In this document: positions 1 to 64,000 of the stretch, in pieces
How positions within the stretch are numbered: the stretch's first letter is position 1
How the letters are laid out: every line of letters begins with the position of its first letter
IMG/VR virus record: IMGVR_UViG_3300033183_000212
Coordinates: 1 to 64,000 of that record
Strand: one strand, 5' to 3'
DNA: 64,000 nucleotides
From: a virus
Position numbers and translations under genes: made by a program
The notes under the pieces: model-generated
Databases searched by the model: none
Seen by the model: the letters and a program-made list of their open reading frames with translations, nothing else
Told to the model about the DNA's origin: nothing

Positions 1-270
1 CTTCAGATACAAGTAGCAGATGGTGTTATCACTGATGCCAAGTTCAAGACCTATGGCTGTGGTAGTGCAATTGCTTCTAGCTCACTTGTGACTGAATGGA
101 TAAAAGGCAGAACATTGGATCAAGCAACAGAGATCACTAACAGAGAGATTGCTAGTGAATTGGCTTTACCACCTGTTAAAATCCATTGTTCAATACTTGC
201 AGAAGATGCAATTAAAGCGGCTGTTGCCGACTACAGAGGTAAAAATGCTGACACTAACTGCGGATGCTAG
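1..270 (+). CDS. iscU: Fe-S cluster scaffold IscU/NifU-like (5' end cut by window edge)
   Basis: Frame 1 is open from nt 1. The translation ...[20 protein letters not shown]...[18 protein letters not shown] carries the conserved IscU Cys motifs. Stop TAG at 268-270. Confidence 0.85.
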
Positions 271-556
271 TGAGAAGATTAAAGATCTTATTGCTGAGGA
301 AGGTAATCCTAATTTAAAAGTTAGATTGTTTATTGAAGGCGGTGGTTGTTCTGGATTTAATTATGGATTTACATTTGATGAACTTCAGAACGATGATGAT
401 TGGGAACTTGACGGCTTGCTTGTAGATGCAATATCGATGCAGTATTTAGAAGGTGCTACTATCAATTGGAAAAAAGAAATCATGGGTAGTAGTTTTGTAA
501 TTGACAATCCAAACGCTAAACAGACGTGTGGGTGTGGAAGTAGTTTTGCAGTGTAA
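245..556 (+). CDS. iscA: A-type Fe-S cluster carrier (IscA/ErpA family)
   Basis: First ATG with a GAGG SD; the track start at 149 would lie inside isc[17 protein letters not shown]...[14 protein letters not shown]...QTCGCGSSF matches the A-type carrier C-x(n)-CGC signature. Confidence 0.85.
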
Positions 557-1182
557 TGTTAGAGACATGTTCAGACCTCATGCGCGAGGCTTACAAGCGC
601 AATTGGATTACGGCTAGAGACGGTAACATCTCTATTCGTTGGCACGATCGTGATCACTTTTGGATCACACCTTCTGCTATTCGCAAACCTGATCTTCAAC
701 CAGCAATGTGGAAGAAGATAGCAATTGAGGAAATCAATGGATACAAAGCAACGAGAGTCTTACCGTATTCCGAGCTTAGTAGCAATCTCAAGCCGAGTGG
801 AGAACTCCCTCTACACTTTGGCCTGCAAAAAAATATACCACATGGCATCGACACTCGAGTCGTGGTGCACTTACATCCGACTTACACGATCGCAGCGATG
901 CACAAAGGATTAAGTCTAGAAAATTTATCATTTGATTTTCCAGAGCTTCGCCGATATACAAGTGTAGGTAAATCTGTACCTGATGTATTACCAATCTCAG
1001 AAGAGCTTGGAGAAAAAAGTTGTAAAAATTTAGGATTGGATGATACAGGAGCCTTAAAGTATGATATAATAGGCATTAAAGGTCACGGTGTCGTAGCAGT
1101 TGATGAAACACCGTGGAGAGCCTTTGAACACATTGAACGCCTTGAACACATCTGTAAGATTGTATTAGCAAGTGGTAAATAA
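556..1182 (+). CDS. class II aldolase/adducin-fold protein
   Basis: RDGNISIR and VVVHLHPTYTIAAMH motifs are typical of the class II aldolase/epimerase fold. The start overlaps the iscA stop (TAATG). Confidence 0.65.
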   Translation: MLETCSDLMREAYKRNWITARDGNISIRWHDRDHFWITPSAIRKPDLQPAMWKKIAIEEINGYKATRVLPYSELSSNLKPSGELPLHFGLQKNIPHGIDTRVVVHLHPTYTIAAMHKGLSLENLSFDFPELRRYTSVGKSVPDVLPISEELGEKSCKNLGLDDTGALKYDIIGIKGHGVVAVDETPWRAFEHIERLEHICKIVLASGK

Positions 1183-1354
1183 ATGTAAGAGTTTTTGGAA
1201 GACGTGGCAATACGCCATTGGTTCCTTTGATGATGAAACGACCAAACCATATGACACTAAGGTCACGGTAATCAGAACATTCTGGGTTTTGCTACACATC
1301 ACAACCTGTTTGTTCATTATAATTGGTAATGGTAGAACTTTAGGACTTTGGTAA
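1172..1354 (+). CDS. small hypothetical protein with a hydrophobic C-terminal segment
   Basis: Fills the gap between two supported genes. Its stop overlaps the next ATG (TAATG). No recognisable motif. Confidence 0.3.
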   Translation: MVNKCKSFWKTWQYAIGSFDDETTKPYDTKVTVIRTFWVLLHITTCLFIIIGNGRTLGLW

Positions 1355-1770
1355 TGATTATTGGATTTACAGCATCGGCCTTTGACTTGTTGCACTCAGG
1401 CCACATCATGATGCTACGTGAAGCAAAGCAACAGTGCGACTATCTCATCTGTGGTTTACAAACAGATCCAACACTTGATAGACCTGATAAGAATAAACCT
1501 ATTCAATCTATCGTAGAGCGACATACACAACTCGCTGCAGTTAGATATGTTGATGAGATTATTCCTTATGCCACTGAAGAGGATCTAGAGGACATCTTAG
1601 AGATGTATCCTATCAACGTACGTATCCTTGGTGAGGAATATAAAGATAAAGATTTCACTGGCCGTGACATCTGTAAGAGCCGAGAGATCAAGCTACACTT
1701 TAACGTAAGATACCATAGGTTCTCTACCAGTGAACTTCGTAAAAGAACTAAAAATAATGAAACCCTTTGA
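1354..1770 (+). CDS. cytidylyltransferase-fold nucleotidyltransferase (glycerol-3-P cytidylyltransferase / RfaE domain II-like)
   Basis: MIIGFTASAFDLLHSGHIMML carries the G-x-FD-x-x-H-x-GH signature. First ATG at 1354; the track start at 1348 is TTG. Confidence 0.75.
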   Translation: MIIGFTASAFDLLHSGHIMMLREAKQQCDYLICGLQTDPTLDRPDKNKPIQSIVERHTQLAAVRYVDEIIPYATEEDLEDILEMYPINVRILGEEYKDKDFTGRDICKSREIKLHFNVRYHRFSTSELRKRTKNNETL

Positions 1771-2137
1771 ATTTCTAAACTCAATCAACTACAGTAAACA
1801 GAACTTAATCACTGATGATATCTCAGAGAAAGCATACAATGGTTTTATGGTTAACCGATCTCTATCGTATTTTCCGGACACTGTGCTTGCCGCTAATGAG
1901 ATGAACATCAACCATCACTTGGACAACAAGCTCCAAAATGACTTTCTTCTTAATTTAATTAGAAAACGTAAACGTTTCTCTAAATGGGAAAAGAAAAAAA
2001 GTGATGCCGACATAGAGGTCATAAAAGAATTCTATAGTTATAGTAATATCAAAGCTGAGCAAGCACTATCACTTTTGGATGAATCTCAACTCGAAATCTT
2101 AAGAAAAAAGGTATTAAAGGGTGGTAGAAAAGTTTGA
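1757..2137 (+). CDS. 62: clamp-loader small subunit, T4 gp62-like
   Basis: YNGFMVNRSLSYFPDTVLAANEMN and RKRFSKWEKKK resemble my recollection of T4 gp62 ([33 protein letters not shown]). Lies immediately upstream of regA, as in T4. Confidence 0.65.
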   Translation: MKPFEFLNSINYSKQNLITDDISEKAYNGFMVNRSLSYFPDTVLAANEMNINHHLDNKLQNDFLLNLIRKRKRFSKWEKKKSDADIEVIKEFYSYSNIKAEQALSLLDESQLEILRKKVLKGGRKV

Positions 2138-2281
2138 TGAGTTGCCTATTGATATTCAACAAGAATATCTTAGTAAAGCTAAATTTTTGATTGAAAATTC
2201 TTATATTGAAGAAGATATTTTAGCACTAGCAATTAAAATTTACAATTCTCACCATATCTTATAGCCGTAAACGTTAAAATT

Positions 2282-2289
2282 TATAAATA
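2282..2289 (+). promoter_or_regulatory. T4-type late promoter box TATAAATA
   Basis: Exact octamer in the intergenic region before regA. Confidence 0.35.
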
Positions 2290-2347
2290 TGTTTAGTTAT
2301 GAATTTCATAATGTTATAACAAGAATTACATAAGAAGGTGAGTAAAG

Positions 2348-2758
2348 GTGGAAGAAAGTAACTTGATTGAATGGACACCCAACAGCATGTTGGAAGTCAC
2401 CTTAAACGAACCGGATGATTTTTTAAAGATCCGTGAAACCCTAACAAGAATCGGTGTAGCATCTCGCAAAGAGAAGAAGCTATATCAGTCATGCCATATC
2501 CTACACAAGCAAGGTCGGTACTTCATCGTACACTTTAAAGAGCTGTTCTTGCTTGACGGTAAGAAATCAAACTTAGAAGAGAACGATGTTGCTCGTCGCA
2601 ACACTATCGCTCTGTTGATGAGTGACTGGGGTTTGCTATCGATCGACAATAAGTCAGCGGCACAACCAGTAGCGCCAATGCGTCAGATTAAGATCATTCC
2701 TTTTAAAGAGAAGAATGATTGGGAATTGTGCCCGAAATATAATATCGGTAATAAGTAG
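2348..2758 (+). CDS. regA: translational repressor RegA
   Basis: MLEVTLNEPDDFLKIRETLTRIGVASRKEKKLYQSCHILHKQGRYFIVHFKELF closely parallels T4 RegA. GTG start at 2348 has a GAAGGTGA SD. An ATG at 2387 would match the T4 N-terminus exactly. Confidence 0.85.
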   Translation: MEESNLIEWTPNSMLEVTLNEPDDFLKIRETLTRIGVASRKEKKLYQSCHILHKQGRYFIVHFKELFLLDGKKSNLEENDVARRNTIALLMSDWGLLSIDNKSAAQPVAPMRQIKIIPFKEKNDWELCPKYNIGNK

Positions 2759-2787
2759 TTTACAACCACGTAAAATCGTGGTATAAT
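2759..2787 (+). promoter_or_regulatory. sigma70-type promoter TTTACA-N17-TATAAT (TGG-extended -10)
   Basis: Exact 17-nt spacer. Immediately overlapped by TATAAATA at 2787-2794. Upstream of hsp20. Confidence 0.6.
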
Positions 2788-2794
2788 ATAAATA
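2787..2794 (+). promoter_or_regulatory. T4-type late promoter box TATAAATA
   Basis: Exact octamer before hsp20. Confidence 0.4.
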
Positions 2795-2857
2795 CATTAT
2801 GGATGCTGCAGTAGCAGGTCCATTTTCTACAACCTTGCTTAAATTAGGAGGTCTATT

Positions 2858-3328
2858 ATGACAGCTTATAAATTTCCGCGTTCTGCGTTTATTGGGTTCG
2901 ATAGTATCTTTGACGAGTTGGAGCGTATGGCTTCAACGGCTCAATCAGACAACTATCCCCCACATAATATTGTAAAACTATCCGACGACAAATACCAGAT
3001 TGAAATCGCTGTAGTTGGGTTCAAAGAGAAAGATCTAGAACTCAAAGTACAGGATGGCATCTTGTACGTCAATGGTTCTAAGACCTATCCAGGTTCTGAG
3101 CCAGTGTACTTGCACAAAGGTATTTCGGGTCGCTCGTTTAGGCGTTCCTTTAGACTGTCTGAGCACGTAGAGGTAAAAGGAGCCGATCTAAGGGATGGAT
3201 TGCTCGTTATTGGATTAGAGAGAATCGTCCCGGAAGAGAAGCGTCCACGAGTTATTCAAATTGGAACTAACACAGTGGAGAACACACATGACACAGGTAA
3301 AAAACTTCTTACAGAAAGTAATGCTTAA
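2858..3328 (+). CDS. small heat-shock protein (Hsp20/IbpA alpha-crystallin family)
   Basis: YPPHNIVKLSDDKYQIEIAVVGFKEKDLELKVQDGILYVNGSK...RSFRLSEHVEVKGADLRDGLLVI is a typical IbpA-like alpha-crystallin domain. AGGAGG SD. Confidence 0.85.
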   Translation: MTAYKFPRSAFIGFDSIFDELERMASTAQSDNYPPHNIVKLSDDKYQIEIAVVGFKEKDLELKVQDGILYVNGSKTYPGSEPVYLHKGISGRSFRRSFRLSEHVEVKGADLRDGLLVIGLERIVPEEKRPRVIQIGTNTVENTHDTGKKLLTESNA

Positions 3329-3464
3329 ACTTGAAAACTGGGGCGGCGCTGTTGCCCAAGCTCAAGTCGAGCACTATTTGTCTCAATCTCAGAATCTTGT
3401 CGAACTTGAAAGACGGATGAAAGATATTGAGCAATGTAAAACTCGTTACATGCATTACATCTAG
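3288..3464 (+). CDS. small hypothetical protein
   Basis: ATG preceded by a GGAGAA SD. Overlaps the last 41 nt of hsp20. No motif. Confidence 0.3.
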   Translation: MTQVKNFLQKVMLKLENWGGAVAQAQVEHYLSQSQNLVELERRMKDIEQCKTRYMHYI

Positions 3465-3472
3465 TATAAATA
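3465..3472 (+). promoter_or_regulatory. T4-type late promoter box TATAAATA
   Basis: Exact octamer before the gene at 3529. Confidence 0.4.
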
Positions 3473-3528
3473 AAAGTTGCCGGACCTTTTCAAAACCGGC
3501 ATTTCACAAACACACACAGGAGAGTAAA

Positions 3529-3744
3529 ATGTTTTCACCTAAATTCTATATCGAGCAGTTCCAATACGCCAAGAAGTTGGTTGGCGACCAGATGTTCAAG
3601 GATCAACCTGAACTCAAAGAAGCCGCCGAGAAGTATCTCGATGCTCAAACTCAATACGCTGAAATGCTTGTCGACAACTTCATCACCATGATGAAGTACA
3701 GTGTCGACCAATTCTCGGCTTTTTCAAAAATGGTAGCTAAATAA
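3529..3744 (+). CDS. hypothetical protein (helical)
   Basis: ATG at 3529 with an AGGAGAG SD, downstream of TATAAATA at 3465. The longer track ORF from 3427 lacks an SD. Confidence 0.5.
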   Translation: MFSPKFYIEQFQYAKKLVGDQMFKDQPELKEAAEKYLDAQTQYAEMLVDNFITMMKYSVDQFSAFSKMVAK

Positions 3745-3971
3745 TGGAGACAACTATGAAGAACCCGTTTGAGATCCGCCAAGAAGTTTTAAAGATGGCC
3801 AAGGACTACATGGACCGCCAATGGGAAATGAACTACATGTTCGCTCAGCAATTGTTCGATCAGGGCAAGAAGACTGCTGAAGACATGCAAGAAGCTCTTA
3901 AGCCATATTCAACTGAAGAATTGATGAAGAAAGCTGCAGAGCTATATACGTTTGTCTCTAAGCGAGATTAA
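3744..3971 (+). CDS. hypothetical protein
   Basis: TAATG-coupled to the previous gene and followed by a GC hairpin terminator. Confidence 0.5.
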   Translation: METTMKNPFEIRQEVLKMAKDYMDRQWEMNYMFAQQLFDQGKKTAEDMQEALKPYSTEELMKKAAELYTFVSKRD

Positions 3972-3975
3972 TCAG

Positions 3976-3995
3976 AGGGGCTTCGGCCCCTATTT
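3976..3995 (+). terminator. rho-independent terminator
   Basis: aggggc-ttcg-gcccct followed by attt. Confidence 0.6.
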
Positions 3996-4021
3996 ACTTT
4001 CTGTTGATTTTATGGTATAAT
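3993..4021 (+). promoter_or_regulatory. promoter TTTACT-N17-TATAAT upstream of the DNA polymerase gene
   Basis: tttactttctgttgattttatggtataat. The -10 ends 7 nt before the ATG at 4029. Confidence 0.6.
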
Positions 4022-4028
4022 AGACTTT

Positions 4029-6536
4029 ATGTCATTCTACACATCTGTTTTTCGTTATGGTAACTCCATCATGTATCGAGGGTATGATGGAGCAGGTCAC
4101 AGATACCAACGTAAGGAACCCTTTCAACCTACATACTTCGTACCGGCACAAAAAGATACTGGCTGGCGTGGCCTCGATGGTACACCCATTGGTCCAGTTA
4201 AGATGGACAACATGCGTGAAGGTAAGGAGTGGCTAGAGAAGTATAAAGATGTCTCTGGCTTTAACATCTATGGTAACCCAAACTATATTCATCAGTACAT
4301 CACTGAAAAGTTTCCTGGTGATATTAAGTTTGAGCGTGATCAGATCAACGTAACTACGATCGATATTGAAACTGCGTATGAAGGCGGATTCCCCGATCCG
4401 GCCAAAGCAGAGAATGAGATCCTGGCTATCACAGTCAAGAACAACATCGATGGCGTCTACTATGTCTGGGGTTACGGTGACTATAACAAAGAAGAAGCAC
4501 TTATTAAACCTGTGCACTATACAAAGTGCAAGGATGAGTACAACTTGCTTAAGTTATTCCTTGAACACTGGTCCAGTGAAAAGTTCTCGCCTGATGTCGT
4601 AACTGGCTGGAACTGCCGGTTCTTTGATATTCCATACCTTGTCAATCGCACGGCAAAAATCCTGGGTGTAGATGCAATCAAGAAGTTCTCACCTTGGAGT
4701 ATGGTAAGCTATCATAAAGTAAACCGGCGTGGTAAGGAAGATGAGTCCTACACGCTTGAAGGCATTCAGATTCTCGATTATCTTGAGCTCTTTCAAAAGT
4801 TTGGCTACTCCTATGGCGCACAGGAATCTTACAAGCTCAATCACATCGCATACGTAGTACTCGGTGAACGTAAGCTCTCGTTTGAAGAGTCTGGTTCACT
4901 GAAGAACCTGTACAAAGACGACTACCAGCGTTACATTGACTATAACATGAAAGACGTGCAGCTTGTCGATCGTCTTGAGGACAAGATGGGTTTAATTACA
5001 CTTGCTATGACTATAGCGTATAAAGGTGGTGTAAACTATACAGATACGTTTGGTGTGACTGCGATATGGGAATCAATCATCTATCGTAAGCTTAAGTCAC
5101 AGAAGATCATGCCGCCGATCAAGGAGAACGATAGTCATAAGACTGCGTTTGCAGGTGGATATGTTAAGGATCCTCAGGTCGGTATGCATGAGTGGGTTGT
5201 GTCGTTTGACTTAAACTCGCTGTATCCTAACATTATTGTCCAGTACAACATGTCACCAGAAACACTTACGAATAAGTTTGTGAAGTCTGGTGTTGACTAC
5301 TACCTGGATGGTAATAAGGCTGATGTAGATAACTACGCTGCAGCGGCCAATGGCTCTACATACTATAAAGAGTATCAAGGTGTAGTGCCAAACATCATTG
5401 TAGACTACTATGATGAACGTGCAGCGACTAAGAAGTTAATGCTCGCATCACAACAGGAATATGAACGAAACAAAACATATGAACTTGAGAAAGAAATCAA
5501 CCGCTACGAGAATATTCAGATGGCGCTCAAGATTCTTCTCAATAGTCTTTATGGTGCTCTTGGTAATCAGTATTTTCGATACTTCGACCTGAGACTCGCC
5601 GAGGGTGTAACACTCACCGGCCAGCTCACCATTCAATGGGCAGAGAAGGCGATCAACGCCGAGATGAATAAGATCCTTAAGACTAAGAATAAGGATTACG
5701 TCATCGCGATTGATACCGATTCTTTATACGTTAACTTTGGTCCTATTATCGATACTATTGTATGGAAACCAAACGATGGACAGGACAAGAAAGTTGCGTT
5801 CCTGGACAAGATATGCCGCGAACACTTTGAACCTATCCTTAGTGCATCATACGATGAGCTGTTCAAAAACATGAATGCATACACCAATCGCATGGTGATG
5901 AAGCGTGAAGTAATCGCTGATCGTGGTATATGGACTGCAAAGAAACGGTACATCTTGAACGTACACAACTCAGAAGGCGTGCAGTATGCTCAACCTAAGC
6001 TCAAGATCATGGGTATTGAGGCTATCAAGTCTTCAACACCTGAGGTTGTGCGCAGCAAGTTTAAGGAAGCGTTTAAGATTATAATTGAAGGTGATGAAGA
6101 AAAGACGCGTAAGTTTATCAATGACTTTAAAGCTGAGTTCAAGTCTCTGCCACCTGAAGAGGTATCTTTTCCTCGATCTGTAACAAACATCACCGAGTGG
6201 TCAGATCGTAAGACGATCTATAAGAAGGCCACACCGATTCACGTTCGTGGTGCGCTGCTGTACAACAAGTACACAAAAGAAAACAAGCTCGATAAGAGAT
6301 ATGAACTCATAAATAATGGTGACAAGATCAAGTTTGCATATCTGAAGATGCCTAACATCATCAAAGAAAACGTTATATCTTTTCCTGACTACTTACCAAA
6401 AGAGTTAGGCCTTCACAGATACGTAGACTATGACACACAGTTTGAAAAGACTTTCCTTGAACCTCTGCAGTTCATTCTTGATGCAGTCGGCTGGTCTCTA
6501 GAAGAAAAACAAACCTTAGAGGATTTCTTTGTATGA
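4029..6536 (+). CDS. 43: family B DNA polymerase, T4 gp43-like
   Basis: 835 aa. Exo motif TIDIET, pol motifs [22 protein letters not shown] and IAIDTDS. Confidence 0.95.
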
Positions 6537-7729
6537 AAGTTCTAGTCATTGGTTCTGGCATATCAGGTGTCATGGCCGCATACTTCCTTGCAAGAGACGG
6601 CCATGAAGTGACGATCGTTGAACAAGAGAGACACGCTGCCATGAAGACAAGCTATGCCAATGGTGGTCAGTTGTCTGTGTCAAACTCCGAGACCTGGAAT
6701 ACCTGGTCTAACGTATATCGTGGCATCAAGTGGCTATTCAAGAAGGATGCACCACTGCTGATTCGCATGAAGCCAGAGTGGGCGAAGATCAAGTGGCTAG
6801 CTCACTTCATGTATCATACGATCAAAGGTAGTTACAAGCCTGCGACTATACGATCGATTGAACTTGGCCTTGAGTCTCGTAAGCTGATCCAAGAGATCAT
6901 CGAGAGAGAAGGAATTGACTTTAACTACTCTCAATGTGGATTGCTTCACTTCTATAAAGATGAGAAGTACTTTCAAAAAGCTGTAGACGCGACTGAACTT
7001 TACGAGTCAAATGGATGTGAGTGGAGACAGAAGACTGAAGCTGAGATCCTGGACATCGAGTCCTCACTGCAGTTCATGAAGGGTAAGTTGCTAGGTGGTG
7101 TGTGGACTGAGAGTGATAGTTCTGGTGACATCCACAAGTTTTGTACAGAGCTCGTCAAGGTAATGCAGAGTAAATATAACGTGTTTGTCACGTATAGTCT
7201 GACTGTCGAGTTTGATAAGTTTCCTTTTGACGAGTATGACACAGTAGTTGTATCAGCTGGCGTCGGTAGCACTAAGCTTGCAAAGTCACTCGGTGACACG
7301 ATCAATGTATATCCGGTAAAAGGATACAGTATTACTATTAACAATGTAGACGCTGAGCACTTACCTAAAGCCACGTTACTTGACGATCAAGCTAAGATCG
7401 TAACGTCGACTCTTGGAAATCTATTTCGCGTTGCGGGTACTGCTGAACTTACAGGTGAGAACTACGATATCCCACGTGATCGTATTCAACCACTCCTAAA
7501 CTGGGTTCACGATAACTTTCCACAGATCGACACGAGCGACTATAGTATGTGGACCTGTTTACGCCCCATGACTCCGAACATGTTACCCATCGTGAAACAG
7601 AGTGAGCGTAATACTAAAGTATTCTATCACACCGGGCATGGCCATCTTGGTTGGACATATAGTGCTGCCACTGCAGTCGAGTTAAAAGATTTGATTTACA
7701 GTGTACAAACCAAAAATAACTTGGTATAA
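6533..7729 (+). CDS. FAD-dependent oxidoreductase (D-amino-acid dehydrogenase / glycine oxidase-like)
   Basis: N-terminal Rossmann motif [31 protein letters not shown] and C-terminal HTGHGHLGW, typical of the DAO/DadA family. ATGA overlap with the gp43 stop. Confidence 0.8.
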
Positions 7730-7730
7730 T
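7702..7730 (+). promoter_or_regulatory. promoter TGTACA-N17-TATAAT
   Basis: TGG-extended -10. Upstream of the MazG-like gene. Confidence 0.5.
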
Positions 7731-7753
7731 ATACATTGCAGAAAGGAAATATT

Positions 7754-8167
7754 ATGAAAACATGGTTTACTGACATGAGACAGATGCACGGAAAGTACGG
7801 TGTATCTCAATGGATTCACAACGCAAGACAAGAAGATCGAGAGAAACTTCGTAAGTTCCTTGAGTTTCGCATGAACTTCCTCAAAGAAGAGTACGAAGAA
7901 ACTCAGAAGGCTTACGCAGAGAAAGATGCAGAAGAGATCATCGACGGTCTCATCGATATCTGTGTTATCGCCATCGGTACTCTCGAAGCCTTTGGCGTCG
8001 ACGGTGACAAAGCATGGCGTGAAGTTTATCGTGCAAACATGAACAAAGAAGTTGGCGTCAAACCTGAAAGACCAAACCCTCTTGGTCTGCCTGACCTGAT
8101 TAAACCTGAAGGATGGACTGCACCAAGCCACAAGGACAATCATGGTTATATCGCTGACGCGTTTTAA
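7754..8167 (+). CDS. all-alpha NTP pyrophosphohydrolase (MazG-like); candidate dCTPase/dUTPase
   Basis: EFRMNFLKEEYEETQKA...EEIIDGLIDICVIAIGTLEAFG is a MazG-type EExxE/D helix pair. AAAGGA SD before the ATG at 7754. Confidence 0.6.
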   Translation: MKTWFTDMRQMHGKYGVSQWIHNARQEDREKLRKFLEFRMNFLKEEYEETQKAYAEKDAEEIIDGLIDICVIAIGTLEAFGVDGDKAWREVYRANMNKEVGVKPERPNPLGLPDLIKPEGWTAPSHKDNHGYIADAF

Positions 8168-9071
8168 GAGTGTATTCGATAACAAGACTCATAACTCATT
8201 GCAGTTTGAGTCTTTCGAACAGTTTCAGATGGCACTTCAGGCGCTGTCTGAAAAGGAGTGTGCGTCAAAGAAAGATGCATACTTGATCTCTCCAGCAACT
8301 TACATTGAAGGTACAACACGTGCAAATAAGAACGTAATCAACTGGGGAGGCTGGGCTGCAGTTGACGTAGATGAACACGATATTGAAGGAGACCTAAAAG
8401 ATGGACTTTATAGTAGGTTTGGTCGCTGGCATTATATTTGTTATAGTACTGCTAGCAGCACAGAGTCTCGGCCGAAGTTCCGGCTTGTCTTCCCGCTTAC
8501 ACGACACGTACAACAAAATGAGATCAAGCATTTCTGGTGGGCACTTAACTCTGAGCTTGGCTCCATCGGAGATCGACAGACTAAGGATCTCAGCCGAATG
8601 TATTACATCCCTGCGAAGTATGCTGGCGCTTACAACTTTTTTCATGTTAACGCTGGTGTGCCTCTTGATGTCGATGGTCTATGCGCCAAGTGGGAGTACA
8701 GTGATCGATCTGATTCAGCAAACTTTATCGACAGACTCCCAGAAGAGTGGCAGCGACAGATCATTGAGCACAGAAAAGCCCAGCTTGAAAATACATCGTT
8801 TCAATGGTCAGGATACAGAGACTGCCCGTTCTGGCCAAAGAAGCTAGCGTCTGAGTATCAGACAATCAATAGCACCGGTTGGTATCACAAGATGTATCAG
8901 ATCATGGTGGCTACAGCAAGTAAGGCTGTAAAGAGCCAGTATCCTATCACTGCAAATGAGATCACCGCATTATGCCGTGAATTTGATATTGATACTGGTA
9001 ACTGGTACGAGAATCGTCCGATGAACAAGGAAGCTGATCGTGCTCTTGAATACGTATATAAAAATATATGA
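8142..9071 (+). CDS. hypothetical; possibly a primase-polymerase/VirE-like N domain plus a PriCT-like C domain
   Basis: LISPATY..TTRANKNV..WAAVDVDEHD, YSTASSTESRPKFRLVFPL and SRMYYIPAKY recall BT4734/VirE-N type primase domains. This is recollection only. Confidence 0.4.
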   Translation: MVISLTRFKSVFDNKTHNSLQFESFEQFQMALQALSEKECASKKDAYLISPATYIEGTTRANKNVINWGGWAAVDVDEHDIEGDLKDGLYSRFGRWHYICYSTASSTESRPKFRLVFPLTRHVQQNEIKHFWWALNSELGSIGDRQTKDLSRMYYIPAKYAGAYNFFHVNAGVPLDVDGLCAKWEYSDRSDSANFIDRLPEEWQRQIIEHRKAQLENTSFQWSGYRDCPFWPKKLASEYQTINSTGWYHKMYQIMVATASKAVKSQYPITANEITALCREFDIDTGNWYENRPMNKEADRALEYVYKNI

Positions 9072-9077
9072 GCATGA

Positions 9078-9185
9078 GGAAAAGACGGACTCATATCTGA
9101 GCAAGACCATCACTGGAACGCTAGAGGTCATGAAATTGTAGCCGATGTATTCTATGAGAGATATCTAGAGATTTGTAATACTTAA
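9078..9185 (+). pseudogene. C-terminal remnant of an SGNH/GDSL hydrolase
   Basis: A 35-codon open stretch with no start codon: GKDGLISEQDHHWNARGHEIVADVFYERYLEICNT. It resembles SGNH block V (D-x-x-H...N..G...iA). Confidence 0.35.
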
Positions 9186-9193
9186 GTACTATA

Positions 9194-9222
9194 TGTACTT
9201 TTATCTAGAAACTGATTATAAT
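9194..9222 (+). promoter_or_regulatory. promoter TGTACT-N17-TATAAT
   Basis: Lies in the 185-nt gap before the gene at 9256. Confidence 0.45.
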
Positions 9223-9255
9223 AGCACTATTCATGTGAAATGAGAGGAATATATC

Positions 9256-9936
9256 ATGAGTATTTTTGACAAATATCCACTAGTAACACGAGTAAATATT
9301 CCTAAGGATTCGATCGAAACATTAGGTCAAAGCACGTTTAACTCAGATGATGAGTATACACCATTGATCGAAGGCATACGTAAGATAATGCCTCAAGTGA
9401 AAGAAGTATATAAGAGTGAAATCTTAGCTGGTTTCAAACGATTCAAACGTAAGGATGCAGTTGAGTACTTTAACTCTCTTCCCATGTCTCAACGGTCGGT
9501 CGAGCTCAGTAAACAAATGGGAGACTCAATCAATAACTTGTTCGAAGAGTTACTCATCGAGTCTGGCATTAACTTACTCGTTGATCAGGGTGATGGATTC
9601 GACTGGGTCTACCAAAACAATCGTAAGACATACATCGAGGATAAAAATGCAATGTCACAGGATCTATCCAATCGTATGTGGGTAGGCAACTCTGGCTCCG
9701 GTCGTAAAGTAAGTATGCACCTTTTAAAAAGATTTGAATTAAATGAAAACTATGAGTTGGTTGGAGCTCACATCTCTTTAGTCAACCTAGATGATACGAC
9801 TCAGTATTGGGTCAATACAGCAGGAGCTCGTAGCACTTTATCCTTTACAAAGAAGGACATTAGTGGTATAATTACTATCTACGGCTCATGGGAAGCAAAG
9901 ACGAAAAACATTTTTCCACGTTGGGAGGCAATCTAA
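9256..9936 (+). CDS. hypothetical protein (possible PD-(D/E)XK nuclease)
   Basis: GAGAGGAA SD. GDGFDWVYQNNRKTYIEDKNA fits D-x13-E-x-K. Confidence 0.5.
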   Translation: MSIFDKYPLVTRVNIPKDSIETLGQSTFNSDDEYTPLIEGIRKIMPQVKEVYKSEILAGFKRFKRKDAVEYFNSLPMSQRSVELSKQMGDSINNLFEELLIESGINLLVDQGDGFDWVYQNNRKTYIEDKNAMSQDLSNRMWVGNSGSGRKVSMHLLKRFELNENYELVGAHISLVNLDDTTQYWVNTAGARSTLSFTKKDISGIITIYGSWEAKTKNIFPRWEAI

Positions 9937-10298
9937 TGAAGGAATCAATTAAAGTTTTACAAGAGTGTGCTGAGTTGCAAGACAAAAAGTCTCGTGATTA
10001 TCAGAACCCTAACTCAAGAATCAAGCAGGCGGATTACTATCCACGTGGTGTATCGACTATCTTAGATACAGTTAACGCAAAAGTATTACGCATGTGGTCA
10101 GTGATCGAGGCAATGGAAAATGATCCGTACTATAAGCCTAACTTCGAGTCTATCGAAGACAGCGCTAAGGACATCATTAACTACTGCTCGTTCATTGTAG
10201 CGTACTGCCGTGGTAAGGTGCCAGGCCAAGATCCAAACAAAGACTTTCTCAATCGAGAGATCAAGCAACTAAAGAAGGAAAAAAGTGATGAAGTTTAA
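9936..10298 (+). CDS. DUF1599 (nucleotide-modification-associated domain 1) protein
   Basis: LQECAELQDKKSRDYQNPNSRIKQADYYPRGVSTILDTVNAKVLRMWS matches my recollection of DUF1599. GGGAGG SD and TAATG coupling. Confidence 0.6.
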   Translation: MKESIKVLQECAELQDKKSRDYQNPNSRIKQADYYPRGVSTILDTVNAKVLRMWSVIEAMENDPYYKPNFESIEDSAKDIINYCSFIVAYCRGKVPGQDPNKDFLNREIKQLKKEKSDEV

Positions 10299-11100
10299 GA
10301 TGGCCATTGTCGGTCACGGCTTTGTGGGTAAAGCCGTAGACTATGGGTTCAGTCACCCTAATGTAGAAAAGAATGTGATCGATCCGAACTACAATACCTC
10401 GATCAAAGATATTCCTATCGATGTCCAGCTCATCTTTATCTGTGTGCCTACACCGTTTGGTAACTTCGATATCTTTCGAGGAGTAATGAAAGAGCTTGAC
10501 CAAGGAGGATTCTTTGGTAACAGCGTAGTAGTGATTAAGTCGACAGTTCCGCCCAACGTCTTGTCTGAGTTTAAAGACACCGGCGTTGTCTATAATCCTG
10601 AGTTCTTGACTGAGAAGTTTGCCAGTGAAGACTTCATCAATCCTCCTATGCACGTGTTTGGTGGTAACCTGCACAACACTGAACTTCTAGAGCGGTATTA
10701 CAACGAGTACAGCCTGTGTAGTCCTGCTCCAGTCTTTAAGGTGTCGATTGAAGAGGCATCTATCATTAAGTACACGATCAATTCATTCCTTGCTACAAAA
10801 GTCATGTTCTTTAACCAGATCTTTCAGGTCTGTCAAGAGAACGGGTTTGACTTTAACAAGGTTGCGAACGCAGTTGGCGCTGAACCACGTATCGGTAAGA
10901 GCCACACAAAGGTGCCAGGCTTTGACGGAAAGCTTGGCTTCGGCGGTGCCTGTTTTCCAAAAGATACCAAGGCATTCATTGATTACAGCGATAAGTTGAG
11001 CGTGCTGCGTGCTGTTGTAGATGCGAACAATAAAGTTCGCGCTGGTTACGACCTTGATGATCGAGAAAAAGTTCAAGGTGTGGTGTACAAGATCGCATAA
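10285..11100 (+). CDS. UDP-glucose/GDP-mannose 6-dehydrogenase family protein, lacking the usual C-terminal UDP-binding domain
   Basis: MAIVGHGFVGKAV (NAD motif), KSTVPP, NPEFLTE and GGACFPKD (catalytic Cys box). Only 271 aa. Confidence 0.75.
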   Translation: MMKFKMAIVGHGFVGKAVDYGFSHPNVEKNVIDPNYNTSIKDIPIDVQLIFICVPTPFGNFDIFRGVMKELDQGGFFGNSVVVIKSTVPPNVLSEFKDTGVVYNPEFLTEKFASEDFINPPMHVFGGNLHNTELLERYYNEYSLCSPAPVFKVSIEEASIIKYTINSFLATKVMFFNQIFQVCQENGFDFNKVANAVGAEPRIGKSHTKVPGFDGKLGFGGACFPKDTKAFIDYSDKLSVLRAVVDANNKVRAGYDLDDREKVQGVVYKIA

Positions 11101-11112
11101 ACGATATATAAT
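11084..11112 (+). promoter_or_regulatory. promoter TGTACA-N17-TATAAT upstream of the dCMP hydroxymethylase gene
   Basis: The -10 ends 3 nt and 6 nt before the two tandem ATGs at 11116 and 11119. Confidence 0.5.
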
Positions 11113-11115
11113 ATT

Positions 11116-12030
11116 ATGATGAATGTAAAACATGTCCGCGACCATTTCGTCCAAGCGCTATCTGACCAACAGTTCACGATAGATCGCACTGGTGCTAAAA
11201 CCATCGAGCTCCTAGGTGCTTCGTTCATCGCTGATGAACCTGCAATCTTTGGTACTCCTAACTATGACTACATCCAGCGTGAGCTTCGATGGTACGCTGC
11301 TCAATCGACTAATGTCAACGATATTGAAGGTGATACTCCTCAAGCTTGGAAGATGACCGCTAATAAACACGGTGAGATCAACTCTAACTACGGCCACCTC
11401 ATCTACTCTAAGCGATACTATAAGCAGTTTCAGCACGTAGTTGATGAGCTAAAAGAGAATCCTGACTCACGCCGCGCGTCTATGATCTATACTCGTCCGT
11501 CTATCTGGCATGAGTATCATGAGAATGGCAAGAACGACTTTATCTGCACTAACTCTGTAACGTATTATATTCGTAATAATAAAGTTCATTGTGTTGTTCA
11601 GATGCGTTCAAATGACGTAGTGTTTGGTTATAAGAACGACTATGCTTGGCAGCAGCACGTACTCAGCGCCGTTGCTCGGCACGTTCATCGCGATCCTGGT
11701 ACTATTACTTGGCAGGTACAAAATCTTCATGTATATGAACGTCACTTCCATCTTGTGGAAGAGCAGGGTGAAGATCACCAAGATCTTTTTAGAGATGAGA
11801 TTGCATTTATCTTCACGCCTTCTACCGTTGATGTCAATGTTAGCATCGATGATATAACTCCACAGCAGTGGAACACGGCTCATCTCCATCACCTGCAAAA
11901 GTCAATGGTGCAAAACGTACAAGAACACTCTGAACATTACTACGACACTGAAAGAAACAAGCCATCACAAGGATTTGTTGGATTTAACGGAACATCATAT
12001 GACGACTTCAAATCTAACTTGGGACTCTAG
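11116..12030 (+). CDS. 42: deoxycytidylate 5-hydroxymethyltransferase, T4 gp42-like
   Basis: FTIDRTGAKTIELLGASFIADEPAIFG, YIQRELRWY, GEINSNYG, NPDSRRASMIYTRPS, DFICTN (catalytic Cys) and MRSNDVVFGYKNDYAWQQHV parallel T4 gp42 almost block for block. Confidence 0.9.
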   Translation: MMNVKHVRDHFVQALSDQQFTIDRTGAKTIELLGASFIADEPAIFGTPNYDYIQRELRWYAAQSTNVNDIEGDTPQAWKMTANKHGEINSNYGHLIYSKRYYKQFQHVVDELKENPDSRRASMIYTRPSIWHEYHENGKNDFICTNSVTYYIRNNKVHCVVQMRSNDVVFGYKNDYAWQQHVLSAVARHVHRDPGTITWQVQNLHVYERHFHLVEEQGEDHQDLFRDEIAFIFTPSTVDVNVSIDDITPQQWNTAHLHHLQKSMVQNVQEHSEHYYDTERNKPSQGFVGFNGTSYDDFKSNLGL

Positions 12031-12457
12031 ATTTCTCAAATTAGCAAAACAAGTAGCAGAGTGGTCGAAAGATCCTTCTACAAAGATTGGAGCAGTTGCA
12101 GTTGGACCAAAGGGTAACGTATTAGCGCAAGGTTATAATGGATTTCCTCGAGGAATCTTTGATTACGAAGAGCGTTACAATAAGAGAGAAACGAAGTATA
12201 AGCTTGTAGTTCACGCTGAAATGAACGTGATCTATAATGCTACATATAATGGTGTATCTCTTGATGGTGCTTCTTTGTATGTAGCTGGTTTACCTATATG
12301 TAATGAGTGTGCCAAGGGTATCATACAAGTTGGTATCAGGCGAGTTATAATAGAAGAGGTGGTTGTACCACCGAAGTGGGAAGAGTCATGGCACTGGTCG
12401 AAACTGATGTTCAACGAAGCGGGAGTGGATGTTATGATGTTATCTTTGTCGGATTAA
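11999..12457 (+). CDS. cd: dCMP deaminase
   Basis: VHAEMNVI and PCNECAKGIIQVGIRRV zinc motifs. First ATG at 11999. Confidence 0.85.
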   Translation: MTTSNLTWDSRFLKLAKQVAEWSKDPSTKIGAVAVGPKGNVLAQGYNGFPRGIFDYEERYNKRETKYKLVVHAEMNVIYNATYNGVSLDGASLYVAGLPICNECAKGIIQVGIRRVIIEEVVVPPKWEESWHWSKLMFNEAGVDVMMLSLSD

Positions 12458-12825
12458 ATCCAGCAAAGGTAAAGAACAGTACGTCAAAAGGATCTGCCTA
12501 CGTTCGCTTCACGCAGTGGATGGACTCAATTGGAATCCATTACTATTCATTTGTAAATCTTTCTGGTGACCCAAACTGGGACTTTAGGTTTACAACGATT
12601 GATAAACAGTTTATAATAGACATCCTCAGTAAGCATGATAAGATTGTTTGCTGGGGTGATCGCGTAACAAGTTACGTTAAGCGACTAGGATTCGAATGCT
12701 TTACACTGCCACATCCATCGGGTCTAAATAGAAAAATCAATAATCATAAATACATTACACACACTTTAAACGAATGTAAGGATTTCATCAATGAAGACAA
12801 TCATTGTACTTGGACGCGGCACTGA
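12388..12825 (+). CDS. uracil-DNA-glycosylase-fold (UDG superfamily) protein
   Basis: VIFVGLNP (motif A-like) and LPHPSGLN (motif B-like, compare Mug PNPSGLS). The start is uncertain and overlaps cd by 70 nt. Confidence 0.45.
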   Translation: MALVETDVQRSGSGCYDVIFVGLNPAKVKNSTSKGSAYVRFTQWMDSIGIHYYSFVNLSGDPNWDFRFTTIDKQFIIDILSKHDKIVCWGDRVTSYVKRLGFECFTLPHPSGLNRKINNHKYITHTLNECKDFINEDNHCTWTRH

Positions 12826-14035
12826 AGGCTGTGGCGTAACTCAATGCGCCATTCAGATGCAGAAAGTAACTGGTGCAACTATTCTATCAGCCAACGATAA
12901 GAAGTGGGGTAGAGCCAAAGGCCTAGACCTACAGCAGGTTGAAATGAACATGGGTAGCCAGTGGAAAGAGATGGCAGATCTCGTTAACGAGAACGATCTC
13001 TGTGTGGTCTACTCCATTCCATCTAAGTCCCATCCACAAGATTGTCAAGACAACTTTCTCAAGTTTCTTGACGCTGTAAAGATTCGTAAAGCCTTTATTA
13101 ATGTAGACCACAAGGCTGCATCGATTGCTCGTAACGCAAACTTAAAAGAGGTGTCTGAAAAGGTTGACGTCATTATGACTCACAGCCTGCAGAACGACTT
13201 CAGCTCGTTTATGAGTAAGAACAAAGTAAAGACTCCTTTAACAAAGATGGGTCTGGGCTTTGACTACGATGGCCACCGAGCAAAGTACTGGCGTCCTATT
13301 CAAGAGCAGCAGCACAACATGGTGCGATGGATTGGTCGCACTGCAATGTGGAAAGGTCCTGCCTTGATGATTGACTTTCATGAGCAGGCACTGATGGAAC
13401 ATGGATTCATCACAGTGATGGAAGGCCTAGAGGCTTCTATTCAATATCCCTTGGTCTTGTATCGAGATAACAAGAACGAGAATCCAGTTGATCGTCGTAA
13501 GGTTGTCAACTACTTCCGTCCAGAAAAACAACACGGTGAGACTCAAAAGTTTTTGGAAGAGTTTCACGGCCAAGAAAAGACGGGCCAAGGCGCCTACTTA
13601 TATCCCCAATACATAAATGATGAGGCCATGAAACGCATGGCTCTATCTGCGTTTGGTTCAGACCTGTATCACCTCAAGGCTGAAACATACGGCAACAACA
13701 TCGAGAACTGTCATGCCGAATGCATTGCATCTGGCACAGTCCCTTTGTTTCATAAACACTTCTGCGACAACGTGATTCACGCCAAGCAGGGTAAACCGAT
13801 TAGTCAATGCCAGTATTCAGGCACCATTGGTGTTGACTATACAAACTTTCAAGAGTGCCGAGAACTAATGGTAAAGTTAAGTAACGATCCGTCTATGAGA
13901 GATGATTGGCGTGAAATGGCTTTTGAATTTTGGAAGCAACACTCTGACGCTAAACCAGTTGTTGAAGATATTATTCAGAAGGCTGTGGATACCACTTCGA
14001 CCCAACCACAAGGACTAGAGGAATTTTTTGCATGA
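12791..14035 (+). CDS. agt: DNA alpha-glucosyltransferase, T4 Agt-like
   Basis: MKTIIVLGRGTEGCGVTQ, RWIGRTAMWKGPALMIDFHEQ and VMEGLEAS parallel my recollection of T4 Agt (MRICIFMARGLEGCGVTK, RWIGRTTTWKGFYQMFDFHEK, VMEGLERS). Similar length (414 aa). Confidence 0.75.
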   Translation: MKTIIVLGRGTEGCGVTQCAIQMQKVTGATILSANDKKWGRAKGLDLQQVEMNMGSQWKEMADLVNENDLCVVYSIPSKSHPQDCQDNFLKFLDAVKIRKAFINVDHKAASIARNANLKEVSEKVDVIMTHSLQNDFSSFMSKNKVKTPLTKMGLGFDYDGHRAKYWRPIQEQQHNMVRWIGRTAMWKGPALMIDFHEQALMEHGFITVMEGLEASIQYPLVLYRDNKNENPVDRRKVVNYFRPEKQHGETQKFLEEFHGQEKTGQGAYLYPQYINDEAMKRMALSAFGSDLYHLKAETYGNNIENCHAECIASGTVPLFHKHFCDNVIHAKQGKPISQCQYSGTIGVDYTNFQECRELMVKLSNDPSMRDDWREMAFEFWKQHSDAKPVVEDIIQKAVDTTSTQPQGLEEFFA

Positions 14036-14979
14036 AGATTTTAATCACCGGCGCTGCAGGAATGATTGGCTATCACTCTGCAATGCAGTTTAAAAAAGCA
14101 GGCCACAGCGTCATCGGCGTTGATAACTTCAATGACTATTATGAAGTTCAATTGAAGAAAGATCGAGCAAAGATCTTAAAAGATGAGTATGATGTTGAAG
14201 TACAGAACGTCGATATTCGAGATGTAGTGTGGGCAGACTCTACTCGAGATGTAGATGTAGTACTCCATCTGGCCGCGTACGCGAACCCACGCCACGCGCT
14301 CGCGGAGCCTCAGCCGTACATTGATACAAACATCACTGGCACTCAGCGCTTGGTGGAAGGTTGTGAAGCAACACAGACTCCTGTTGTATACGCTTCTAGC
14401 TCATGCGTAATGCATGGTCAACCTCTCCCTTGGAACGAGCATGATAAAGGTGCTCACCAGAACAATCCCTATGGCTGGTCGAAGTATGTTAATGAGTGTC
14501 AATTCTCTCACTCTAAAGTTCCAGCATCAGTTGGTCTAAGGTTCTTTACTGTGTATGGTCCTTATGGCCGGCCAGACATGGCGCTGTTTAAGTTCACTGA
14601 TGGTATCGTGAATCAAACACCGATTGATGTGTTTAACTATGGTAACATGAAGCGAGACTTCACGTTTGTTGATGATATCGTTCAAGGCGTAGAGATCGTA
14701 GTGAACTCTCTGCTTGACGGCAAGATTGAAAAGACGCATGACATCTTCAACATCGGCTATGGCCAACAGGTTCAGCTCATGGACTTCATTCACCGCATTG
14801 AAGCCTGTGTTGGTAAGAAGGCTATCATGAACATGTTGCCGCCTCATCCCGCCGATACACCCGAGACTTGGTCTGACACGACCAAGCTTCAGAAACTGGG
14901 TTACATGCCTACTACATCGATTCATGACGGTGTGGCTAAGTTTGTTGAGTGGTACTTGGACTACTATCTTACCGCATGA
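14032..14979 (+). CDS. NAD-dependent epimerase, UDP-glucuronate 4-epimerase-like
   Basis: ITGAAGMIGYH, YGWSKY (YxxxK) and the hallmark LRFFTVYGPYGRPDMALFKFT. Confidence 0.8.
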   Translation: MKILITGAAGMIGYHSAMQFKKAGHSVIGVDNFNDYYEVQLKKDRAKILKDEYDVEVQNVDIRDVVWADSTRDVDVVLHLAAYANPRHALAEPQPYIDTNITGTQRLVEGCEATQTPVVYASSSCVMHGQPLPWNEHDKGAHQNNPYGWSKYVNECQFSHSKVPASVGLRFFTVYGPYGRPDMALFKFTDGIVNQTPIDVFNYGNMKRDFTFVDDIVQGVEIVVNSLLDGKIEKTHDIFNIGYGQQVQLMDFIHRIEACVGKKAIMNMLPPHPADTPETWSDTTKLQKLGYMPTTSIHDGVAKFVEWYLDYYLTA

Positions 14980-16166
14980 ATTACGCAAGCATCATCCCTC
15001 TGATTGGTGGAGAAACAATTGCGATGCAGCAGGTATTCGGGAAACGACCTGAGTACCTGCTCAGCTATGAAGCGTTCTCTGCTAATGATCGCCATCTCGT
15101 AGAATACTATAACAAAGAGGTGCCCTACTATGTCCTTGATAACAGATCTGATAATCGGTTTCCTAGTGTTGACGTGGTCAATACTGTTTGCCCCTGCGCT
15201 GGCCTTAGCAGTCTATCTCCTACTTCTAATAGCGATAGTCTTACTAACGACTGGATGGTTAACACTGCAGGCTATGTCCTGGAGTCTCTATCCCCTCGTG
15301 TTTTTTGGGGTGAGAACGCCCCACGACTCGCTTCGAAGATGGGCGCGCCAGTTGTAAACAGACTGAAGGATATCGCGAGTAAGAACGGATACACCTTCTC
15401 GATCTTTAAGACTAAATCTATACTTCACGGATTGAGCCAGGTTCGTGATCGTACATTTTATTTCTTTTGGAAAGGTAATACCGTACCTGTTTTCAAATAT
15501 ATAAAAAGAGAGCACGAAAAGATTGAGGAAACGATTCGTTCCGTGAAACGCGATCCAAGTGATCCAATGAGTGTCCTCGCTAACAAGCGTGTTCCATCAG
15601 AGAATCCGTACTATAAGTACGTACTAGAAGAGATCGAGGGTGGCATTACTCATCCAGAGTTTGTGCAACTTATCGATAAGACAACGAATCCAATGCACTA
15701 TATTGAGGAAAAGAAAGTCTCTTACCTCGAGGTTGCAAAGTGGATGAAGACCCACGGCTTTGAGAAAGAATCTCTTCGCTGTGAAGTTGTCCACCGCAAG
15801 TTGTCAGAAGGTGGTAATGTAATGCGTAAGCTGGTAGAGATTCCTAAAGGACACATCGGCGCGTTTGTTGGTCACTTTCCTACTCAGCTCACTCATCCCG
15901 ATGAAGATCGTTTTCTTACGATTAGAGAATGTCTGTCTATCATGAAGTTACCTACAGACTTTAACCTACAAGGTGGAGTCCGTAACATCAATCACATCTG
16001 TCAAAACGTACCAGTGTCGACTGCAAAAGACATGGCATGGAACGTACAGGAACACCTACTTGGAAATCTAGAAACAATAGAGACACCGTTCCTCATACAG
16101 GACAATAAGACACAAACCTACGAATACGACAAGCAGAGTTTACAACTTGATGATTTTATGGTATAA
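14976..16166 (+). CDS. DNA (cytosine-5)-methyltransferase
   Basis: IPLIGGE (motif I variant), CPCAGLS (PC motif IV), WGENAPRL (ENV motif VI) and TIRECLSIMKLPTDF. ATGA overlap with the upstream gene. Confidence 0.85.
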   Translation: MNYASIIPLIGGETIAMQQVFGKRPEYLLSYEAFSANDRHLVEYYNKEVPYYVLDNRSDNRFPSVDVVNTVCPCAGLSSLSPTSNSDSLTNDWMVNTAGYVLESLSPRVFWGENAPRLASKMGAPVVNRLKDIASKNGYTFSIFKTKSILHGLSQVRDRTFYFFWKGNTVPVFKYIKREHEKIEETIRSVKRDPSDPMSVLANKRVPSENPYYKYVLEEIEGGITHPEFVQLIDKTTNPMHYIEEKKVSYLEVAKWMKTHGFEKESLRCEVVHRKLSEGGNVMRKLVEIPKGHIGAFVGHFPTQLTHPDEDRFLTIRECLSIMKLPTDFNLQGGVRNINHICQNVPVSTAKDMAWNVQEHLLGNLETIETPFLIQDNKTQTYEYDKQSLQLDDFMV

Positions 16167-16167
16167 T
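16139..16167 (+). promoter_or_regulatory. promoter TTTACA-N17-TATAAT
   Basis: tttacaacttgatgattttatggtataat shares tgattttatggtataatag with the gp43 promoter. Confidence 0.6.
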
Positions 16168-16189
16168 AGCACTTCAGTTGGAGAGCATT

Positions 16190-16516
16190 ATGGCTAACTA
16201 CGCTAATCGCACTTGTTATGAATGTGGTGTTAAGTTACCCCAGCCAGAGATGGTGAGAAAAGAGATCTCATACAACTCTGGTTCGTCTAACACCGGACTC
16301 GCTAATCGAACTATATTTGGCGCTTTTCTTGGAGATAAGCGAGCCGAAAGCACTGTTGGCAAGTGGCTGTTCAGTCCTAACAAGCGAGTGTATAAGCGTA
16401 AGAGAACAGTGTGGATGTGTAAGAGCTGTGCTGGTGAAGGCGGAGTGTTATCTTCAATTGGTGCACTGATCTTCTGGATTTTTGTGATTGCTTTTGTCGT
16501 GGGGTTGTTTAAATAG
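16190..16516 (+). CDS. zinc-ribbon protein with a C-terminal transmembrane anchor
   Basis: CYECG...CKSC pairs and LSSIGALIFWIFVIAFVVGLF. GGAGAG SD. Confidence 0.55.
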   Translation: MANYANRTCYECGVKLPQPEMVRKEISYNSGSSNTGLANRTIFGAFLGDKRAESTVGKWLFSPNKRVYKRKRTVWMCKSCAGEGGVLSSIGALIFWIFVIAFVVGLFK

Positions 16517-16524
16517 GAAATAAC

Positions 16525-17562
16525 ATGGGTATAATGGATAAACTGAAGAAGAACTCTAAGGTAGCTCATACCGAGGTTCTGTCTGAATCTAAGTTCTTCA
16601 CCGAAAAAGATATGGTACCGACTGATGTACCTATGATTAACGTGGCGTTGTCTGGCCGCGTTGATGGTGGATTGGCACCAGGCCTGACCGTGTTGGCTGG
16701 TCCTTCTAAACACTTTAAGACATCCTTTGCACTGATCATGGCCAGTGCATATCTCAAGAAGTATCCTGAGTCTGTATTGCTGTTCTATGATTCGGAGTTT
16801 GGCTCGCCTCAAGATTACTTCAAGCAGTTTGGTATCGATACTTCTCGTGTACTGCACACTCCTATCACAAACGTTGAAGAACTCAAGTTTGATCTAATCG
16901 CTCAGCTTGAAGGTCTTGAGCGCGGTGATAAGGTTGTCGTGGTGATTGACTCTGTTGGTAACCTTGCTTCGAAGAAAGAACTTGAAGACGCAATCAATGA
17001 GAAGTCTGTGGCTGATATGAGTCGTGCTAAGGCTCTGAAAGGTTTGTTCCGCATGTGTACGCCTTACCTGAACATGAAGGACATTCCAATGATTGCAGTG
17101 AACCACACTTACAAAGAGATCGGCCTGTTTCCAAAGGACATTGTCTCTGGTGGCACTGGTATCTACTACTCAGCAGATAACATCTGGATCCTTGGCCGTC
17201 AGCAAGACAAGGTTGGCACTGAGATCCAAGGGTATCACTTCATCATTAACGTTGAGAAGTCTCGCTATGTAAAAGAAAAATCCAAGGTGCCGATCTCTGT
17301 ATCTTGGGAAGGCGGTGTACAGAAGTGGTCTGGCCTATTGGACATCGCTTTAGACACTGGTTATGTTGCTAAGCCTAGCAACGGTTGGTATCAGCGAGTT
17401 GATCGAGCAACTGGTGAACTCGTTGACGGTAAGGTACGTGAAAAAGATACGTTGACCAAAGAGTTCTGGCAACCAATCTTTGATAACTCTGACTTCAAGC
17501 AGGCTCTTGAAAACAAGTTTACGATTGTTAGAGAGGCTATTGTAGATGTCGAATCTGATTGA
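16525..17562 (+). CDS. uvsX: recombinase UvsX (RecA family)
   Basis: SKFFTEKDMVPTDVPMINVALSG and GPSKHFKTSF (Walker A) parallel T4 UvsX. Confidence 0.9.
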   Translation: MGIMDKLKKNSKVAHTEVLSESKFFTEKDMVPTDVPMINVALSGRVDGGLAPGLTVLAGPSKHFKTSFALIMASAYLKKYPESVLLFYDSEFGSPQDYFKQFGIDTSRVLHTPITNVEELKFDLIAQLEGLERGDKVVVVIDSVGNLASKKELEDAINEKSVADMSRAKALKGLFRMCTPYLNMKDIPMIAVNHTYKEIGLFPKDIVSGGTGIYYSADNIWILGRQQDKVGTEIQGYHFIINVEKSRYVKEKSKVPISVSWEGGVQKWSGLLDIALDTGYVAKPSNGWYQRVDRATGELVDGKVREKDTLTKEFWQPIFDNSDFKQALENKFTIVREAIVDVESD

Positions 17563-17854
17563 GAACATAGACTATCAGCTCGTACCAGTTGAGGACATGC
17601 CTGATGCTTGGGCTGTCAGGATCCTCACCGGCGAGTTTATCGAAACAGTCATAGCGTATGGTGCTGTTTCGTTTAATGAAGTAAAAGATCACTTGTCATT
17701 TAACTTTGTTGTCGTTACTTCTCCAAACGATCAAGCTGTAACTGAAAATGAAGATCTTCAATTATTGGCTGGTAACATCTTGAACAGCATCATCGCAAAT
17801 GGAATTGAAGACGGATCAGTAGAGTTTAAGGATAAGAATGCAGACGAATCTTGA
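17546..17854 (+). CDS. hypothetical acidic protein
   Basis: ORF lying between uvsX and the helicase gene. No motif. Confidence 0.5.
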   Translation: MSNLIENIDYQLVPVEDMPDAWAVRILTGEFIETVIAYGAVSFNEVKDHLSFNFVVVTSPNDQAVTENEDLQLLAGNILNSIIANGIEDGSVEFKDKNADES

Positions 17855-19211
17855 ACAAACAATCTTACGTAACATCCTCACGAATGAACAGTACATGCGG
17901 AAGGTTCTGCCTTTCGTAAAGCCTGAATACTTCGAGGGGATCTATCGTACGTTGTTCAAAGAGGCAGGTAAGTTTGTTGCTAAGTACAACAGACTACCTA
18001 CAGCTGAGTCGTTTAAGATCGAGCTTGATCAGTCTGACAAGCTATCTAATGAACAGCACAACATGGCTGTCGATATCCTGCCGCATATCTTTTCTGATGA
18101 GAAGGTTGACGAGGAGTGGTTGATCGACACTACAGAGAAGTGGTGTCAGGACCGTGCTGTATACAACGCCATCATGGAATCTATCTCTATCATCGATGGC
18201 AAGCATGAGACTTTGACTAAGAACGCTTTACCTGACATCTTACAAAAGGCACTGGGTGTGGCTTTCGATGTAAATGTCGGTCACGACTATATCGAGAACG
18301 TGGAGAAGCGCTATGAGTTCTATCATACCGAAGAGGCGAGGATCCCTTTCGACCTTGAATACTTCAACAAGATCACGAAAGGCGGACTACCAAACAAGAC
18401 ACTTAATATTGCTCTTGCTGGCACCGGTGTTGGTAAGTCTCTTTTTATGTGTCACGTTGCTGCTTCTTGCCTAACACAGAATCATAACGTCCTTTATATT
18501 ACTCTTGAAATGGCAGAGGAACGTATTGCTGAACGTATCGATGCGAATCTGCTAAATGTTGCCATTGACCAAATTGATAAGTTGTCGAAGGATATATTTA
18601 CTACCAAGGTGGCTAATATATCTCGTCAAACGACCGGTAAGTTGATCATTAAGGAATATCCTACTGGTCAAGCTCACACCGGTCACTTCCGTGGTCTCTT
18701 GAATGAACTCAAGCTCAAAAAACAATTTGTGCCTGACATTATATTCATTGACTACTTAAATATCAGTGCCTCATCGAGAATGAAAGGAATGGGCGGTGCC
18801 ATCAACTCGTACAACTACATCAAAGCGATTGCCGAAGAAATACGTGGCCTTGCTGTCGAATTTGACGTACCAATCGTATCTGCAACTCAAACAACAAGAA
18901 GCGGATACTCAAACTCAGACGTCGGACTTGAAGACACCAGCGAGTCCTTTGGCCTCCCAGCCACGGCAGACTTTATGTTCGCTCTTATCTCCACAGAAGA
19001 ACTTGAGCAGCAAGGTCAGATGATGGTCAAGCAACTGAAGAATAGATATAATGATCCAACCTATCATAAAAGGTTTGTTATAGGAGTTGACAGATCAAAA
19101 ATGAGACTTTATGATGTTGCTGAGACACAACAGACTTTGACTGACGATACGCCATTGTTTGATAGGTCTCAAGAAGCAAAGAGATCTAAGTTTGAAGGAT
19201 TTAAGTTATGA
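17838..19211 (+). CDS. 41: replicative DNA helicase, T4 gp41/DnaB-like
   Basis: LAGTGVGKS Walker A, IIFIDYL Walker B and SATQTTRSG. Confidence 0.9.
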   Translation: MQTNLEQTILRNILTNEQYMRKVLPFVKPEYFEGIYRTLFKEAGKFVAKYNRLPTAESFKIELDQSDKLSNEQHNMAVDILPHIFSDEKVDEEWLIDTTEKWCQDRAVYNAIMESISIIDGKHETLTKNALPDILQKALGVAFDVNVGHDYIENVEKRYEFYHTEEARIPFDLEYFNKITKGGLPNKTLNIALAGTGVGKSLFMCHVAASCLTQNHNVLYITLEMAEERIAERIDANLLNVAIDQIDKLSKDIFTTKVANISRQTTGKLIIKEYPTGQAHTGHFRGLLNELKLKKQFVPDIIFIDYLNISASSRMKGMGGAINSYNYIKAIAEEIRGLAVEFDVPIVSATQTTRSGYSNSDVGLEDTSESFGLPATADFMFALISTEELEQQGQMMVKQLKNRYNDPTYHKRFVIGVDRSKMRLYDVAETQQTLTDDTPLFDRSQEAKRSKFEGFKL

Positions 19212-19450
19212 TAAAACACTTTACAGTCTGGACAAAAGACAACTGTGGTTACTGTGTAAGGGCCAAGCAATTGATTCTTATGCGTGGTCACCAATATCAA
19301 GAGAAGAAGGTAGCCAATGGTTACTATCAAATTGAAGACTTAGTTGAAGCTGTTCCTAATGCGAGAACATTTCCACAGATCATACTTGAAGGTGAAGTAA
19401 TTGGTGGTTATGACGAGCTTGTAAAATACTTTGAGAAGCATCGTGACTGA
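19208..19450 (+). CDS. glutaredoxin/NrdC-like thioredoxin-fold protein
   Basis: VWTKDNCGYCVRAKQLI...TFPQIILEGEVIGGYDEL. Confidence 0.8.
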   Translation: MIKHFTVWTKDNCGYCVRAKQLILMRGHQYQEKKVANGYYQIEDLVEAVPNARTFPQIILEGEVIGGYDELVKYFEKHRD

Positions 19451-19631
19451 AGAAGAACTGTTGGCAAGAGCTGAGTGGTTTAGTAATCGACTCGATGAGG
19501 TCATTCAGCTGGCAGACGACGAGCAGGATCTGAAGATCTTATCGTTTGTCATGATGAACAAGTCGTGTCATTCACTAGATATGATTGCGGGTGAAGAAGA
19601 GAGAAAGTTTCATTTTAGAGAGTTTTCATGA
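19431..19631 (+). CDS. hypothetical protein (non-ATG start)
   Basis: ORF fills the gap to thyX. Only TTG/GTG starts are available. Confidence 0.35.
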   Translation: MRSIVTEEELLARAEWFSNRLDEVIQLADDEQDLKILSFVMMNKSCHSLDMIAGEEERKFHFREFS

Positions 19632-20314
19632 AAGCAAAATTAATTAGCGTTTCGAAACCCACAAGGGAGATGTACAGTGAAGGAATTGATAACGCGCAGG
19701 ACCTTATCGCATTCTGCGCCAGGGTCTCCAATCCCAGTAATCAGCTCAATCTCGGCACGGCAGAAAAGCTCATCAGATACCTGGCCAAACACAAGCATTG
19801 GTCACCCTTTGAAATGGTTTCAGTTTGTGTCGAAGTCGAAACAACCCGAGACATCGCGCGTCAGCTATTACGACATCGTTCCTTTTCCTTCCAAGAGTTT
19901 TCCCAACGCTACGCCGATCCAACGAAAGATCTGGAATTCGTACATCGGGATGCACGTCTTCAAGACGAGAAAAATCGACAGAACAGTATAGAACTCGACA
20001 TGACTGATGAACACCGTCGGCTATCTTACATGTGGGAGAATCTTCAGCGTGATCTGATCGAGAAAGCCAAGGATGTTTATACTTGGGCTATTAAAAATGG
20101 TATCGCTAAGGAGCAGGCAAGAGCCGTACTGCCAGAAGGCCTGACTATGTCCAGGCTGTATGTGAATGGAACCATCCGCTCGTGGATCCATTATATTGAG
20201 CTGAGGTCCGGCAATGGCACTCAGCTAGAGCATATCGAGCTGGCTCGAGCCTGTGCTTGTGCCATTCACGAGGCCTTCCCTATGATCGAGGAATACCTCC
20301 AGCCTCATGATTAA
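19628..20314 (+). CDS. thyX: flavin-dependent thymidylate synthase ThyX
   Basis: RHRSFSFQEFSQRY is the ThyX signature (RHR..S.N/Q..S.RY). Confidence 0.9.
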   Translation: MKAKLISVSKPTREMYSEGIDNAQDLIAFCARVSNPSNQLNLGTAEKLIRYLAKHKHWSPFEMVSVCVEVETTRDIARQLLRHRSFSFQEFSQRYADPTKDLEFVHRDARLQDEKNRQNSIELDMTDEHRRLSYMWENLQRDLIEKAKDVYTWAIKNGIAKEQARAVLPEGLTMSRLYVNGTIRSWIHYIELRSGNGTQLEHIELARACACAIHEAFPMIEEYLQPHD

Positions 20315-20347
20315 TACTTTTTTATTAAAAGTAATACTTTTTTATTA
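20312..20347 (+). repeat. two direct copies of TAATACTTTTTTATTA spaced 20 nt apart
   Basis: 20312-20327 and 20332-20347 are identical. Each is an inverted repeat TAATA-N6-TATTA. Confidence 0.8.
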
Positions 20348-20370
20348 TAAAAATATAAACTTTTGATATA

Positions 20371-20399
20371 TTTACTTTTCCTGAGAACTGATATAGAAT
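20371..20399 (+). promoter_or_regulatory. cassette promoter copy 1 (TTTACT-N17-TAGAAT) with upstream cttttGATATA
   Basis: Part of the repeated motif cttttgatatatttacttt. Confidence 0.6.
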
Positions 20400-20432
20400 A
20401 CACTATATCAACAGTTAAAAAGGAAGGTAAAA

Positions 20433-20534
20433 ATGATCAAGAACTTACTACTCGAGCTTTTCCCTGCGGTGCTCCTGGCTGCCCTCATCGGGATGCCTTT
20501 TGCCCTGTACTTCTTATTTGTGATGCAACCTTAA
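20433..20534 (+). CDS. 33-aa hydrophobic peptide (MIKNLLLELFPAVLLAALIGMPFALYFLFVMQP)
   Basis: Below the 60-aa cutoff of the track. Strong AAGGAAGG SD, correct distance from cassette promoter copy 1, and a single TM helix. Confidence 0.45.
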   Translation: MIKNLLLELFPAVLLAALIGMPFALYFLFVMQP

Positions 20535-20574
20535 TACTTTTGGATAAGAATGCAAAATGAATACTTTTGATATA

Positions 20575-20603
20575 TTTACTTTTGCAATTCACTAGTATAT
20601 AAT
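20575..20603 (+). promoter_or_regulatory. cassette promoter copy 2 (TTTACT-N17-TATAAT)
   Basis: aatgaatacttttgatatatttactttt is identical to copy 4 over 28 nt. Confidence 0.65.
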
Positions 20604-20635
20604 TGATCTATCGATTGTTGGAAAGGACTCTCAAA

Positions 20636-20974
20636 ATGGTTATCACTTGCCGCACTCAAATCTTCGAAAACTTCGGTTCGGTCGCTCAGCCCGACTGGAA
20701 AGCTCAAGGTATGCGTCTGTACGTGGTCCGTGACGTGTCCGAGTGGCCCGAGGACGCTGTGCTCGTCAAGACGTGGTTCGAGCATCAGGTTTGGACCGAG
20801 GAGGAAGGCTATGACGAGATCGTCATGGAGACTGGCGAGCTTGCCTCTACCGAGTACCTTGACGAGCTCGGCGGCCGCTACATTGATGTGACGAACGAGT
20901 TTCGTAACAACGAAGAGGCGTTCCGTGAAAAGTTTGCGTTTACCATCAACAGCTGGGAACTTGAGAAGATTTAA
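20636..20974 (+). CDS. hypothetical protein, GC-rich cassette cargo
   Basis: ATG at 20636 with a GGAAAGGA SD downstream of cassette promoter copy 2. About 60% GC in a 60-nt sample. Confidence 0.55.
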   Translation: MVITCRTQIFENFGSVAQPDWKAQGMRLYVVRDVSEWPEDAVLVKTWFEHQVWTEEEGYDEIVMETGELASTEYLDELGGRYIDVTNEFRNNEEAFREKFAFTINSWELEKI

Positions 20975-21014
20975 ACCGCTATAAAGATTTCTTAAACTTT
21001 CTAGGAGTTTCTCC

Positions 21015-21209
21015 ATGTCTTCAATTCAAACCCCCACCTGCCCGGCTTGCAAAGCCGAGATGAAACCCTACTATTACGTAGGGTACTACGAGGAGTTCTC
21101 GTGCTGGCGTTGCGAGTGCGAGGTCACTCCCGGCTCAGTCGTCCTGGCCGGCGGCTGGTCGAGTGGCACGGACGGAATGCCGGCTGAGGATTACCTCGCC
21201 TTAGAATAG
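21015..21209 (+). CDS. zinc-ribbon protein, GC-rich
   Basis: CPACK...CWRCEC. AGGAG SD. Followed by a terminator. Confidence 0.55.
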   Translation: MSSIQTPTCPACKAEMKPYYYVGYYEEFSCWRCECEVTPGSVVLAGGWSSGTDGMPAEDYLALE

Positions 21210-21215
21210 GCGAGG

Positions 21216-21234
21216 CCCGCTTCGGCGGGTTTTC
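21216..21234 (+). terminator. rho-independent terminator
   Basis: cccgc-ttcg-gcggg followed by tttt. Preceded by a second hairpin, cctcgcc/ggcgagg. Confidence 0.65.
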
Positions 21235-21255
21235 AATCAATAAAGGAGATAGGAT

Positions 21256-21513
21256 ATGATGTCAGCTAAGGAAAAAGCACTTGACAGCCAAAAGATTGCT
21301 GCGCAAGTAGCCTTGAATCGGCTCAGCTCGTGGGCTGCTGATTTCAAGATGGGTATTATTGATGACAAGCGTGTTGTCACTATCATGCGCGCCATTGTGG
21401 ATGGCTTCGAGGGATTCAGTGACGAAGAGCGTGAAGTCGCTCTTGAGGAAGCTCTCGAGGACTGGGGCATTAACTATCAACTCTACATGATGCAGGAGAA
21501 TGATGATGCGTGA
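21256..21513 (+). CDS. hypothetical protein
   Basis: AAAGGAG SD. No motif. Confidence 0.5.
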   Translation: MMSAKEKALDSQKIAAQVALNRLSSWAADFKMGIIDDKRVVTIMRAIVDGFEGFSDEEREVALEEALEDWGINYQLYMMQENDDA

Positions 21514-21769
21514 AGCGACGATTCAACTTTTGGACATGGATTTTTCTCAACGAGATGCATTCACTCGACATGGTGGTGCATATGATCGAGGTAGTGCTGA
21601 TGCATACTACGGTCGTGAGGCACAACCTCATCTCTTTACTGGTGATACATATAGGTCTACTCGCTTAGAAGAGTGTGACATGTCAGAGGAAGAGATCGCT
21701 GCATATTATCAAGGTTATTACGATCAGAATGAAAGAAAAGACTGGGGTACTTTAGAGTTACCATATTAA
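21500..21769 (+). CDS. hypothetical protein
   Basis: Overlap-coupled ORF. No motif. Confidence 0.45.
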   Translation: MMMREATIQLLDMDFSQRDAFTRHGGAYDRGSADAYYGREAQPHLFTGDTYRSTRLEECDMSEEEIAAYYQGYYDQNERKDWGTLELPY

Positions 21770-21772
21770 TAG

Positions 21773-21801
21773 TTTACTTTTCTCGAGATCTGTGGTATAA
21801 T
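21773..21801 (+). promoter_or_regulatory. promoter TTTACT-N17-TATAAT
   Basis: Its spacer shares ctcgaga.tct.tgg with the promoter at 50857. Followed by an about 80-nt GC-rich leader. Confidence 0.6.
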
Positions 21802-21880
21802 ATACATTCAAAACATGAGGAGGGGGTCGCCTCACTCCTTCTCGTGACGTGAACCGAGGCATTTCATTATGGAGTATTTT

Positions 21881-22126
21881 ATGTCGAAACTTGCTAAACT
21901 TGAGTCTTATTTGGTTGACGGTGGCGTTGTTACCGCTAAACAAATCAAGAGCATGTTCAAGCTTGCTAACCCTACCGCTGCCGTGAGTGAGCTGCGCCGT
22001 AAAGGTGTATGCATCTACTCGAATCCGGCCACGTTGTACACTGGTGAGCAAACTACCAAGTACCGTGTTGGTAAGCCTTCGAAGGCAATGGTTGCTGCAG
22101 CCTTTGCTGCTGGTTTCGCAGCCTAA
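21881..22126 (+). CDS. hypothetical small protein (possible winged-helix)
   Basis: ATG at 21881 with a GGAG SD about 80 nt downstream of the promoter at 21773. Followed by a hairpin terminator. Confidence 0.5.
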   Translation: MSKLAKLESYLVDGGVVTAKQIKSMFKLANPTAAVSELRRKGVCIYSNPATLYTGEQTTKYRVGKPSKAMVAAAFAAGFAA

Positions 22127-22132
22127 ATCAGT

Positions 22133-22154
22133 GAGGGGCTTAGTCCCCTCTGTT
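22133..22154 (+). terminator. hairpin terminator
   Basis: gagggg-cttagt-cccctc. Weak T tract. Confidence 0.45.
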
Positions 22155-22175
22155 CAACTCTTTAAAAGAAATTAT

Positions 22176-22475
22176 ATGATGAAATGTACTATGAAATTAA
22201 CAGAGCTTCCTCGCTTTTCGAAATATAAAGAGAGTGATAAGGCTAAGCAATTTTTAAAACAATTTGGCGATAATCGATATGTCTTACTCAAAGATGTAAC
22301 AGGTAATAAACCAACCGCGGTTGTTCCTGCATCTGGTTTTGCCACGCCTCTTGATCAACATGTATACCTTTACAAGCTTAAGCGTAGACTTGAAGCAACA
22401 AAATCTAAATACCATCATCAGAATGAATCAATTGAACTAGAATACGTTTTTTACTCGCATTACTCCTATGTTTAA
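22176..22475 (+). CDS. hypothetical protein
   Basis: First ATG after the terminator. The longer track ORF from 21987 runs through the previous gene and the terminator. Confidence 0.45.
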   Translation: MMKCTMKLTELPRFSKYKESDKAKQFLKQFGDNRYVLLKDVTGNKPTAVVPASGFATPLDQHVYLYKLKRRLEATKSKYHHQNESIELEYVFYSHYSYV

Positions 22476-22656
22476 AAGATACTATGACATCGACTGGAAC
22501 AAAGTAATGAATGAGACTATTGTGGTGTACGATAAAGTGTACCTACAGTCTTATGTTACGCCTGCGCTCATTGAGCAGATGGAATATCTAGAGAAAGAAG
22601 TATCTCAAAGCGATTTGTCTGAAGCTAAAGACGTGTTGAAGAGGATTAAAAAGTGA
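22468..22656 (+). CDS. hypothetical protein
   Basis: Overlap-coupled ORF. Confidence 0.45.
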   Translation: MFKRYYDIDWNKVMNETIVVYDKVYLQSYVTPALIEQMEYLEKEVSQSDLSEAKDVLKRIKK

Positions 22657-22985
22657 TCGATTATAAGTTCGATGAAGGTAGACACATAGGTGAGTTTAAG
22701 GATTATATCGACTCTACCTACAGCGGTCACTACTCAACCAATAAGTTTCAAGCAACTGAGTTTATTATTGACGGTGGACATGGTACAGGCTTTTGTATCG
22801 GTAACGTACTGAAGTACGCACAGCGTTATGGTAAAAAGGGCACCAGAGGTGATGCCCGTAAAGATCTAATGAAAGTGCTGCACTACGCTCTGATCCAGCT
22901 ATACATACACGATAATGAATTGGATCAACTAAAAGAGGATAGCAGCGAACAACCAAGCGGTTCCGCCAAGCGCCGCACCAAGTAA
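22653..22985 (+). CDS. DUF3310-like phage protein
   Basis: GHGTGFCIGNVLKYAQRYGKKG resembles the DUF3310 core. GTG start overlaps the upstream stop. Confidence 0.55.
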   Translation: MIDYKFDEGRHIGEFKDYIDSTYSGHYSTNKFQATEFIIDGGHGTGFCIGNVLKYAQRYGKKGTRGDARKDLMKVLHYALIQLYIHDNELDQLKEDSSEQPSGSAKRRTK

Positions 22986-23393
22986 ACCAAGCGCTACACT
23001 ATACTCTACAAAAGCCCTACGCCGGCGCATCTGTTCATAGATCATCCTTTCCCTCTGATCTTTGATGCGCCGGCGTTCCTTTATGAACTCCTCGTACGCA
23101 CCGGGTGGTCCATACCACTGGAACATCTCACGGATCTCTTTCTCCATGACTAGGATCTTGTTGCGATACGCAACTGCCTCAAGCGCAGCCTTAGTGTCAT
23201 CTTGAAACGTAAGCTTCTTGAATATAGAAGGCTTTGTTCTCTGACCAGCCCACTCTTGAACGTCGGATACATGGCCAGCCCACTTAGCAAGCTGACCAAA
23301 CACTTCTTCAATATCACGTCCATGATTTACAAGGGTTTGTACACCCTTGAAGGCTGCAGACGCAGCAGCCATTGCAGTGATAGGATCTATCAT
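22929..23393 (-). CDS. membrane-anchored hypothetical protein
   Basis: C-terminal TM segment VALGLLGAALGGTAWLFAAILF. Last gene of the minus-strand block. Confidence 0.5.
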   Translation of the reverse strand: MIDPITAMAAASAAFKGVQTLVNHGRDIEEVFGQLAKWAGHVSDVQEWAGQRTKPSIFKKLTFQDDTKAALEAVAYRNKILVMEKEIREMFQWYGPPGAYEEFIKERRRIKDQRERMIYEQMRRRRAFVEYSVALGLLGAALGGTAWLFAAILF

Positions 23394-23402
23394 AATACCT
23401 CC

Positions 23403-23987
23403 CTAGTTGGCTAGTGGATTATCCAAAGCCTCCTTGATTTTCTGGTCCATTTCTTTCTTGACTTCTTTAAGTCCTGTATCTACTTCTTTCTGTAGATCTC
23501 TCATCTCATTTCTCGCTACCTTCAAGTCAGCGTCAACTTGACGTTGCTGTTCTTTAGTTGAACGCTCTATACTTTCTACTACCTTCTCTACTCTACGAAT
23601 ATCACTCTTTAAATCATTTTTAATCTCATTTGTGTATTCTGTAGATTGTTGAACGTTGGCAGCAATGCCTTCCATCTTCTTGTCGACAGCAGTCAATCGC
23701 TCGTTGATACTACTGAGATCAGGAGCAACATATTCTTGGATCTGTTGCTTCATTTCCATATAATCTTTGTAAACTTCAAACGCACCATACAGCGAGCCAA
23801 CGCCAGCTGATATGATTGCGAACGCTGCGCTGATAGTCATCGCAGTCATCTTGATACCGAACAGACGAAACTCTTTGTTCTTGAGACCTTCTATCTCTTG
23901 TTCAAAGTTTTCAATACCTTCGCCTAGATCTTTACTTGCCATCTTCCTTCTCTTTTTGTTTTGTTTGTTCTTTGAGTTGTCTTCCAA
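23403..23987 (-). CDS. coiled-coil protein with one TM helix
   Basis: TM segment MTAMTISAAFAIISAGVGSLYGAF followed by a long heptad-like region. Confidence 0.5.
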   Translation of the reverse strand: MEDNSKNKQNKKRRKMASKDLGEGIENFEQEIEGLKNKEFRLFGIKMTAMTISAAFAIISAGVGSLYGAFEVYKDYMEMKQQIQEYVAPDLSSINERLTAVDKKMEGIAANVQQSTEYTNEIKNDLKSDIRRVEKVVESIERSTKEQQRQVDADLKVARNEMRDLQKEVDTGLKEVKKEMDQKIKEALDNPLAN

Positions 23988-24066
23988 TTGGAGTGTTCCT
24001 ATTTGGTGGATAAGGAATTCCTTCTTTCGGTTTGGGTCTGTGTTTAAACCAGCTCATTGAACCTCC

Positions 24067-25500
24067 CTAGTTGTATTGTTGCCTCACCATCTCTCGGTGT
24101 AATCTATCAGAGCCAAGTCCTCTCATAGCTCTACGATTATCAACGTTGACCTGTCCTTTATAGATCTCTTTTGGTGCATAAAAAGAAGCGTCTGCTAACT
24201 GTGTTTGATATGCACCAAACCCTGCAGGTGTCTTTGCAAAACTATCCATGCTCACACCACCCGCTGCTGCTTCGTTTGGTTGCTTCTTTGCCTGCTGCTG
24301 TGTCGTTTGTTGTGTTGTTTGAGTAGTCTCTGTTTGTGTTGTCTGTGTATTGTTATTATTATCCTGACTCATAGTAACATTTGTTACTGGTGAGTCTTGA
24401 GTTGTAGATGATTGTTCAATCGTTGTCTCTGTTAGTGCAATATCCTCAACTCCAGATGATGAACCTGCAGGAACTTGTGATTCTGTAGATTGCATAATGC
24501 TTTGATTCACCACATTCATTACGTTTGTTAAATCAGTTGCTTGTCTCACTACCAACGCAATCAAGCTATAATCAATAGTGACTTTCTTTTCCTCTTTTTT
24601 CTCTTCAGCTACTTGCTTTTGTTCTACTGTTTCCTTTGGTGCATCACCAGGTATTGTCAATTCACCAGTAGTGGATACCTCAATGCCACCAGCATCAATT
24701 GTTGGTGTAGCTGCTACTGTAGTTTCCTCAGGTACACTTGAAGTGCTGGTATTACCATATTGTGTAACTTCAGGCACTCCCGTTGTATCTTCTGTAGTCG
24801 GTGTGGCTGATGCAGTGAGTTCGGCTAGTGCTGCAGCAAAACCAGAACACGTAGGAGAATAGAGTGGATTATCTACACATGGATCTACGGAGTAGTTCAC
24901 TGATAACGTTACGTTCATGAACTCTGGACCATAATAACCAGCCCAGTTCCCGCTATCTCGACCAGTGATACTCAATCGAATCGAATCTGCCTGAGTTAAG
25001 CTGTAAGGGTTTGTATATGTTCTTGTGCCACTTGGAGTGATCCAATTTGGTATGTGATAACCATAATCATACTTGTCTGATTCAAGTATACCGCCATTTG
25101 AGCTCAATAAATCAACGTTGATATAAGCAATCGGATCATAACTACCAGGCTGATTTCCGTTGATGTTTGAGTTCTTTACGTGCCAGTGCCAGTTATATCC
25201 GTTCACTTGTAAACCGGTACCTGAGTTAGGTAACGCGTTTGAAAGTGCAAATGACTGACTCAGTGTCCCTTGTAGATAACTAAAGATGATCTGATTGCTA
25301 CCTGCATATCCTTCAGTGCTCATTGCTGGACAAGGACCGCCAGAAGTTCCACCCCAAAATGCACCAGACGCAGTCGTATAACAACCAGTCCAGTTGTTGT
25401 TCTGGATTAAGTTGCCGGTTGAACTGACCTGTGCGTTAGAATACGACACCGAGCACAGCAGCAATGCCAAGCCCAATGCCAATCTTTTGGAAAGTGTCAT
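24067..25500 (-). CDS. secreted protein with a Thr/Gln-rich linker
   Basis: Signal peptide MTLSKRLALGLALLLCSVSYSNAQ, a Cys-containing beta-rich N domain and a NNNNTQTTQTETTQTTQQTTQQQ tract. Confidence 0.6.
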   Translation of the reverse strand: MTLSKRLALGLALLLCSVSYSNAQVSSTGNLIQNNNWTGCYTTASGAFWGGTSGGPCPAMSTEGYAGSNQIIFSYLQGTLSQSFALSNALPNSGTGLQVNGYNWHWHVKNSNINGNQPGSYDPIAYINVDLLSSNGGILESDKYDYGYHIPNWITPSGTRTYTNPYSLTQADSIRLSITGRDSGNWAGYYGPEFMNVTLSVNYSVDPCVDNPLYSPTCSGFAAALAELTASATPTTEDTTGVPEVTQYGNTSTSSVPEETTVAATPTIDAGGIEVSTTGELTIPGDAPKETVEQKQVAEEKKEEKKVTIDYSLIALVVRQATDLTNVMNVVNQSIMQSTESQVPAGSSSGVEDIALTETTIEQSSTTQDSPVTNVTMSQDNNNNTQTTQTETTQTTQQTTQQQAKKQPNEAAAGGVSMDSFAKTPAGFGAYQTQLADASFYAPKEIYKGQVNVDNRRAMRGLGSDRLHREMVRQQYN

Positions 25501-26245
25501 CTTCTTTCTTTACTTCATGTTTAGGGATACGATCAGGGTGTGCTTCCCAAGCTAACTTGGCAGCGTTACCGATCATGCCTTCAAACGGACAGGGCGTACC
25601 AGCGTGCCACATTGCATCAAAGATTCTTCTGTCTTGACACATCGTCGCAACTGCTGCCACCTTCATACCCATGTCATACAATGTCTTAGCGTTCTTCAAT
25701 CTCTCACAGTTCAAGTCTCTTACAGTTGAACCACCAGAGATGCCAAGGATCTGAGTCTGAACTGCACCACTTACACCAGTCGTACACAAGTCATTACCAC
25801 CACCACTCATCATCGATGGTGCTACGGCTGTAGGAGGCGGAGACTTAACAGTTTGTTCTACCTTAGAGTCGTTGATGTTACGATTCGTCATGTCACCAGA
25901 GTTTACATTCTGATTGACATTAGTATTTGAATTCGTATTAGTACTTGTACTCGTACTTGTGTTTGTGTTGACATTCGTATTATTATTTGTATTAGTCGAC
26001 GTTGCTGTGCTTGTAGACGTCGATGTATTGGTATTATTATTTGTGTTTGTCGCAGACGAAGTACTGTTCACCGTCGTGTTGTTGGTGTTAGTATTCGTGT
26101 TTGTGTTGGTATTTGTATTGGTGCTTGTGACAGTGCTCGTAGATGTGGAACTGTTGTTCGTATCTACGAGTGTTGTGCTATCATAGGTTTGAGCACTTAC
26201 AGAAGCTGCAACACATAATATAGTCGCAGCGATGATTTTACGCAC
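25436..26245 (-). CDS. secreted Thr/Asn/Ser-repeat protein with a C-terminal TM anchor
   Basis: GTG start with a GGAGGA SD. Signal peptide RKIIAATILCVAASVSAQ, about 85 residues of TNTNTN/TSTSTS, a Cys-rich domain and the C-terminal anchor IGIGLGIAAVLGVVF. Confidence 0.6.
   Translation of the reverse strand: MRKIIAATILCVAASVSAQTYDSTTLVDTNNSSTSTSTVTSTNTNTNTNTNTNTNNTTVNSTSSATNTNNNTNTSTSTSTATSTNTNNNTNVNTNTSTSTSTNTNSNTNVNQNVNSGDMTNRNINDSKVEQTVKSPPPTAVAPSMMSGGGNDLCTTGVSGAVQTQILGISGGSTVRDLNCERLKNAKTLYDMGMKVAAVATMCQDRRIFDAMWHAGTPCPFEGMIGNAAKLAWEAHPDRIPKHEVKKEDDTFQKIGIGLGIAAVLGVVF
25903..26158 (-). repeat. imperfect (ACN-AAY)n coding micro-repeat encoding the TN/TS tract
   Basis: The plus strand reads gtatt(t/a)gt(a/g)tt(g/a)gt... 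repeatedly. It also creates the spurious VLVLV ORF at 25914-26186. Confidence 0.7.
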
Positions 26246-26321
26246 GATTTCCTCCGGTTATATTTATGAATATGATATAACATAACTGAAGGTGTTCAAG
26301 TCGCTTCCCAAGCTTCAATTC

Positions 26322-26333
26322 TATTTATAAATA
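26322..26333. promoter_or_regulatory. palindromic TATTTATAAATA: back-to-back TATAAATA boxes on both strands
   Basis: Lies in the divergent intergenic region between the minus block (start 26245) and the plus genes (26340, pstS). Confidence 0.45.
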
Positions 26334-26339
26334 ATTTAA

Positions 26340-26456
26340 ATGGATTTGCTAGCCTTCTGGAAACAATGGTACTTTGTCGGTGGATTCTCCACAGGCTTTC
26401 TTATTGCCTGTTGTCTGATAGGCATCATCTATCTACTGTTTAAGATTTACAGATGA
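26340..26456 (+). CDS. 38-aa small membrane protein (MDLLAFWKQWYFVGGFSTGFLIACCLIGIIYLLFKIYR)
   Basis: Below the track cutoff. The ATG lies 7 nt after a TATAAATA box. One TM helix. Confidence 0.35.
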   Translation: MDLLAFWKQWYFVGGFSTGFLIACCLIGIIYLLFKIYR

Positions 26457-26539
26457 GAAGAAAATATTTAATCTCTCTGTAACATAGTCTCCGATATATA
26501 CGAATGTAAGGATGTCCTTACTAATGTTTAGGAGAAAAA

Positions 26540-27403
26540 ATGAAATCAATCCTCGCAGTCCTTGCTGCTACAGTCACGATCACAGCACAGGCAGCAATCA
26601 CTGGCGCTGGTGCGTCATTCCCGGCTCCGGTCTACTTCAAGTGGGCTGAGGCATATAAACAAGCGACTGGTAAAGAAGTTAATTATCAGTCAATCGGTTC
26701 GTCCGGTGGTATCAAACAGATCGTTAAGAAGACGGTCGACTTTGGTGCTTCGGATGTTGCACGTAAACAAGCTGACCTCGATAAGGATGGTCAAGTACAA
26801 TTCCCCACAGTGATGGGTGGAGTTGTTGTCGTTGTCAATCTACCAGGCGTGGAGAAAAACCAGATCAATCTTACAACCGATCAAGTCGGTAAGTTGTTTG
26901 CAGGGAAGGTAAGCAACTGGAAAGATTTGGATTCTTCGTTGCCTGACCTACCTGTGACAGTTGCACACAGAGCTGATGGTTCTGGTACGACTGCAATCTT
27001 CACAACCTACCTTGCAGAGAACGCCAAAGACTTTCATCTGAAAGCTGGTAAGTCTGTTAAGTGGGAAGGTAACACTGTTGGTGGTAAGGGTAATGCCGGT
27101 GTTGCGGCTATGGTCTCTAAGATCAAAGGAGCAGTCGGCTATGTGGAATATGCTTTTGCTAAACAAAACAATCTTACGACAACTACTCTCAATGGAGTAG
27201 CACCAAGTGCCGATACGTTCAAGTCAGGTGACTGGGACATCACTGCACAGACATTCATTATTGTATACCCCGATGGTAAGAATACAAAAGAGGTTTACAA
27301 GTTCTTTGAATGGTGTTATAATAATGACCAGATTGCAGAAGGTCTAGATTATGTTCCTCTGTCAGAAAAGACAAAGAACGAGTCAAGAAAACTTTGGCAA
27401 TAA
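26540..27403 (+). CDS. pstS: phosphate ABC transporter substrate-binding protein PstS
   Basis: Signal peptide plus ITGAGASFPAPVYFKWAEAYKQATGKEVNYQSIGSSGGIKQI and GSGTT. AGGAGAA SD. Confidence 0.9.
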   Translation: MKSILAVLAATVTITAQAAITGAGASFPAPVYFKWAEAYKQATGKEVNYQSIGSSGGIKQIVKKTVDFGASDVARKQADLDKDGQVQFPTVMGGVVVVVNLPGVEKNQINLTTDQVGKLFAGKVSNWKDLDSSLPDLPVTVAHRADGSGTTAIFTTYLAENAKDFHLKAGKSVKWEGNTVGGKGNAGVAAMVSKIKGAVGYVEYAFAKQNNLTTTTLNGVAPSADTFKSGDWDITAQTFIIVYPDGKNTKEVYKFFEWCYNNDQIAEGLDYVPLSEKTKNESRKLWQ

Positions 27404-27479
27404 ATAAATTATGGATCTGACGAGCAGTAATGTGTCGTCTTCACCGGATGCCTAGAGCGAGCAAACCCAGCTATCGGAT

Positions 27480-27830
27480 CCTAAAACATGGCTCACCCCT
27501 CTGCCTAGTGTACGGGTGGGTTCTCTTATATTGCTGTATGAAGCAATGAGAAAGGTGTCTTGGACGGCGGTTCGATTCCGCCCACCTCCACCATAAGGGT
27601 ACTAAGATAAGCTTGGTACTCGATGCATAGGGAACGCCTCCTCTGGTATCCTTATGATGGGGGTGTACTGGTTTCGACAGGGCAATGAGTAACAGAGTGG
27701 ACAGCACGTCAGGCGATCGACGTTAATGAAGCGAAAACTATAAATGCCAATGATGAGGTATTTTTGATGGCAGCTTAGTGCTAGATGGGGATTCGCAGGT
27801 GTTCCTTATTACCCAAACACCTGCACTATC
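27480..27830 (+). ncRNA. ssrA: circularly permuted (two-piece) tmRNA gene. The acceptor piece ends at CCA 27591-27593, the coding piece starts at 27659, and the tag ORF is 27746-27778.
   Basis: ggacggcggttcgattccgcccacctccacca is a T-arm plus acceptor 3' strand plus ACCA. 65 nt downstream, gggggtgtactggtttcgacaggg is the tmRNA 5' consensus. 27659-27665 pairs with 27583-27589 and includes a G3:U wobble. Resume frame: GCC AAT GAT GAG GTA TTT TTG ATG GCA GCT TAG = ANDEVFLMAA*. The outer ends are approximate. Confidence 0.8.
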
Positions 27831-27832
27831 AT

Positions 27833-27840
27833 TATAAATA
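27833..27840 (+). promoter_or_regulatory. T4-type late promoter box TATAAATA
   Basis: Exact octamer 8 nt before the desaturase ATG. Confidence 0.35.
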
Positions 27841-27848
27841 GTTATATT

Positions 27849-28481
27849 ATGGAAACAATAATCATAGCAATTATATTAGGTCTTGTATGGAGCCAAGTGA
27901 TATCGCATTTTGGCGCTAGTATATTATTACACCGATATTATTGTCATAAACAATTTAAAGTGCCAAAATGGTTTGAATGGGTTGGTTTATCCATGTTAAT
28001 GATTGCATGTATAAGAACACCAATAGGATGGATTGCATCTCATCGAATGCATCATGCATATTCAGACGGCCCTAAAGATCCTCATTCTGTAAAATACGTA
28101 GGATTCTGGAAAGTTTTATTTACTATGTGGGATATTCCAAAAATACCTATTAAATTTGCAAAGGATTTGTACCAAAATAAGACACTGGTATTTTTCCATA
28201 ATAATTGGCTAAAAATATTGATCTTTGTTTGGATTATATCCTATCTAATCAGCCCATATTTTTTTATTTCGTTTGCTCTTACACCATTTATTTTTGCTAA
28301 AATAGGATTTGGTTTATTAAATACTGTTGGACATAAAAACGGTCCAAGTAATGTGCCGTGGTTGAATCTTTTTATTGCTGGGGAAGGCTATCATAAAAAT
28401 CACCATGATAATGGTAAAAGAATTAGATTACATAAATTTGATACCGGTGGGTGGATAGCTGAAAAGGTATTTAAACCATGA
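27849..28481 (+). CDS. membrane fatty-acid desaturase (delta-9/stearoyl-CoA desaturase family, short form)
   Basis: Three His boxes: HRYYCH, HRMHHAYSDGPKDPH and GEGYHKNHH. Multiple TM segments. Confidence 0.8.
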   Translation: METIIIAIILGLVWSQVISHFGASILLHRYYCHKQFKVPKWFEWVGLSMLMIACIRTPIGWIASHRMHHAYSDGPKDPHSVKYVGFWKVLFTMWDIPKIPIKFAKDLYQNKTLVFFHNNWLKILIFVWIISYLISPYFFISFALTPFIFAKIGFGLLNTVGHKNGPSNVPWLNLFIAGEGYHKNHHDNGKRIRLHKFDTGGWIAEKVFKP

Positions 28482-29101
28482 AAAAACATGAATTGCCTTT
28501 AGTTGCTGAATTTGATTTAAAAATTGATCTACTAAGACTTAAAGAAGCATCAGACAATATAGCTTACACATATACTAATGTAATTGATGCAAATCCGGGA
28601 TTATGTATGAATCATAAGGAACTCGTAAAAAATGTATATGATAATTTTGAACAAATTAATTTGACAACAGCATCTGAAATTTTATCATCAACAACTTCAA
28701 TCAAAGAAAGATTAAAACGTAAAGAAGAACATCTATTTAATGTTCCAACCAAAAATTATACTAATAGTATTTTTGAAGAAATAGTAACACAATTAAAAGC
28801 ACCTGCAAGTAGAGTTAGACTTACTAAATTAGCAGCTGGAAAGGAAATTCCTTTTCACGTTGATTATGATGTTAATTATGCTGTAAGATGTATTGTTCCA
28901 ATTTACACAAATACAAAAGTAATCAATCAATTTAAAATTGCTGATAAAATTGAAAGTTATAATTTAGAAGCTGGTAAAGCTTATTTTTTGAATATAGGTT
29001 ATCCACATAGAGTGCATAACAATTCAAATGAAGATAGAATTGCGTTAATGTTTAGTTTGGATGGAACAGATGATTTGGAATCATTTAGAAATAGCAGATG
29101 A
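28478..29101 (+). CDS. cupin-fold 2OG/Fe(II) hydroxylase (Asp/Asn beta-hydroxylase-like), paralog 1
   Basis: IPFHVDYDVNYAVRCIVPIYTN ... GYPHRVHNNSNEDRIALMFSL. Confidence 0.55.
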   Translation: MKKHELPLVAEFDLKIDLLRLKEASDNIAYTYTNVIDANPGLCMNHKELVKNVYDNFEQINLTTASEILSSTTSIKERLKRKEEHLFNVPTKNYTNSIFEEIVTQLKAPASRVRLTKLAAGKEIPFHVDYDVNYAVRCIVPIYTNTKVINQFKIADKIESYNLEAGKAYFLNIGYPHRVHNNSNEDRIALMFSLDGTDDLESFRNSR

Positions 29102-29858
29102 AGTTCAAAATAAAGGCTATAAAGTTTTTAATGATATAGAATTTTCTGAACAACAATATATTGATTTTATGAAAGGCTTTGGTGAGTTAGAAGCACCAGG
29201 CCTTTTTATGAATCCAAAAAAATATCCTCAGTTGTTTATTGTTACCGGAATGAAAGATAAAGAAGGTAACAAAATTGGCATGTTTGGAGATGGCGAATTA
29301 GGTTGGCATTCAAATGGTAATAGCCGACATTTAATTGATAAAATTTTAATCAGTTTATATTGTGTACAAGGTGATCCTAATACTACACTAAGTGTATGCA
29401 ATACCTCAGATCCATTTTACCATCTTTCCGAAGAAGAACAAGAATACTGGAAATCAATTACTATTCGTTTAAAATTTCAGAATGATACAATGTATCATTT
29501 GGATGAAGATGATCCTGAATTAGAATTCATGAGTAAAAATAAAGGTAGTATTCGTAAACTGGTTGATGTTCATCCCCATACCGGAAAGTATTATTTCTAT
29601 TTCCCTTATCATTTTATTGTTAAAGCATGGGAAGGTAAAAGGCAAATCAATCATGAAAAAATGATTGAAAAATTGAAACCAATTATATTTAGAAGCAAAT
29701 ATCAATATCATCATATTTTTATGAAAGGTGATATGCTTTTAATGGATCAGTTTACTACACTACATAGAAGAACACCAGTGATGGGTAACAGACTTTTATG
29801 GAGAATTGCAGGGGATTATCAAAACGTATGCAAGGCGAACAAATCAAACGAAAGTTAA
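29061..29858 (+). CDS. TauD/TfdA-family 2OG/Fe(II) dioxygenase-like protein with H-S-N in place of HxD
   Basis: LGWHSNGN, LVDVHPHTGKYYFYF and GDMLLMDQFTTLHRR align with TauD blocks WHxD, HP.tG and GD..iWDN...H. Confidence 0.55.
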   Translation: MEQMIWNHLEIADEVQNKGYKVFNDIEFSEQQYIDFMKGFGELEAPGLFMNPKKYPQLFIVTGMKDKEGNKIGMFGDGELGWHSNGNSRHLIDKILISLYCVQGDPNTTLSVCNTSDPFYHLSEEEQEYWKSITIRLKFQNDTMYHLDEDDPELEFMSKNKGSIRKLVDVHPHTGKYYFYFPYHFIVKAWEGKRQINHEKMIEKLKPIIFRSKYQYHHIFMKGDMLLMDQFTTLHRRTPVMGNRLLWRIAGDYQNVCKANKSNES

Positions 29859-30700
29859 AAGCGTATCCTTGGGTTGATATTCCATGTCATAAAGATGTTT
29901 TGTTTCTATTAAAAGAACAAGATTTATCTCAGACATATTATAAACGTGGAAGCGGTAAAGCAACTCGTGATTTAGATAAAGTTGAAAAAGCACATCGAGA
30001 ATGGGTTAATGATATTATAGACCTATCGGAGTTTCCTCATTGCTATTTTACTAATGGTATAACAGATGCAATTCATCTTTGGCGAATAATAGAAACCAGG
30101 CCTTGGCAAAAATTCGATGGCGATTATCAATATATAAATATAATAGGTTCTGAGAGTTCTATTTGTTATGACGCATCAGACATTGATTTAAATAAACCAT
30201 TATATGTCTCAATTCCATCTGCTATTGATGGTAATATATTTGATTTAGATGACATTAGTGCTCCAGTTATTCTAGATTGCACATATGTAGGATCTACACA
30301 AATTAAAAAAATTAAAGTACCAAAAAACACAGAACAAGTGTTCTTTAGTTTCTCAAAAGGGTTTGGACTGATAGGACAGAGACTAGGCTTAATATATACA
30401 AAAGAGCCACACCCAATCTTAGATAGATTAAAAAAATTCGAAAACTGGAATTATGCAGGAGTAAAGACTATTGAATTATTGATTAATAATTTTAAAGTCG
30501 ATACTATGTGGAATAGATATAGAAAAAGACAATTAAAGATTTGTAGTCAATATAATTTTGAACCATCTGATTGTTTCTTTCTAGCAACTACAAAAGATGC
30601 ATATTATGCAAAACGGAGAAGGATGAAATTCAGCGACGATGCTCGTATTTGTATAACACCTCTATTTGATGATTACTTAAGTACAGAGAATAGTAAATGA
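29828..30700 (+). CDS. PLP-dependent aminotransferase-like protein (short)
   Basis: FFSFSKGFGLIGQRLGLIY matches the SxSK..G..G.R.G PLP-lysine block. The start is uncertain (29798 or 29828). Confidence 0.45.
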   Translation: MQGEQIKRKLKAYPWVDIPCHKDVLFLLKEQDLSQTYYKRGSGKATRDLDKVEKAHREWVNDIIDLSEFPHCYFTNGITDAIHLWRIIETRPWQKFDGDYQYINIIGSESSICYDASDIDLNKPLYVSIPSAIDGNIFDLDDISAPVILDCTYVGSTQIKKIKVPKNTEQVFFSFSKGFGLIGQRLGLIYTKEPHPILDRLKKFENWNYAGVKTIELLINNFKVDTMWNRYRKRQLKICSQYNFEPSDCFFLATTKDAYYAKRRRMKFSDDARICITPLFDDYLSTENSK

Positions 30701-31302
30701 CTATACGAAGATTTAAATTACAATACGACATTAATAAATTTCGAGATGAAATAGATGCGCTATGGCCTTTAGAAAAATACGGGTTTCACGGTGAATTTCC
30801 TACTCCTAATGGAACATATTATCAAAATATAAGAGAAGGCGAAATGCCTTCACATTTAAGAAAAGCTATTGAAAATAGTATTGGTAAAGCAATAAAAGAT
30901 TATTATTTTTTATGGGACTGGAGATGCTTAACTAAAGTTTTGTTAAAACACAGAGATGGTTGGGAAGATGCAAAGGGCAATCCAGATGGGATTTCAGAAT
31001 TCGATAAACATGTATTTGAAGAAGATGCTGAAATAATAGGAGTTCCTCCTCTAACGGTTGTAGTAGCATTAGAAAACAATTTTAGAATTGATATTCAAGA
31101 TAGTAAAACCAGTGAATGGAGAAGCGTAACATATGGTCCTGGAGATATAATATTTTTTAATAATGCAAAAGATCTTCATGGTGGTGAAGTATTAAATGAT
31201 CCAGATAACATACCAAGGAGATCTCTTAATTGTTATGTTGGACATGACCAACTTGCTAATGATTTAACATTCTGGGATAACCCGGATTATGATAAACAAT
31301 AA
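30697..31302 (+). CDS. hypothetical protein (possible 2OG oxygenase fold)
   Basis: GDIIFFNNAKDLHGGEVL...RRSLNCYV is only suggestive. Confidence 0.45.
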   Translation: MTIRRFKLQYDINKFRDEIDALWPLEKYGFHGEFPTPNGTYYQNIREGEMPSHLRKAIENSIGKAIKDYYFLWDWRCLTKVLLKHRDGWEDAKGNPDGISEFDKHVFEEDAEIIGVPPLTVVVALENNFRIDIQDSKTSEWRSVTYGPGDIIFFNNAKDLHGGEVLNDPDNIPRRSLNCYVGHDQLANDLTFWDNPDYDKQ

Positions 31303-31930
31303 TATCCCTTGGCCAGATATCCATATTAATAATGGAATAGGTAGAGTACCACTCAAAGAAAATTATGCCTTTGAAGATATGTGGTATCTTGATACACCTC
31401 AAGCTTTACCTATTTTTGAAAAACAAGCTGATATTATTATCGAACATCAATCAAAGGGAATAGTTGATATTGGATGTAGGCATGGACCTATCCTTGATAT
31501 TTTATATAAAAGAGGATATACAAATTTCAAATATATGGGATTTGACACTTCTGAAGAACCTATCAGATTAGCTCAAGAAAAATGGACGAATTCTAATAAT
31601 ATAGAATTCCGTAATGAAAGTTGGGAAAATATGGAAACTTTCATTGTTGATTTTGATGTCGATCAAGTTATCTGGTCAGGAGTATTGTTATATAAGCCAG
31701 AAGATCATTTTAATTTTTTTAATAATATTACAAAAGATTTTTATAATGCACGTAATGCAATTATACAAGAACCTTGTAACGATCAAAAATATTGGGATGA
31801 AAGATTAATACTTAACACAATCTCTGAAGAATTTGAAATTTATAAAAAGGAATATAAATCATTTAAAGAGCATATAATCAATGCCGAAATATTTGCTGGA
31901 CGTAGAATGATAATTGATATTGAATTATGA
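31289..31930 (+). CDS. SAM-dependent methyltransferase
   Basis: Motif I IVDIGCRHGPILDIL. Confidence 0.65.
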   Translation: MINNNIPWPDIHINNGIGRVPLKENYAFEDMWYLDTPQALPIFEKQADIIIEHQSKGIVDIGCRHGPILDILYKRGYTNFKYMGFDTSEEPIRLAQEKWTNSNNIEFRNESWENMETFIVDFDVDQVIWSGVLLYKPEDHFNFFNNITKDFYNARNAIIQEPCNDQKYWDERLILNTISEEFEIYKKEYKSFKEHIINAEIFAGRRMIIDIEL

Positions 31931-32544
31931 AAATTTGCGGAATAGCTTTTAGTTACAGTAAAAACTCTATGGCTTTTCGTGGATTAAGTTTGATGAACAA
32001 TTATTTAAATTTTCAATGGTATTGCCAAGTAACAGATATTCCATTATGCAATAGTAATATTCCGGATGGTAATGTTCCTAAATCCGTAGAAAGATTATGG
32101 AATAATATGAATAAATGTGACGTATTTGTTTTCTCTATACCAGAAACAACCGGCCATTATTCAGCTGCATTTAAAAACGTAATGGATTGGTTTGTTGTTA
32201 AATCTCAATTTAATTCTGATCTTGGTCAGAAATATCCAATGTCAAATAAACCGGTTGTTGTAATAACATTTACGCCAGTTTATAAAAATGCTGGCGACAG
32301 ACATTTTAATATGACTAAACATATATTGCAAGAAAAGCTTGGCGCAGATGTCATAGATATGATAGTTAAAAACGATTGTTGGCAACATGTTATACCAAAT
32401 AACTTTGAATTTGTAGCTGAAGAATGTAAACAAATATTAAGTATACCCCTTGAAAATAAAATTATTGAAAAGCCAGACATGGCTAAAGAGGTAGATGATT
32501 GGCAAAAAAAATATAAGGAATGGAACAATAAATGGCAAAATTAG
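31927..32544 (+). CDS. flavodoxin-fold NAD(P)H-dependent FMN reductase-like protein
   Basis: MKICGIAFSYSKNS... and DVFVFSIPETTGHYSAAFKNVMDW resemble the PF03358 pattern (tPeYn.s....lKnaiDw). Confidence 0.55.
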   Translation: MKICGIAFSYSKNSMAFRGLSLMNNYLNFQWYCQVTDIPLCNSNIPDGNVPKSVERLWNNMNKCDVFVFSIPETTGHYSAAFKNVMDWFVVKSQFNSDLGQKYPMSNKPVVVITFTPVYKNAGDRHFNMTKHILQEKLGADVIDMIVKNDCWQHVIPNNFEFVAEECKQILSIPLENKIIEKPDMAKEVDDWQKKYKEWNNKWQN

Positions 32545-32966
32545 ATACTACTGGATTGTTAATTTATAAAGACAATGATTTTAAACCATTTGAAATTGAT
32601 GAAACCAAACGTTATGTAATGTGTGGAGTTCCTGGAGCATTTACGCCTGGATGTACAGAAAAACATCTTCCGGGATATGTACAAGCATTAAATCAATTTT
32701 ATGAAAAAGGTATAGATCATATTATTTTCATGGGGGTAAATGACCCATGCGTAATGGATGCATGGAATAAGTTTCATGGTCATAAAGACATCATTGCGGT
32801 TGCTGATGCTGAAGCTGAGTTTACAAAAAGAATGGGATTTGATCATGATTATGGTCCTGGAATGGGTATTCGTTGCCGCCGCTTTGCTATTTTAATTGAA
32901 AACGGTGAAATGAAAAAAGAGATGCATATTCCATTTGCTCAAGGTGCGTTAGGGGAAATTTATTGA
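32532..32966 (+). CDS. peroxiredoxin (Prx5/atypical 2-Cys type)
   Basis: VPGAFTPGCTEKHLPGY active-site block. Confidence 0.8.
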   Translation: MAKLDTTGLLIYKDNDFKPFEIDETKRYVMCGVPGAFTPGCTEKHLPGYVQALNQFYEKGIDHIIFMGVNDPCVMDAWNKFHGHKDIIAVADAEAEFTKRMGFDHDYGPGMGIRCRRFAILIENGEMKKEMHIPFAQGALGEIY

Positions 32967-33607
32967 TTGATGCCGTTGCCGAATATTTAGATATTGATTT
33001 AGAGATTGAAAAATATCATTTAATATTTGATCAAGTAAATCAAGGCTATAATACATTTGGTAAAACCGAATGGCATAGCTATTCATTAGAAGATAATATC
33101 ACTGGAAAGGATTTACCGTTCTTAGAACTGTTTGAACCAATCCTTATTGAAATGCGCAATGTGCATCCTCATATACAAAAAAGATCTACTGGTTTTAATT
33201 ATGCAAATTCTTTAGAAAAAGATTTGTTTATTCATACCGATGTAGATTATGATACAAAACACCCAAAACATTTTAATATGGTTATTCCCATATTTGGTAA
33301 AGCTATAATAAATTATTATGAAACCCGTGAAGAAGAGATTTGGTTACCAGAAAAAAATGCACATGGCTATGCATATTATCATGAATTTTATTTGCGTAAT
33401 AAATCTGGCTATGAAGAATTTAAAAAGAAAAGAAAGATTGGTGAAATTATAGTAGAAGATAAGCCGGTTTTAATTGATACTAATCTAATGCATGGTGTTG
33501 AAATCCTTAAATCTCCTCGTTGTGCTTGGGTCACACGCTGGAATAATATTCCAGTTCACCATGATTTTTATACATGGAAATCTAGAGTAGAAAGAATATT
33601 AAAATGA
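32963..33607 (+). CDS. cupin-fold hydroxylase-like protein, paralog 2
   Basis: LFIHTDVDYDTKHPKHFNMVIPIFG and LMHGVEIL resemble 28478-29101. TTG start overlaps the upstream stop. Confidence 0.45.
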   Translation: MIDAVAEYLDIDLEIEKYHLIFDQVNQGYNTFGKTEWHSYSLEDNITGKDLPFLELFEPILIEMRNVHPHIQKRSTGFNYANSLEKDLFIHTDVDYDTKHPKHFNMVIPIFGKAIINYYETREEEIWLPEKNAHGYAYYHEFYLRNKSGYEEFKKKRKIGEIIVEDKPVLIDTNLMHGVEILKSPRCAWVTRWNNIPVHHDFYTWKSRVERILK

Positions 33608-34158
33608 TGCGAGTTGTTCCGTATATAGAAAATGGAAAAAGACTGTATGTAAATGATGATTTATGTATGGATGCTTTTTTAAAAATGGAAATAGAAAGCC
33701 AAAAAGATAGACTATACAAAAATTATACTTTTAATAATTTAAAATTAAATGAAATGTATAATTTTAATTTTGTATTTGATAATGACAATCCTGTGTTAGC
33801 ATCAGGATGCCAAGTATTTAATGAGAATGTAATTAGAGTTTTTAGTAGATATTATGTATTTGATGAATATAGAACCGATGGTAAAAAATTATTAGATAAA
33901 TCAGATGACTTTATGGAATTAAAATATAGTCTTAATCTTATTAAAAAATTTCCATTAATAATATGGGCTAGAGATAAATCATCTGGTTTTTTTAAAAGAC
34001 TTAAAGCCGAAAGATCTGATATATTCAAAAATTGGCAAATACACCATGAAAAAATAGAATTAAAATATAAAAACAATTTTCATAATATATTTTATATTGG
34101 TGACATTAGTCATTTACACAACCTACAATATGAAGTCTATAGTCAAAAGAAGCGTTAA
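33604..34158 (+). CDS. hypothetical protein
   Basis: ATGA-coupled ORF. AT-rich. No motif. Confidence 0.45.
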   Translation: MMRVVPYIENGKRLYVNDDLCMDAFLKMEIESQKDRLYKNYTFNNLKLNEMYNFNFVFDNDNPVLASGCQVFNENVIRVFSRYYVFDEYRTDGKKLLDKSDDFMELKYSLNLIKKFPLIIWARDKSSGFFKRLKAERSDIFKNWQIHHEKIELKYKNNFHNIFYIGDISHLHNLQYEVYSQKKR

Positions 34159-34552
34159 CAAAAGTATGCATTTTTGTGGTATCTATTAAATAATAATTCC
34201 CATTGGCTGGGCATCTAATTATTTCATCATCTATTACAAAAAAACATTTATCATTTGTTATAAGCGGTATATGTATTCTTTTCGTATAGTCTTGATGATA
34301 TGAATAGCATGTTTTCGGCTTCATTTTCATAAGTCGAGTTCTATACATTTTTAATTCAGATATAATAGAATTTACATATGGTATATTGAATAAAAATTCA
34401 GTAAATTCATTTTCGCTATGATCTTTGTTTAATATACTTCCAGTTGCATAAAACGGATCTTTCATATTTTTTACTGTTTGTAAACCAATTTGATCATCGT
34501 AATCAGGTATTGAACTAAGTTCAAATAATATTTGATCTATATCTAACAACAT
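34106..34552 (-). CDS. cupin-fold hydroxylase-like protein, paralog 3
   Basis: YSYHQDYTKRIHIPLITNDKCFFVIDD...MHTFVNASFDYRLHIV. Confidence 0.5.
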   Translation of the reverse strand: MLLDIDQILFELSSIPDYDDQIGLQTVKNMKDPFYATGSILNKDHSENEFTEFLFNIPYVNSIISELKMYRTRLMKMKPKTCYSYHQDYTKRIHIPLITNDKCFFVIDDEIIRCPANGNYYLIDTTKMHTFVNASFDYRLHIVGCVND

Positions 34553-34965
34553 ATTGTTAATTCCATAACTCTATGTGGTTGTTTAATTATCCAATCAATA
34601 ACACTAACACAATAATCCATAGAAAGTTTTGGCTCATTTACGTCCATTGATCTTTCATTATCAATATAACCAAAATTTATACAAGTCGTATTTATGCCAA
34701 GAGAAAATATATAATGATTAGCTTCTCTAAGAGCTTTCTTTTCTACAGCATAACGATTTCTAAAAGTATAATCACTTGCTCGTGATCCAATGTTAATTAT
34801 TCTTTTTTTTAATTTTGCTGCTTTATATAACATTTCAACTTGTTGAAATCCATCATGTTTGCAATTAATGAATACATCACATTCCTCTAATGAATTACAA
34901 TTACCATAATATTTTTGTATTACCTTACCCAACCCCCGTCTTGTGCCTGTGATAAAAAATTTCAT
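34543..34965 (-). CDS. short-chain dehydrogenase/reductase-like protein (short, 140 aa)
   Basis: MKFFITGTRRGLGKVI is a TGxxxGxG Rossmann motif. Confidence 0.55.
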   Translation of the reverse strand: MKFFITGTRRGLGKVIQKYYGNCNSLEECDVFINCKHDGFQQVEMLYKAAKLKKRIINIGSRASDYTFRNRYAVEKKALREANHYIFSLGINTTCINFGYIDNERSMDVNEPKLSMDYCVSVIDWIIKQPHRVMELTICC

Positions 34966-34985
34966 AAATTAATACCTTTGATATA

Positions 34986-35014
34986 TTTACTTTCTCGTTT
35001 CAATAGTATATAAT
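34986..35014 (+). promoter_or_regulatory. cassette promoter copy 3 (TTTACT-N17-TATAAT)
   Basis: aatacctttgatatatttactttc, at the right edge of the AT-rich island. Confidence 0.65.
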
Positions 35015-35044
35015 ACAACTTCCACTGTTAAAAAGGAGTTTGTT

Positions 35045-36001
35045 ATGGTAGCAGCAGTTGAAACGATGGCCTTTGCTAGTGAAACCCCCTGGCATGGTCT
35101 CGGTGAGAAGGTCTCGAACGACTTGACCCCGAAACAGATGATGAAAAAAGCCGGGGTTGACTGGGAAGTTATTGAGGTCGAATCTTTCATCGAGTTCAAC
35201 GACAAGAAAATCCCTACCGGTGACAAGTCGCTAGTTCGCTCGACTGATGGTAAAGTCTTGACCAACACTGGTCCTGGCTGGAAACCAGTTCAGAACGAGC
35301 AAGCATTTGAGTTCTTCTCTGAATATGTATACGCCGGTGACATGGAAATGCATACCGCTGGTTCGTTGAAAGACGGTCGGATGGTGTGGGCTTTGGCAAA
35401 AGTCAAAGAATCCTTTGAGCTCTTCAAGGGTGATGAGGTTGAGTCGTACCTCCTGTTCTCGAATCCACATCAGTACGGCAAGTGTATCGATGTTCGATTC
35501 ACGCCGATCCGCGTAGTGTGTAACAACACGCTGACTCTTGCGCTCGAGGTTGAAGCTCAACGAGGTGTCCGCATTGGTCACCGCTCAGAGTTCGATCCTG
35601 ACATGGTCAAGCAGCAGCTTGGTCTAGCTCATGAGAAGTTTGCTAAGTATCGTGAGATGGCTGAGTTCTTGGGCAGCAAGCAGTTCAAGATGGAAACTCT
35701 CATCAACTACTACAACGACGTCTTTCCTCGTACCACGGACAAGCGTGTGCAAGGCAAAGAGCTGTCTGTTGAGACTCTGTCTCGTCCGGCTCGCATGGCC
35801 TTCGATGTCCTTGAGTCACAGCCTGGATCTGAGTTTGCCAAGGGTTCTTGGTGGCAGGCCTTCAACTCAGTGACTTATGTCACTGACCACCTGCAGGGTC
35901 GTAGCCAAGAGACTCGACTCTACTCGAGCTGGTTTGGTGGCAATCAACTCCGTAAGAGGAACGCCATCAACACGGCGGTAGAGTACGCTGAGGCAGCCTA
36001 A
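35045..36001 (+). CDS. DUF932 (phage/plasmid-like TIGR03299) protein, GC-rich cassette cargo
   Basis: ETPWHGLG...DWEV...GWKPVQNEQAFEFF...AGSLKDGRMVWALAKV...VVCNNTL is typical of DUF932. AAAGGAG SD downstream of cassette promoter copy 3. Confidence 0.75.
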   Translation: MVAAVETMAFASETPWHGLGEKVSNDLTPKQMMKKAGVDWEVIEVESFIEFNDKKIPTGDKSLVRSTDGKVLTNTGPGWKPVQNEQAFEFFSEYVYAGDMEMHTAGSLKDGRMVWALAKVKESFELFKGDEVESYLLFSNPHQYGKCIDVRFTPIRVVCNNTLTLALEVEAQRGVRIGHRSEFDPDMVKQQLGLAHEKFAKYREMAEFLGSKQFKMETLINYYNDVFPRTTDKRVQGKELSVETLSRPARMAFDVLESQPGSEFAKGSWWQAFNSVTYVTDHLQGRSQETRLYSSWFGGNQLRKRNAINTAVEYAEAA

Positions 36002-36011
36002 TCTGGCGGCT

Positions 36012-36038
36012 CACGAGAGGCCTCACGTGCCTCTCGTG
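36012..36038 (+). terminator. perfect 10-bp hairpin after the DUF932 gene
   Basis: cacgagaggc-ctcacgt-gcctctcgtg. No clear T tract. Confidence 0.4.
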
Positions 36039-36175
36039 TCTATTGGCCAATGGTATCCTATGGACTTAGGATCTCGAGGGCTCTCGTGCCCTTCTGCTGA
36101 CCATCAAAAAGTAATACTTTAGTATTACAGACTGAAAAAAGTGAAAAAAAGTTCAAAATGAATACTTTTGATATA

Positions 36176-36204
36176 TTTACTTTTCACGATAGCTGTGGTA
36201 TTAT
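36176..36204 (+). promoter_or_regulatory. cassette promoter copy 4 (TTTACT-N17-TATTAT, TGG-extended)
   Basis: aatgaatacttttgatatatttacttttc. Confidence 0.65.
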
Positions 36205-36230
36205 CTATCTAACGTTGGAAAGGAACTGAT

Positions 36231-36488
36231 ATGATTTACAACTCTCTACTAGGCCAAACCCCAGTCGAAATCCCCACCGAGGCCCTCAGCACCTACATCA
36301 CTCGTGATGCCGCTATCAAGGCTATCCTGTCTCTTGGTGGCATAAGTGCTCCTCTGACTCCAGAGGTTAATGCCCTTCGCAAGATTGTTCTCAGCTGCCG
36401 CCGCAAGATTGAGCGCAATGGTTGGTGGTGCAAACTTGTTCCAGTCAAGCGCGGTGACTGCAGTCAACCCATGAAAGAAATTTGCTAA
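36231..36488 (+). CDS. hypothetical protein, GC-rich cassette cargo
   Basis: GGAAAGGA SD downstream of cassette promoter copy 4. Confidence 0.5.
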   Translation: MIYNSLLGQTPVEIPTEALSTYITRDAAIKAILSLGGISAPLTPEVNALRKIVLSCRRKIERNGWWCKLVPVKRGDCSQPMKEIC

Positions 36489-36495
36489 GGAGATT

Positions 36496-36678
36496 ATGAT
36501 GGCTACGATTCATGAATTGGTCCTCAAGGACTATCCCATGCTGATGGAGGAGGTCATGTACCTCAACAAAGGTTTTGGTTGGTCTGGTTTTAATGATGCT
36601 CTTCGATTCATTGAAGAAAACTCAACACACTACGATCACCTCGCTCAAGAATTCAAGGAGTTTGTCTATGGAAACTAA
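36496..36678 (+). CDS. hypothetical protein
   Basis: AAGGAG SD. Confidence 0.45.
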   Translation: MMATIHELVLKDYPMLMEEVMYLNKGFGWSGFNDALRFIEENSTHYDHLAQEFKEFVYGN

Positions 36679-36973
36679 AGTTCGTAAGTCACCGTGCTAT
36701 CAGTGCACCGTCGATCTGAGCAATGAGGTCGACATGAAGTGGGTCAAAGAGGTTCGTGAGAAAACTGCTCTCGTCAACAAGTCGTTGCGTAAGATCGGTC
36801 AGACTCCTTTTCGTGTACGCTTGGCTCTTCGCGATCCTATCCGTAAAGTCACTTATTGGAACAAATGGACTAACAGGAAAAACAGCCGTGGTTACGATTT
36901 TGGTGGTAACGTCTATGGCGGTATCGCTAATGCCCGTAAAGCCGACGTCTATATCTATGAACGTCGAGTTTGA
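36668..36973 (+). CDS. hypothetical basic protein
   Basis: ATG at 36668 with an AAGGAG SD. Followed by a strong terminator. Confidence 0.5.
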   Translation: METKVRKSPCYQCTVDLSNEVDMKWVKEVREKTALVNKSLRKIGQTPFRVRLALRDPIRKVTYWNKWTNRKNSRGYDFGGNVYGGIANARKADVYIYERRV

Positions 36974-36995
36974 TTAGTCTTATTATGTACGGGCA

Positions 36996-37024
36996 GGGGC
37001 GGGCAATCCGCCCCTTTTTTATTT
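36996..37024 (+). terminator. strong rho-independent terminator
   Basis: ggggcgg-gcaat-ccgcccc followed by ttttttatttt. Confidence 0.8.
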
Positions 37025-37032
37025 TAAAAACA

Positions 37033-37040
37033 TATAAATA
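37033..37040 (+). promoter_or_regulatory. T4-type late promoter box TATAAATA
   Basis: Exact octamer just after the terminator at 36996 and before the gene at 37054. Confidence 0.45.
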
Positions 37041-37053
37041 TAGAGTGTAATCA

Positions 37054-38430
37054 ATGCCTTTCTTATTGGAGAACTATATGCCTGTTTCAATGTTCGGCTC
37101 AATGAGTCGCGCTGAATGGTTTAAATATGGTCCTAAAAGATTAGACACTCTTATTGATGTTATTAAAAGCGGTAATCCAGTGCCTAGTGTTTCAGGATTA
37201 AGTTTAGAAATTTTAGTCGACAAAAATAACATCAAAAGTGTCGAAGAGTTTAAATCTAGTGATGATAAGACTAAGACTTTTACTCTTAAATTAAAGAATG
37301 GCAATACGATTGAATCTAATATTATCGGAAAGTCTCCAATATTTGGAGGTAAAGGAGCTGGAGCTGGAGCGACGGGTGATACTTCAAAAGGTGAATCATT
37401 ACAATGTTTATATTTAGAAGCTATGTTAAACGAGGGAGTTACAAAACCATTTATGCATTTTACTCCTAAATTACTAGAAAAATATTCTAAGGAAATTGAT
37501 ACTGATGTTTCATTTAAAGATATGATGTCATCTGAAGCACCTTGGCACTTTTCTGCTTATGTTACAGCAGCGCATTTAATCTCTAACAAATTTGTAAATA
37601 AAAATCAAAAATTTCATAGAGGTTCTACAATTATGAAAGCCATATACAAAGCTAAAAAGGTAGCATTAGCAAATGAAGGATTGCCTGATTTGACAGATGA
37701 CAAATGGAATCCGGGTGACATATGGGCTGTTAAAAATGGTTTAGATCTGTCTAAAGCATTAAACACTACTTCAATAAAAAACTTAAATGCATCTTTAAAG
37801 AAAAAATTTCAGAGTAGAGAAATTGTCGGTATATCTCTTAAACAGGTAGATAGTTTAAAGAAATCAGCAAAGCATGAAATCTTGAATCTAGATGCAGTAG
37901 AACCTGATAAACATACTTTTACATCTGTAAAAATTCGTGGTACATCTTTTTGGTCAAATAAAAATGGTATGCTAATATATGATGGAACTAAAAAAGCAGA
38001 TATTAGAGCTCCTAGTTCTATGGGAGCTATGAATATTGAGGTTCAAGGTAAAGGAGCAAGAGGCGGAAGAGCTGGTTATAGTATTGTTGAATATGCAGCA
38101 AAAACTTTTTTGAAAAAGAATCTTCCTTCTAATGCCCAATTAAAAACAGAAGCAACTGAGATCCATAAAAAGAAAAATAAAAGATCTATTGATAATCTTC
38201 GAATGATGGCTCAGAGTGTTGACTCTACTATAACTAAACAAGAATTTGATAATGGATTAAAAGAAGCTGCTTTAGATAAAGTTCATGCAAAACTCGGCGT
38301 AACTTATATCGCATACGCTCTAACAAAAAGCACAAAAGCTCAAAGAAACGATTTCATTTCATATATGATAAATTATGCAGGATCTAAATTAGAAACTTCA
38401 TCGGTTTATGTTAAAGTGAGTGCTAAGTAA
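37054..38430 (+). CDS. hypothetical AT-rich 458-aa protein (possible PD-(D/E)XK nuclease)
   Basis: TATAAATA box at 37033. NPGDIWAV ... VGISLKQV could be a D...(S/E)xK nuclease core. Weak. Alternative start at 37078. Confidence 0.55.
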   Translation: MPFLLENYMPVSMFGSMSRAEWFKYGPKRLDTLIDVIKSGNPVPSVSGLSLEILVDKNNIKSVEEFKSSDDKTKTFTLKLKNGNTIESNIIGKSPIFGGKGAGAGATGDTSKGESLQCLYLEAMLNEGVTKPFMHFTPKLLEKYSKEIDTDVSFKDMMSSEAPWHFSAYVTAAHLISNKFVNKNQKFHRGSTIMKAIYKAKKVALANEGLPDLTDDKWNPGDIWAVKNGLDLSKALNTTSIKNLNASLKKKFQSREIVGISLKQVDSLKKSAKHEILNLDAVEPDKHTFTSVKIRGTSFWSNKNGMLIYDGTKKADIRAPSSMGAMNIEVQGKGARGGRAGYSIVEYAAKTFLKKNLPSNAQLKTEATEIHKKKNKRSIDNLRMMAQSVDSTITKQEFDNGLKEAALDKVHAKLGVTYIAYALTKSTKAQRNDFISYMINYAGSKLETSSVYVKVSAK

Positions 38431-38442
38431 AGGAATAATCCA

Positions 38443-38574
38443 ATGTACGGACGAAGCGCAGTAACAGAACAAAATATAAAATGGTATACTAACGGTGTAG
38501 ATAACCTATATGTTACTGAAGGAACACAACCAGATGGCTATCACCGAGGCCGCACAGTTAAGAAAAGGAGGTAA
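38443..38574 (+). CDS. 43-aa protein MYGRSAVTEQNIKWYTNGVDNLYVTEGTQPDGYHRGRTVKKRR
   Basis: Below the track cutoff. AAGGA SD. The KWYTNG...P.G...GR motif recalls short stand-alone phage ORFs and endonuclease C-terminal modules. Confidence 0.4.
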   Translation: MYGRSAVTEQNIKWYTNGVDNLYVTEGTQPDGYHRGRTVKKRR

Positions 38575-38582
38575 AGCCGATT

Positions 38583-39818
38583 ATGAATACATTTCAGCAG
38601 TTCGTAACAGAACAAAAGAATACTCATATGACGCACCTTTAGCTTGAGGACAAGGTCCTCTATGGTGGTGTGAATGGTACGCGTCAGGCAATCCTCGCAT
38701 TGCGTTCACTCAGAGACATGTTGGCAGGAGTCCACGATGGAAAAGTTTCTGTTAAGTGGGATGGTGCTCCTGCTATTTTTGCTGGCATCGATCCTCGTGA
38801 TGGTAAGTTTTTTGTGGCAAAAAAAGGAATTTTTAACAAGTCACCAAAGGTTTATAAATCAGACGCTGATATTGACGCTGATACTAGCGGTGATCTCGCT
38901 GATAAACTCAAGTCTGCTCTTAAGCATCTCCCCGCACTAGGCATCAAGGGTGTAGTGCAAGGTGACTTCTTGTTCTCTAAAGCAGATATAAGAAATGAAA
39001 AGATCAAAGGACAGCAGTATGTTACTTTTCATCCCAATACTATTGTTTATGCTGTGCCTGCGAATACACAGATGGCCAAGGACATCAAGTCAGCACAGAT
39101 AGGTATTGTCTGGCACACCACATACACTGGTAACTCGTTTGAAACAATGAAAGCATCTTATGGCGTTGATGTGACTAAGTTTAACAAATCTACGAAGGTC
39201 TGGTCTCAGGACGCCATGCTGAAAGACATGACTCGTTACACAATGTCTAAACAGGACACTGACGAAGTCAATGAACACTTATCAAACGCAGGGAAGATAT
39301 TCAACCAGATTGCATCTAGTACGCTCCGTGAGCTGGAAGCTAATCAAGTTCTTGCCGGGACTATTGAAACATTCAATAATACTTTTGTACGAAGAGGGGA
39401 AGTTGTCATTGACACGAACAAGCATGTCAATAATCTCATTCGTTACATCGCTAATAAGTATAAGGTGCAGATAGACAAGGCAAAGAGCGAGAGAGGCAAG
39501 GCTTCTCAAACTGCAAAGATGCAAGAGACGTTGAAATTCTTTTCGGCTACAAACAAAAAGAATCTCAAATTAATGTTCGATTTGCAAAAATCTTTGATTC
39601 TTGCTAAATTAAAAATTATAAATATATTACAGCGACTGTCAAGCACGGCTACTTTTCTTAAAACTAAGAATGGTTTTAAAGTAACGGGCCAGGAAGGATA
39701 TGTTGCGATAGACACACTTGGTGGTGATGCAGTGAAAATTGTGGACCGTATGGAGTTCTCATACGCAAACTTTTCACCCGATATATTAAAAGGATGGGAT
39801 AAACCAACGAGGAACTGA
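38583..39818 (+). CDS. CTS-tagged ligase-like nucleotidyltransferase (KxDG), interrupted by an in-frame TAG at 38640-38642
   Basis: Strong AAGGAGG SD before the ATG at 38583. MNTFQQFVTEQKNTHMTHL*LEDKVLYGGVNGTRQA... is in the same frame as the track ORF (GTG 38670, no SD). VSVKWDGAPAIF is nucleotidyltransferase motif I. Confidence 0.55.
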
Positions 39819-40258
39819 TGTTAGACTTTAAAGACTTTATTGTCGCCGATTATCGTCCAGGCGAACCAGACATACTTAAGTACAGAGCTCAGCGTCGCCG
39901 TCGTTTAGGCGAAGAGGTTGAGCAGACTGATGAAGCATTGACCACAACGCAACGACTTGCTCGTAAGCGTCAGATGCAAAGAACCAAAGCCAAGATCAAG
40001 TTAGGCAGAGAGCGTGCCAAGCGTCGCTTTGCCTCGAAAGAGAAGCTGGAGAAGAGAGCAATTCGTCAAGCACGCATGATGATCTTCAAGAAGCTGACAA
40101 AAGACATTCCGAAAGACGAGCTGACATACGCTCGTAGAGCAGAGATTGAGAAGCGCTTGGAGAAACCAGCGCTCAAACAAAGGATTAAGATGATTGCTCG
40201 TAAGAATCTACCCAAGGTCCGTAAACAAGAGATCGAGAGAAAGAGAAGACAAAGCTAA
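39818..40258 (+). CDS. highly basic Arg/Lys-rich protein with a CTS-like N-terminus
   Basis: MLDFKDFIVAD..., then RRRR, KRQMQRTKAKIKLGRERAKRR. Confidence 0.6.
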   Translation: MLDFKDFIVADYRPGEPDILKYRAQRRRRLGEEVEQTDEALTTTQRLARKRQMQRTKAKIKLGRERAKRRFASKEKLEKRAIRQARMMIFKKLTKDIPKDELTYARRAEIEKRLEKPALKQRIKMIARKNLPKVRKQEIERKRRQS

Positions 40259-41439
40259 TGATTAGCTCTTTTAAATCGTACCTTGTCGAGGAAGAGAAAA
40301 CTGTTTATTTTACCTTCGGTAGAATGAACCCTCCTACTATTGGTCATGAGAAACTTCTTAATTCCCTCGCCACTAAGTCTGGCAATAATCCTTACCGTGT
40401 TTTTCTTTCGCAGTCTCAAGACAAAGCTAAGAATCCTATTGGGTATAAAGACAAAGTAAAGTTTGCACGTAAGATGTTTCCTCGTCATGCTCGCTCGATT
40501 ATGATGAATCCTAAGATCAAGACGTTCCTTGACGCTGCAGTTTCTCTGTATAACGAAGGCTTTAAGAATGTGGTCATGGTCGTAGGCGAAGATCGCGTCA
40601 ATGAGTTTGATATCTTGTTGAGCAAGTATAACGGTAAAAAGATGCGGCACGGTTTCTTTAACTTTGCTCGCATTAACGTCGTATCTGCTGGCCAGCGTGA
40701 TCCTGATGCAGAGGGAACAGAAGGCGCATCTGCTACAAAGCAGCGTCAACACGCAAAAGCAAAAGATTTCACTGGCTTCAGTCAAGGCTTGCCTAAGGGT
40801 GTAAGCAACGCTGATGCCAAAGCTCTGTTCAATGCCGTAAGAGTTGGCATGGGTCTGAAAGAAACCACAGACTTCACAACTCACGTCAAACTAGACACAG
40901 TGTCTGAGACGAGAGAGCAGTACGTTCAGGGAGATTTGTTTCAGGTTGGCGATCGAGTAGTTGTCATTGCGGACGACACGATCGCCACCGTTTCTCATCT
41001 GGGTTCTAACTACGTCATCATCGAGCAAGAAGGCTTGAAATTGCGTAAATGGTTACAGGATGTTGAGCTGTTAGAAAAAACCAGATCTCCTCAGGATCCT
41101 GATATCGGCGATCGTAAAGGTACACAGCCTAAAGCCTATCACTCTGGTTTGTCAAAGGCTACTAAGATCAAGAGAGACGCTCAGTTTAAAAAGCAGTCGA
41201 AGATGGATGATAATAATCCAAGGGCATATAAGCCTGCTCCTGGTGATAAGACAGCTAAGACAAAACCGAGTAAATATACGCTGAAGTTCAAGCAGATGTA
41301 TGGTGAACAGATGTCAGCCACTGATATCGCTAAGAAAAGAATTGATCAAGAAAAGAAAGCCGATGCCAAACGTCATGATAGAATGATGGATAGAGCACGG
41401 ACTAAGGATACTCAATCAATCAATAAGGCTACGAAATGA
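40258..41439 (+). CDS. CTS-tagged HxGH nucleotidyltransferase-fold protein with a Lys-rich C-terminal tail
   Basis: MISSFKSYLVEEE..., FTFGRMNPPTIGHEKLL (HIGH motif, compare NMNAT/cytidylyltransferase), and a disordered K-rich tail. Confidence 0.65.
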   Translation: MISSFKSYLVEEEKTVYFTFGRMNPPTIGHEKLLNSLATKSGNNPYRVFLSQSQDKAKNPIGYKDKVKFARKMFPRHARSIMMNPKIKTFLDAAVSLYNEGFKNVVMVVGEDRVNEFDILLSKYNGKKMRHGFFNFARINVVSAGQRDPDAEGTEGASATKQRQHAKAKDFTGFSQGLPKGVSNADAKALFNAVRVGMGLKETTDFTTHVKLDTVSETREQYVQGDLFQVGDRVVVIADDTIATVSHLGSNYVIIEQEGLKLRKWLQDVELLEKTRSPQDPDIGDRKGTQPKAYHSGLSKATKIKRDAQFKKQSKMDDNNPRAYKPAPGDKTAKTKPSKYTLKFKQMYGEQMSATDIAKKRIDQEKKADAKRHDRMMDRARTKDTQSINKATK

Positions 41440-41663
41440 TTACTTTCAAAGCGTATCTTAAAGAAGCTGAGTCTTGGGAAGCCGGTTACAAGCGCAGAGT
41501 TGTAAAGACTACCAGTGCTGATCATAAAGAAAAAGGTTACAACTGGAGAATCAAAGGTAAGGAACGCCCCGAGATCTCTATTAAGTTGTATAAGAGTAAG
41601 CCTTCTCAATCCGAGTTTAATAAGCAGATGAGAAGAGTTGCAGGACATGAGTTTGGTGGATAA
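41436..41663 (+). CDS. small basic CTS-tagged protein
   Basis: MITFKAYLKEAE...; ATGA overlap. Confidence 0.55.
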   Translation: MITFKAYLKEAESWEAGYKRRVVKTTSADHKEKGYNWRIKGKERPEISIKLYKSKPSQSEFNKQMRRVAGHEFGG

Positions 41664-41664
41664 C

Positions 41665-41904
41665 ATGATAACATTTAAGACATTCATCAGTGAAAGCGGT
41701 ACCACAACGGCTTTGAAAAACAAAGCTGCTAAATCTGGTATTTCACTTGGTATTCTTCGCAAAGTTTACAACCGTGGTGTTGCCGCATGGCGCACCGGCC
41801 ACAGACCTGGAACTACACCTGCACAATGGGGTATGGCTAGAGTCAACTCATATATTACAAAAGGCAAGACCTATCATACGGCAGATAAGGACCTAAGGAG
41901 TTAA
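41665..41904 (+). CDS. small CTS-tagged protein
   Basis: MITFKTFISESG...GVAAWRTGHRPGTTPAQWGMARVNSYI. ATG 1 nt after the upstream stop. Confidence 0.6.
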   Translation: MITFKTFISESGTTTALKNKAAKSGISLGILRKVYNRGVAAWRTGHRPGTTPAQWGMARVNSYITKGKTYHTADKDLRS

Positions 41905-41906
41905 AA

Positions 41907-42875
41907 ATGTCACTCAAAGTATCACATGGAATCGGTGCATGGATTAAGGACTTCCAGAAATCAGATGCTCCCCAATTCAAAGGTAAATCAGATAAAGAGC
42001 GTAGAGATCAGGCCATTGCTGCTTATCTCTCTGCCAAGCGGGCCCAAAAAGAAGGTAAAGAAGAAACACCACCTTTTGATGGTCCGTATAAAAAAGTAAA
42101 GTCTGTTGTTCCTGGCAAACATGGTGAAGGTCCTTCTACCGCTAAGCATCTTGCTAAGCAAGGTATGAAACAGGCTGAGAAGAAGCCAGTAAAAGAAGGT
42201 CTTAAACCAGGTTGGATGCTCAAGAAAGATCCTGAGCTGGCAAAGAAATTAAAAGCTAAAATTGATCTTGCCAAGAAGCGCCAAGCCACCTATGGTGATA
42301 AGAGCGCTGGTAAATCCGTAGGTGAGGCTACTACTTTTGAAGTTGACATTGAAGGTTTGCCAAAGATGTACATCAAGGACAAGTCTCCTGGTGCCGTCAA
42401 AGCTAAGTTGCGTGGCATCGTCAAGCAACCTTCTATGATTCAAGGTGTTGATCGCGTGACCGATGCTGAGATGAAAAAGACATATCGTGATAAGGCACAA
42501 GGCCGTGATGAGGTTGATGAGGCTGTCAAACCTCGTCCAACAGATAGTGCTTTATACAAGACACTTGGTCCAACCAGGCATTATAATCAAGGTGTTGAGG
42601 CTTTGAAGAAGGCTCATGGTTTTACTGCTGCTCAAGCCAAAGGTCATATCAATCGTTTAATGACTCAGATCGCTAAGGCTGATAAGACACAAAAAGAATC
42701 TGTCAAAGAAGTATCTGGCGCAATGGCTCAACGCTATCACGACAAAGCCGCAAAGACACCTCTACCTGCTAATAAGAAGACTCCTGAGAAAGCACTCAAG
42801 AGATTTGCAGGTATGATGAAGGCTCAGGATAGAATCCATCGTGATGAGTTGAAGCGTATTGGAGGCCAGAAATGA
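41907..42875 (+). CDS. Lys-rich hypothetical protein
   Basis: AGGAG SD. 322 aa, basic, low complexity. Confidence 0.55.
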   Translation: MSLKVSHGIGAWIKDFQKSDAPQFKGKSDKERRDQAIAAYLSAKRAQKEGKEETPPFDGPYKKVKSVVPGKHGEGPSTAKHLAKQGMKQAEKKPVKEGLKPGWMLKKDPELAKKLKAKIDLAKKRQATYGDKSAGKSVGEATTFEVDIEGLPKMYIKDKSPGAVKAKLRGIVKQPSMIQGVDRVTDAEMKKTYRDKAQGRDEVDEAVKPRPTDSALYKTLGPTRHYNQGVEALKKAHGFTAAQAKGHINRLMTQIAKADKTQKESVKEVSGAMAQRYHDKAAKTPLPANKKTPEKALKRFAGMMKAQDRIHRDELKRIGGQK

Positions 42876-43204
42876 GAAACATCTGGCAAAAATATGTTAA
42901 TGAAGTAATGGACAAAGACTACGGTACTACCAAAGGTACCAAGTTGGCTAAATCCATGACACCCGGTCAGAATGAAGCTAAGGATGAAGATCCTGGTGAA
43001 TATGATCAAGAAGGCGATATGGCCAAGACGCAGCTACGTACTATCGCTGACGCAGCCAAAGAGCTACATGACATGCTGAGCGATGATCAGAACATGCCAG
43101 AATGGTGTCAAAACAAAATTACAAAGGCACAGGATTATATTGATTCTGTCCGCGACTATCTTAAAGCAGAAAACGACGAGGATGACGAAGATGGAAAAGA
43201 TTGA
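42872..43204 (+). CDS. acidic protein with a CTS-like N-terminus
   Basis: MRNIWQKYVNEV...; C-terminal NDEDDEDGKD. Confidence 0.5.
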   Translation: MRNIWQKYVNEVMDKDYGTTKGTKLAKSMTPGQNEAKDEDPGEYDQEGDMAKTQLRTIADAAKELHDMLSDDQNMPEWCQNKITKAQDYIDSVRDYLKAENDEDDEDGKD

Positions 43205-43553
43205 AAAGTTCAACAAGTTCCGTAGCGACATGATCGACGACATCTGCGAATGCACTAAGATGTATGAAGAGCTTGAGATTGAAGAGGCGACTTATCAAGG
43301 TAAGTCGGTAAAGCTTAACGATCCGGTAAGGTCTTCAGATGGAAAAAAGAAGTTCCATGTTTATGTCCGAAATGATAAGGGCAATATTGTCAAGGTTGGA
43401 TTCGGTGATCCCAACATGGAAATTAAACGTGATGATCCTGCTCGTCGGGCTTCATTTAGGGCTCGCCATAATTGCGATAATCCTGGCCCCAAGTGGAAAG
43501 CAAGATACTGGAGCTGCTATCAGTGGCGCGCCGGTGCAAAGGTCGACAACTGA
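43191..43553 (+). CDS. conserved phage hypothetical protein
   Basis: KKKFHVYVRNDKGNIVKVGFGDPNMEIKRDDPARRASFRARHNC is a block I recall from phage and giant-virus ORFs of unknown function. Confidence 0.5.
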   Translation: MEKIEKFNKFRSDMIDDICECTKMYEELEIEEATYQGKSVKLNDPVRSSDGKKKFHVYVRNDKGNIVKVGFGDPNMEIKRDDPARRASFRARHNCDNPGPKWKARYWSCYQWRAGAKVDN

Positions 43554-43849
43554 TGACAACGCTAGAAGAACACGCAGCGAATGAAAATTCGCGCCTAGAT
43601 AGAATTGAAAGTAAGATAGATAGATTATCTGATGCTGTAGTTGCCATTGCAAGAGCCGAAGAGAAGTTGGCAAGCTTGCAAGGCGACCACACAAAGCTAT
43701 ATGATAGGATGAACAGGTTTTCAGAGAAGCTAGATCATATCGAAGCTTCTGTGAACAAGAACGAGTCTGCAGTGAAGTTGATTAACTTCCTGTTGGGCAC
43801 AATCGTAGTTGCCGTGGCCGGCGCACTAGCCACGATGTGGCTTAACTAA
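43553..43849 (+). CDS. coiled-coil protein with a C-terminal TM helix (XhlA-like topology)
   Basis: SRLDRIESKIDRLSDAV...LINFLLGTIVVAVAGALATMWL. TGATG coupling. Confidence 0.5.
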   Translation: MTTLEEHAANENSRLDRIESKIDRLSDAVVAIARAEEKLASLQGDHTKLYDRMNRFSEKLDHIEASVNKNESAVKLINFLLGTIVVAVAGALATMWLN

Positions 43850-43858
43850 GGAGTAAAA

Positions 43859-44713
43859 ATGAAAAAACTAAGCGAATATACATCGAAAGATGGTAAGTTC
43901 GTGCACCAAGCGAAGGCCGGCAGATACGGCGGCTCTAAGCCTGATGTACAGAAACCTCTGAGAGCACCAAAGAATAAGGACCTTGACAAACTTAAGGACA
44001 ATGAGAAGAAGCCAGAATTGGCTGATGAGAGTTATGGCGCTCAATATAGAAATCCTGGCCTTGAAAAGCTAGCAGCCAAGAAAAGACAAGAAAAAGAAAT
44101 GGCAGCCAAACAGAAAAAAGAAGGTGTTGATGAGAAGTTGGTTGGTAACCAACACAAGATCGATGCTAACAAAGATGGCAAGATCACGTCGCATGATTTC
44201 AAGAAGCTTCGTAAGCAAAAAGGTGAGACCGCTATCATGGATCCTAAGTTGAATATGGAAGTCGTGAAGTCGGCTGACAAAGAGCCGGAAGCTTATACAG
44301 ATCCCAGAACCGGTAAGATTAAATACCGTATGGTCGCTAAGGATAGGGATATGATTAAACAAGAGTCTACAATTCGTCAGAAGTTGTTGTCGATCTTTGA
44401 GAAGAAAGATCCTCATACAAAAGGTGCTGTGTCAGATCCTATGGGTAGCAACATTAAGGGTGCCGGTGCACAGAAGATGGTTGATGACAATAAGGATGAT
44501 GGTAGATATAAGGACCTGGAAAAGCAATCTCACGATGATGCTTCGAAAGCTGGACGCGTAGGCCCTAACGCTAAGGCTCGTCCTAACGACAACAAGCAAG
44601 GCGACAAGAAGATCATTAATCCCGTTGATGATGTCACCAAGAAAGCTGGTGGATCTGCCGAAGTTAAAGAAGAGTCCATCATGGACAAGGTGATCGCTTA
44701 TCTAAGAAAGTAA
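43859..44713 (+). CDS. Lys-rich hypothetical protein
   Basis: AAGGAG SD. Low-complexity and basic. Confidence 0.5.
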   Translation: MKKLSEYTSKDGKFVHQAKAGRYGGSKPDVQKPLRAPKNKDLDKLKDNEKKPELADESYGAQYRNPGLEKLAAKKRQEKEMAAKQKKEGVDEKLVGNQHKIDANKDGKITSHDFKKLRKQKGETAIMDPKLNMEVVKSADKEPEAYTDPRTGKIKYRMVAKDRDMIKQESTIRQKLLSIFEKKDPHTKGAVSDPMGSNIKGAGAQKMVDDNKDDGRYKDLEKQSHDDASKAGRVGPNAKARPNDNKQGDKKIINPVDDVTKKAGGSAEVKEESIMDKVIAYLRK

Positions 44714-44716
44714 ATC

Positions 44717-44890
44717 ATGCAACAATTGAATGAAGCACCTCGTAATAACAAGAGCTTGGAGGAAATGACTAAGGCTGAACTCCAAGCTCTTGCTGAACAG
44801 TTTGGTATGAAACTCGAACCTAACTTGTCTCGTGGTCAGATGATCGCAGAAGTAGAAGAGATTCAGATTCTGAATAAGATGTACGGTTAA
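44717..44890 (+). CDS. 57-aa helix-extension-helix (Rho-N/SAP-like) protein
   Basis: Below the track cutoff. LEEMTKAELQALAEQFGMKL. Its stop overlaps the next ATG (TAATG). Confidence 0.45.
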   Translation: MQQLNEAPRNNKSLEEMTKAELQALAEQFGMKLEPNLSRGQMIAEVEEIQILNKMYG

Positions 44891-45264
44891 TGATTCATGA
44901 ATTGACTGAAGAGAACTTGTTTCTCTACGCTGCAAAGCATTATTATAATCCTAAGTTCACCGATGTTGAAGAGTTTAAAGAAGACTTAAATAGATTCAAG
45001 TATATTAAAAGACTCTTTAATAGATATCTTCAAGATGGTGACTTAGCTGATCGATTAATCATGAATCACTTGATCGTAGTATCTAACGTGTTCGGTATTG
45101 AACCGATGCTGAAGATGTTAGAGTTAAAGTTAGATGATAAGCACTGGCCTGTCATAAAGCCCTTTCTTATCTTCTTAAAGTATATCACTAACGAACAGTA
45201 CATCGATGTGCCGTTAGATAAAGTTGTTGTTGAGAGGTTAAGAGAAGTACATGGGAATCGTTAA
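44890..45264 (+). CDS. hypothetical protein
   Basis: Coupled ORF. Confidence 0.5.
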   Translation: MIHELTEENLFLYAAKHYYNPKFTDVEEFKEDLNRFKYIKRLFNRYLQDGDLADRLIMNHLIVVSNVFGIEPMLKMLELKLDDKHWPVIKPFLIFLKYITNEQYIDVPLDKVVVERLREVHGNR

Positions 45265-45838
45265 GAGAGCTGCGGATCTAGCATACACAATCAGGTTTGT
45301 TACCCTGATGGCTACTCCTTTCGAGAACATGGACGCCTACAAGCTCGGTGTCATCGATAGGGAAGGCAATCGAATTAGATCTGTTAAATTAGACAGTGAC
45401 GAAAAGAAGAGCTCCTACACACCTTTTATTCGTCTAGCAGTAAATCTCAAACGATTAGTGTCAAACATTCCCGGTGGTGGAACTCGTTTAGGAAGTCTTG
45501 CTTCAGCTCTGTTTCTCATTAAAGAGAACTATAATCTAGAAGATAAAAACATCAGTAAGATCTTAGAGAAGTTTGATATTGAACCTCTTGATTTTATCAC
45601 TGAAAGATCTGAATGGTTTGTTACAAAGGATGATATGTTGAGTCCTGGCATTTATAGACTAGGTGCTAGGAAGATGATAAACACTACGTATGATTTTGTT
45701 TGTAATCCAAAAGATATGATACGTGTTCATGAAGACTGCTATCCTTCAGGTGATGTGTTTGGAATAAATATATACAAAGCCACACACATGCCGACTAAGC
45801 AAGAAATCTTCATCACCGCAACAGAGATCTACAAATGA
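45251..45838 (+). CDS. hypothetical protein
   Basis: Coupled ORF. Confidence 0.5.
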   Translation: MGIVKRAADLAYTIRFVTLMATPFENMDAYKLGVIDREGNRIRSVKLDSDEKKSSYTPFIRLAVNLKRLVSNIPGGGTRLGSLASALFLIKENYNLEDKNISKILEKFDIEPLDFITERSEWFVTKDDMLSPGIYRLGARKMINTTYDFVCNPKDMIRVHEDCYPSGDVFGINIYKATHMPTKQEIFITATEIYK

Positions 45839-46119
45839 AAGAACAATCACAAGGTCTATGGGCAAACATCTGGGCCAAGCGCCGCAGAGGTGAACGTATG
45901 CGTAAGAAAGGCGAAAAGGGTGCACCTTCCGCTAAAGATATTAAGTCGGCTCAAGAAAGCATGATGACTGCAGCCGATGCTGGTATTCCTCATGACACCA
46001 AGACGATGGGTCCTAGATTTAAGACTACAGTCATGCATGATCGTAGGCGTAAGAAGAACGCTATGCCAGTTCTTTTGAAAAGATTTCGTAAGTACATTGA
46101 GGACAACAACATAGGATAA
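45835..46119 (+). CDS. basic hypothetical protein
   Basis: ATGA-coupled ORF. Confidence 0.45.
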   Translation: MKEQSQGLWANIWAKRRRGERMRKKGEKGAPSAKDIKSAQESMMTAADAGIPHDTKTMGPRFKTTVMHDRRRKKNAMPVLLKRFRKYIEDNNIG

Positions 46120-46123
46120 CATT

Positions 46124-46600
46124 ATGTTTGGTGCAGGACAGATCATCAAGATCGTCGCTATATTAATTATTGTTTTAGTTATAGCAGGTGGAATTTATTA
46201 CATCACCGATCTCAAAGCAGCCTTAGTCACTTCTCAGATGAATGAGCAGAAGTTAGAAGAAGGCATAGAAGCTCAGAACAGATTACTCGAGTCGATGAAG
46301 GCTGACATCGAGGCAATTCAAAAGACGAACGAAGAGCTTCGTAAAGAGAATGAACAACAAAAGAAAGATGTAGACGCATTGGCGAAGAAGTTCGACAAGC
46401 GTGACCTTGGCGTGTTTGCTATTGCTAATACAGCCAAACTACAAGAATTGATCGAACGTGGTACAAAGAACGCACTACGTTGTTTAGAAATTGCAACTGG
46501 CTCTCCCTTGACTGAGGAAGAAAAGAATGCAGCCACACCATTAGAGGCCAACCGTGAATGCCCGGCACTTATTAATCCTAACTATTCCTCTGCTAATTAG
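46124..46600 (+). CDS. i-spanin-like protein (N-terminal TM plus coiled coil)
   Basis: IIKIVAILIIVLVIAGGIYYI followed by a long charged helical region. Confidence 0.55.
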   Translation: MFGAGQIIKIVAILIIVLVIAGGIYYITDLKAALVTSQMNEQKLEEGIEAQNRLLESMKADIEAIQKTNEELRKENEQQKKDVDALAKKFDKRDLGVFAIANTAKLQELIERGTKNALRCLEIATGSPLTEEEKNAATPLEANRECPALINPNYSSAN

Positions 46601-46946
46601 TGGCTGTGGTACTCTGTGGCCAAGTGCTCCGGAGGTCAAGCAGGTACAGATACAAACCAAAGCGGTTGAGCGTACGCGTCTCAATTTAAAAGAGCCTGAG
46701 CCTCTCAAGGCTCGTGAGATCAAGTTCATCATTATTACTAAAGAGAACTTTGAAACTGTAATGAAGGACCTTGTTGATAAAAACATGGATCCTGTCGTAT
46801 TTGCACTTACCGATGACGGTTATCAACAGCTATCACTTACTATTGCTGAGATTAGAAATATACTTGCAACTCAACGATCTATCATCACTCGATACAAAGA
46901 ATATTATGAGCCAGAAGTGAAAAAAGATAGTGTACAAGATCAGTGA
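46554..46946 (+). CDS. o-spanin-like outer-membrane lipoprotein
   Basis: GTG start. MNARHLLILTIPLLISGC contains the lipobox I-S-G-C. Starts inside the 3' end of the i-spanin gene in another frame. Confidence 0.5.
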   Translation: MNARHLLILTIPLLISGCGTLWPSAPEVKQVQIQTKAVERTRLNLKEPEPLKAREIKFIIITKENFETVMKDLVDKNMDPVVFALTDDGYQQLSLTIAEIRNILATQRSIITRYKEYYEPEVKKDSVQDQ

Positions 46947-46959
46947 TTTGATATATAAT
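46931..46959 (+). promoter_or_regulatory. promoter TGTACA-N17-TATAAT upstream of nrdA
   Basis: Exact spacing. Confidence 0.5.
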
Positions 46960-47009
46960 ACTACTTCCAGATAAATTTACACGACCCCATACGGGCGTAA
47001 GGGGATACT

Positions 47010-49007
47010 ATGCCTATACACTTGTCGAGAGACAGAGATGACCTATTGACTGAATATGCAATAGGGATGCTCAAAGACTTCTATATGAATGATTATGAGA
47101 AGTCTCCCCAGGAAGCTTTCTCGAGAGCTTCACAAGCTTGGTCTAAATACAAAGGTCAGGCTGATGATGAACTAGCTCAAAGACTATATGATTATGTAAG
47201 TAAGAAGTGGTTCATGTTTGCTAGTCCGGTGTTATCAAATGCACCGAATGGATCTAAGAAAGATAAGGGTCTTCCTATCTCTTGTTTCCTCACTTATGTA
47301 CCAGACACACTCGAAGGATTGATCTCTCATTCAAGTGAACTGCGTTGGTTGTCCGTCTTTGGTGGTGGCGTCGGTGGCCACTGGTCAGACGTACGTTCTG
47401 TGACTGACAAGGCTCCTGGTCCTATTCCTTTCTTGCACACTGTCGATGCAGACATGATTGCATACAGACAAGGTAAGACACGTAAGGGATCGTACGCTGC
47501 ATACATGGACATCTCTCACCCTGACGTGGTTGAGTTCATGAACCTGCGTATTCCGACAGGTGACGTACAGCGTAAGGCATTGAACCTACACAACGCCATC
47601 AACATCACCGACGACTTCATGAAAGCTGTAGTTGCCGGTGAGATGTGGCAGTTAAAAGATCCACACGACGGCAAGGTCACTGAGGAGATCAGTGCACGTA
47701 AGTTGTGGGAACGTATCCTTGAGATTCGGTTCCGCACCGGTGAACCTTACTTGAACTTTATTGACCGTGCAAACGAGCACTTGCCACAACCTTTGAAAGA
47801 TTTAGGATTAAAGATTCATGGCTCGAACCTTTGTAATGAAATTCATCTACCTACCAGTCCTGATCGCACTGCGGTCTGTTGCCTATCTTCTCTTAACCTT
47901 GAGTTCTATGAGGATTGGAAGCATACGACCATTGTCGAAGACCTCATCACTATGCTGGACAATGTACTCGAATATTTTATCGAGAACGCTCCAGATGAAA
48001 TTTCCAGAGCGCGCTACTCAGCTCAAAGAGAGCGTTCAATTGGTCTCGGAACAATGGGATTCCATTCCCTACTACAAAGCCAGCACGTGGCTTGGGAATC
48101 AGAACTCGCAAGAGAGATCAACGAAGTAGTATTCAAGACAATCAATGAGAGAGCGGTGAAGCAGACGATGCAACTAGCTCAAGAACGCGGTGAGTATCCA
48201 GATGGTATAGGATCTGGTCGCCGCAACGCCCACCTCTTGGCTATCGCCCCCAATGCATCGTCTGCTATCATCCTTGGTGCATCACCTTCGATTGAACCTA
48301 ACAAGGCAAATGCATACACTCATCGTACACGTGCAGGTTCATTCCTTGTCAAGAACAGATACCTTGAGAGAGTACTTGATCAGCATAGAGAAAACAACGA
48401 ATCGAATTGGACAAGCATTATTACAAATAAAGGATCGGTACAGCACTTGCCGTTCCTTACAGAAGGTGAAAAGGCGATATTTAAGACTGCTGACGAACTC
48501 AACCAAGAATGGGTAGTTCAGCATCCGGCCGACAGGCAGAAGTACATCTGTCAGGGTCAGTCGGTTAACCTGTTCTTCCCGTCTGGTGCATCGCGTTCCT
48601 ATGTGAACAAGGTACACATCAAGGCGTGGAAAGAAGGACTTAAGGGTTTATATTATCTGAGAACTGAATCGAAGGCAAGGGCCGAGAACGTCTCAGAGAA
48701 GGTTGAACGCGTTGCGTTGCAAGACGACAACCGCACTATTGTATATGGTAAGATGGATTGCCCGTGGTGCGCAAGAGCCAAAGAGGAACTTGCAGTGCGT
48801 GGTATTCCTTTTGACTATATCGATCTACAAGAGATCGGCAAGACTGCGAAGGAGGTCACAGGTCGTGATGTGAAGACCGTACCGCAGATCTATGTCGAAG
48901 GTAAATACGTTGGTGGTTATGAACAACTAATGGAACATTTAAACAACACACAGACACAAGAGTTGGCAATGGCTGACGGTGATGAGTGTAAGGCATGCGA
49001 GGGATAA
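47010..49007 (+). CDS. nrdA: class I ribonucleotide reductase alpha subunit with a C-terminal glutaredoxin domain
   Basis: GSNLCNEI catalytic block and no ATP-cone. C-terminal IVYGKMDCPWCARAKEEL...VPQIYVEGKYVGGYEQL is a Grx fold, followed by the tail DECKACEG. Confidence 0.9.
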   Translation: MPIHLSRDRDDLLTEYAIGMLKDFYMNDYEKSPQEAFSRASQAWSKYKGQADDELAQRLYDYVSKKWFMFASPVLSNAPNGSKKDKGLPISCFLTYVPDTLEGLISHSSELRWLSVFGGGVGGHWSDVRSVTDKAPGPIPFLHTVDADMIAYRQGKTRKGSYAAYMDISHPDVVEFMNLRIPTGDVQRKALNLHNAINITDDFMKAVVAGEMWQLKDPHDGKVTEEISARKLWERILEIRFRTGEPYLNFIDRANEHLPQPLKDLGLKIHGSNLCNEIHLPTSPDRTAVCCLSSLNLEFYEDWKHTTIVEDLITMLDNVLEYFIENAPDEISRARYSAQRERSIGLGTMGFHSLLQSQHVAWESELAREINEVVFKTINERAVKQTMQLAQERGEYPDGIGSGRRNAHLLAIAPNASSAIILGASPSIEPNKANAYTHRTRAGSFLVKNRYLERVLDQHRENNESNWTSIITNKGSVQHLPFLTEGEKAIFKTADELNQEWVVQHPADRQKYICQGQSVNLFFPSGASRSYVNKVHIKAWKEGLKGLYYLRTESKARAENVSEKVERVALQDDNRTIVYGKMDCPWCARAKEELAVRGIPFDYIDLQEIGKTAKEVTGRDVKTVPQIYVEGKYVGGYEQLMEHLNNTQTQELAMADGDECKACEG

Positions 49008-49976
49008 ATGTCACTATTCAAACAATCAAGAACATACAAGCCGTTCATGTATCCTTGGGCGGTAGAACTAGCAAAAAAACATGAAGAGATTCACTGGGTT
49101 GAAGATGAGGCTGAACTTTCAGAAGACGTACAGGACTGGCGCACTAAGCTTTCTTCTGATGAGAAAGAATTTATCACACAGGTTCTACGTCTCTTTACTC
49201 AGTCCGATGTACAGGTTGGCGAGAACTATCATGAGTTCTTGATCCCCAAGTTCAAGAACAATGAGGTCAGAAACATGTTGTCGTCTTTCGCTGCAAGAGA
49301 GACGGTACATCAGAGAGCTTATGCCCTATTGAACGATACTCTGGGTTTGCCTGATGAGGAGTATCATAAGTTCCTCGAATACAAGGCGATGGCTGACAAG
49401 ATCGACTTCATGTCTGAAGGTAAGATCGTTACGCAGACAGACCTGGCACTAACACTAGCTCAATCGGTGTTTAACGAAGGAATGTCATTGTTCTCATCAT
49501 TTGTTATGTTGTTGAACTTCCAGCGCTTCGGTAAGATGAAGGGTATGGGTACAATCGTTGAGTGGTCGATTCGTGATGAGACGATTCACGTACAAGGCAA
49601 CGCTAAGTTGTTCCGCACTATGTGTGACGAGCATCCTCGTATCGTAAACGACGAGCTCAAGTCGAAGATCTACGAGATGGCCAAGCGTGCAGTTGAACTT
49701 GAAGACAAGTTTGTACAACTGGCATTTAATGGTTCTGACGTACAAGGTCTGACAAGAGATGAGGTAAAACTCTATATCCGTCACATCGCTGACCGTCGTC
49801 TGTTGCAACTCGGCCTGAAGCCAAAGTTCAAGGTAAAAGACAATCCACTGCCTTGGTTGGATTGGGTGCTCAACGGTGCTTCTCATGATAACTTCTTTGA
49901 GAAGCGTGTTACAGAATACTCGGTCACTGGTATGGAGGGTGACTGGGGTTGGGAAGATGAAAGGCTTGCAGCATGA
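49008..49976 (+). CDS. nrdB: ribonucleotide reductase beta subunit
   Basis: HWVEDEAELSEDVQDW, ARETVHQRAY and SIRDETIHV are di-iron ligand blocks. Confidence 0.9.
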   Translation: MSLFKQSRTYKPFMYPWAVELAKKHEEIHWVEDEAELSEDVQDWRTKLSSDEKEFITQVLRLFTQSDVQVGENYHEFLIPKFKNNEVRNMLSSFAARETVHQRAYALLNDTLGLPDEEYHKFLEYKAMADKIDFMSEGKIVTQTDLALTLAQSVFNEGMSLFSSFVMLLNFQRFGKMKGMGTIVEWSIRDETIHVQGNAKLFRTMCDEHPRIVNDELKSKIYEMAKRAVELEDKFVQLAFNGSDVQGLTRDEVKLYIRHIADRRLLQLGLKPKFKVKDNPLPWLDWVLNGASHDNFFEKRVTEYSVTGMEGDWGWEDERLAA

Positions 49977-50125
49977 CAGAATATCGTATAGAGTGCGAAG
50001 AGTGCAATAATGTATCAACCGTCCTAACACAATATACAATTGATGAACCACAGTTCTGCCCTATGTGTGGTCGTAGGGCAGAGCCAGAAGAGATAGACGA
50101 GGAAGACGATTACGATGATACTTGA
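49973..50125 (+). CDS. 50-aa zinc-ribbon protein with an acidic tail
   Basis: Below the track cutoff. ATGA overlap with nrdB. CEEC...CPMC. Confidence 0.4.
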   Translation: MTEYRIECEECNNVSTVLTQYTIDEPQFCPMCGRRAEPEEIDEEDDYDDT

Positions 50126-50447
50126 TATACTCATTCAGATTGTAGTGATTTGGCTAGCCGTTCAGACAGGAGCATACTTACAGAGATTGAAGGATGAACT
50201 AGAAGATGAAATGGATGAAGAGCCTGGCAAGGTTGACTCTATCACTGCCATCGTTGAGTATCATGACGGTACCATGTACGCTTGGGAGTCCGAACATCAT
50301 GACTTCCTAGGCCAAGGTAAAACCCTTGAACAACTAGAAGATCACATTGAAAAGAGATGCAAAGAACTCTATACACAAGATGTAAGAGTTCGCATGACAA
50401 CCGAAGATCCAACTCTCATAAAGAACTTTGCCACGCGTAATACATAA
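50115..50447 (+). CDS. hypothetical protein with an N-terminal TM helix
   Basis: ILDILIQIVVIWLAVQTGAYL. Confidence 0.45.
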   Translation: MILDILIQIVVIWLAVQTGAYLQRLKDELEDEMDEEPGKVDSITAIVEYHDGTMYAWESEHHDFLGQGKTLEQLEDHIEKRCKELYTQDVRVRMTTEDPTLIKNFATRNT

Positions 50448-50451
50448 TTAC

Positions 50452-50853
50452 ATGTGGACATATAATGGCAAAGAGTTAACCGAAACACCAGAAGAGTATC
50501 AGGGATTCGTCTACTGTATCACAGAGCTTGATACAGGAATGATGTATATCGGTAAGAAGTTCTTTTGGAAACCAAAGATCCTACCAAAGAATAAGACACG
50601 AAAGCGTAGAGTGCGTACTCGTGTCGAGTCTGACTGGAGGGATTACTACGGCTCAAACAAACTCGTCATCCAACTCGTTGAAGAGAAGGGACGGGATAAC
50701 TATAAGCGTGAGATCTTACGTATGTGTAAGACCAGAGGAGAGTGTGCCTACTATGAGGCTAAGCTCCAGTTCGAACATGATGTATTATTAAATCCAAAGT
50801 ATTACAATGAGTTTATTGGTTGTAAGATTAACGCCTCTCACCTTAAAAATTAA
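50452..50853 (+). CDS. GIY-YIG-like nuclease domain protein
   Basis: YQGFVYCITELDTGMMYIGKK resembles GIY-(x10)-YIG. Located just after nrdAB. Confidence 0.45.
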   Translation: MWTYNGKELTETPEEYQGFVYCITELDTGMMYIGKKFFWKPKILPKNKTRKRRVRTRVESDWRDYYGSNKLVIQLVEEKGRDNYKREILRMCKTRGECAYYEAKLQFEHDVLLNPKYYNEFIGCKINASHLKN

Positions 50854-50856
50854 TGG

Positions 50857-50885
50857 TTTACAAGCTCGAGAATCTATGGTATAAT
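50857..50885 (+). promoter_or_regulatory. promoter TTTACA-N17-TATAAT upstream of rnh
   Basis: tttacaagctcgagaatctatggtataat. Confidence 0.6.
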
Positions 50886-50914
50886 CTCTATACTATGGCA
50901 GGCTGGGATATACT

Positions 50915-51766
50915 ATGCTAATTTATGATTACAATGGAATTGCTCTTGGATCGATCATCGTAAATCGTGATCTAAATCAAGACTTGATTCGACACATGAT
51001 TCTCAACACGATTCGCATGTATCGTGTAAAGTTTCCAAGAAAAGAATACGGTGAAGTTGTTATTGCATGTGATGGTGCAAACAACTGGCGTCGTGGCGCG
51101 TTTCCTCAATACAAAGCGAATCGCCGTAAGAGTCGTGATAAGTCAGACTTCGATTGGAACGAAGCTTTCCGTATTCTTAATGAGGTGCGTGAAGAAATTC
51201 GCGAATCTTTTCCTTATAAGGTTGTCCATATAGAAGGTTGCGAGGCAGATGACGTCATTGGTACTCTCGTTGCAAACACTCAAGAGTTTGGCCAATACGA
51301 AAACGTAATGATCATCTCAGCCGATAGGGACTTTGCTCAGCTGCAGCGTTTTGATAACGTTCGCCAGTTCAGTCCTTTAACTAAGAAGTTTATCGATGAA
51401 AAGAATCCTAAGCTTCGACTCATAGAACATATTATCAAGGGTGATGCTGGTGATGGCGTACCTAACATTCTATCTAATGACGATGTATTTGTTGAGGGTC
51501 TTCGTCAGACTCCTGTCAGTAAGAAAAAGATGGAAGCCATAATGGCTGACCTTGAAGAAGACGAGTTGTTATATGCTGCCTCTTGGTATCGTAACTATCA
51601 ACGCAATCGTCTACTCATTGATCTGACCTATACACCTGAACATCTTAAAGAAAATATTCTCAAAGAGTTTGAGAAAGATCCTGTCGGAAAGGGTTCTCTT
51701 GTCTTACCGTATTTGATAAATAAAAAGTGTAAGATGCTAATTGAAGTTGCAGCGGAGTTTAATTGA
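50915..51766 (+). CDS. rnh: RNase H / FEN-type 5'-3' exonuclease (T4 rnh-like)
   Basis: VVIACDGANNWRRGAFPQYKANRRKSRDKSDFDW, EGCEADDVIG and ISADRDFAQL. Confidence 0.85.
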   Translation: MLIYDYNGIALGSIIVNRDLNQDLIRHMILNTIRMYRVKFPRKEYGEVVIACDGANNWRRGAFPQYKANRRKSRDKSDFDWNEAFRILNEVREEIRESFPYKVVHIEGCEADDVIGTLVANTQEFGQYENVMIISADRDFAQLQRFDNVRQFSPLTKKFIDEKNPKLRLIEHIIKGDAGDGVPNILSNDDVFVEGLRQTPVSKKKMEAIMADLEEDELLYAASWYRNYQRNRLLIDLTYTPEHLKENILKEFEKDPVGKGSLVLPYLINKKCKMLIEVAAEFN

Positions 51767-51767
51767 T

Positions 51768-52190
51768 ATGGCAAACCTACTTATTCATGAAGTAATTGAT
51801 CTTGTAAACAAAAAAAAGTCTAAAGCAGACAAAGTAAAAGTCCTAAAGGAAAATGAATCCTGGGCACTTAAGGACATCATCCGAGGTTCTATGGACTCTA
51901 CAGTCAAGTGGAACCTACCGGTTGGTACTCCTCCATACACCCCAAACAAGCCAGAAAGTACGCCAACAAACTTGTTGCGTGAAAACGTAAAGTTTAAGTA
52001 CTTTGTGCAAGGCGGTCCTGGTACTAAGATGCCGTCTTTTAAAAGAGAGCAGATGTTTATCGGCCTGATTGAAGGTATTCATCCAGAAGATGCTAAGTTA
52101 GTTATCGATATGATAGCTAAGAATCCACCAAAGGGCTTGACGCGACCACTAGTAAAGGAGGCATTTCCAGGTCTACTTCGTGATGAGTAA
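51768..52190 (+). CDS. hypothetical protein
   Basis: ATG 1 nt after the rnh stop. Confidence 0.5.
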   Translation: MANLLIHEVIDLVNKKKSKADKVKVLKENESWALKDIIRGSMDSTVKWNLPVGTPPYTPNKPESTPTNLLRENVKFKYFVQGGPGTKMPSFKREQMFIGLIEGIHPEDAKLVIDMIAKNPPKGLTRPLVKEAFPGLLRDE

Positions 52191-52217
52191 CATCAACCAT
52201 TAACAGGAGACCAATAC

Positions 52218-52376
52218 ATGGTATTGAATCAACTCGACAGACTAAAAAAAGATTACGCTGAACTCGAAATATACACAAAGCGCCTGCAGAAACGAGGCGA
52301 TATCGAAAAGATGAAGCGAATGCAGCAAAAGAAAGATTTTATTAGTCAACGAATTGAGGCAAGTCAATTACATTAA
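52218..52376 (+). CDS. 52-aa coiled-coil protein
   Basis: Below the track cutoff. CAGGAGA SD. Confidence 0.4.
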   Translation: MVLNQLDRLKKDYAELEIYTKRLQKRGDIEKMKRMQQKKDFISQRIEASQLH

Positions 52377-52392
52377 CGGTCTAAAATAGGAG

Positions 52393-52421
52393 TGTACAAT
52401 CCCCATGTTCTATGGTATAAT
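52393..52421 (+). promoter_or_regulatory. promoter TGTACA-N17-TATAAT embedded in a stem-loop
   Basis: The -10 lies in the loop of the hairpin at 52399-52439. Confidence 0.5.
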
Positions 52422-52444
52422 AATCATGTTCATGGGGATTTTTA
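52399..52444 (+). terminator. stem-loop plus T tract enclosing a promoter -10
   Basis: atccccatg ... catggggat followed by tttt. Confidence 0.4.
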
Positions 52445-52447
52445 ATT

Positions 52448-53065
52448 ATGAATATCTTTGTACTTGATACTGATCCAGTAAAAGCAGCTCAGTTGCAGTG
52501 TGATAAGCACGTCGTCAAGATGATTGTCGAGTCTGCGCAGATGCTATCGACGGCACATCGTATCCTTGACGGAGACGTGTTCCTTGGTCCGTCTAAGTCT
52601 GGCCTACGCACAGTCAAGCAGTGGCGGCATCCGGATCCTGAATTGGATCATAAACTTTACAAAGCGGTCCACGTGAAACATCCATGTACCATCTGGACCA
52701 TGGAGTCTGCCTGTAACTATGAGTGGCACTATCAACACTTCATGGCTCTCTGTGCCGAGTACTCGTATCGATATGGACGTCCTGGACCGTTAGACTACTC
52801 GCGCTATTCTCATGATGTTAAGATGCATGATACTGAGTGTAAGCTTGGCCATGTGCTCAAGCAACATCCAAAGAATATAAGTAATAGAGGTCTGACACCA
52901 TTTGCTCTTGCAATGAAGTCAAACCCCGAGTGCATGTTCGATGATCCTGTCAAATCGTATCGTGCGTTTTACAAAACTAAACTTGCCAGGTTCTCTATGA
53001 AGTGGACCTGTAGGGAGATGCCGGAGTGGTTCCATGAACACAAAGTTGAATCAGTTGTTGGTTAA
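52448..53065 (+). CDS. conserved hypothetical protein
   Basis: MNIFVLDTDPVKAAQLQCDKHVVKMIVESAQMLSTAHR is an N-terminal block I recall from widespread phage and bacterial ORFs of unclear function. Confidence 0.55.
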   Translation: MNIFVLDTDPVKAAQLQCDKHVVKMIVESAQMLSTAHRILDGDVFLGPSKSGLRTVKQWRHPDPELDHKLYKAVHVKHPCTIWTMESACNYEWHYQHFMALCAEYSYRYGRPGPLDYSRYSHDVKMHDTECKLGHVLKQHPKNISNRGLTPFALAMKSNPECMFDDPVKSYRAFYKTKLARFSMKWTCREMPEWFHEHKVESVVG

Positions 53066-53201
53066 ATTAAGTTGGATATGTAAAGAGATAGCGGCCGCTG
53101 AGAAAGATGGCTGCAGCGAAGAGACCGTTGCTTGGCTCAAAGAACGTATGAAACTAATAGAACAAGAGATTGTGGAATCAGATGCCAACCTACACGCTTA
53201 A
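53034..53201 (+). CDS. 55-aa hypothetical protein
   Basis: Below the track cutoff. Bridges two ORFs and overlaps both. Confidence 0.3.
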   Translation: MNTKLNQLLVKLSWICKEIAAAEKDGCSEETVAWLKERMKLIEQEIVESDANLHA

Positions 53202-53415
53202 AGATATCAAGAACCAAGAAGTATGGGACATCCGGTGCTCATACGACGACCTGCAAAAGATGCTTGATGAGAATCAAGATATCGTTCAAGTCATGACTGC
53301 GCCTGCACTAGTCTCAGGCGTAAGGAGCAATATTTCTCGAGCGGGCAGTGAGTGGAGAGATCTACTCGGTAAAGTGAAAAAAACATCTGGCCGAGGGAAC
53401 ACTATTAATGACTAG
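53182..53415 (+). CDS. hypothetical protein
   Basis: ATG at 53182 (MPTYTLKD...). Confidence 0.45.
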   Translation: MPTYTLKDIKNQEVWDIRCSYDDLQKMLDENQDIVQVMTAPALVSGVRSNISRAGSEWRDLLGKVKKTSGRGNTIND

Positions 53416-54085
53416 TGCGAAAGTTAGAGACACAGATCTTTACGAATTTGATGCCATCACTGTAAATCAGAAAAAAGTTTTTGATGCATGGGATGATGGC
53501 GACAATATAGTGATGGTTGGTTCTGCAGGAACCGGTAAGACCTTCATTGCGCTTTATCTAGCTCTTGAAGAGATACTAGATAAATCAACGGTGTATGATC
53601 GGATAGTCATCATCCGGTCAGTTGTACCAGTTCGTGACATGGGCTTTCTCCCGGGTACAGTCGAGGAAAAGAAGTCCCAGTACGAGACTCCGTATAAGTA
53701 CATATGTGAGGAGCTTTTCAGAGATGGCGCTGCGTATAGCAAACTCAAGAACAACAAACAGATTGATTTTGAGACAACATCCTTTATACGTGGCACTACG
53801 TTTCAACGCACCATCATTATCGTTGATGAGATGCAGAACCTAAATTTCCATGAGCTCGATTCAGTGATGACACGGGTAGGCGATCATTGCCGTATCATCT
53901 TCTGTGGAGACTATCTCCAATCAGATTTTAAACACGATGATGAACGCGACGGCGTTATGAAGTTTCTTCGTATCGTCGACCAGCTAAAGTATTTTTCAGT
54001 CGTGACGTTTGGCTGGGACGACATCGTTCGATCAGGTTTGGTCCGCGATTACATCATGACAAAGGAAATGTTAGGTGTCAAATGA
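53408..54085 (+). CDS. phoH: PhoH-like ATPase
   Basis: VMVGSAGTGKTF Walker A, IIVDEMQN Walker B, and a C-terminal block typical of PhoH. Confidence 0.9.
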   Translation: MTSAKVRDTDLYEFDAITVNQKKVFDAWDDGDNIVMVGSAGTGKTFIALYLALEEILDKSTVYDRIVIIRSVVPVRDMGFLPGTVEEKKSQYETPYKYICEELFRDGAAYSKLKNNKQIDFETTSFIRGTTFQRTIIIVDEMQNLNFHELDSVMTRVGDHCRIIFCGDYLQSDFKHDDERDGVMKFLRIVDQLKYFSVVTFGWDDIVRSGLVRDYIMTKEMLGVK

Positions 54086-54411
54086 AAATCATCATGGCCG
54101 TATTGGCCTCACTCGCCATCTTAGGTATGGCAGATTCAGCAAAAGCACAAGCTCCAGCAATTGTACCGGAGTGTATGCCCGCTGAGAAGTTCCCAAAGTT
54201 TCTCAAAAAATCTGGTGAAAAGATCGTTGCGATCGGCAAAAGCTTCAGACATTTGAGACAATCAGGTCAAGAATTTACTACCGAAATGTATATCACTGTC
54301 AATCCTAAAGATAAGCAGTGGTCGTTCTTTGAAAATCTTGAAGGTAACATGTGTGCTCTTGCTTATGGTGTAAACTTTAAATCTTTTGTTGACTTGAAAA
54401 AATATTACTAA
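54082..54411 (+). CDS. small secreted protein
   Basis: Signal peptide MKIIMAVLASLAILGMADSAKAQA. Confidence 0.55.
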   Translation: MKIIMAVLASLAILGMADSAKAQAPAIVPECMPAEKFPKFLKKSGEKIVAIGKSFRHLRQSGQEFTTEMYITVNPKDKQWSFFENLEGNMCALAYGVNFKSFVDLKKYY

Positions 54412-55082
54412 TGCCCTTTATACATGAACACATTGATCTCGGTTATGATGACCTTAAAGCTGAGACTACTGACAATGGCAGACGATACGTTGACCCAGAT
54501 GGGAATACTTACCCTTCTGTTACTACAGTACTTAGCATACTAACAGAAGACGCCATACGCGCCTGGAAGGCTCGTGTGGGCGACGAGGAGGCTAACAGAG
54601 TTGGTGGCCGTGCATCTGCGCGCGGTACTTCGGTTCACTCAATTATAGAAAGGTATCTAAAGAATGAAGATACAAGCGATTTCCTCCCTCACATCAGGCA
54701 AAGCCTGGCAAACGTTAAGCCGATACTTGACAACCGTATCGGGAAGATCTACGGCATCGAGAGTCCTCTTTACTCTCGCCATCTCGGCCTGGCTGGTCGT
54801 TGTGATTGCGTGGCTGAGTTCGACAGTGTTCCGTCTATTATAGACTTCAAGACATCTAAGCGAGTCAAAGAGAAAGACAAGATCTCTAACTACTTCGCTC
54901 AGATGTCTGCGTACGCTATCATGTGGGAGGAGCGTACTGGGATGCCAATTATAAATACAGTTGTAATCATGGACGTCGATGACCATGAGCCTCTGGTATT
55001 CAAAGAACACCGTGATAATTATACTAATCTCTTGACTGATACAATTAAAGAATACAACAGGAGGCAATTGTTTCACAAATAA
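54411..55082 (+). CDS. PD-(D/E)XK (RecB/Cas4-like) exonuclease
   Basis: YPSVTTVL, GTSVHSIIE and GRCDCVAEF...IIDFKTSKR. Confidence 0.75.
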   Translation: MPFIHEHIDLGYDDLKAETTDNGRRYVDPDGNTYPSVTTVLSILTEDAIRAWKARVGDEEANRVGGRASARGTSVHSIIERYLKNEDTSDFLPHIRQSLANVKPILDNRIGKIYGIESPLYSRHLGLAGRCDCVAEFDSVPSIIDFKTSKRVKEKDKISNYFAQMSAYAIMWEERTGMPIINTVVIMDVDDHEPLVFKEHRDNYTNLLTDTIKEYNRRQLFHK

Positions 55083-55094
55083 CAGGGAGATAGT

Positions 55095-55442
55095 ATGGCT
55101 ACAGAAAAGAAAACCGTGACGATTGACGAAGAAGCAGTCGCTGGTATGGATACGAATGGAGACGGTCACGTCTCTGCCGAAGAATATAAGATGAATCTTG
55201 AGTTTAGGCGGAAAGAATTGGAAGACAAAGATGCACAGCGTGATGCCATTCGTAAGATGGCTTGGTTCTCGCTGATTGGTTTATTGGTATATCCAATTGG
55301 TATTGCTCTTACATCTTTGCTTGGCATGGATAAGGCAGCAACGCTGATTGCAGATATTGCACCAACATACTTTGCATCTATTGCTGTTTTGGTTTCAGCC
55401 TTCTTTGGTGCTGATGCCCTTTCAAAGAAAAACGGTAAATAA
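55095..55442 (+). CDS. membrane protein with an N-terminal EF-hand loop
   Basis: DTNGDGHVSAEE fits the 12-residue EF-hand loop consensus. Two TM helices follow. Confidence 0.55.
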   Translation: MATEKKTVTIDEEAVAGMDTNGDGHVSAEEYKMNLEFRRKELEDKDAQRDAIRKMAWFSLIGLLVYPIGIALTSLLGMDKAATLIADIAPTYFASIAVLVSAFFGADALSKKNGK

Positions 55443-55564
55443 TGTTTACAGCGGGAATGCTTATTGTTCTCGCTTTCACGGTTTGGTGGTTGATTGACTA
55501 TCACTTTCGTTATGGTTTTAGGAACTTGATACATGATGTACAGCTGGGAAAAAAAGTGTTATAA
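55442..55564 (+). CDS. 40-aa small membrane protein
   Basis: Below the track cutoff. TAATG coupling. MFTAGMLIVLAFTVWWLI. Confidence 0.3.
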   Translation: MFTAGMLIVLAFTVWWLIDYHFRYGFRNLIHDVQLGKKVL

Positions 55565-55736
55565 TTATATTAAGTACTCAGGGATTTGGATTGGGATTGT
55601 GCTCAATCCATTTCACTGGAAGTTAAAGTATCAAACAAAAGCAGTTGAGTTTCCTGACTGCGACAACTTATTTGATAACTGTTTGTACGTTGGTCCAGTT
55701 TGGATTCGCGTAATCATCGATGATGGGCGTTGGTAA
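55533..55736 (+). CDS. hypothetical protein
   Basis: Track ORF. Its stop overlaps the next ATG (TAATG). Confidence 0.35.
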   Translation: MMYSWEKKCYNYIKYSGIWIGIVLNPFHWKLKYQTKAVEFPDCDNLFDNCLYVGPVWIRVIIDDGRW

Positions 55737-56530
55737 TGAAAAGAATGATATATCAGGTTTACGTCGGTAAACCAAGCAAACTATACGATCACTGCACGGC
55801 TTCTGTGGCCGCATACTGTAGTAGACACGGTATAGACTACACAATACAAAAGACTCCAATCTTAAAGATCAAACCTGACGTATTCGCTACGAATCGCAGT
55901 AAAGAGTCGTATGAGAAGCACGGTGGCTTCTTACCGATCTTTGAGAAAGAGAACGCGTTCGGATACTTCCCTGAGTATGATCAGATCGCGATTGTAGACG
56001 CTGACATCTACATTCGTTCTGATGCGCCAAACATTTTCGAAGAGCTTGAAGAAGAGACAGAGTTTGCCGGTGTTGTAGAGCGTGAGATGCCTATCACGCA
56101 TCAGTACGCTCAGAAGATCATCAATTACTCTCGCATGCAGTATCACAACCTGCACATCAACAAAGTTGCTAACTTTCAACCTAACCCACTAGGTTATGAG
56201 TTCTATAACATGGGCCTGATGGTGATGCAGTGTCATATTAAGAAGTACTTTAAGCCAGGTGAATCGCCTCACCAGTTTATTTCACGCCCAGAGTTTAAAG
56301 ACTTTGTTGATGGTCAAGGCGCTTGGAAATGGTCTACTGATCAGACCCTACTCAATACTTGGGTAAGAAAAGAGAAGATGAGACAGCATCACCTCGATTG
56401 GAAATGGAACGCGCTGTATAAAGGTGTGAGAGATGATAAGCTACCTGAAGCATACTTTGTACACTTTTTCTTAAAAGATCTTTTGCCTGAACGAGGTGAG
56501 AACGTACAACAGTTAATGAAACTGATATGA
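55736..56530 (+). CDS. glycosyltransferase (GT8-like nucleotide-diphospho-sugar transferase fold)
   Basis: QIAIVDADIYI DxD block. N-terminus MKRMIYQVYVG is related to the 58685, 59491 and 60177 paralogs. Confidence 0.6.
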   Translation: MKRMIYQVYVGKPSKLYDHCTASVAAYCSRHGIDYTIQKTPILKIKPDVFATNRSKESYEKHGGFLPIFEKENAFGYFPEYDQIAIVDADIYIRSDAPNIFEELEEETEFAGVVEREMPITHQYAQKIINYSRMQYHNLHINKVANFQPNPLGYEFYNMGLMVMQCHIKKYFKPGESPHQFISRPEFKDFVDGQGAWKWSTDQTLLNTWVRKEKMRQHHLDWKWNALYKGVRDDKLPEAYFVHFFLKDLLPERGENVQQLMKLI

Positions 56531-57544
56531 AATTTTTGATTTCATGGCCACGGCCTGAAGGTGAAGATCTGATTCAATACTTTGAAGGAGCTCAGAAGAA
56601 AAGCTCTGAGATAGCAAAGCGACCGTATCTTCATGATAAAGACCTGTACGCAGTTCCTTCTTTCTATCACACATTAGAAAAAGTGTTAGATGATATGGGT
56701 GTACCTCATGATAGGTTATATAGAAAGAGGTATAAGAGGATAGCCGCTCCAAACAAAGACGCAGTGGTGTTGTGTTATCACGCTCATTCAGACATCATAG
56801 AAAACAATGTGTGGTACGTACACACCTCTTCATTGGCTGGATACTTCACGGTTGATCGTAGAGGTTTTGCTGGATTCAGTGAACCAGCACATAACAAAAG
56901 CTTCTTTGAAGAAAGCAAAGGAGTAGACTTAGATCAAGCTAGAGAGTTCTTTGATAAGTTCTCTAAAGATTTTATTGAGTCCAGCTCAAGCAGAAACTTT
57001 CAACCTAAAGAAGATCTATCAATTGATGAACCCTATATCTTTATTGCTGGCCAACTTAGCTATGACTCTGTAGTCACTCAGCTCTGTCACATTAGACCTC
57101 CTCAAGAATACTATAACGAGATCGCAAAGGTTGCAAAGTGCAAGGTTGTGTATAAGAAACATCCAGCCGACGGCTTAAACAATAAGAAGAACGATCTAAA
57201 AAAACCAAATTATCCTAACGTTATAGAATATAATGGCTCTATACATAAAAGCTATTCAAGGAGCGCTTGGCGTATTTGTAATTAACTCCGGTGTGGGGTT
57301 TGAGGCTCTGCTACATAAGAAGAGAGTGTTTACGGCCGGTGAGTGTGACTATAAGTATATTACAGAGATCATAAATGACAACAGCCAAGTAGCTGCAAAG
57401 ATGAAGACTCTAGGTAAACCTATTGATGAAGAGTCGATCATTAAATATATGTACTACTTGATAAATGAAGTTTATGTTGATACGAGCTCTTATGACTCAA
57501 TTCGTAAAAAAGTGGAACGCATTATTAGAATGAATGGTAAATGA
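56527..57544 (+). pseudogene. capsule-polysaccharide-synthesis (KpsS/KpsC, Capsule_synth-like) gene split by a 1-nt frameshift at the A4 run 57247-57250
   Basis: ORF 56527-57285 (IFIAGQLSYDSVV, YKKHPAD) and ORF 57233-57544 (VFVINSGVGFEALLHKKRVF) read as one protein if one A is removed (...NGSIHK/AIQGALGVFVINSG...). Confidence 0.5.
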
Positions 57545-58683
57545 AAGTAATTGTACTTGGTGGTGATGGATTCTGTGGTTGGCCTACATCGTTAAAGCTA
57601 GCCAAGCGTGGTCATGATGTATTGATTCTAGATAACTTGTCGCGCAGAAGAATCGATGACGAGCTTCAGAGTAACTCGCTCACAAGAATCAGGGCCATAC
57701 ACGACAGGTGCCTTGCTGCAAACAGGATTGTAGGTAGCATAGACTGGCGCTTCTGTGATATCGCAAAGTCGTATGGCCAGTTAGTTCAGTGGGTAGAGAT
57801 GTTTGAGCCTGACGCTATCGTTCACTTCGCTGAACAACGTGCAGCTCCGTACTCAATGATCTCAAACAAAGAGAGACGGTACACCGTAGACAACAACATC
57901 ACTGCGACGAGTAACGTACTGAACGCAATCGTTGATGTAAATAAAGACATTCACTTAGTTCACCTAGGCACTATGGGTGTGTATGGATACTCGAAAGACT
58001 TTGGTGATATTCCAGAGGGATACCTAAACGTTAAGGTAAACTCGACTGAGAAAGACGTTGACATCCTGTATCCTACAAATCCTGGTAGCGTCTATCACAT
58101 GACTAAGTCAATGGACCAGTTGTTGTTTCAGTTTTACAAGAAGAACTGGAACCTTAAGATCACTGACCTACACCAAGGTATCGTATGGGGTACAGAGACG
58201 GCAGAGACTAAACTTCATCCAGATCTAGTAAACAGATTTGATTATGACGGTATCTATGGAACTGTATTGAATAGATTTATCTCACAAGCAGCAGTCGGTG
58301 TTCCATTGACTGTATACGGCACAGGCGGTCAGAAGCGCGCCTTCATTCACATTGAAGACACAACCAACTGTGTATCACTTGCGGTAGAGAATCCAGCTGA
58401 GACTGAAAAAGTTCGTATCTTCAACCAAGTGTCAGAGGTTCGTAGCGTAAAGGAACTTGCAGAGATCATACATAATCAGTATGGATCAGAGATATTCTAT
58501 CACGACAATCCAAGAAAAGAACTCGCCGAGAACGATCTCGCCGTAAGTAATGAAGGTCTGAGATCCTTAGGCTTTGATCCTATCCTGTTGAACCAGTGGC
58601 TGATCGATGACGTAAAGTTTATTGCAGCCGAGCTGAAGCAGAACTTTAACAAAGACAACATAATGACATCACCGAAGTGGTAA
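57541..58683 (+). CDS. sqdB: UDP-sulfoquinovose synthase (SQD1/SqdB-like)
   Basis: VLGGDGFCGWPTSLKL, DNLSRRRIDDEL, FAEQRAAPYSM, HLGTMGVYGY, VYHMTKS, DLHQGIVWG and GTVLNRFISQAAVGVPLTVYGTGGQKRAFIHIEDT parallel plant and cyanobacterial SQD1 blocks. Confidence 0.8.
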   Translation: MKVIVLGGDGFCGWPTSLKLAKRGHDVLILDNLSRRRIDDELQSNSLTRIRAIHDRCLAANRIVGSIDWRFCDIAKSYGQLVQWVEMFEPDAIVHFAEQRAAPYSMISNKERRYTVDNNITATSNVLNAIVDVNKDIHLVHLGTMGVYGYSKDFGDIPEGYLNVKVNSTEKDVDILYPTNPGSVYHMTKSMDQLLFQFYKKNWNLKITDLHQGIVWGTETAETKLHPDLVNRFDYDGIYGTVLNRFISQAAVGVPLTVYGTGGQKRAFIHIEDTTNCVSLAVENPAETEKVRIFNQVSEVRSVKELAEIIHNQYGSEIFYHDNPRKELAENDLAVSNEGLRSLGFDPILLNQWLIDDVKFIAAELKQNFNKDNIMTSPKW

Positions 58684-58684
58684 T

Positions 58685-59494
58685 ATGAACACCTTGATAT
58701 ATCAATGTTGGGACGGACCAGAGCGTCCTGGAAATCTCGCTGGAATCAAAGAGACTCAAGCATATGCCAAGCGAATCGGCTCTGAATACATGTATGAACA
58801 TGATGCTAAGTTTAGAACAGATCTTGGATCTTATTCTCCTAACTTTGGTAAGCTTAAACCCGTATATGATAAACAGTTTGAAAAGTATGACTATGTGATG
58901 TACACAGACTGTGACGTCATTCCAGTTAAAGACTGCAGAGAAAACATCTTTGAATGGTTTGCATCTACTGGAGCTGAAGTTGGAATCTGTGAAGAGTGGA
59001 ACGCACCACTTGCAAGAAAGAAGCACACCATCGGTGGTGGAATCAATAATGAGAACGATGAGAAGTGGGTAGGTATCGTACAGAAGAAGTGGCCTGTTGT
59101 CATGCCTAGGACTGTTGATGGCTTACCTAAAGTGTACAACACCGGTGTTCTCATGTTTTCTCGTGAAGGTTTACTCAAGGCAAGAGAAAGACTCTTTGAC
59201 TTTGCAAAGTATGTCAACCTAGCGAGAGTGTTTAATCTTCCTGCGTTCTATGGCTGCGATCAACCTTACTTTCATGCCATGTTAGAGGTGTGTAAGTTTA
59301 ACTGGATCACCATGCCTTACAAATGGAACAGCTCGGTTCACTACGATCCAGGTGTCAAGACTAAACCGAGGCCCGTGATTGACCTGAGAAAAGATGCCAA
59401 CTTTGTGCACGTTCAACTCAACGGAGCAGACCATTGGGATGAAGATAAGATCTTGAGAGTAGTGAATGAGCCAGTGAGTGAGTGGAACCTATGA
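58685..59494 (+). CDS. glycosyltransferase, paralog A
   Basis: MNTLIYQCWDG...; YVMYTDCDVIP DxD block. Confidence 0.6.
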   Translation: MNTLIYQCWDGPERPGNLAGIKETQAYAKRIGSEYMYEHDAKFRTDLGSYSPNFGKLKPVYDKQFEKYDYVMYTDCDVIPVKDCRENIFEWFASTGAEVGICEEWNAPLARKKHTIGGGINNENDEKWVGIVQKKWPVVMPRTVDGLPKVYNTGVLMFSREGLLKARERLFDFAKYVNLARVFNLPAFYGCDQPYFHAMLEVCKFNWITMPYKWNSSVHYDPGVKTKPRPVIDLRKDANFVHVQLNGADHWDEDKILRVVNEPVSEWNL

Positions 59495-60180
59495 AGAACC
59501 TGATCCTTCAGTACTGGACTGGCAACATGCCTGAGTGGGCCAGACTTGCAATGGAGTCCATTAAGTTATACTCGAGTAAGATCGGTGCTGAGTATCAGCT
59601 AGTGAGCGGATGGCCTGTTGGAGAGTACAGAGGTGTAGTGTCACAGAAGATATGTCTAGTCAATGAAGAGTATGATGAGTATGATAATGTGCTGATGCTT
59701 GACACGGACATGGTTTACTCTGGCATTGTAGATGATGTGTTTCAGTATGAAGGTGTAGGTCGACTGCACTTGAAAGCAATGGGATCTAAGGAAGCAACTA
59801 AGCAAGGAAGGTACTGGCCTAATCTCTATAAGCAGGGTGCACCTTTATTCTTTGGTAACTTCGTCAAGTTAAATCGTGAGGAGAGAATCAAGCTTCGCGA
59901 GCACATGCCTTCAGAGCAGATGATTCGTGAAAACATGAGTAATCCAAACCTGTCTAGATTTAAGACTTCTAACCCGCCAAACGATGAACAGAACATGCAC
60001 TATATGATTCATCATAGCGGTGCACTTAAGGATAAGGCTGAGCTCATGGTTCCACACGATAGGTTCTGTGATCTGCCTGAAGAAGCTCATCCAAAGGCAA
60101 CGCTACTGCACTTCTGCAATCACAGAAAGAACTTCATCATTGATTATATTCGTAAGAATCATAAGTTAAAATTACTATGA
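59491..60180 (+). CDS. glycosyltransferase, paralog B
   Basis: MKNLILQYWTG...; NVLMLDTDMVY. ATGA overlap. Confidence 0.55.
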   Translation: MKNLILQYWTGNMPEWARLAMESIKLYSSKIGAEYQLVSGWPVGEYRGVVSQKICLVNEEYDEYDNVLMLDTDMVYSGIVDDVFQYEGVGRLHLKAMGSKEATKQGRYWPNLYKQGAPLFFGNFVKLNREERIKLREHMPSEQMIRENMSNPNLSRFKTSNPPNDEQNMHYMIHHSGALKDKAELMVPHDRFCDLPEEAHPKATLLHFCNHRKNFIIDYIRKNHKLKLL

Positions 60181-60875
60181 AAAATATTATTCTTCAGCAC
60201 TTTCATCCTATGCGTCCTAAAGTTATTGAGGAGATGGAGAAGCGCAAAGGTCTTCCTTTTATCGTTGAGAAGAGCATTGAAAACATTCGTAAGTACGCCG
60301 AGAAGCTAAGCGCAGAGTATAAGCTGCTCGATGGTGAGCCGTTTCAAAAAGGACTCAGAGCTCAGTGTCAGAAGTGTGCAGCGATCAATGAAGAGTATGA
60401 TGACTATGACGTGGTGGTTGTACTAGACACTGATAAGTTTGTTACGACTACGTGCACTGAAAACGTGTTTGAGGCTAAAGGTATCGCGCCGTTTGACGAT
60501 GTACATAGAAACAGACAGCTGCCTCAGTTTATTCAAGAGTTTCCACACTTAGGCAACAAGAACTATCCACTCTGGTCTGGCGCAATCTATGTCATGCCTC
60601 GAGACTTTCGTCAGTTAATGAGAGCACAGATCAACGATTCAATGCGTAAAGTCTTTGAGCTGATCAGTCCTCGTCCATACGTTGATGAAGGCATCTTCCA
60701 TGTCTTGTGCCACAAGGCTAAGTTTAAGTTAGATAAGTACTTAGATGAGAAGTGGGATTATAGCAGCTACTTGCCTAATCCTGAGAAAGCAAACATGATT
60801 CACATTCGTCACCGACCAAAGAGTCGTGATGAGAACTATATGGATTTAGTGAAAGCAGGAATTATTGCGGAATGA
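60177..60875 (+). CDS. glycosyltransferase, paralog C
   Basis: MKNIILQHF...; VVVVLDTDKFV. ATGA overlap. Confidence 0.55.
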   Translation: MKNIILQHFHPMRPKVIEEMEKRKGLPFIVEKSIENIRKYAEKLSAEYKLLDGEPFQKGLRAQCQKCAAINEEYDDYDVVVVLDTDKFVTTTCTENVFEAKGIAPFDDVHRNRQLPQFIQEFPHLGNKNYPLWSGAIYVMPRDFRQLMRAQINDSMRKVFELISPRPYVDEGIFHVLCHKAKFKLDKYLDEKWDYSSYLPNPEKANMIHIRHRPKSRDENYMDLVKAGIIAE

Positions 60876-61561
60876 AAAACTTAGAGAGAACTTGTCCTGT
60901 TGTCGTAAATGAACTGCGGGATCACGGCCATCAGATAAACGTAGTGTATGACATCGGAGCAAACGATGGAAGATGGTACAAAGACTGGAAGCCTCTTCTA
61001 CCTAAAGCTCAGTTCATTATGTTTGAAGCAAATCCAAACAGCAAGCTGAGATACAGTATAGAGAAACATGAAAAACGTTTTCTTCAAGTGCTGTCTGATG
61101 CAGATGATAAAACAGTTCAGTTCTTTCTGGCAAACAATGGTAAAGAATCAACTGGTGATAGCTATTACAAAGAGTTGACTGCTAACTACTCTGAAGGAAA
61201 GTCAGTGTTGCTGAAGACTAAAACTCTCAACACGATGATCTCTGAAAACAACTTGCCTCTTCCAGACTTTATTAAGATGGACACTCAAGGTTCAGAGGTT
61301 GATATCATGAAGGGAGGGTCTGATGCGTTGAATCACGCTAAGGTTGCACTGATTGAAGTTTCAGTGATGCCTTATAACACCAACGCACCAATCTTTAACG
61401 ATTACATAGATACAATGTACTCTTATGGTTTCATTCCTTCTGGAGTACACAACATTGCAATGAGAAAAGGCGTAGTGAACCAGATGGACATCGTCTTTAC
61501 TAAGTCTGACATCAATAACGAGATTCATCAGCACAGAGACCGGTATAAAGGATTTGTATAA
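60872..61561 (+). CDS. FkbM-family methyltransferase
   Basis: VYDIGANDGRW and FIKMDTQGSEVDIMKG. Confidence 0.7.
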   Translation: MKNLERTCPVVVNELRDHGHQINVVYDIGANDGRWYKDWKPLLPKAQFIMFEANPNSKLRYSIEKHEKRFLQVLSDADDKTVQFFLANNGKESTGDSYYKELTANYSEGKSVLLKTKTLNTMISENNLPLPDFIKMDTQGSEVDIMKGGSDALNHAKVALIEVSVMPYNTNAPIFNDYIDTMYSYGFIPSGVHNIAMRKGVVNQMDIVFTKSDINNEIHQHRDRYKGFV

Positions 61562-62277
61562 TGCACGCATATGTAATCACAGTCGACGGCAATCTCATCT
61601 CTCAAAGTGCCGCGAACAACTGCATTGATTCTCATAAAAAATTTAAGCAAGACTTTCCTATTGAAAGATATAATGCAGTAAGGCCTGAACAAGTAGATGA
61701 AGAGTTTAAGTATCTTTCATTTGTTTGGACTTATCCTTGGGATGAACCGAGGACCGACTTTAAGAGTGGCTTAAAGCTCACTCCTTACAGGACTGCAGAC
61801 CGCAAGAAGAGGATCGCTTGTTTTTTAAGTCACTATCAACTATGGCAAAGGTGTGTACTTAAAAAGAGGCCTATCCTAGTGCTTGAACACGATGCGCTAT
61901 TTATTCGACCTTTTAACTACCAGTATACATTAGATTCAAAGTATGGTATAATTGGCATCAACAATCCGCTTGGCGCGACGCGTCGGGCTGATGTGTTTGA
62001 CAGTCAGGTACAAACTATGCGAGGAGAGAACTTAGATGCTGATGGAGTTTTACCGGTACCAACTATTGATAACTTCGATATACCTCAAGGTCTGGCAGGG
62101 AATTCTGCCTACGTCATCAAGCCACACGGCGCAGAGGAACTCTTAGACGCGGTGAACGCTCACGGTGCGTGGCCAAACGACGCAATCATGTGCAAGCAGA
62201 TCTTACCAAACGTACTAGGCGTTACAAAGAAGTACTACACAAAAGTGCAAGGCACTAGATCTACAACTACACTATGA
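61561..62277 (+). CDS. glycosyltransferase family 25-like, copy 1
   Basis: RIACFLSHYQLWQRC and ILVLEHDALF. Confidence 0.7.
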   Translation: MHAYVITVDGNLISQSAANNCIDSHKKFKQDFPIERYNAVRPEQVDEEFKYLSFVWTYPWDEPRTDFKSGLKLTPYRTADRKKRIACFLSHYQLWQRCVLKKRPILVLEHDALFIRPFNYQYTLDSKYGIIGINNPLGATRRADVFDSQVQTMRGENLDADGVLPVPTIDNFDIPQGLAGNSAYVIKPHGAEELLDAVNAHGAWPNDAIMCKQILPNVLGVTKKYYTKVQGTRSTTTL

Positions 62278-62930
62278 ACTTTAAAGCATTCGTCATTACA
62301 GTAAAAGACAACGAAAAGTCAGAGGAAGCAGCAGATAGGTGCATCAAGTCTGCTGTTCGATTTGATCTTGAAGTTGAGAAGCACTACGGATATAACGCAA
62401 AGGATGACGTTATAGCGGTTGCTAAGCAAGAAGGAATCCTGTCAATCGACCGGTTCAGGGCAAATGAGTACTCACGATTTCCAAACGTACTCGCTGCGTT
62501 TTTATCTCATAGGTCTCTGTGGAAGAAATCTCACCTTGAAGAGCAGCCAGTCATCATCTTTGAGCATGATGCGGTTGTAGTTGACGCTATTCCTTTTAAC
62601 ACGCCGTTTAAGCACCTAGTGTCTCTCGGCAAACCATCCTATGGTAAGTTCAACATTCCATCTGTCATTGGACTAGGTCCTCTAAAGTCTAAGCCGTACT
62701 TGCCTGGTGCTCATGCTTATATGCTCAAGCCTAGTGGAGCAAATATGCTTCTCAGAGCTGCGGTGCAGAAAGCTGAACCGACAGACATCTTTATCAACAT
62801 GTATAACTTCCCTTGGCTCCAAGAGTACTATCCTTGGCCAGTTGAGGTGATAGATAATTTTTCGACGATTCAATACATCTATGGAAGCTATGCAAAGCAC
62901 AGTTATGATGAGAACTATCAGATAGTATGA
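62274..62930 (+). CDS. glycosyltransferase family 25-like, copy 2
   Basis: LAAFLSHRSLWKK and VIIFEHDAVV. Tandem paralog of the previous gene. Confidence 0.65.
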   Translation: MNFKAFVITVKDNEKSEEAADRCIKSAVRFDLEVEKHYGYNAKDDVIAVAKQEGILSIDRFRANEYSRFPNVLAAFLSHRSLWKKSHLEEQPVIIFEHDAVVVDAIPFNTPFKHLVSLGKPSYGKFNIPSVIGLGPLKSKPYLPGAHAYMLKPSGANMLLRAAVQKAEPTDIFINMYNFPWLQEYYPWPVEVIDNFSTIQYIYGSYAKHSYDENYQIV

Positions 62931-63607
62931 TTTCAGTTGCATGCGTGTACTGGGGAAACAAGTTTCCTATTGAGTACGTTTATAATCTTAGATCTGCTGT
63001 AAAGAGAAACACAAGTGTTCCTCATGAATTTGTCGTGTTCTCTGACAGGCAGATACCAGACGTAAAGACAAAGATCCTTGACAAAGGACTAGAAGGTTGG
63101 TGGAACAAGCTTCAGATGTTCAACACTAAGTTTGCGTTGAACAAAGAGGTTGTTTACTTTGATCTCGATACACTCATCACCGGTAATATAGACTGGCTAA
63201 TGAAGTATGAAACAACGTTTATGGGTATTGAAGACTTAGGATCTATAAACGCTCATCAGCCGCACTTGAAAGGAAGACTGCAGAGTGGAGTGATGAAGTG
63301 GAACTATCCTCTCGGTAAGTCTATCTGGGACATCTTTGTTCAGAACCAACATGTAATGGGAATGATTCGAGGAGACGGAGAGTTCTTAAACGAATACATA
63401 CCAAAAGAGAGGAGAGAGCTGATTCAGCGAATCTTTCCGGGCAAGTTAAAGTCTTATAAGTATCAGGTCTATAAAGAAGGCGTGAAGGACACTGCAATCG
63501 TGTGCTTTCACGGGCGGCCTAGTATCATACAGGCGATGACTGAAACTGTACAGACGCCTAGAGCTAAGTTTGAGCCTAGAGAGTGGATCAAGGATTATTG
63601 GAAATGA
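62927..63607 (+). CDS. putative glycosyltransferase
   Basis: VVYFDLDTLITGNIDWL is a DxD-like block. Confidence 0.45.
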   Translation: MISVACVYWGNKFPIEYVYNLRSAVKRNTSVPHEFVVFSDRQIPDVKTKILDKGLEGWWNKLQMFNTKFALNKEVVYFDLDTLITGNIDWLMKYETTFMGIEDLGSINAHQPHLKGRLQSGVMKWNYPLGKSIWDIFVQNQHVMGMIRGDGEFLNEYIPKERRELIQRIFPGKLKSYKYQVYKEGVKDTAIVCFHGRPSIIQAMTETVQTPRAKFEPREWIKDYWK

Positions 63608-64000
63608 AGAAGGTTGTTCATATAATTGGAAACGGAGACAGCGCCGACTTGTACAACAAGAAGCAGAGAGTCGGTCTTAAACTTACATGTAACATTGCTC
63701 CTTTTCCTGTACAAGGCGCGTATGCCACATGTATCGTTGACTTTAAGATGATGAGATCTATCACCAATGGTGAGATCGATGTGCCAGGCGAATGGGTACT
63801 AGGTTATCGTCCTAAGATCTGGATGGACCAACATCCTAACTTTTATATGAAGAGAGCTAATCAGATCAAAGAGTTCTTTACAAAGAAGCCAGACTACGCC
63901 AAGAACTACACTGATTTAAACTGTGGCCACATGGCTACTTACTACGCAATTCATAAGTTTAAACCAGATGAGATCGATCTATATGGGTTTGACTCTATCT
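63604..64000 (+). CDS. partial ORF (3' end beyond the window), sialyl/Kdo-transferase or MAF-like fold
   Basis: Open frame from ATG 63604 to the window end. IIGNGDSA...GHMATYYAIHKFKPDEIDLYGFDSI. Confidence 0.4.
   Translation, partial: MKKVVHIIGNGDSADLYNKKQRVGLKLTCNIAPFPVQGAYATCIVDFKMMRSITNGEIDVPGEWVLGYRPKIWMDQHPNFYMKRANQIKEFFTKKPDYAKNYTDLNCGHMATYYAIHKFKPDEIDLYGFDSI

Follow-up and report, generated by a model that had tools for sequence, protein, structure and literature searches.

Four copies of one intergenic element in the window (the whole 64,000-nucleotide, or 64-kb, stretch of viral DNA that was analysed) are probably the best-conserved early promoters of this phage and strong promoters of the PeSL (promoter early/stem-loop) type that double as patches of homology. 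The copies share one anatomy, recur in relatives before varied cargo, and contain breakpoints. The 17-mer TTTGATATATTTACTTT matched exactly at 20362, 20566, 34977 and 36167, all on the + strand, confirming the fourfold repeat of a preliminary description of this DNA; tolerance of up to 3 mismatches added one unrelated match (shuffle mean 0.57; 0 of 100 shuffles reached 5 matches). Random occurrence inside coding regions, a possibility raised at that stage, was not seen: all four copies were intergenic, none lay within genes, and all were located in regions of small ORFs. The geometry first proposed, a -35 hexamer, an exact 17-nt spacer and a -10 hexamer, held at every copy. The -35 hexamer was TTTACT throughout, and the -10 hexamers of copies 1 to 4 were TAGAAT, TATAAT, TATAAT and TATTAT, ending at 20399, 20603, 35014 and 36204.

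20350..20399, + strand: promoter copy 1; upstream block 20350-20370, -35 at 20371-20376, -10 TAGAAT at 20394-20399
20554..20603, + strand: promoter copy 2; upstream block, -35 at 20575-20580, -10 TATAAT at 20598-20603; 204 bp from copy 1
34965..35014, + strand: promoter copy 3; -35 at 34986-34991, -10 TATAAT at 35009-35014
36155..36204, + strand: promoter copy 4; -35 at 36176-36181, extended -10 TGgTATTAT; 1190 bp from copy 3

Copy 3 directly adjoined a divergent gene on the minus strand (34543-34965), at its start codon. An additional A/T-rich conserved block from -56 to -36 (CAAAATGAATACTTTTGATATA) set the four copies apart as a promoter subclass, and 12 of the 16 positions from -51 to -36 were invariant among them. 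Pairwise identity was 85% over -51 to -36, 100% in the -35, 83% in the -10 and only 39% in the rest of the spacer, showing that the conservation profile follows function. Copies 2 and 4 were indeed identical to each other from -57 to -27, over 31 nt (CAAAATGAATACTTTTGATATATTTACTTTT) and not the 28 nt reported earlier. The two leader types noticed earlier were found as described: copies 1 and 3 carry GTTAAAAAGGA, and GTTGGAAAGGA is shared by copies 2 and 4. All leaders were 20-27 nt long and closed with the ribosome-binding site AAAGGA, 6-9 nt ahead of the ATG; the ATG was 26-33 nt from the -10. Spacers and leaders were not conserved within the window, indicating that the four copies are not recent duplicates.

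Upon infection, host sigma-70 RNA polymerase would fire the four promoters immediately, and the upstream block would act as an UP-element-like contact, making them very strong. Their early timing, strength and start sites are presumed by analogy with T4, and a UP-element function of the -56 to -36 block is likewise a prediction. An IHF site and a canonical E. coli UP element were both set aside as identities of this block, because by eye the register did not fit. A role as middle or late promoters was also discarded; no motif resembling a MotA box was found, and the late-promoter motif, TATAAATA, lay elsewhere, for example at 37033.

Promoters fitting T(T/G)TAC(A/T)-N17-TATAAT numbered about 20 in the window. 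The pattern TTTAC-N18-TATAAT with at most 1 mismatch gave 23 matches vs 2.3 expected, and 20 of these were on the + strand before genes. A TGn before the -10 was common among these other promoters and was present in copy 4 only among the four. Within the 64 kb covered, the family had four strict copies and three weaker members (9194, 21773 and 3993), none of them inside genes.

9176..9222, + strand: diverged member; GTAATACTT box, -35 TGTACT at 9194-9199, -10 TATAAT at 9217-9222; drives ORF 9256-9936
21773..21801, + strand: member lacking the upstream block; TTTACTTTT-N14-TGgTATAAT; directly 3' of the p89 stop codon
3976..4021, + strand: GC hairpin plus promoter; hairpin 3976-3991 abuts TTTACT-N17-TATAAT at 3993-4021, before the DNA polymerase gene

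The last of these is the classic arrangement of stem-loop plus early promoter. An Rfam scan of the window gave no RNA family at any leader or intergenic element, its sole match being a tmRNA.

Each unit consists of the block, the -35/N17/-10, a short leader with AAAGGA, one to three small genes, and a hairpin or intrinsic terminator.

20400..20534, + strand: leader and p33; GTTAAAAAGGAAGG ribosome-binding site, p33 gene 20433-20534 (33-aa hydrophobic peptide)
20604..21233, + strand: unit 2; leader GTTGGAAAGGA, p112 20636-20974, p64 21015-21209, intrinsic terminator 21212-21233
35015..36110, + strand: unit 3; leader GTTAAAAAGGAG, DUF932 gene 35045-36001, GC-rich hairpin cluster 36004-36103 without a U-tract
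36205..37015, + strand: unit 4; leader GTTGGAAAGGAA, p85b 36231-36488, p60 36496-36678, p101 36668-36973, intrinsic terminator 36995-37015

The 33-aa ORF proposed behind copy 1 is a true coding sequence, with only synonymous changes relative to one environmental relative (L323; relatives are given by L numbers): the last 16 codons carried 7 nucleotide differences in 6 codons, all synonymous. The next TAATACTTTT box begins with the TAA stop of p33 (20532). The extents 20636-21209 and 36231-36973, each first taken as one gene, stood, but the former holds two genes (20636-20974 and 21015-21209) and the latter three. The unit 2 genes had a GC of 0.53-0.58 and a GC3 of 0.69-0.72, and p64 carries CxxC...CxxC. 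A p64 homologue was found only in L322, together with p112. A minus-strand ORF at 20576-21016 was rejected as a rival of p112; long ORFs of this kind are expected to arise by chance where DNA is GC-rich, and conservation is seen for p112, on the + strand. When the cargo was searched against Pfam and PHROGs, DUF932 (phrog_1221) was the sole match.

Credible intrinsic terminators ended unit 2 (21212-21233, -13.7 kcal/mol) and unit 4 (36995-37015, -18.2 kcal/mol). The hairpin terminator claimed for each GC-rich unit was therefore borne out for these two and not for unit 3, where the region 3' of DUF932 (36002-36110; main stem 36012-36038) was strongly structured (-44.2 kcal/mol, z -4.1) but without a U-tract. 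Terminators would insulate neighbouring units, and that at 36995-37015 would shield the downstream gene, which carries a late-promoter-like TATAAATA at 37033-37040.

The DNA polymerase was 53.5% identical to that of Phage C48C1 and about 49% identical to those of cyanomyophages, and the DUF932 protein was 55% identical to that of Methylophilales phage Melnitz; both named phages are classified in Kyanoviridae. Judged from its sequence, the window is from a T4-like, Kyanoviridae/Melnitz-related phage. A near-identity search of sequenced phages with both repeat regions gave no match, indicating that there is no close sequenced relative. An exact 17-mer scan of IMG/VR returned 100 stretches, of which only about 8 had the full promoter; the remainder are chance matches in AT-rich DNA. 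The 20-mer scan of bacterial and archaeal genomes gave 17 single unrelated matches, and so offered no host clue and no sign of a host promoter or prophage element. In environmental relatives, the core (at most 1 mismatch in 20 nt) stood ahead of at least 12 unrelated first genes. In the comparison with related phages suggested earlier, the same element preceded many unrelated genes, and indel and replacement joints lay at or inside elements.

The region of copies 1 and 2 was compared through two short contigs only, as the contigs of the nearest relatives end inside thyX; 80 ThyX-anchored loci yielded neither a family promoter nor any homologue of p33, p112, p64 or p85a. Copy 2 was conserved in one of the two contigs (L323) and replaced in the other (L322). 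L322 was 90% identical to the window from 20622, at the end of the leader just before the p112 ATG, to 21743. The two had unrelated promoter spacers and -10 hexamers and, for the most part, unrelated leaders, and identity broke inside ...TTTAC. L322 also carried an additional 73-aa gene, with the joint in the spacer of promoter 21773. The breakpoints inside the element are two joints in this one relative. The 3' end of p112 in L323 was a joint away from any promoter. At 9194, the syntenic promoter in the L032/L060/L100 group was a perfect 24-mer in front of an unrelated gene of 239 aa, the gene at this position having been replaced in the L032/L100 group.

Behind copy 4, p85b was present in the window and L104 and absent in L103, L107, L291 and L295, where the copy 4 promoter drives p60 directly. 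No second promoter was seen after the p85b indel in the stretch from p85b to p60; this counts against a mini-circle integration model, since that model predicts one. L020 carried the promoter, p85b and a small peptide gene beside homologues of window 61.5-63.8 kb, at another locus. By synteny with L020, a further family promoter is predicted just beyond the right end of the window, immediately behind the ORF beginning at 63606. The nearest match of copy 4 was the promoter of L020/L266/L303, which likewise drives a p85b homologue. Because the same 30-45 nt (about 90 nt in some relatives) recur in the same orientation before many genes, the copies would also serve as homology patches. As in the PeSL mechanism, phage recombination at these repeats could remove small genes, add them, exchange them or give them a new promoter; recombination mediated by the repeats is presumed here.

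A possible but distinctly less probable account is that the copies are ordinary strong early promoters, kept similar by purifying selection for contacts with RNA polymerase and ribosome, while intergenic sites merely tolerate breakpoints. The confinement of conservation to functional positions, with a spacer only 39% identical, agrees with it, as does the one strict consensus at about 20 sites across the window. T4 early promoters also have an extended consensus past the -35 and -10 (PMC2988021), and in cyanophage S-PM2 PeSLs were called sparse, and the PeSL mechanism unlikely, by its authors. Copies 3 and 4 are in fact syntenic with the copies of the closest relatives, inherited vertically with their genes, stable and not visibly mobile; copy 3 had orthologues in L103, L107, L263, L273, L282, L295 and L304, and p60 and p101 were syntenic. 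Selection on contacts does not as readily account for L264, L277 and L299, in which tandem copies of about 90 nt were nearly identical through spacer, -10 and leader, non-contact positions included, with different small ORFs behind them. Nor does it fit well with the two breakpoints inside the element itself relative to L322, or with derived variants common to the copies within a genome and missing from the orthologous copies in sister genomes: all 4 copies in the window had GATATATTT, while GACATATTT was the variant of L103 and L295 (2 of 2 copies) and AACTAATAT that of L107 (2 of 2).

The same concerted pattern bears on another, rather improbable reading, in which the -56 to -36 block and (G)TAATACTTT boxes are sites of a dedicated, co-evolving DNA-binding protein for promoter control or site-specific cassette exchange. 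Such a protein might be phage-encoded (possibly virion-delivered) or of the host, and might activate or shut off the promoter subclass or recombine cassettes. TAATACTTT had 8 matches vs 1.0 expected, and several relatives had boxes ahead of the core, in either orientation and at times as a palindrome (GTAATACTTTAGTATTAC). Two box sites in the window were as follows.

20312..20347, + strand: two tandem TAATACTTTTTTATTA boxes (20312-20327 and 20332-20347); AT-only mini-hairpins TAATA/TATTA
36111..36128, + strand: hairpin box GTAATAC-TTTA-GTATTAC, upstream of copy 4; region -11.8 kcal/mol, z -2.9

The first TAA of the tandem boxes is the ThyX stop codon, and they folded only weakly, short of significance (-7.2 kcal/mol, z -1.55). 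An upstream stem-loop was statistically supported at copy 4 only; z was -1.55, -1.07 and -0.02 at copies 1, 2 and 3, and copy 3 had none. The GTAATAC-TTTA-GTATTAC box also occurred in L264, L277, L299, L273, L295 and L020. In L104 and L107 the boxes matching TAATACTTTTTTATTA read TTAGAAC(C)TTTTTCTA, with both arms altered, and the 5' element of the promoter had changed together with them (AATAC to AGAAC). Also in favour of this reading, the 9-nt segment between ACTTTT and TAC showed concerted variation inside each genome, whereas the diagnostic bases beside it followed orthology, and a targeted recombinase or helper protein was left open by the authors of the PeSL work (PMC2839356; PMC4122927). 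Short-patch gene conversion between copies accounts equally well for the concerted pattern, however, and the composition of the block, A/T-rich and including both an A-tract and a T-tract, is what a UP element would show. Boxes were absent at copy 3, and no candidate protein was identified.

It is similarly unlikely that a higher-GC donor was the recent source of all three GC-rich units, as foreign, moron-like cassettes that each brought along a promoter and a terminator of their own. Against 71 background genes (GC 0.423 +/- 0.031), p112 (0.534, z +3.6), p64 (0.585, z +5.2), DUF932 (0.510, z +2.8) and p85b (0.512, z +2.9) were 2.8-5.2 SD above window gene GC, whereas p60 (0.415) and p101 (0.467) were not distinct from the background. 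The GC-rich cargo of the preliminary description was thus sustained for the first four genes and not for the last two, which are syntenic besides. The bounding of units by promoter and terminator and the rarity of p112, with just two close homologues among 5.8 billion proteins, would suit a foreign origin. DUF932, on the other hand, was syntenic, with its own promoter, in the closest of 72 related loci, the promoter being recognisable in relatives through a conserved AAATT-A(A/G)TAC flank. Its identities to relatives moved in step with those of the neighbouring DUF6267 (85/88, 80/82, 69/66 and 66/67%), showing that it is a vertically inherited resident, and its GC was above the surroundings in every relative (e.g., 0.51 vs 0.40 in L103). 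Much of the visible GC contrast at 35-37 kb was due to a flanking low-GC island (GC about 0.30, GC3 about 0.18). The promoters follow the consensus native to this phage instead of an imported one, and a higher-GC donor was not found. As a general claim, self-contained cassettes of foreign, higher-GC origin were not supported; only p112, p64 and p85b look like variable cargo, and for these three no donor was identified.

The PeSL-like reading made at the outset agrees well with the known elements. A PeSL is made up of an AT-rich stretch upstream, a -35, a -10, a ribosome-binding site and a start codon (PMC2839356; PMC4122927), and the T4/PST PeSL promoter consensus, TTTACW-N17-TAYWAT (Comeau et al. 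2014, PMC4122927; Arbiol et al. 2010, PMC2839356), equals the -35/N17/-10 found here; regions of small ORFs, differing cargo and joints in relatives are further points of agreement. The four copies have in common with the PeSLs of RB49/phi1, T4/PST and KVP40/nt-1 that they are intergenic composite repeats with an AT-rich upstream part, a sigma-70-like promoter and a ribosome-binding site. The adjoining small ORFans differ between close relatives, crossover points lie inside the element, tandem arrays occur (here in relatives), and terminators (here predicted) insulate units. The differences are that the present clade is an uncultured Kyanoviridae/Melnitz-related one and not Tevenvirinae or Schizo-T-evens, that the conserved block ahead of the -35 has greater length and sequence specificity (CAAAATGAATACTTTTGAYATA), and that in most cases the stem-loop amounts to a marginal, AT-only hairpin on the GTAATAC box, with statistical support at 1 of 4 copies.

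T4 early promoters have been described as 'uber' UP/-35/TGn/-10 promoters with additional consensus regions (Hinton 2010, PMC2988021). They are recognised by host sigma-70 RNA polymerase, as is presumed for the four copies. Both have a -35 of the (G)TTTAC type, not TTGACA, and a strong A/T-rich consensus upstream of it, which in the four copies was out of register with the E. coli UP-element consensus on inspection. TGn before the -10, present in many promoters of the window as in T4, distinguishes only 1 of the 4 copies. Like the morons of lambdoid and other phages, the units are small genes with their own promoter and terminator between conserved genes; morons, however, lack a conserved flanking repeat, and here the repeated regulatory family is native to the phage. 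Integron cassettes, an analogy drawn by the PeSL authors, are similar in that small promoter-served cassettes are exchanged at repeated sites, but here each cassette has its own promoter and the exchange is presumed to be homologous. No integrase or attC-like site was found, integrase matches being absent among the proteins scanned.

The favoured reading, PeSL-type promoters that are also homology patches, leaves the current understanding of how such phages work unchanged. A dedicated factor, if real, would mean an integron-like, protein-directed system of cassette exchange or control in this T4-like clade, with a specificity that tracks all sites of a genome (GATATATTT, GACATATTT or AACTAATAT; AATAC or AGAAC). 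PeSLs were previously unreported in the Melnitz-related clade and go unmentioned in the Melnitz paper; the PeSL concept, known from T4-like phages of coliphage, Yersinia and Vibrio groups, is here extended to this abundant, uncultured aquatic clade. The exact promoter consensus can now be used for early-gene annotation in Melnitz-related phages, and p33, p112, p64 and p85b are marked as predicted strongly expressed, fast-turnover early genes, a shortlist for host-takeover and anti-defence screening.

The 17-mer TTTGATATATTTACTTT was found exactly four times in the window (at 20362, 20566, 34977 and 36167), each time in intergenic DNA and in + orientation; the random occurrence inside genes that the preliminary description had named as evidence against its own reading was not seen. 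Allowing three mismatches added one unrelated match only, and dinucleotide shuffles contained a mean of 0.57 matches, with five matches in 0 of 100. A promoter scan placed the -35 hexamer TTTACT inside the motif in all four copies, followed by a 17-nt spacer and a -10 hexamer, and the repeat and this geometry were confirmed, with the -10 hexamers ending at the coordinates originally proposed.

The -10 hexamers (promoter scan) and the genes behind them
Copy 1, TAGAAT, ends 20399, +, ahead of p33 (33-aa membrane peptide)
Copy 2, TATAAT, ends 20603, +, ahead of p112 (20636-20974) and p64 (21015-21209)
Copy 3, TATAAT, ends 35014, +, ahead of the DUF932 gene (35045-36001)
Copy 4, TATTAT, ends 36204, +, ahead of p85b (36231-36488), p60 (36496-36678) and p101 (36668-36973)

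Over a stretch of 31 nt (CAAAATGAATACTTTTGATATATTTACTTTT) copies 2 and 4 did not differ. Both leader types described earlier were recovered: copies 1 and 3 carried GTTAAAAAGGA and copies 2 and 4 carried GTTGGAAAGGA, each supplying an AAAGGA ribosome-binding site 6-9 nt 5' of the ATG. When the four copies were aligned without gaps, conservation tracked function, and the copies within the window look like a selected consensus rather than recent duplicates.

Mean pairwise identity among the four copies, by segment
-51..-36 segment, 85%
-35 hexamer, 100%
-10 hexamer, 83%
Remaining spacer, 39%
Ungapped leader, 34%

The copies formed a subclass, marked by TTTACTTTT and a conserved -56..-36 block, of a wider promoter family, for which the pattern TTTAC-N18-TATAAT (one mismatch allowed) gave 23 matches in the window against 2.3 expected, 20 of the 23 on the + strand just 5' of genes and many with TGn before the -10. 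A strict consensus, (A/T)G-T(T/G)TACA-N17-TATAAT, often with TGG ahead of the -10, was present throughout the window at about 20 sites (+ strand, e.g., 2759, 7702, 9844, 11084, 12589, 16139, 27294, 46931, 50857, 52393, 55537 and 61924), many of them overlapping the final codons of the preceding gene.

Weaker relatives of the family
9194, GTAATACTT box upstream
21773
3993, ahead of the polymerase gene, -35 abutted by a GC hairpin

The consensus of promoter-early stem-loop (PeSL) cassettes in T4/PST is TTTACW-N17-TAYWAT, and a PeSL is defined as a stem-loop combined with an AT-rich region, the two hexamers (-35 and -10), a ribosome-binding site and a start codon (PMC2839356; PMC4122927). T4 early promoters carry an extended upstream consensus, termed 'uber UP/-35/TGn/-10' (PMC2988021). 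Early timing and strength of the four promoters are inferred by analogy with T4.

Among the four copies, a well-supported upstream structure was observed at copy 4 only, where the region 36002-36110 folded at -44.2 kcal/mol (z -4.1 against shuffles) and a hairpin, GTAATAC-TTTA-GTATTAC, followed at 36111-36128 (region z -2.9). Ahead of the other three copies the sequence folded no differently from shuffles (z -1.55, -1.07 and -0.02 for copies 1, 2 and 3). Copy 1 was preceded by two TAATACTTTTTTATTA boxes, AT-only mini-hairpins whose counterparts in the related contigs L104 and L107 read TTAGAAC(C)TTTTTCTA, with both arms changed. Many relatives also had the (G)TAATACTTT box 5' of the core, and TAATACTTT was enriched in the window (8 matches versus 1.0 expected). 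In four independent cases its TAA also served as stop codon for the gene before it; in effect, the cassette supplies a stop codon to whatever gene precedes it. In the least conventional reading, which we consider improbable, a dedicated protein co-evolving with its sites would recognise the upstream block and the GTAATAC boxes.

Genes stopped by the TAA of the box
ThyX, window 20312
p33, window 20532
202-aa ORF of contig L020, L020 3075
Homologue of the window's 309-aa gene (8142-9071) in the L100 group, L100 ~3268

The homologue of that 202-aa ORF is the last ORF of the window (63606-64000, running off the end). In L020 (2469-3120) its stop lies inside a GTAATACTT box and a family promoter follows, so another element copy is predicted just beyond the window's right end.

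Terminators 3' of the units were convincing at 21212-21233 and 36995-37015. Directly after the latter, 14 nt before a 458-aa gene, stood the T4-type late-promoter motif TATAAATA (37033-37040), which was also present at 27833-27840 and directly 3' of DUF932 in L105, L106, L108 and L109; in all, the window had 10 matches to it against 3.8 expected.

A search of IMG/VR and metagenomes (at most one mismatch in 20 nt, -10 at the correct distance) showed that the core in relatives precedes no fewer than 12 unrelated first genes, among them DUF932, p60 and p85b as well as ORFs of 232, 222, 184, 116, 89, 79, 72 and 55 aa. L264, L277 and L299 each held two copies, 460-1500 bp apart, with different small ORFs behind them; these were near-identical over ~90 nt (spacer, -10 and leader), which is not explicable by selection on contact positions alone. 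L322 and the window shared 90% identity from 20622 (the last leader bases, just 5' of the p112 ATG) to 21743. Ahead of this stretch the L322 promoter was unrelated in its spacer, its -10 and the greater part of its leader, with identity breaking off within ...TTTAC; judged from this alignment, the promoter ahead of p112 is swapped between the two. L322 carried an additional 73-aa gene, with the joint within the spacer of promoter 21773. The joint at the p112 3' end in L323 was away from any promoter.

The p85b gene stood behind copy 4 in the window and L104 but was missing from L103, L107, L291 and L295; in these four contigs p60 comes directly under the same promoter. In L020, p85b together with its promoter and the peptide gene adjoined homologues of window 61.5-63.8 kb, and in spacer and leader copy 4 was closer to this promoter than to the syntenic one of L103. 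Mini-circle integration predicts a second promoter, and the p85b indel had none. A ~41-aa membrane peptide (M-I-(F/L)-(M/L)-Y...FTNNLGQLIAAMIIAFVA...) followed p85b in L104 (7440-7565) and L020 (4619-4745); in the window its gene was absent and p85b abutted p60, and the membrane peptide at copy 1, p33, was a different one. An unrelated 239-aa gene stood in place of the one behind the syntenic 9194 promoter in the L032/L060/L100 group (DNA polymerase 80% identical to the window's). Variants were concerted within genomes (GATATATTT in 4/4 window copies, GACATATTT in 2/2 in L103 and 2/2 in L295, AACTAATAT in 2/2 in L107), and the diagnostic bases flanking them tracked orthology.

The cargo had been described as GC-rich and of foreign, higher-GC origin. 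Against a background of 0.423 +/- 0.031, the first part held for four genes (z +2.8 to +5.2) but not for p60 and p101.

GC composition of cargo genes
p112, GC 0.534, z +3.6, GC3 0.69
p64, GC 0.585, z +5.2, GC3 0.72
DUF932, GC 0.510, z +2.8, GC3 0.59
p85b, GC 0.512, z +2.9, GC3 0.54
p60, GC 0.415, not distinct, GC3 0.51
p101, GC 0.467, not distinct, GC3 0.49

In the closest of 72 recovered loci related to the DUF932 region, the order DUF932, (p85b), p60, p101 ... DUF6267 was kept. DUF932 and DUF6267 identities moved together (85/88, 85/89, 80/82, 79/81, 69/66, 69/70, 66/67 and 66/68%), DUF932 GC exceeded its surroundings in every relative examined (e.g., 0.51 vs 0.40, 0.48 vs 0.38, 0.45 vs 0.36), its GC3 in low-GC contigs was 0.45, where the medians were 0.20-0.31, and the diagnostic AAATT-A(A/G)TAC promoter flank was retained in all orthologues. 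By these comparisons DUF932 is not foreign. The gene (35045-36001; L103-L115, L273, L282, L304) had a gene-specific compositional bias despite co-divergence with its neighbours; expression-linked selection is one candidate cause. For p112 only two homologues (90% and 82% identity) and no donor were identified among 5.8 billion proteins. Foreign origin was thus contradicted for DUF932, p60 and p101, and may still hold for p112, p64 and p85b.

Much of the contrast at 35-37 kb was due to a flanking low-GC island (27849-34965 and 37054-38430; GC ~0.30, GC3 ~0.18), whose genes ranged over GC 0.24-0.35 and GC3 0.11-0.23, versus 0.42 and 0.44 elsewhere. The DUF932 cassette splits this island, whose genes were metabolism-like (fatty-acid desaturase/hydroxylase, Asp/Arg beta-hydroxylase cupin, TauD dioxygenase, SAM methyltransferase, FMN reductase and redoxin). 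Syntenic homologues of its minus-strand genes (34106-34965) and of the 458-aa gene in the more distant, lower-GC L110, L111, L114 and L115 suggest a mosaic taken from an AT-rich relative. The island began exactly at the 3' end of a permuted, two-piece tmRNA (27468-27869, +; Rfam beta_tmRNA 133 bits, tmRNA_permuted 142 bits; ARAGORN tag ANDEVFLMAA*), with TATAAATA at the junction and a family-type promoter, TTTACA-N17-TATAAT, ~150 nt upstream (27294-27322). ORF 27471-27707(-) overlaps this tmRNA and was therefore rejected as spurious. Two-piece tmRNAs are known from Melnitz-like phages (PMC9004378).

The window coded for a family-B DNA polymerase, DnaB-type helicase, ribonucleotide reductase, ThyX, DNA alpha-glucosyltransferase and a C5-methylase-like protein. 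Its polymerase was 53.5% identical to that of Phage C48C1 and ~49% to those of cyanomyophages, and its DUF932 protein 55.9% to C48C1 and 54.9% to Methylophilales phage Melnitz, both placed in Kyanoviridae; a DNA-level search of sequenced phages returned no close relative. From these matches, the window is taken to be an uncultured T4-like phage of the Melnitz-related group. The DNA-modification genes (alpha-glucosyltransferase, PF11440; C5-cytosine-methylase-like protein, 405 aa; ThyX) lay at 12791-16166 and 19628-20314, and the methylase-like gene was missing from the collinear L060/L100 relatives. A sugar-modification cluster (57541-63607), in part common to L020, held an NAD-dependent epimerase/dehydratase, an FkbM methyltransferase, two family-25 glycosyltransferases and several unassigned ORFs of ~230 aa.

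The four elements shared six of the eight listed PeSL features, with the upstream stem-loop statistically supported at copy 4 only. We file them, on sequence grounds, as PeSL-type early promoter and leader cassettes; the mobile-cassette reading was borne out to that extent, but not a general foreign, higher-GC origin. In the Melnitz paper early promoters were predicted with BPROM and PeSLs were not reported, and in cyanophage S-PM2 PeSLs were judged sparse. Cassettes of the PeSL type had not been described in this lineage previously.

Follow-up and report, generated by a model that had tools for sequence, protein, structure and literature searches.

The window, by which we mean the whole 64,000-nt stretch of viral DNA analysed here, carries on its plus strand a complete, circularly permuted (two-piece) tmRNA gene of a T4-like phage. 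ARAGORN made a single call, a permuted tmRNA at 27501-27869 encoding the tag ANDEVFLMAA followed by a stop codon. Two Rfam models matched over their full length: RF04321 (tmRNA_permuted) with 142.4 bits (E 5e-28; gathering score 47) and RF01850 (beta_tmRNA) with 133.2 bits (E 2e-40; gathering score 84). All three results lie far above chance level and bear out the assignment made in an earlier note on this DNA, which had named ARAGORN and covariance models as the check. That note also held the gene to be phage-borne, and T4-type replication and recombination genes are indeed present in the window, which has genes for a T4-type family B polymerase, UvsX, a gp41-like helicase, a primase and an alpha-glucosyltransferase, together with RNR, thymidylate synthases and PstS. 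Judged by this gene content, the window is that of a T4-like myophage.

Anatomy, conservation and type of the two-piece tmRNA

The acceptor piece comes first in the gene, at 27529-27593 (plus strand), as delimited by the Rfam alignments and by pair counts on 24 relatives. It comprises the 3' strands of P2 (27532-27536 and 27556-27562), the T-arm GGCGG-UUCGAUU-CCGCC (27566-27582), the acceptor 3' strand CACCUCC (27583-27589) and an encoded ACCA (27590-27593). A 65-nt intervening sequence, predicted to be removed on maturation, follows at 27594-27658; in the window copy it contains no ORF. It is closed by a stem of UAAGG (27594-27598) with CCUUA (27650-27654), and UGAU directly precedes G1 of the coding piece (27659). 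The earlier note had described this order, with the acceptor piece ending in ACCA at 27593 upstream of G1 on the same strand, as well as a 7-bp acceptor stem including a G3:U pair. Both descriptions are correct: GGGGGUG (27659-27665) pairs with CACCUCC such that G3 (27661) faces U27587.

The coding piece was assigned to 27659-27825 of the plus strand on the basis of ARAGORN, Rfam and the pairing in relatives; the 3' end of the tmRNA is placed at the last conserved hairpin and would thus fall at 27825. The acceptor 5' strand is continued by UACUGGUUUCGACAGGG. The D-loop analogue expected after this strand, UGGUUUCGAC, is present, and UACUGGUUUCGA agrees with the Rfam model consensus. P2, the 5' strands of which occupy 27678-27684 and 27702-27706, joins the two pieces by 7 bp (27556-27562 with 27678-27684) and 5 bp (27532-27536 with 27702-27706); its middle fits the beta model poorly, with non-canonical pairs flagged in the Rfam alignment. 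For PK1, stem 1 alone (CGUC/GACG, 27707-27710 with 27719-27722) was assigned in the window copy, and in relatives this stem shows compensatory changes (CGGU/ACCG among others). P5, which surrounds the stop codon, has just 3 bp in the window copy. Further downstream, a 3' pseudoknot pairs GGGGA (27787-27791) with UCCUU (27803-27807), and a 3' hairpin is formed by 27795-27802 and 27817-27824. A 78-aa ORF on the minus strand (27471-27707) is an artefact, as had been proposed: it lies wholly over the RNA gene and its leader, overlaps covarying RNA helices and has no Pfam or PHROG match.

The tag reading frame called by ARAGORN (27746-27778, plus strand) is the one that the earlier note had read, GCC AAT GAT GAG GTA TTT TTG ATG GCA GCT TAG. 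It resumes on an alanine codon, GCC, and has a hydrophobic-Ala-Ala end (GCA GCT) followed by the stop codon TAG. Among the matches listed, 94 of 104 family tags begin with AND, 95 end in LAA and 92 in ALAA; 90 are 10 aa long, and a stop codon ends every one. The LMAA end occurs in two of these 104 listed tags, so the remark in the earlier note that the tag end is unusual was a fair one. The tag of L002, L008, L133 and L135 is ANDEVFALAA, the remainder of the RNA being nearly identical to the window copy. In the Rfam beta model, the consensus residue here is methionine.

At least 104 IMG/VR contigs, some of them longer than 300 kb, carry members of the viral family of beta-type two-piece tmRNAs in which the gene falls. 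Within this family GGG/UCC, with G3:U, is preserved in 105 of the 105 copies analysed; acceptor positions 4-7 occur in nine compensated variants and the T stem in nine Watson-Crick variants (105 copies; in each case among the matches listed). The T stem is 100% paired in the 24 relatives and shows three covarying pairs. The P2 strands that join the pieces are 98-99% paired in relatives, a sample in which the distal P2 helix was unable to covary because the search fixed one of its strands. All five pairs of the stem closing the intervening sequence (helix 5) change on both sides in relatives, and the intervening sequence itself measures 24 to 239 nt in family members, among the matches listed. 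The 3' hairpin was measured by anchor-based extraction because MAFFT had misaligned this variable element (43.8% paired); so measured, 102 of 104 copies have it, its loop conserved and its stem occurring in 57 different versions (matches listed). Overall, 81.9% of cells in the tmRNA are paired, versus 43-57% in slid controls, and conservation is highest in the tRNA-like domain. The compensatory changes point to an old tmRNA family that has diversified within viral contigs.

By model competition, tag pattern and a 5' 24-mer and PK1 core shared exactly with L009 and L167, the tmRNA is of the betaproteobacterial type. The earlier note had suggested an alphaproteobacterial host; RF01849 (alpha_tmRNA) was, however, outcompeted at the locus in the Rfam clan competition by beta_tmRNA, the best model and the sole clan member kept. 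The tag fits the beta consensus ANDEhFAmAA. Bona fide betaproteobacterial-type genes score 323 bits (L009) and 269 bits (L167) with the beta model, versus 133 bits for the window copy. When genomes were scanned with a combined 5'-domain and ANDE-tag pattern, a single MAG (L009) was returned.

The leader RNA and its surroundings

The upstream neighbour of the tmRNA gene encodes a PstS-like phosphate-binding protein (26540-27403, plus strand; Pfam PBP_like_2, 1e-38; phrog_5385). The order PstS-then-tmRNA recurs in L002, L133 and L135 but not in L008; the tmRNA gene and the same leader are kept in all four and in metagenome contigs, even where the upstream gene differs. This leader, directly 5' of the tmRNA, is a conserved three-helix module of ~70 nt (27411-27483, plus strand) delineated by covariation. 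P1 pairs 27413-27417 with 27477-27481. P2 pairs 27419-27423 with 27435-27439 and is extended by GCA[GUAA]UGU at 27424-27433; the J2/3 junction is CUUCACCGGAUGCCU. P3 pairs 27454 with 27474 and 27456-27458 with 27470-27472, with GAGCAAACCCA as its loop. Over 19 distinct sequences, 98.7% of cells in these helices are paired and nine of the 16 pairs vary at both positions. The score for covariation, 0.458, compares with at most 0.149 in slid controls and was reached in 0 of 500 shuffles, and matches to the covariance model of the module (R2) score 95-107 bits. Covariation was needed to establish the structure because single-sequence folding is uninformative, RNAfold on the leader alone giving a z-score of ~0.

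No Rfam family matched the leader at E up to 10 (4227 models, 27380-27900), a search that returned tmRNA and noise only; blastn found no match to it among GenBank phages, and ARAGORN called no tRNA in it. We rejected several familiar identities for the module. A tRNA-like cloverleaf would account for the 7-bp closing stem followed by one U and a hairpin, but an anticodon arm, a T-loop and CCA are lacking and ARAGORN is silent. The stretch CUGACGAG, which recalls a hammerhead, is a covarying helix and not a catalytic core, and the strand order is wrong for an HDV-like ribozyme. A glutamine riboswitch finds no Rfam match, glnA and Downstream-peptide being absent from 27380-27900 at E up to 10.

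Besides its place 5' of two-piece tmRNA genes, the module turned up within the intervening sequence of a tmRNA and in phage tRNA arrays, with tRNA-Ala on one side and tRNA-Gln on the other; in all these settings it heads a transcription unit for translation RNAs or lies within one. It was also seen in a 5' UTR, where it follows a promoter-like box and precedes an anti-SD/SD hairpin. In L142 and L147 it lies upstream of a 115-aa protein, the sole match of which is phrog_24554, of unknown function. Judged by its covariation, the module is a well-supported structured RNA that belongs to no described family. We tentatively propose, as a reading somewhat short of probable, that it represents a new class of phage RNA element. 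In its boldest form this element would be a ligand- or protein-sensing switch that gates the phage's supply of tmRNA and tRNA; alternatively, tRNA-processing enzymes could set it free as a stable small RNA.

Signals for transcription are harder to place. An AATAAATA box at 27399-27406 (plus strand), 6 nt before the leader, is a possible T4-type late promoter. ATAAATA occurs 15-70 nt upstream of the ORF starts at 2348, 2858, 12791, 26245 (minus strand), 27849 and 37054; overall the motif is not enriched, with 18 occurrences versus 14.9 expected. L002 and L008 have TATAAT-type boxes at the position of the AATAAATA box. No clear sigma-70 promoter was found ahead of the tmRNA gene in the window; in many relatives a TTGACA-N17-TAnAAT box stands directly 5' of the equivalent of 27529.

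Between the leader module and the tmRNA, the window has an inserted hairpin at 27490-27522 (plus strand) that is terminator-like, is followed by the U-rich run UUCUCUUAUAUU and was matched in a terminator scan. It occurs once in the window, is not present in L002, L008, L133 or L135, and resembles a hairpin 5' of the module in L152 and L158. The earlier note had paired part of this region, 27494-27508, with 27781-27790. That pairing does not hold: its 5' partner falls within a ~40-nt insertion found in the window only, the insertion folds on itself (MFE of -13.1 kcal/mol for 27490-27522, versus -10.3 for the proposed duplex), and GGGG(A) at 27787-27791 fits instead the family-wide pseudoknot with the loop UCCUU.

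Proposed function

We consider it likely that a lytic T4-like phage here carries a working ssrA gene, the product of which is a betaproteobacterial-type two-piece tmRNA. Anatomy, conservation and covariation were observed as described above; for expression, processing, charging and benefit to the phage, the following model draws on established tmRNA biology. A single precursor would start at ~27413 and contain the structured leader, the acceptor piece, the 65-nt intervening sequence and the coding piece. Host RNase P would cleave 5' of G27659 and 3' trimming would bare the encoded CCA at 27593, after which the 7-bp acceptor stem and the P2 helices would hold both pieces together. The RNA would be charged by host AlaRS via G3:U70 and delivered by host SmpB and EF-Tu to ribosomes stalled on broken mRNAs. 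Translation would resume at GCC 27746 and append ANDEVFLMAA, a mark that would expose the peptide to host proteases. The phage would probably benefit because ribosomes stay free while host and early transcripts decay; tagged proteins would be recycled in passing. The model assumes that the phage RNA is compatible with SmpB, AlaRS and proteases of the host, and the failure to find SmpB in the window is in keeping with such dependence. Several features speak against a functional gene: the terminator-like hairpin between the putative start and the acceptor piece, the lack of a clear sigma-70 promoter ahead of the gene, the short P5, a PK1 for which no second stem could be placed, the poor fit of the middle of P2 and a beta-model score well under the 269-323 bits of cellular beta tmRNAs.

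The unusual end of the tag admits another emphasis, in which rescue is secondary and LMAA targets host or early proteins, once tagged, to one specific protease or adaptor of the host, so that their amino acids are recycled. The same idea has been raised for phage Melnitz (PMC9004378), and it would fit both the scarcity of LMAA in the family and the fact that the last four tag residues depart from those of the nearest relatives while the RNA is otherwise nearly identical. Since methionine is the Rfam beta consensus here, however, LMAA may simply match the tag of the host itself; moreover, only nascent chains on stalled ribosomes are tagged, which leaves selective tagging of host proteins without a known mechanism. 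We therefore regard such proteome remodelling as unlikely.

Less probable still is that the RNA acts as a decoy that blocks trans-translation in the host by titrating out its SmpB, EF-Tu or AlaRS. Such a role has been proposed for the gene of mycobacteriophage DS6A, which consists of the tRNA-like domain only (PMC4131195). That precedent, the superior conservation of the tRNA-like domain and our failure to find SmpB in the window (tblastn with an approximate E. coli SmpB query gave noise, E at least 1.9) would all be in keeping with a decoy. The tag frame, the resume-codon context, the stop codon, PK1 and the 3' pseudoknot are nevertheless conserved throughout the family, although a decoy has no use for them and DS6A has lost them; a function of the tRNA-like domain alone is thus excluded by the conserved tag frame. 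A passenger gene, either recently captured from a host and without a role or mimicking an attachment site after integration into host ssrA, is the least probable origin: tmRNA genes are common integration sites that leave fragments in prophages (PMC4383910, PMC9004378) and the PK1 core is identical to bacterial copies, but what is present is a whole gene, not a 3' fragment, the T4-like genome has no integrase among the ORFs scanned (Pfam/PHROG), none of 185,579 species genomes matched the window-specific 22-mer GAGTAACAGAGTGGACAGCACG, and the family appears old and diversified in viral contigs, with compensatory changes.

The gene is part of a large and mostly unannotated family, with more than 100 IMG/VR contigs carrying viral two-piece tmRNAs of the beta type. 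The leader, associated as it is with tRNA and tmRNA genes, offers a putatively new RNA that lends itself to testing; should its role be regulatory, it would reveal how an infecting phage governs its supply of translation RNAs.

Comparison with known tmRNAs

The closest cellular counterpart is the betaproteobacterial two-piece tmRNA (RF01850), a lineage described by Sharkady and Williams (2004), as cited in PMC9004378. The phage gene has the same permuted order and the same layout of P2, T-arm and acceptor. The 5' 24-mer GGGGGUGUACUGGUUUCGACAGGG is identical in the phage gene and in L009 and L167, and so is the 25-nt PK1 core GUCAGGCGAUCGACGUUAAUGAAGC. Both further have in common the resume context UAAAUGCC, the tag pattern ANDExFxxAA and the 3' hairpin loop CCUUnUUACC with its GGGG pseudoknot. 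They differ in that the carrier is a T4-like phage and not a cell, that the phage gene has the distal P2 strand UUGCUGUAUGAAGCAA characteristic of the viral family, that its intervening sequence is 65 nt long compared with 28 nt in L009, and that it begins with a structured leader and an additional hairpin in place of the promoter-proximal 5' end.

Among phages, two-piece tmRNAs have already been catalogued, which lessens the novelty that the earlier note had implied: a survey lists 402 phage genomes with tmRNA, 53 of them two-piece (PMC9004378). Permuted sequences as a whole number 11,946 in the tmRNA database (PMC11915505). The two-piece forms of phages include those of the aquatic myophages Methylophilales phage Melnitz, Pelagibacter phages HTVC008M and Mosig, and cyanomyophages S-CAM1 and S-SSM7 (PMC9004378, Table S1). 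These likewise are lytic T4-like carriers of aquatic type with a complete permuted gene, for which the same roles have been proposed. Their copies, however, belong to the alpha or the cyano type (the latter represented in our set by L001 and L004, with tags beginning ANNIV), whereas the window copy is of the beta type. In Melnitz and Mosig the attached structured RNA is a glutamine riboswitch, and here the attached element matches no Rfam family; by analogy, the switch reading of the leader may parallel the role proposed for the riboswitch in Melnitz.

Cultured phages of Xanthomonas carry members of the same viral family. Compared with GenBank phages by blastn, the window matched one Xanthomonas phage over the T-arm region only (69 nt), and a typical family member matched five Xanthomonas/Stenotrophomonas phage records from a P2 strand to the CCA end; no blastn similarity to GenBank phages was found outside this short stretch of the acceptor piece. 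The acceptor piece of Xanthomonas phages Rb1 and X1 shows 77-81% identity over ~65 nt. In both phages, a permuted tmRNA is called by ARAGORN as well as by RF04321, and their tags, ANDDNFRPALRLAA and VAANDADYSVARYA, are longer than that of the window; the two GenBank records carry no annotation at the match. For Xanthomonas phage BUDD and Stenotrophomonas phage vB_Sm_QDWS359, the likeness is known from the blastn match of the acceptor piece alone. In the literature we found nothing specific on the nearest phage, C48C1, or on Xanthomonas phage tmRNA. The hosts of these four phages, Xanthomonadales, use a one-piece tmRNA. Because cultured Xanthomonas phages carry the same permuted family, gene order by itself says little about the host; the permuted architecture moves among phages with hosts that probably differ in tmRNA type, which makes host prediction from a phage tmRNA unsafe.

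Mycobacteriophages of the Bxz1 group also encode an RNA for trans-translation, but a one-piece RNA in standard gene order, and DS6A retains the tRNA-like domain only, its tag lost, whereas the gene described here is permuted and complete (PMC4131195). With its tmRNA, this phage joins other large lytic phages that carry a ribosome-rescue RNA of their own.

The permuted tmRNA gene and its surroundings

The T-arm GGCGG-UUCGAUU-CCGCC (27566-27582) is followed by the acceptor 3' strand CACCUCC (27583-27589) and by ACCA (27590-27593), and the tmRNA 5' end, GGGGGUGUACUGGUUUCGACAGGG, begins at 27659, 65 nt past ACCA. The sequence thus reads as the earlier note had said, and the 7-bp acceptor stem with G3:U that it described was borne out, all seven pairs being found (G1:C, G2:C, G3:U, G4:C, G5:C, U6:A and G7:C). 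ARAGORN reported one gene only in the 64-kb window, a permuted tmRNA at 27501-27869 with the tag ANDEVFLMAA* coded at 27746-27778. Full-length Rfam matches were obtained for tmRNA_permuted, at 142.4 bits (E = 5e-28; gathering score, 47), and for beta_tmRNA, at 133.2 bits (E = 2e-40; gathering score, 84). This confirms the permuted tmRNA at 27480-27830 and excludes a chance match.

The 5' end of the acceptor piece (~27529-27593) was placed at ~27529 because a TTGACA-N17-TAnAAT box directly precedes the corresponding position in many relatives. The intervening sequence (27594-27658) has a closing stem, UAAGG x CCUUA, that covaries in relatives, and the coding piece runs from 27659 to ~27825. The P2 helices are formed by 27556-27562 x 27678-27684 (7 bp) and 27532-27536 x 27702-27706 (5 bp), and PK1 stem 1 by CGUC/GACG; P5 around the stop codon of the tag frame (27746-27778) is weak (3 bp). 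The 3' pseudoknot pairs GGGGA (27787-27791) with UCCUU (27803-27807), and the 3' hairpin has the strands GCAGGUGU/ACACCUGC. A TATAAATA box 3' of the tmRNA (27833-27840) probably serves the next ORF, which starts at 27849.

A pairing between 27494-27508 and 27781-27790, also proposed in the earlier note, found no support: its 5' partner lies within a ~40-nt insertion missing from the nearest relatives (loci L002, L008, L133 and L135 and about a dozen metagenome contigs), whose 3' tails are identical though they lack the insertion. Within the insertion, 27490-27522 forms a hairpin of its own (-13.1 kcal/mol versus -10.3 for the proposed duplex), and the family-wide partner of the G-run is the loop of the 3' hairpin.

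Judged by its genes, the window is T4-like myophage DNA, coding for a T4-type family B polymerase (phrog_262, E = 0), a DnaB/gp41-like helicase, a primase, UvsX, an alpha-glucosyltransferase, a C5 methylase, two thymidylate synthases and both RNR subunits. The closest polymerase in GenBank is that of Phage C48C1 (Kyanoviridae; 53% identity), followed by those of cyanomyophages (48-50%). A PstS gene lies directly upstream of the RNA gene. Neither tRNA genes (ARAGORN) nor SmpB were found in the 64-kb window.

The G+C content is ~42%, apart from a 30% island (27849-34158) beginning right past the tmRNA. Its genes, all on one strand, include a fatty-acid-desaturase-like protein, an Asp/Asn beta-hydroxylase-like cupin, a TauD-family dioxygenase, a SAM methyltransferase, an FMN reductase and several unknowns, and it looks like an acquired cluster for small-molecule or lipid modification. 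Five successive ORFs on one strand at 59482-63607, of 218-238 aa each, are possibly a paralogous array.

Type of tmRNA and the question of the host

Gene order had been taken to suggest an alphaproteobacterial host. With the best model alone retained per locus, the best model of the Rfam tmRNA clan at the window locus was beta_tmRNA, not alpha_tmRNA. The 5' 24-mer combined with the ANDE tag pattern led to a bona fide cellular beta-type gene in a Proteobacteria MAG (L009; 323 bits, tag ANDEHFAIAA), which also holds an exact copy of the 25-nt PK1 core GUCAGGCGAUCGACGUUAAUGAAGC (27708-27732). This core is common to two high-G+C contigs, L166 and L167 (61% G+C; L167 tmRNA, 269 bits), and is contained exactly in eight low-G+C viral contigs. 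The window tag fits the beta consensus ANDEHFAMAA written into the Rfam model. Because clan model, 24-mer match, PK1 core and tag all point to the beta type, an alphaproteobacterial host is not supported.

Permuted gene order is a weak host marker. In the cultured Xanthomonas phages Rb1 (L131; PQ569993, ~16.27-16.70 kb) and X1 (L132; OQ427096, ~120.98-121.43 kb), ARAGORN and RF04321 call permuted tmRNA genes of the window's viral family, with the tags ANDDNFRPALRLAA and VAANDADYSVARYA and acceptor pieces 77-81% identical to that family; the GenBank records of these two phages carry no annotation at the tmRNA positions. Phages BUDD (Xanthomonas) and vB_Sm_QDWS359 (Stenotrophomonas) likewise give a blastn match to the acceptor piece, which there falls under a CDS labelled 'hypothetical protein'. 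Permuted calls have been tabulated for phages of Stenotrophomonas, Bordetella, Citrobacter and others (PMC9004378 Table S1).

The viral family and selection on RNA and peptide

Searching IMG/VR with the 17-mer AUUGCUGUAUGAAGCAA (27530-27546, distal P2 strand) yielded at least 120 loci, at least 104 of them with an ARAGORN permuted tmRNA, on contigs of up to 349 kb among the matches listed. For members run through Rfam, beta_tmRNA was best at 90-180 bits, well under cellular copies; the outlier, the L134/L146 tmRNA, was the sole one among them with alpha_tmRNA best (58 bits). A 22-mer specific to the window, taken from the P2/PK1 region, matched none of 185,579 species genomes.

Selection on the RNA is evident. 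Among the matches listed, the acceptor stem GGG/UCC with G3:U is kept in 105/105 analysable copies, in which nine compensated versions of positions 4-7 (for example GGGGGUG/CACCUCC and GGGCCUG/CAGGUCC, 41 copies each) and nine Watson-Crick versions of the T stem are seen; ACCA is encoded in 97, and 102 of 104 copies have the 3' hairpin, whose stem takes 57 different forms around a conserved loop. On a 24-sequence alignment, the window-derived structure was 81.9% paired versus 43-57% with partners slid; both sides had changed in 26 pairs, and the covariation score was matched by 0/500 shuffles. Selection on the peptide is equally evident: among the matches listed, tags start with AND in 94 of 104 copies, end in LAA in 95 and have 10 residues in 90, with a stop codon following in all 104.

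The leader and tRNA-like domain are near base-for-base common to the window and its nearest relatives, as is the 3' tail in L008. The relatives differ in the intervening sequence, in a PK1 region longer by ~20 nt and in their tag, ANDEVFALAA; the LMAA ending is found in the window and L022 only, among 104 tags of the matches listed. On this comparison, the variable segments (intervening sequence; PK1 through tag) look exchanged and the core retained; the recombination partner may have been either a host gene or another phage.

The intervening sequence spans 24-239 nt across the family, and several relatives have a small ORF inside it; the window's 65 nt hold none. An ORF fills it in L012 (a 26-aa hydrophobic peptide) and L017 (~66 aa), with the TGA stop within a conserved U(U/A)UGAU just 5' of G1, and continues beyond G1 into the coding piece in L021, L028 and L168-L170.

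The leader module and comparison with known systems

The 75 nt preceding the acceptor piece are conserved in relatives, including L008, which has a gene other than PstS upstream; in the window, the leader module is at 27411-27483. The module also lies, with compensatory changes, inside the intervening sequence of another two-piece tmRNA in L134 and L146. Scanning metagenomes with a gapped pattern found 24 true module loci. The three-helix junction, supported by 19 distinct sequences, is closed by the 7-bp stem P1 (5 bp in the window); P2 is a 5-bp stem extended by the GNRA-capped hairpin GCA-GUAA-UGU, P3 contains a G.A mismatch and ends in an invariant 11-nt loop, and J2/3 is the invariant 14-nt strand CU(U/C)CACCGGAUGCCU. 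Across these 19 sequences pairing was 98.7%, with both sides changed in 9/16 pairs, and the covariation score was 0.458 versus <=0.149 for slid controls (0/500 shuffles).

The module occurs in four contexts: 5' of the two-piece tmRNA, immediately past a promoter-like box (TATAAT-type in L002/L008; AATAAATA in the window, L133 and L135, where it overlaps the PstS stop); within the tmRNA intervening sequence; in phage tRNA arrays, mostly between tRNA-Ala and tRNA-Gln, ~10 nt 5' of the next tRNA and often followed by a T-run; and in a 5' UTR, where promoter-like box, module and a CUCCUU...AAGGAG hairpin precede the start codon of a 115-aa protein (phrog_24554, of unknown function). Two covariance models of the module, R1 and R2, detected one copy in the window and zero in the remaining ~110 tmRNA loci. 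No match was found in Rfam at E up to 10, nor by blastn in GenBank phages.

The architecture could not be fitted to a tRNA, a hammerhead, an HDV-like ribozyme or a glutamine riboswitch. The module may control downstream RNA genes in cis, as a switch or attenuator, or may be freed as a small RNA by the enzymes that process tRNAs. The order in the window (promoter-like box, module, terminator-like hairpin, tmRNA) resembles that of an attenuator; no alternative pairing able to switch this layout was found. A second small hairpin with a conserved loop (CUCUGC...UGUAC), covarying stems and a U-rich tail recurs beside the module, 3' of it in the window (27490-27522) and 5' of it in tRNA-array loci (just 5' in L152/L158).

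Phage tmRNAs have been on record since the mycobacteriophage genomes (PMC4131195), and the current tmRNA database holds 79 phage sequences (PMC11915505). A 2022 survey reported tmRNA in 402 of 18,146 phage genomes, with 133 unique forms, 53 of them two-piece and 50 of these, according to its text, in marine/aquatic phages; it also describes the T4-like phage Melnitz, in which a glutamine riboswitch is associated with the two-piece ssrA (PMC9004378). The window tmRNA is real, but since such records already include two-piece forms, its kind is not new. What goes beyond the known picture is the size and poor annotation of the beta-type viral family, the unusual LMAA tag and the attached RNA module, which is apparently undescribed.
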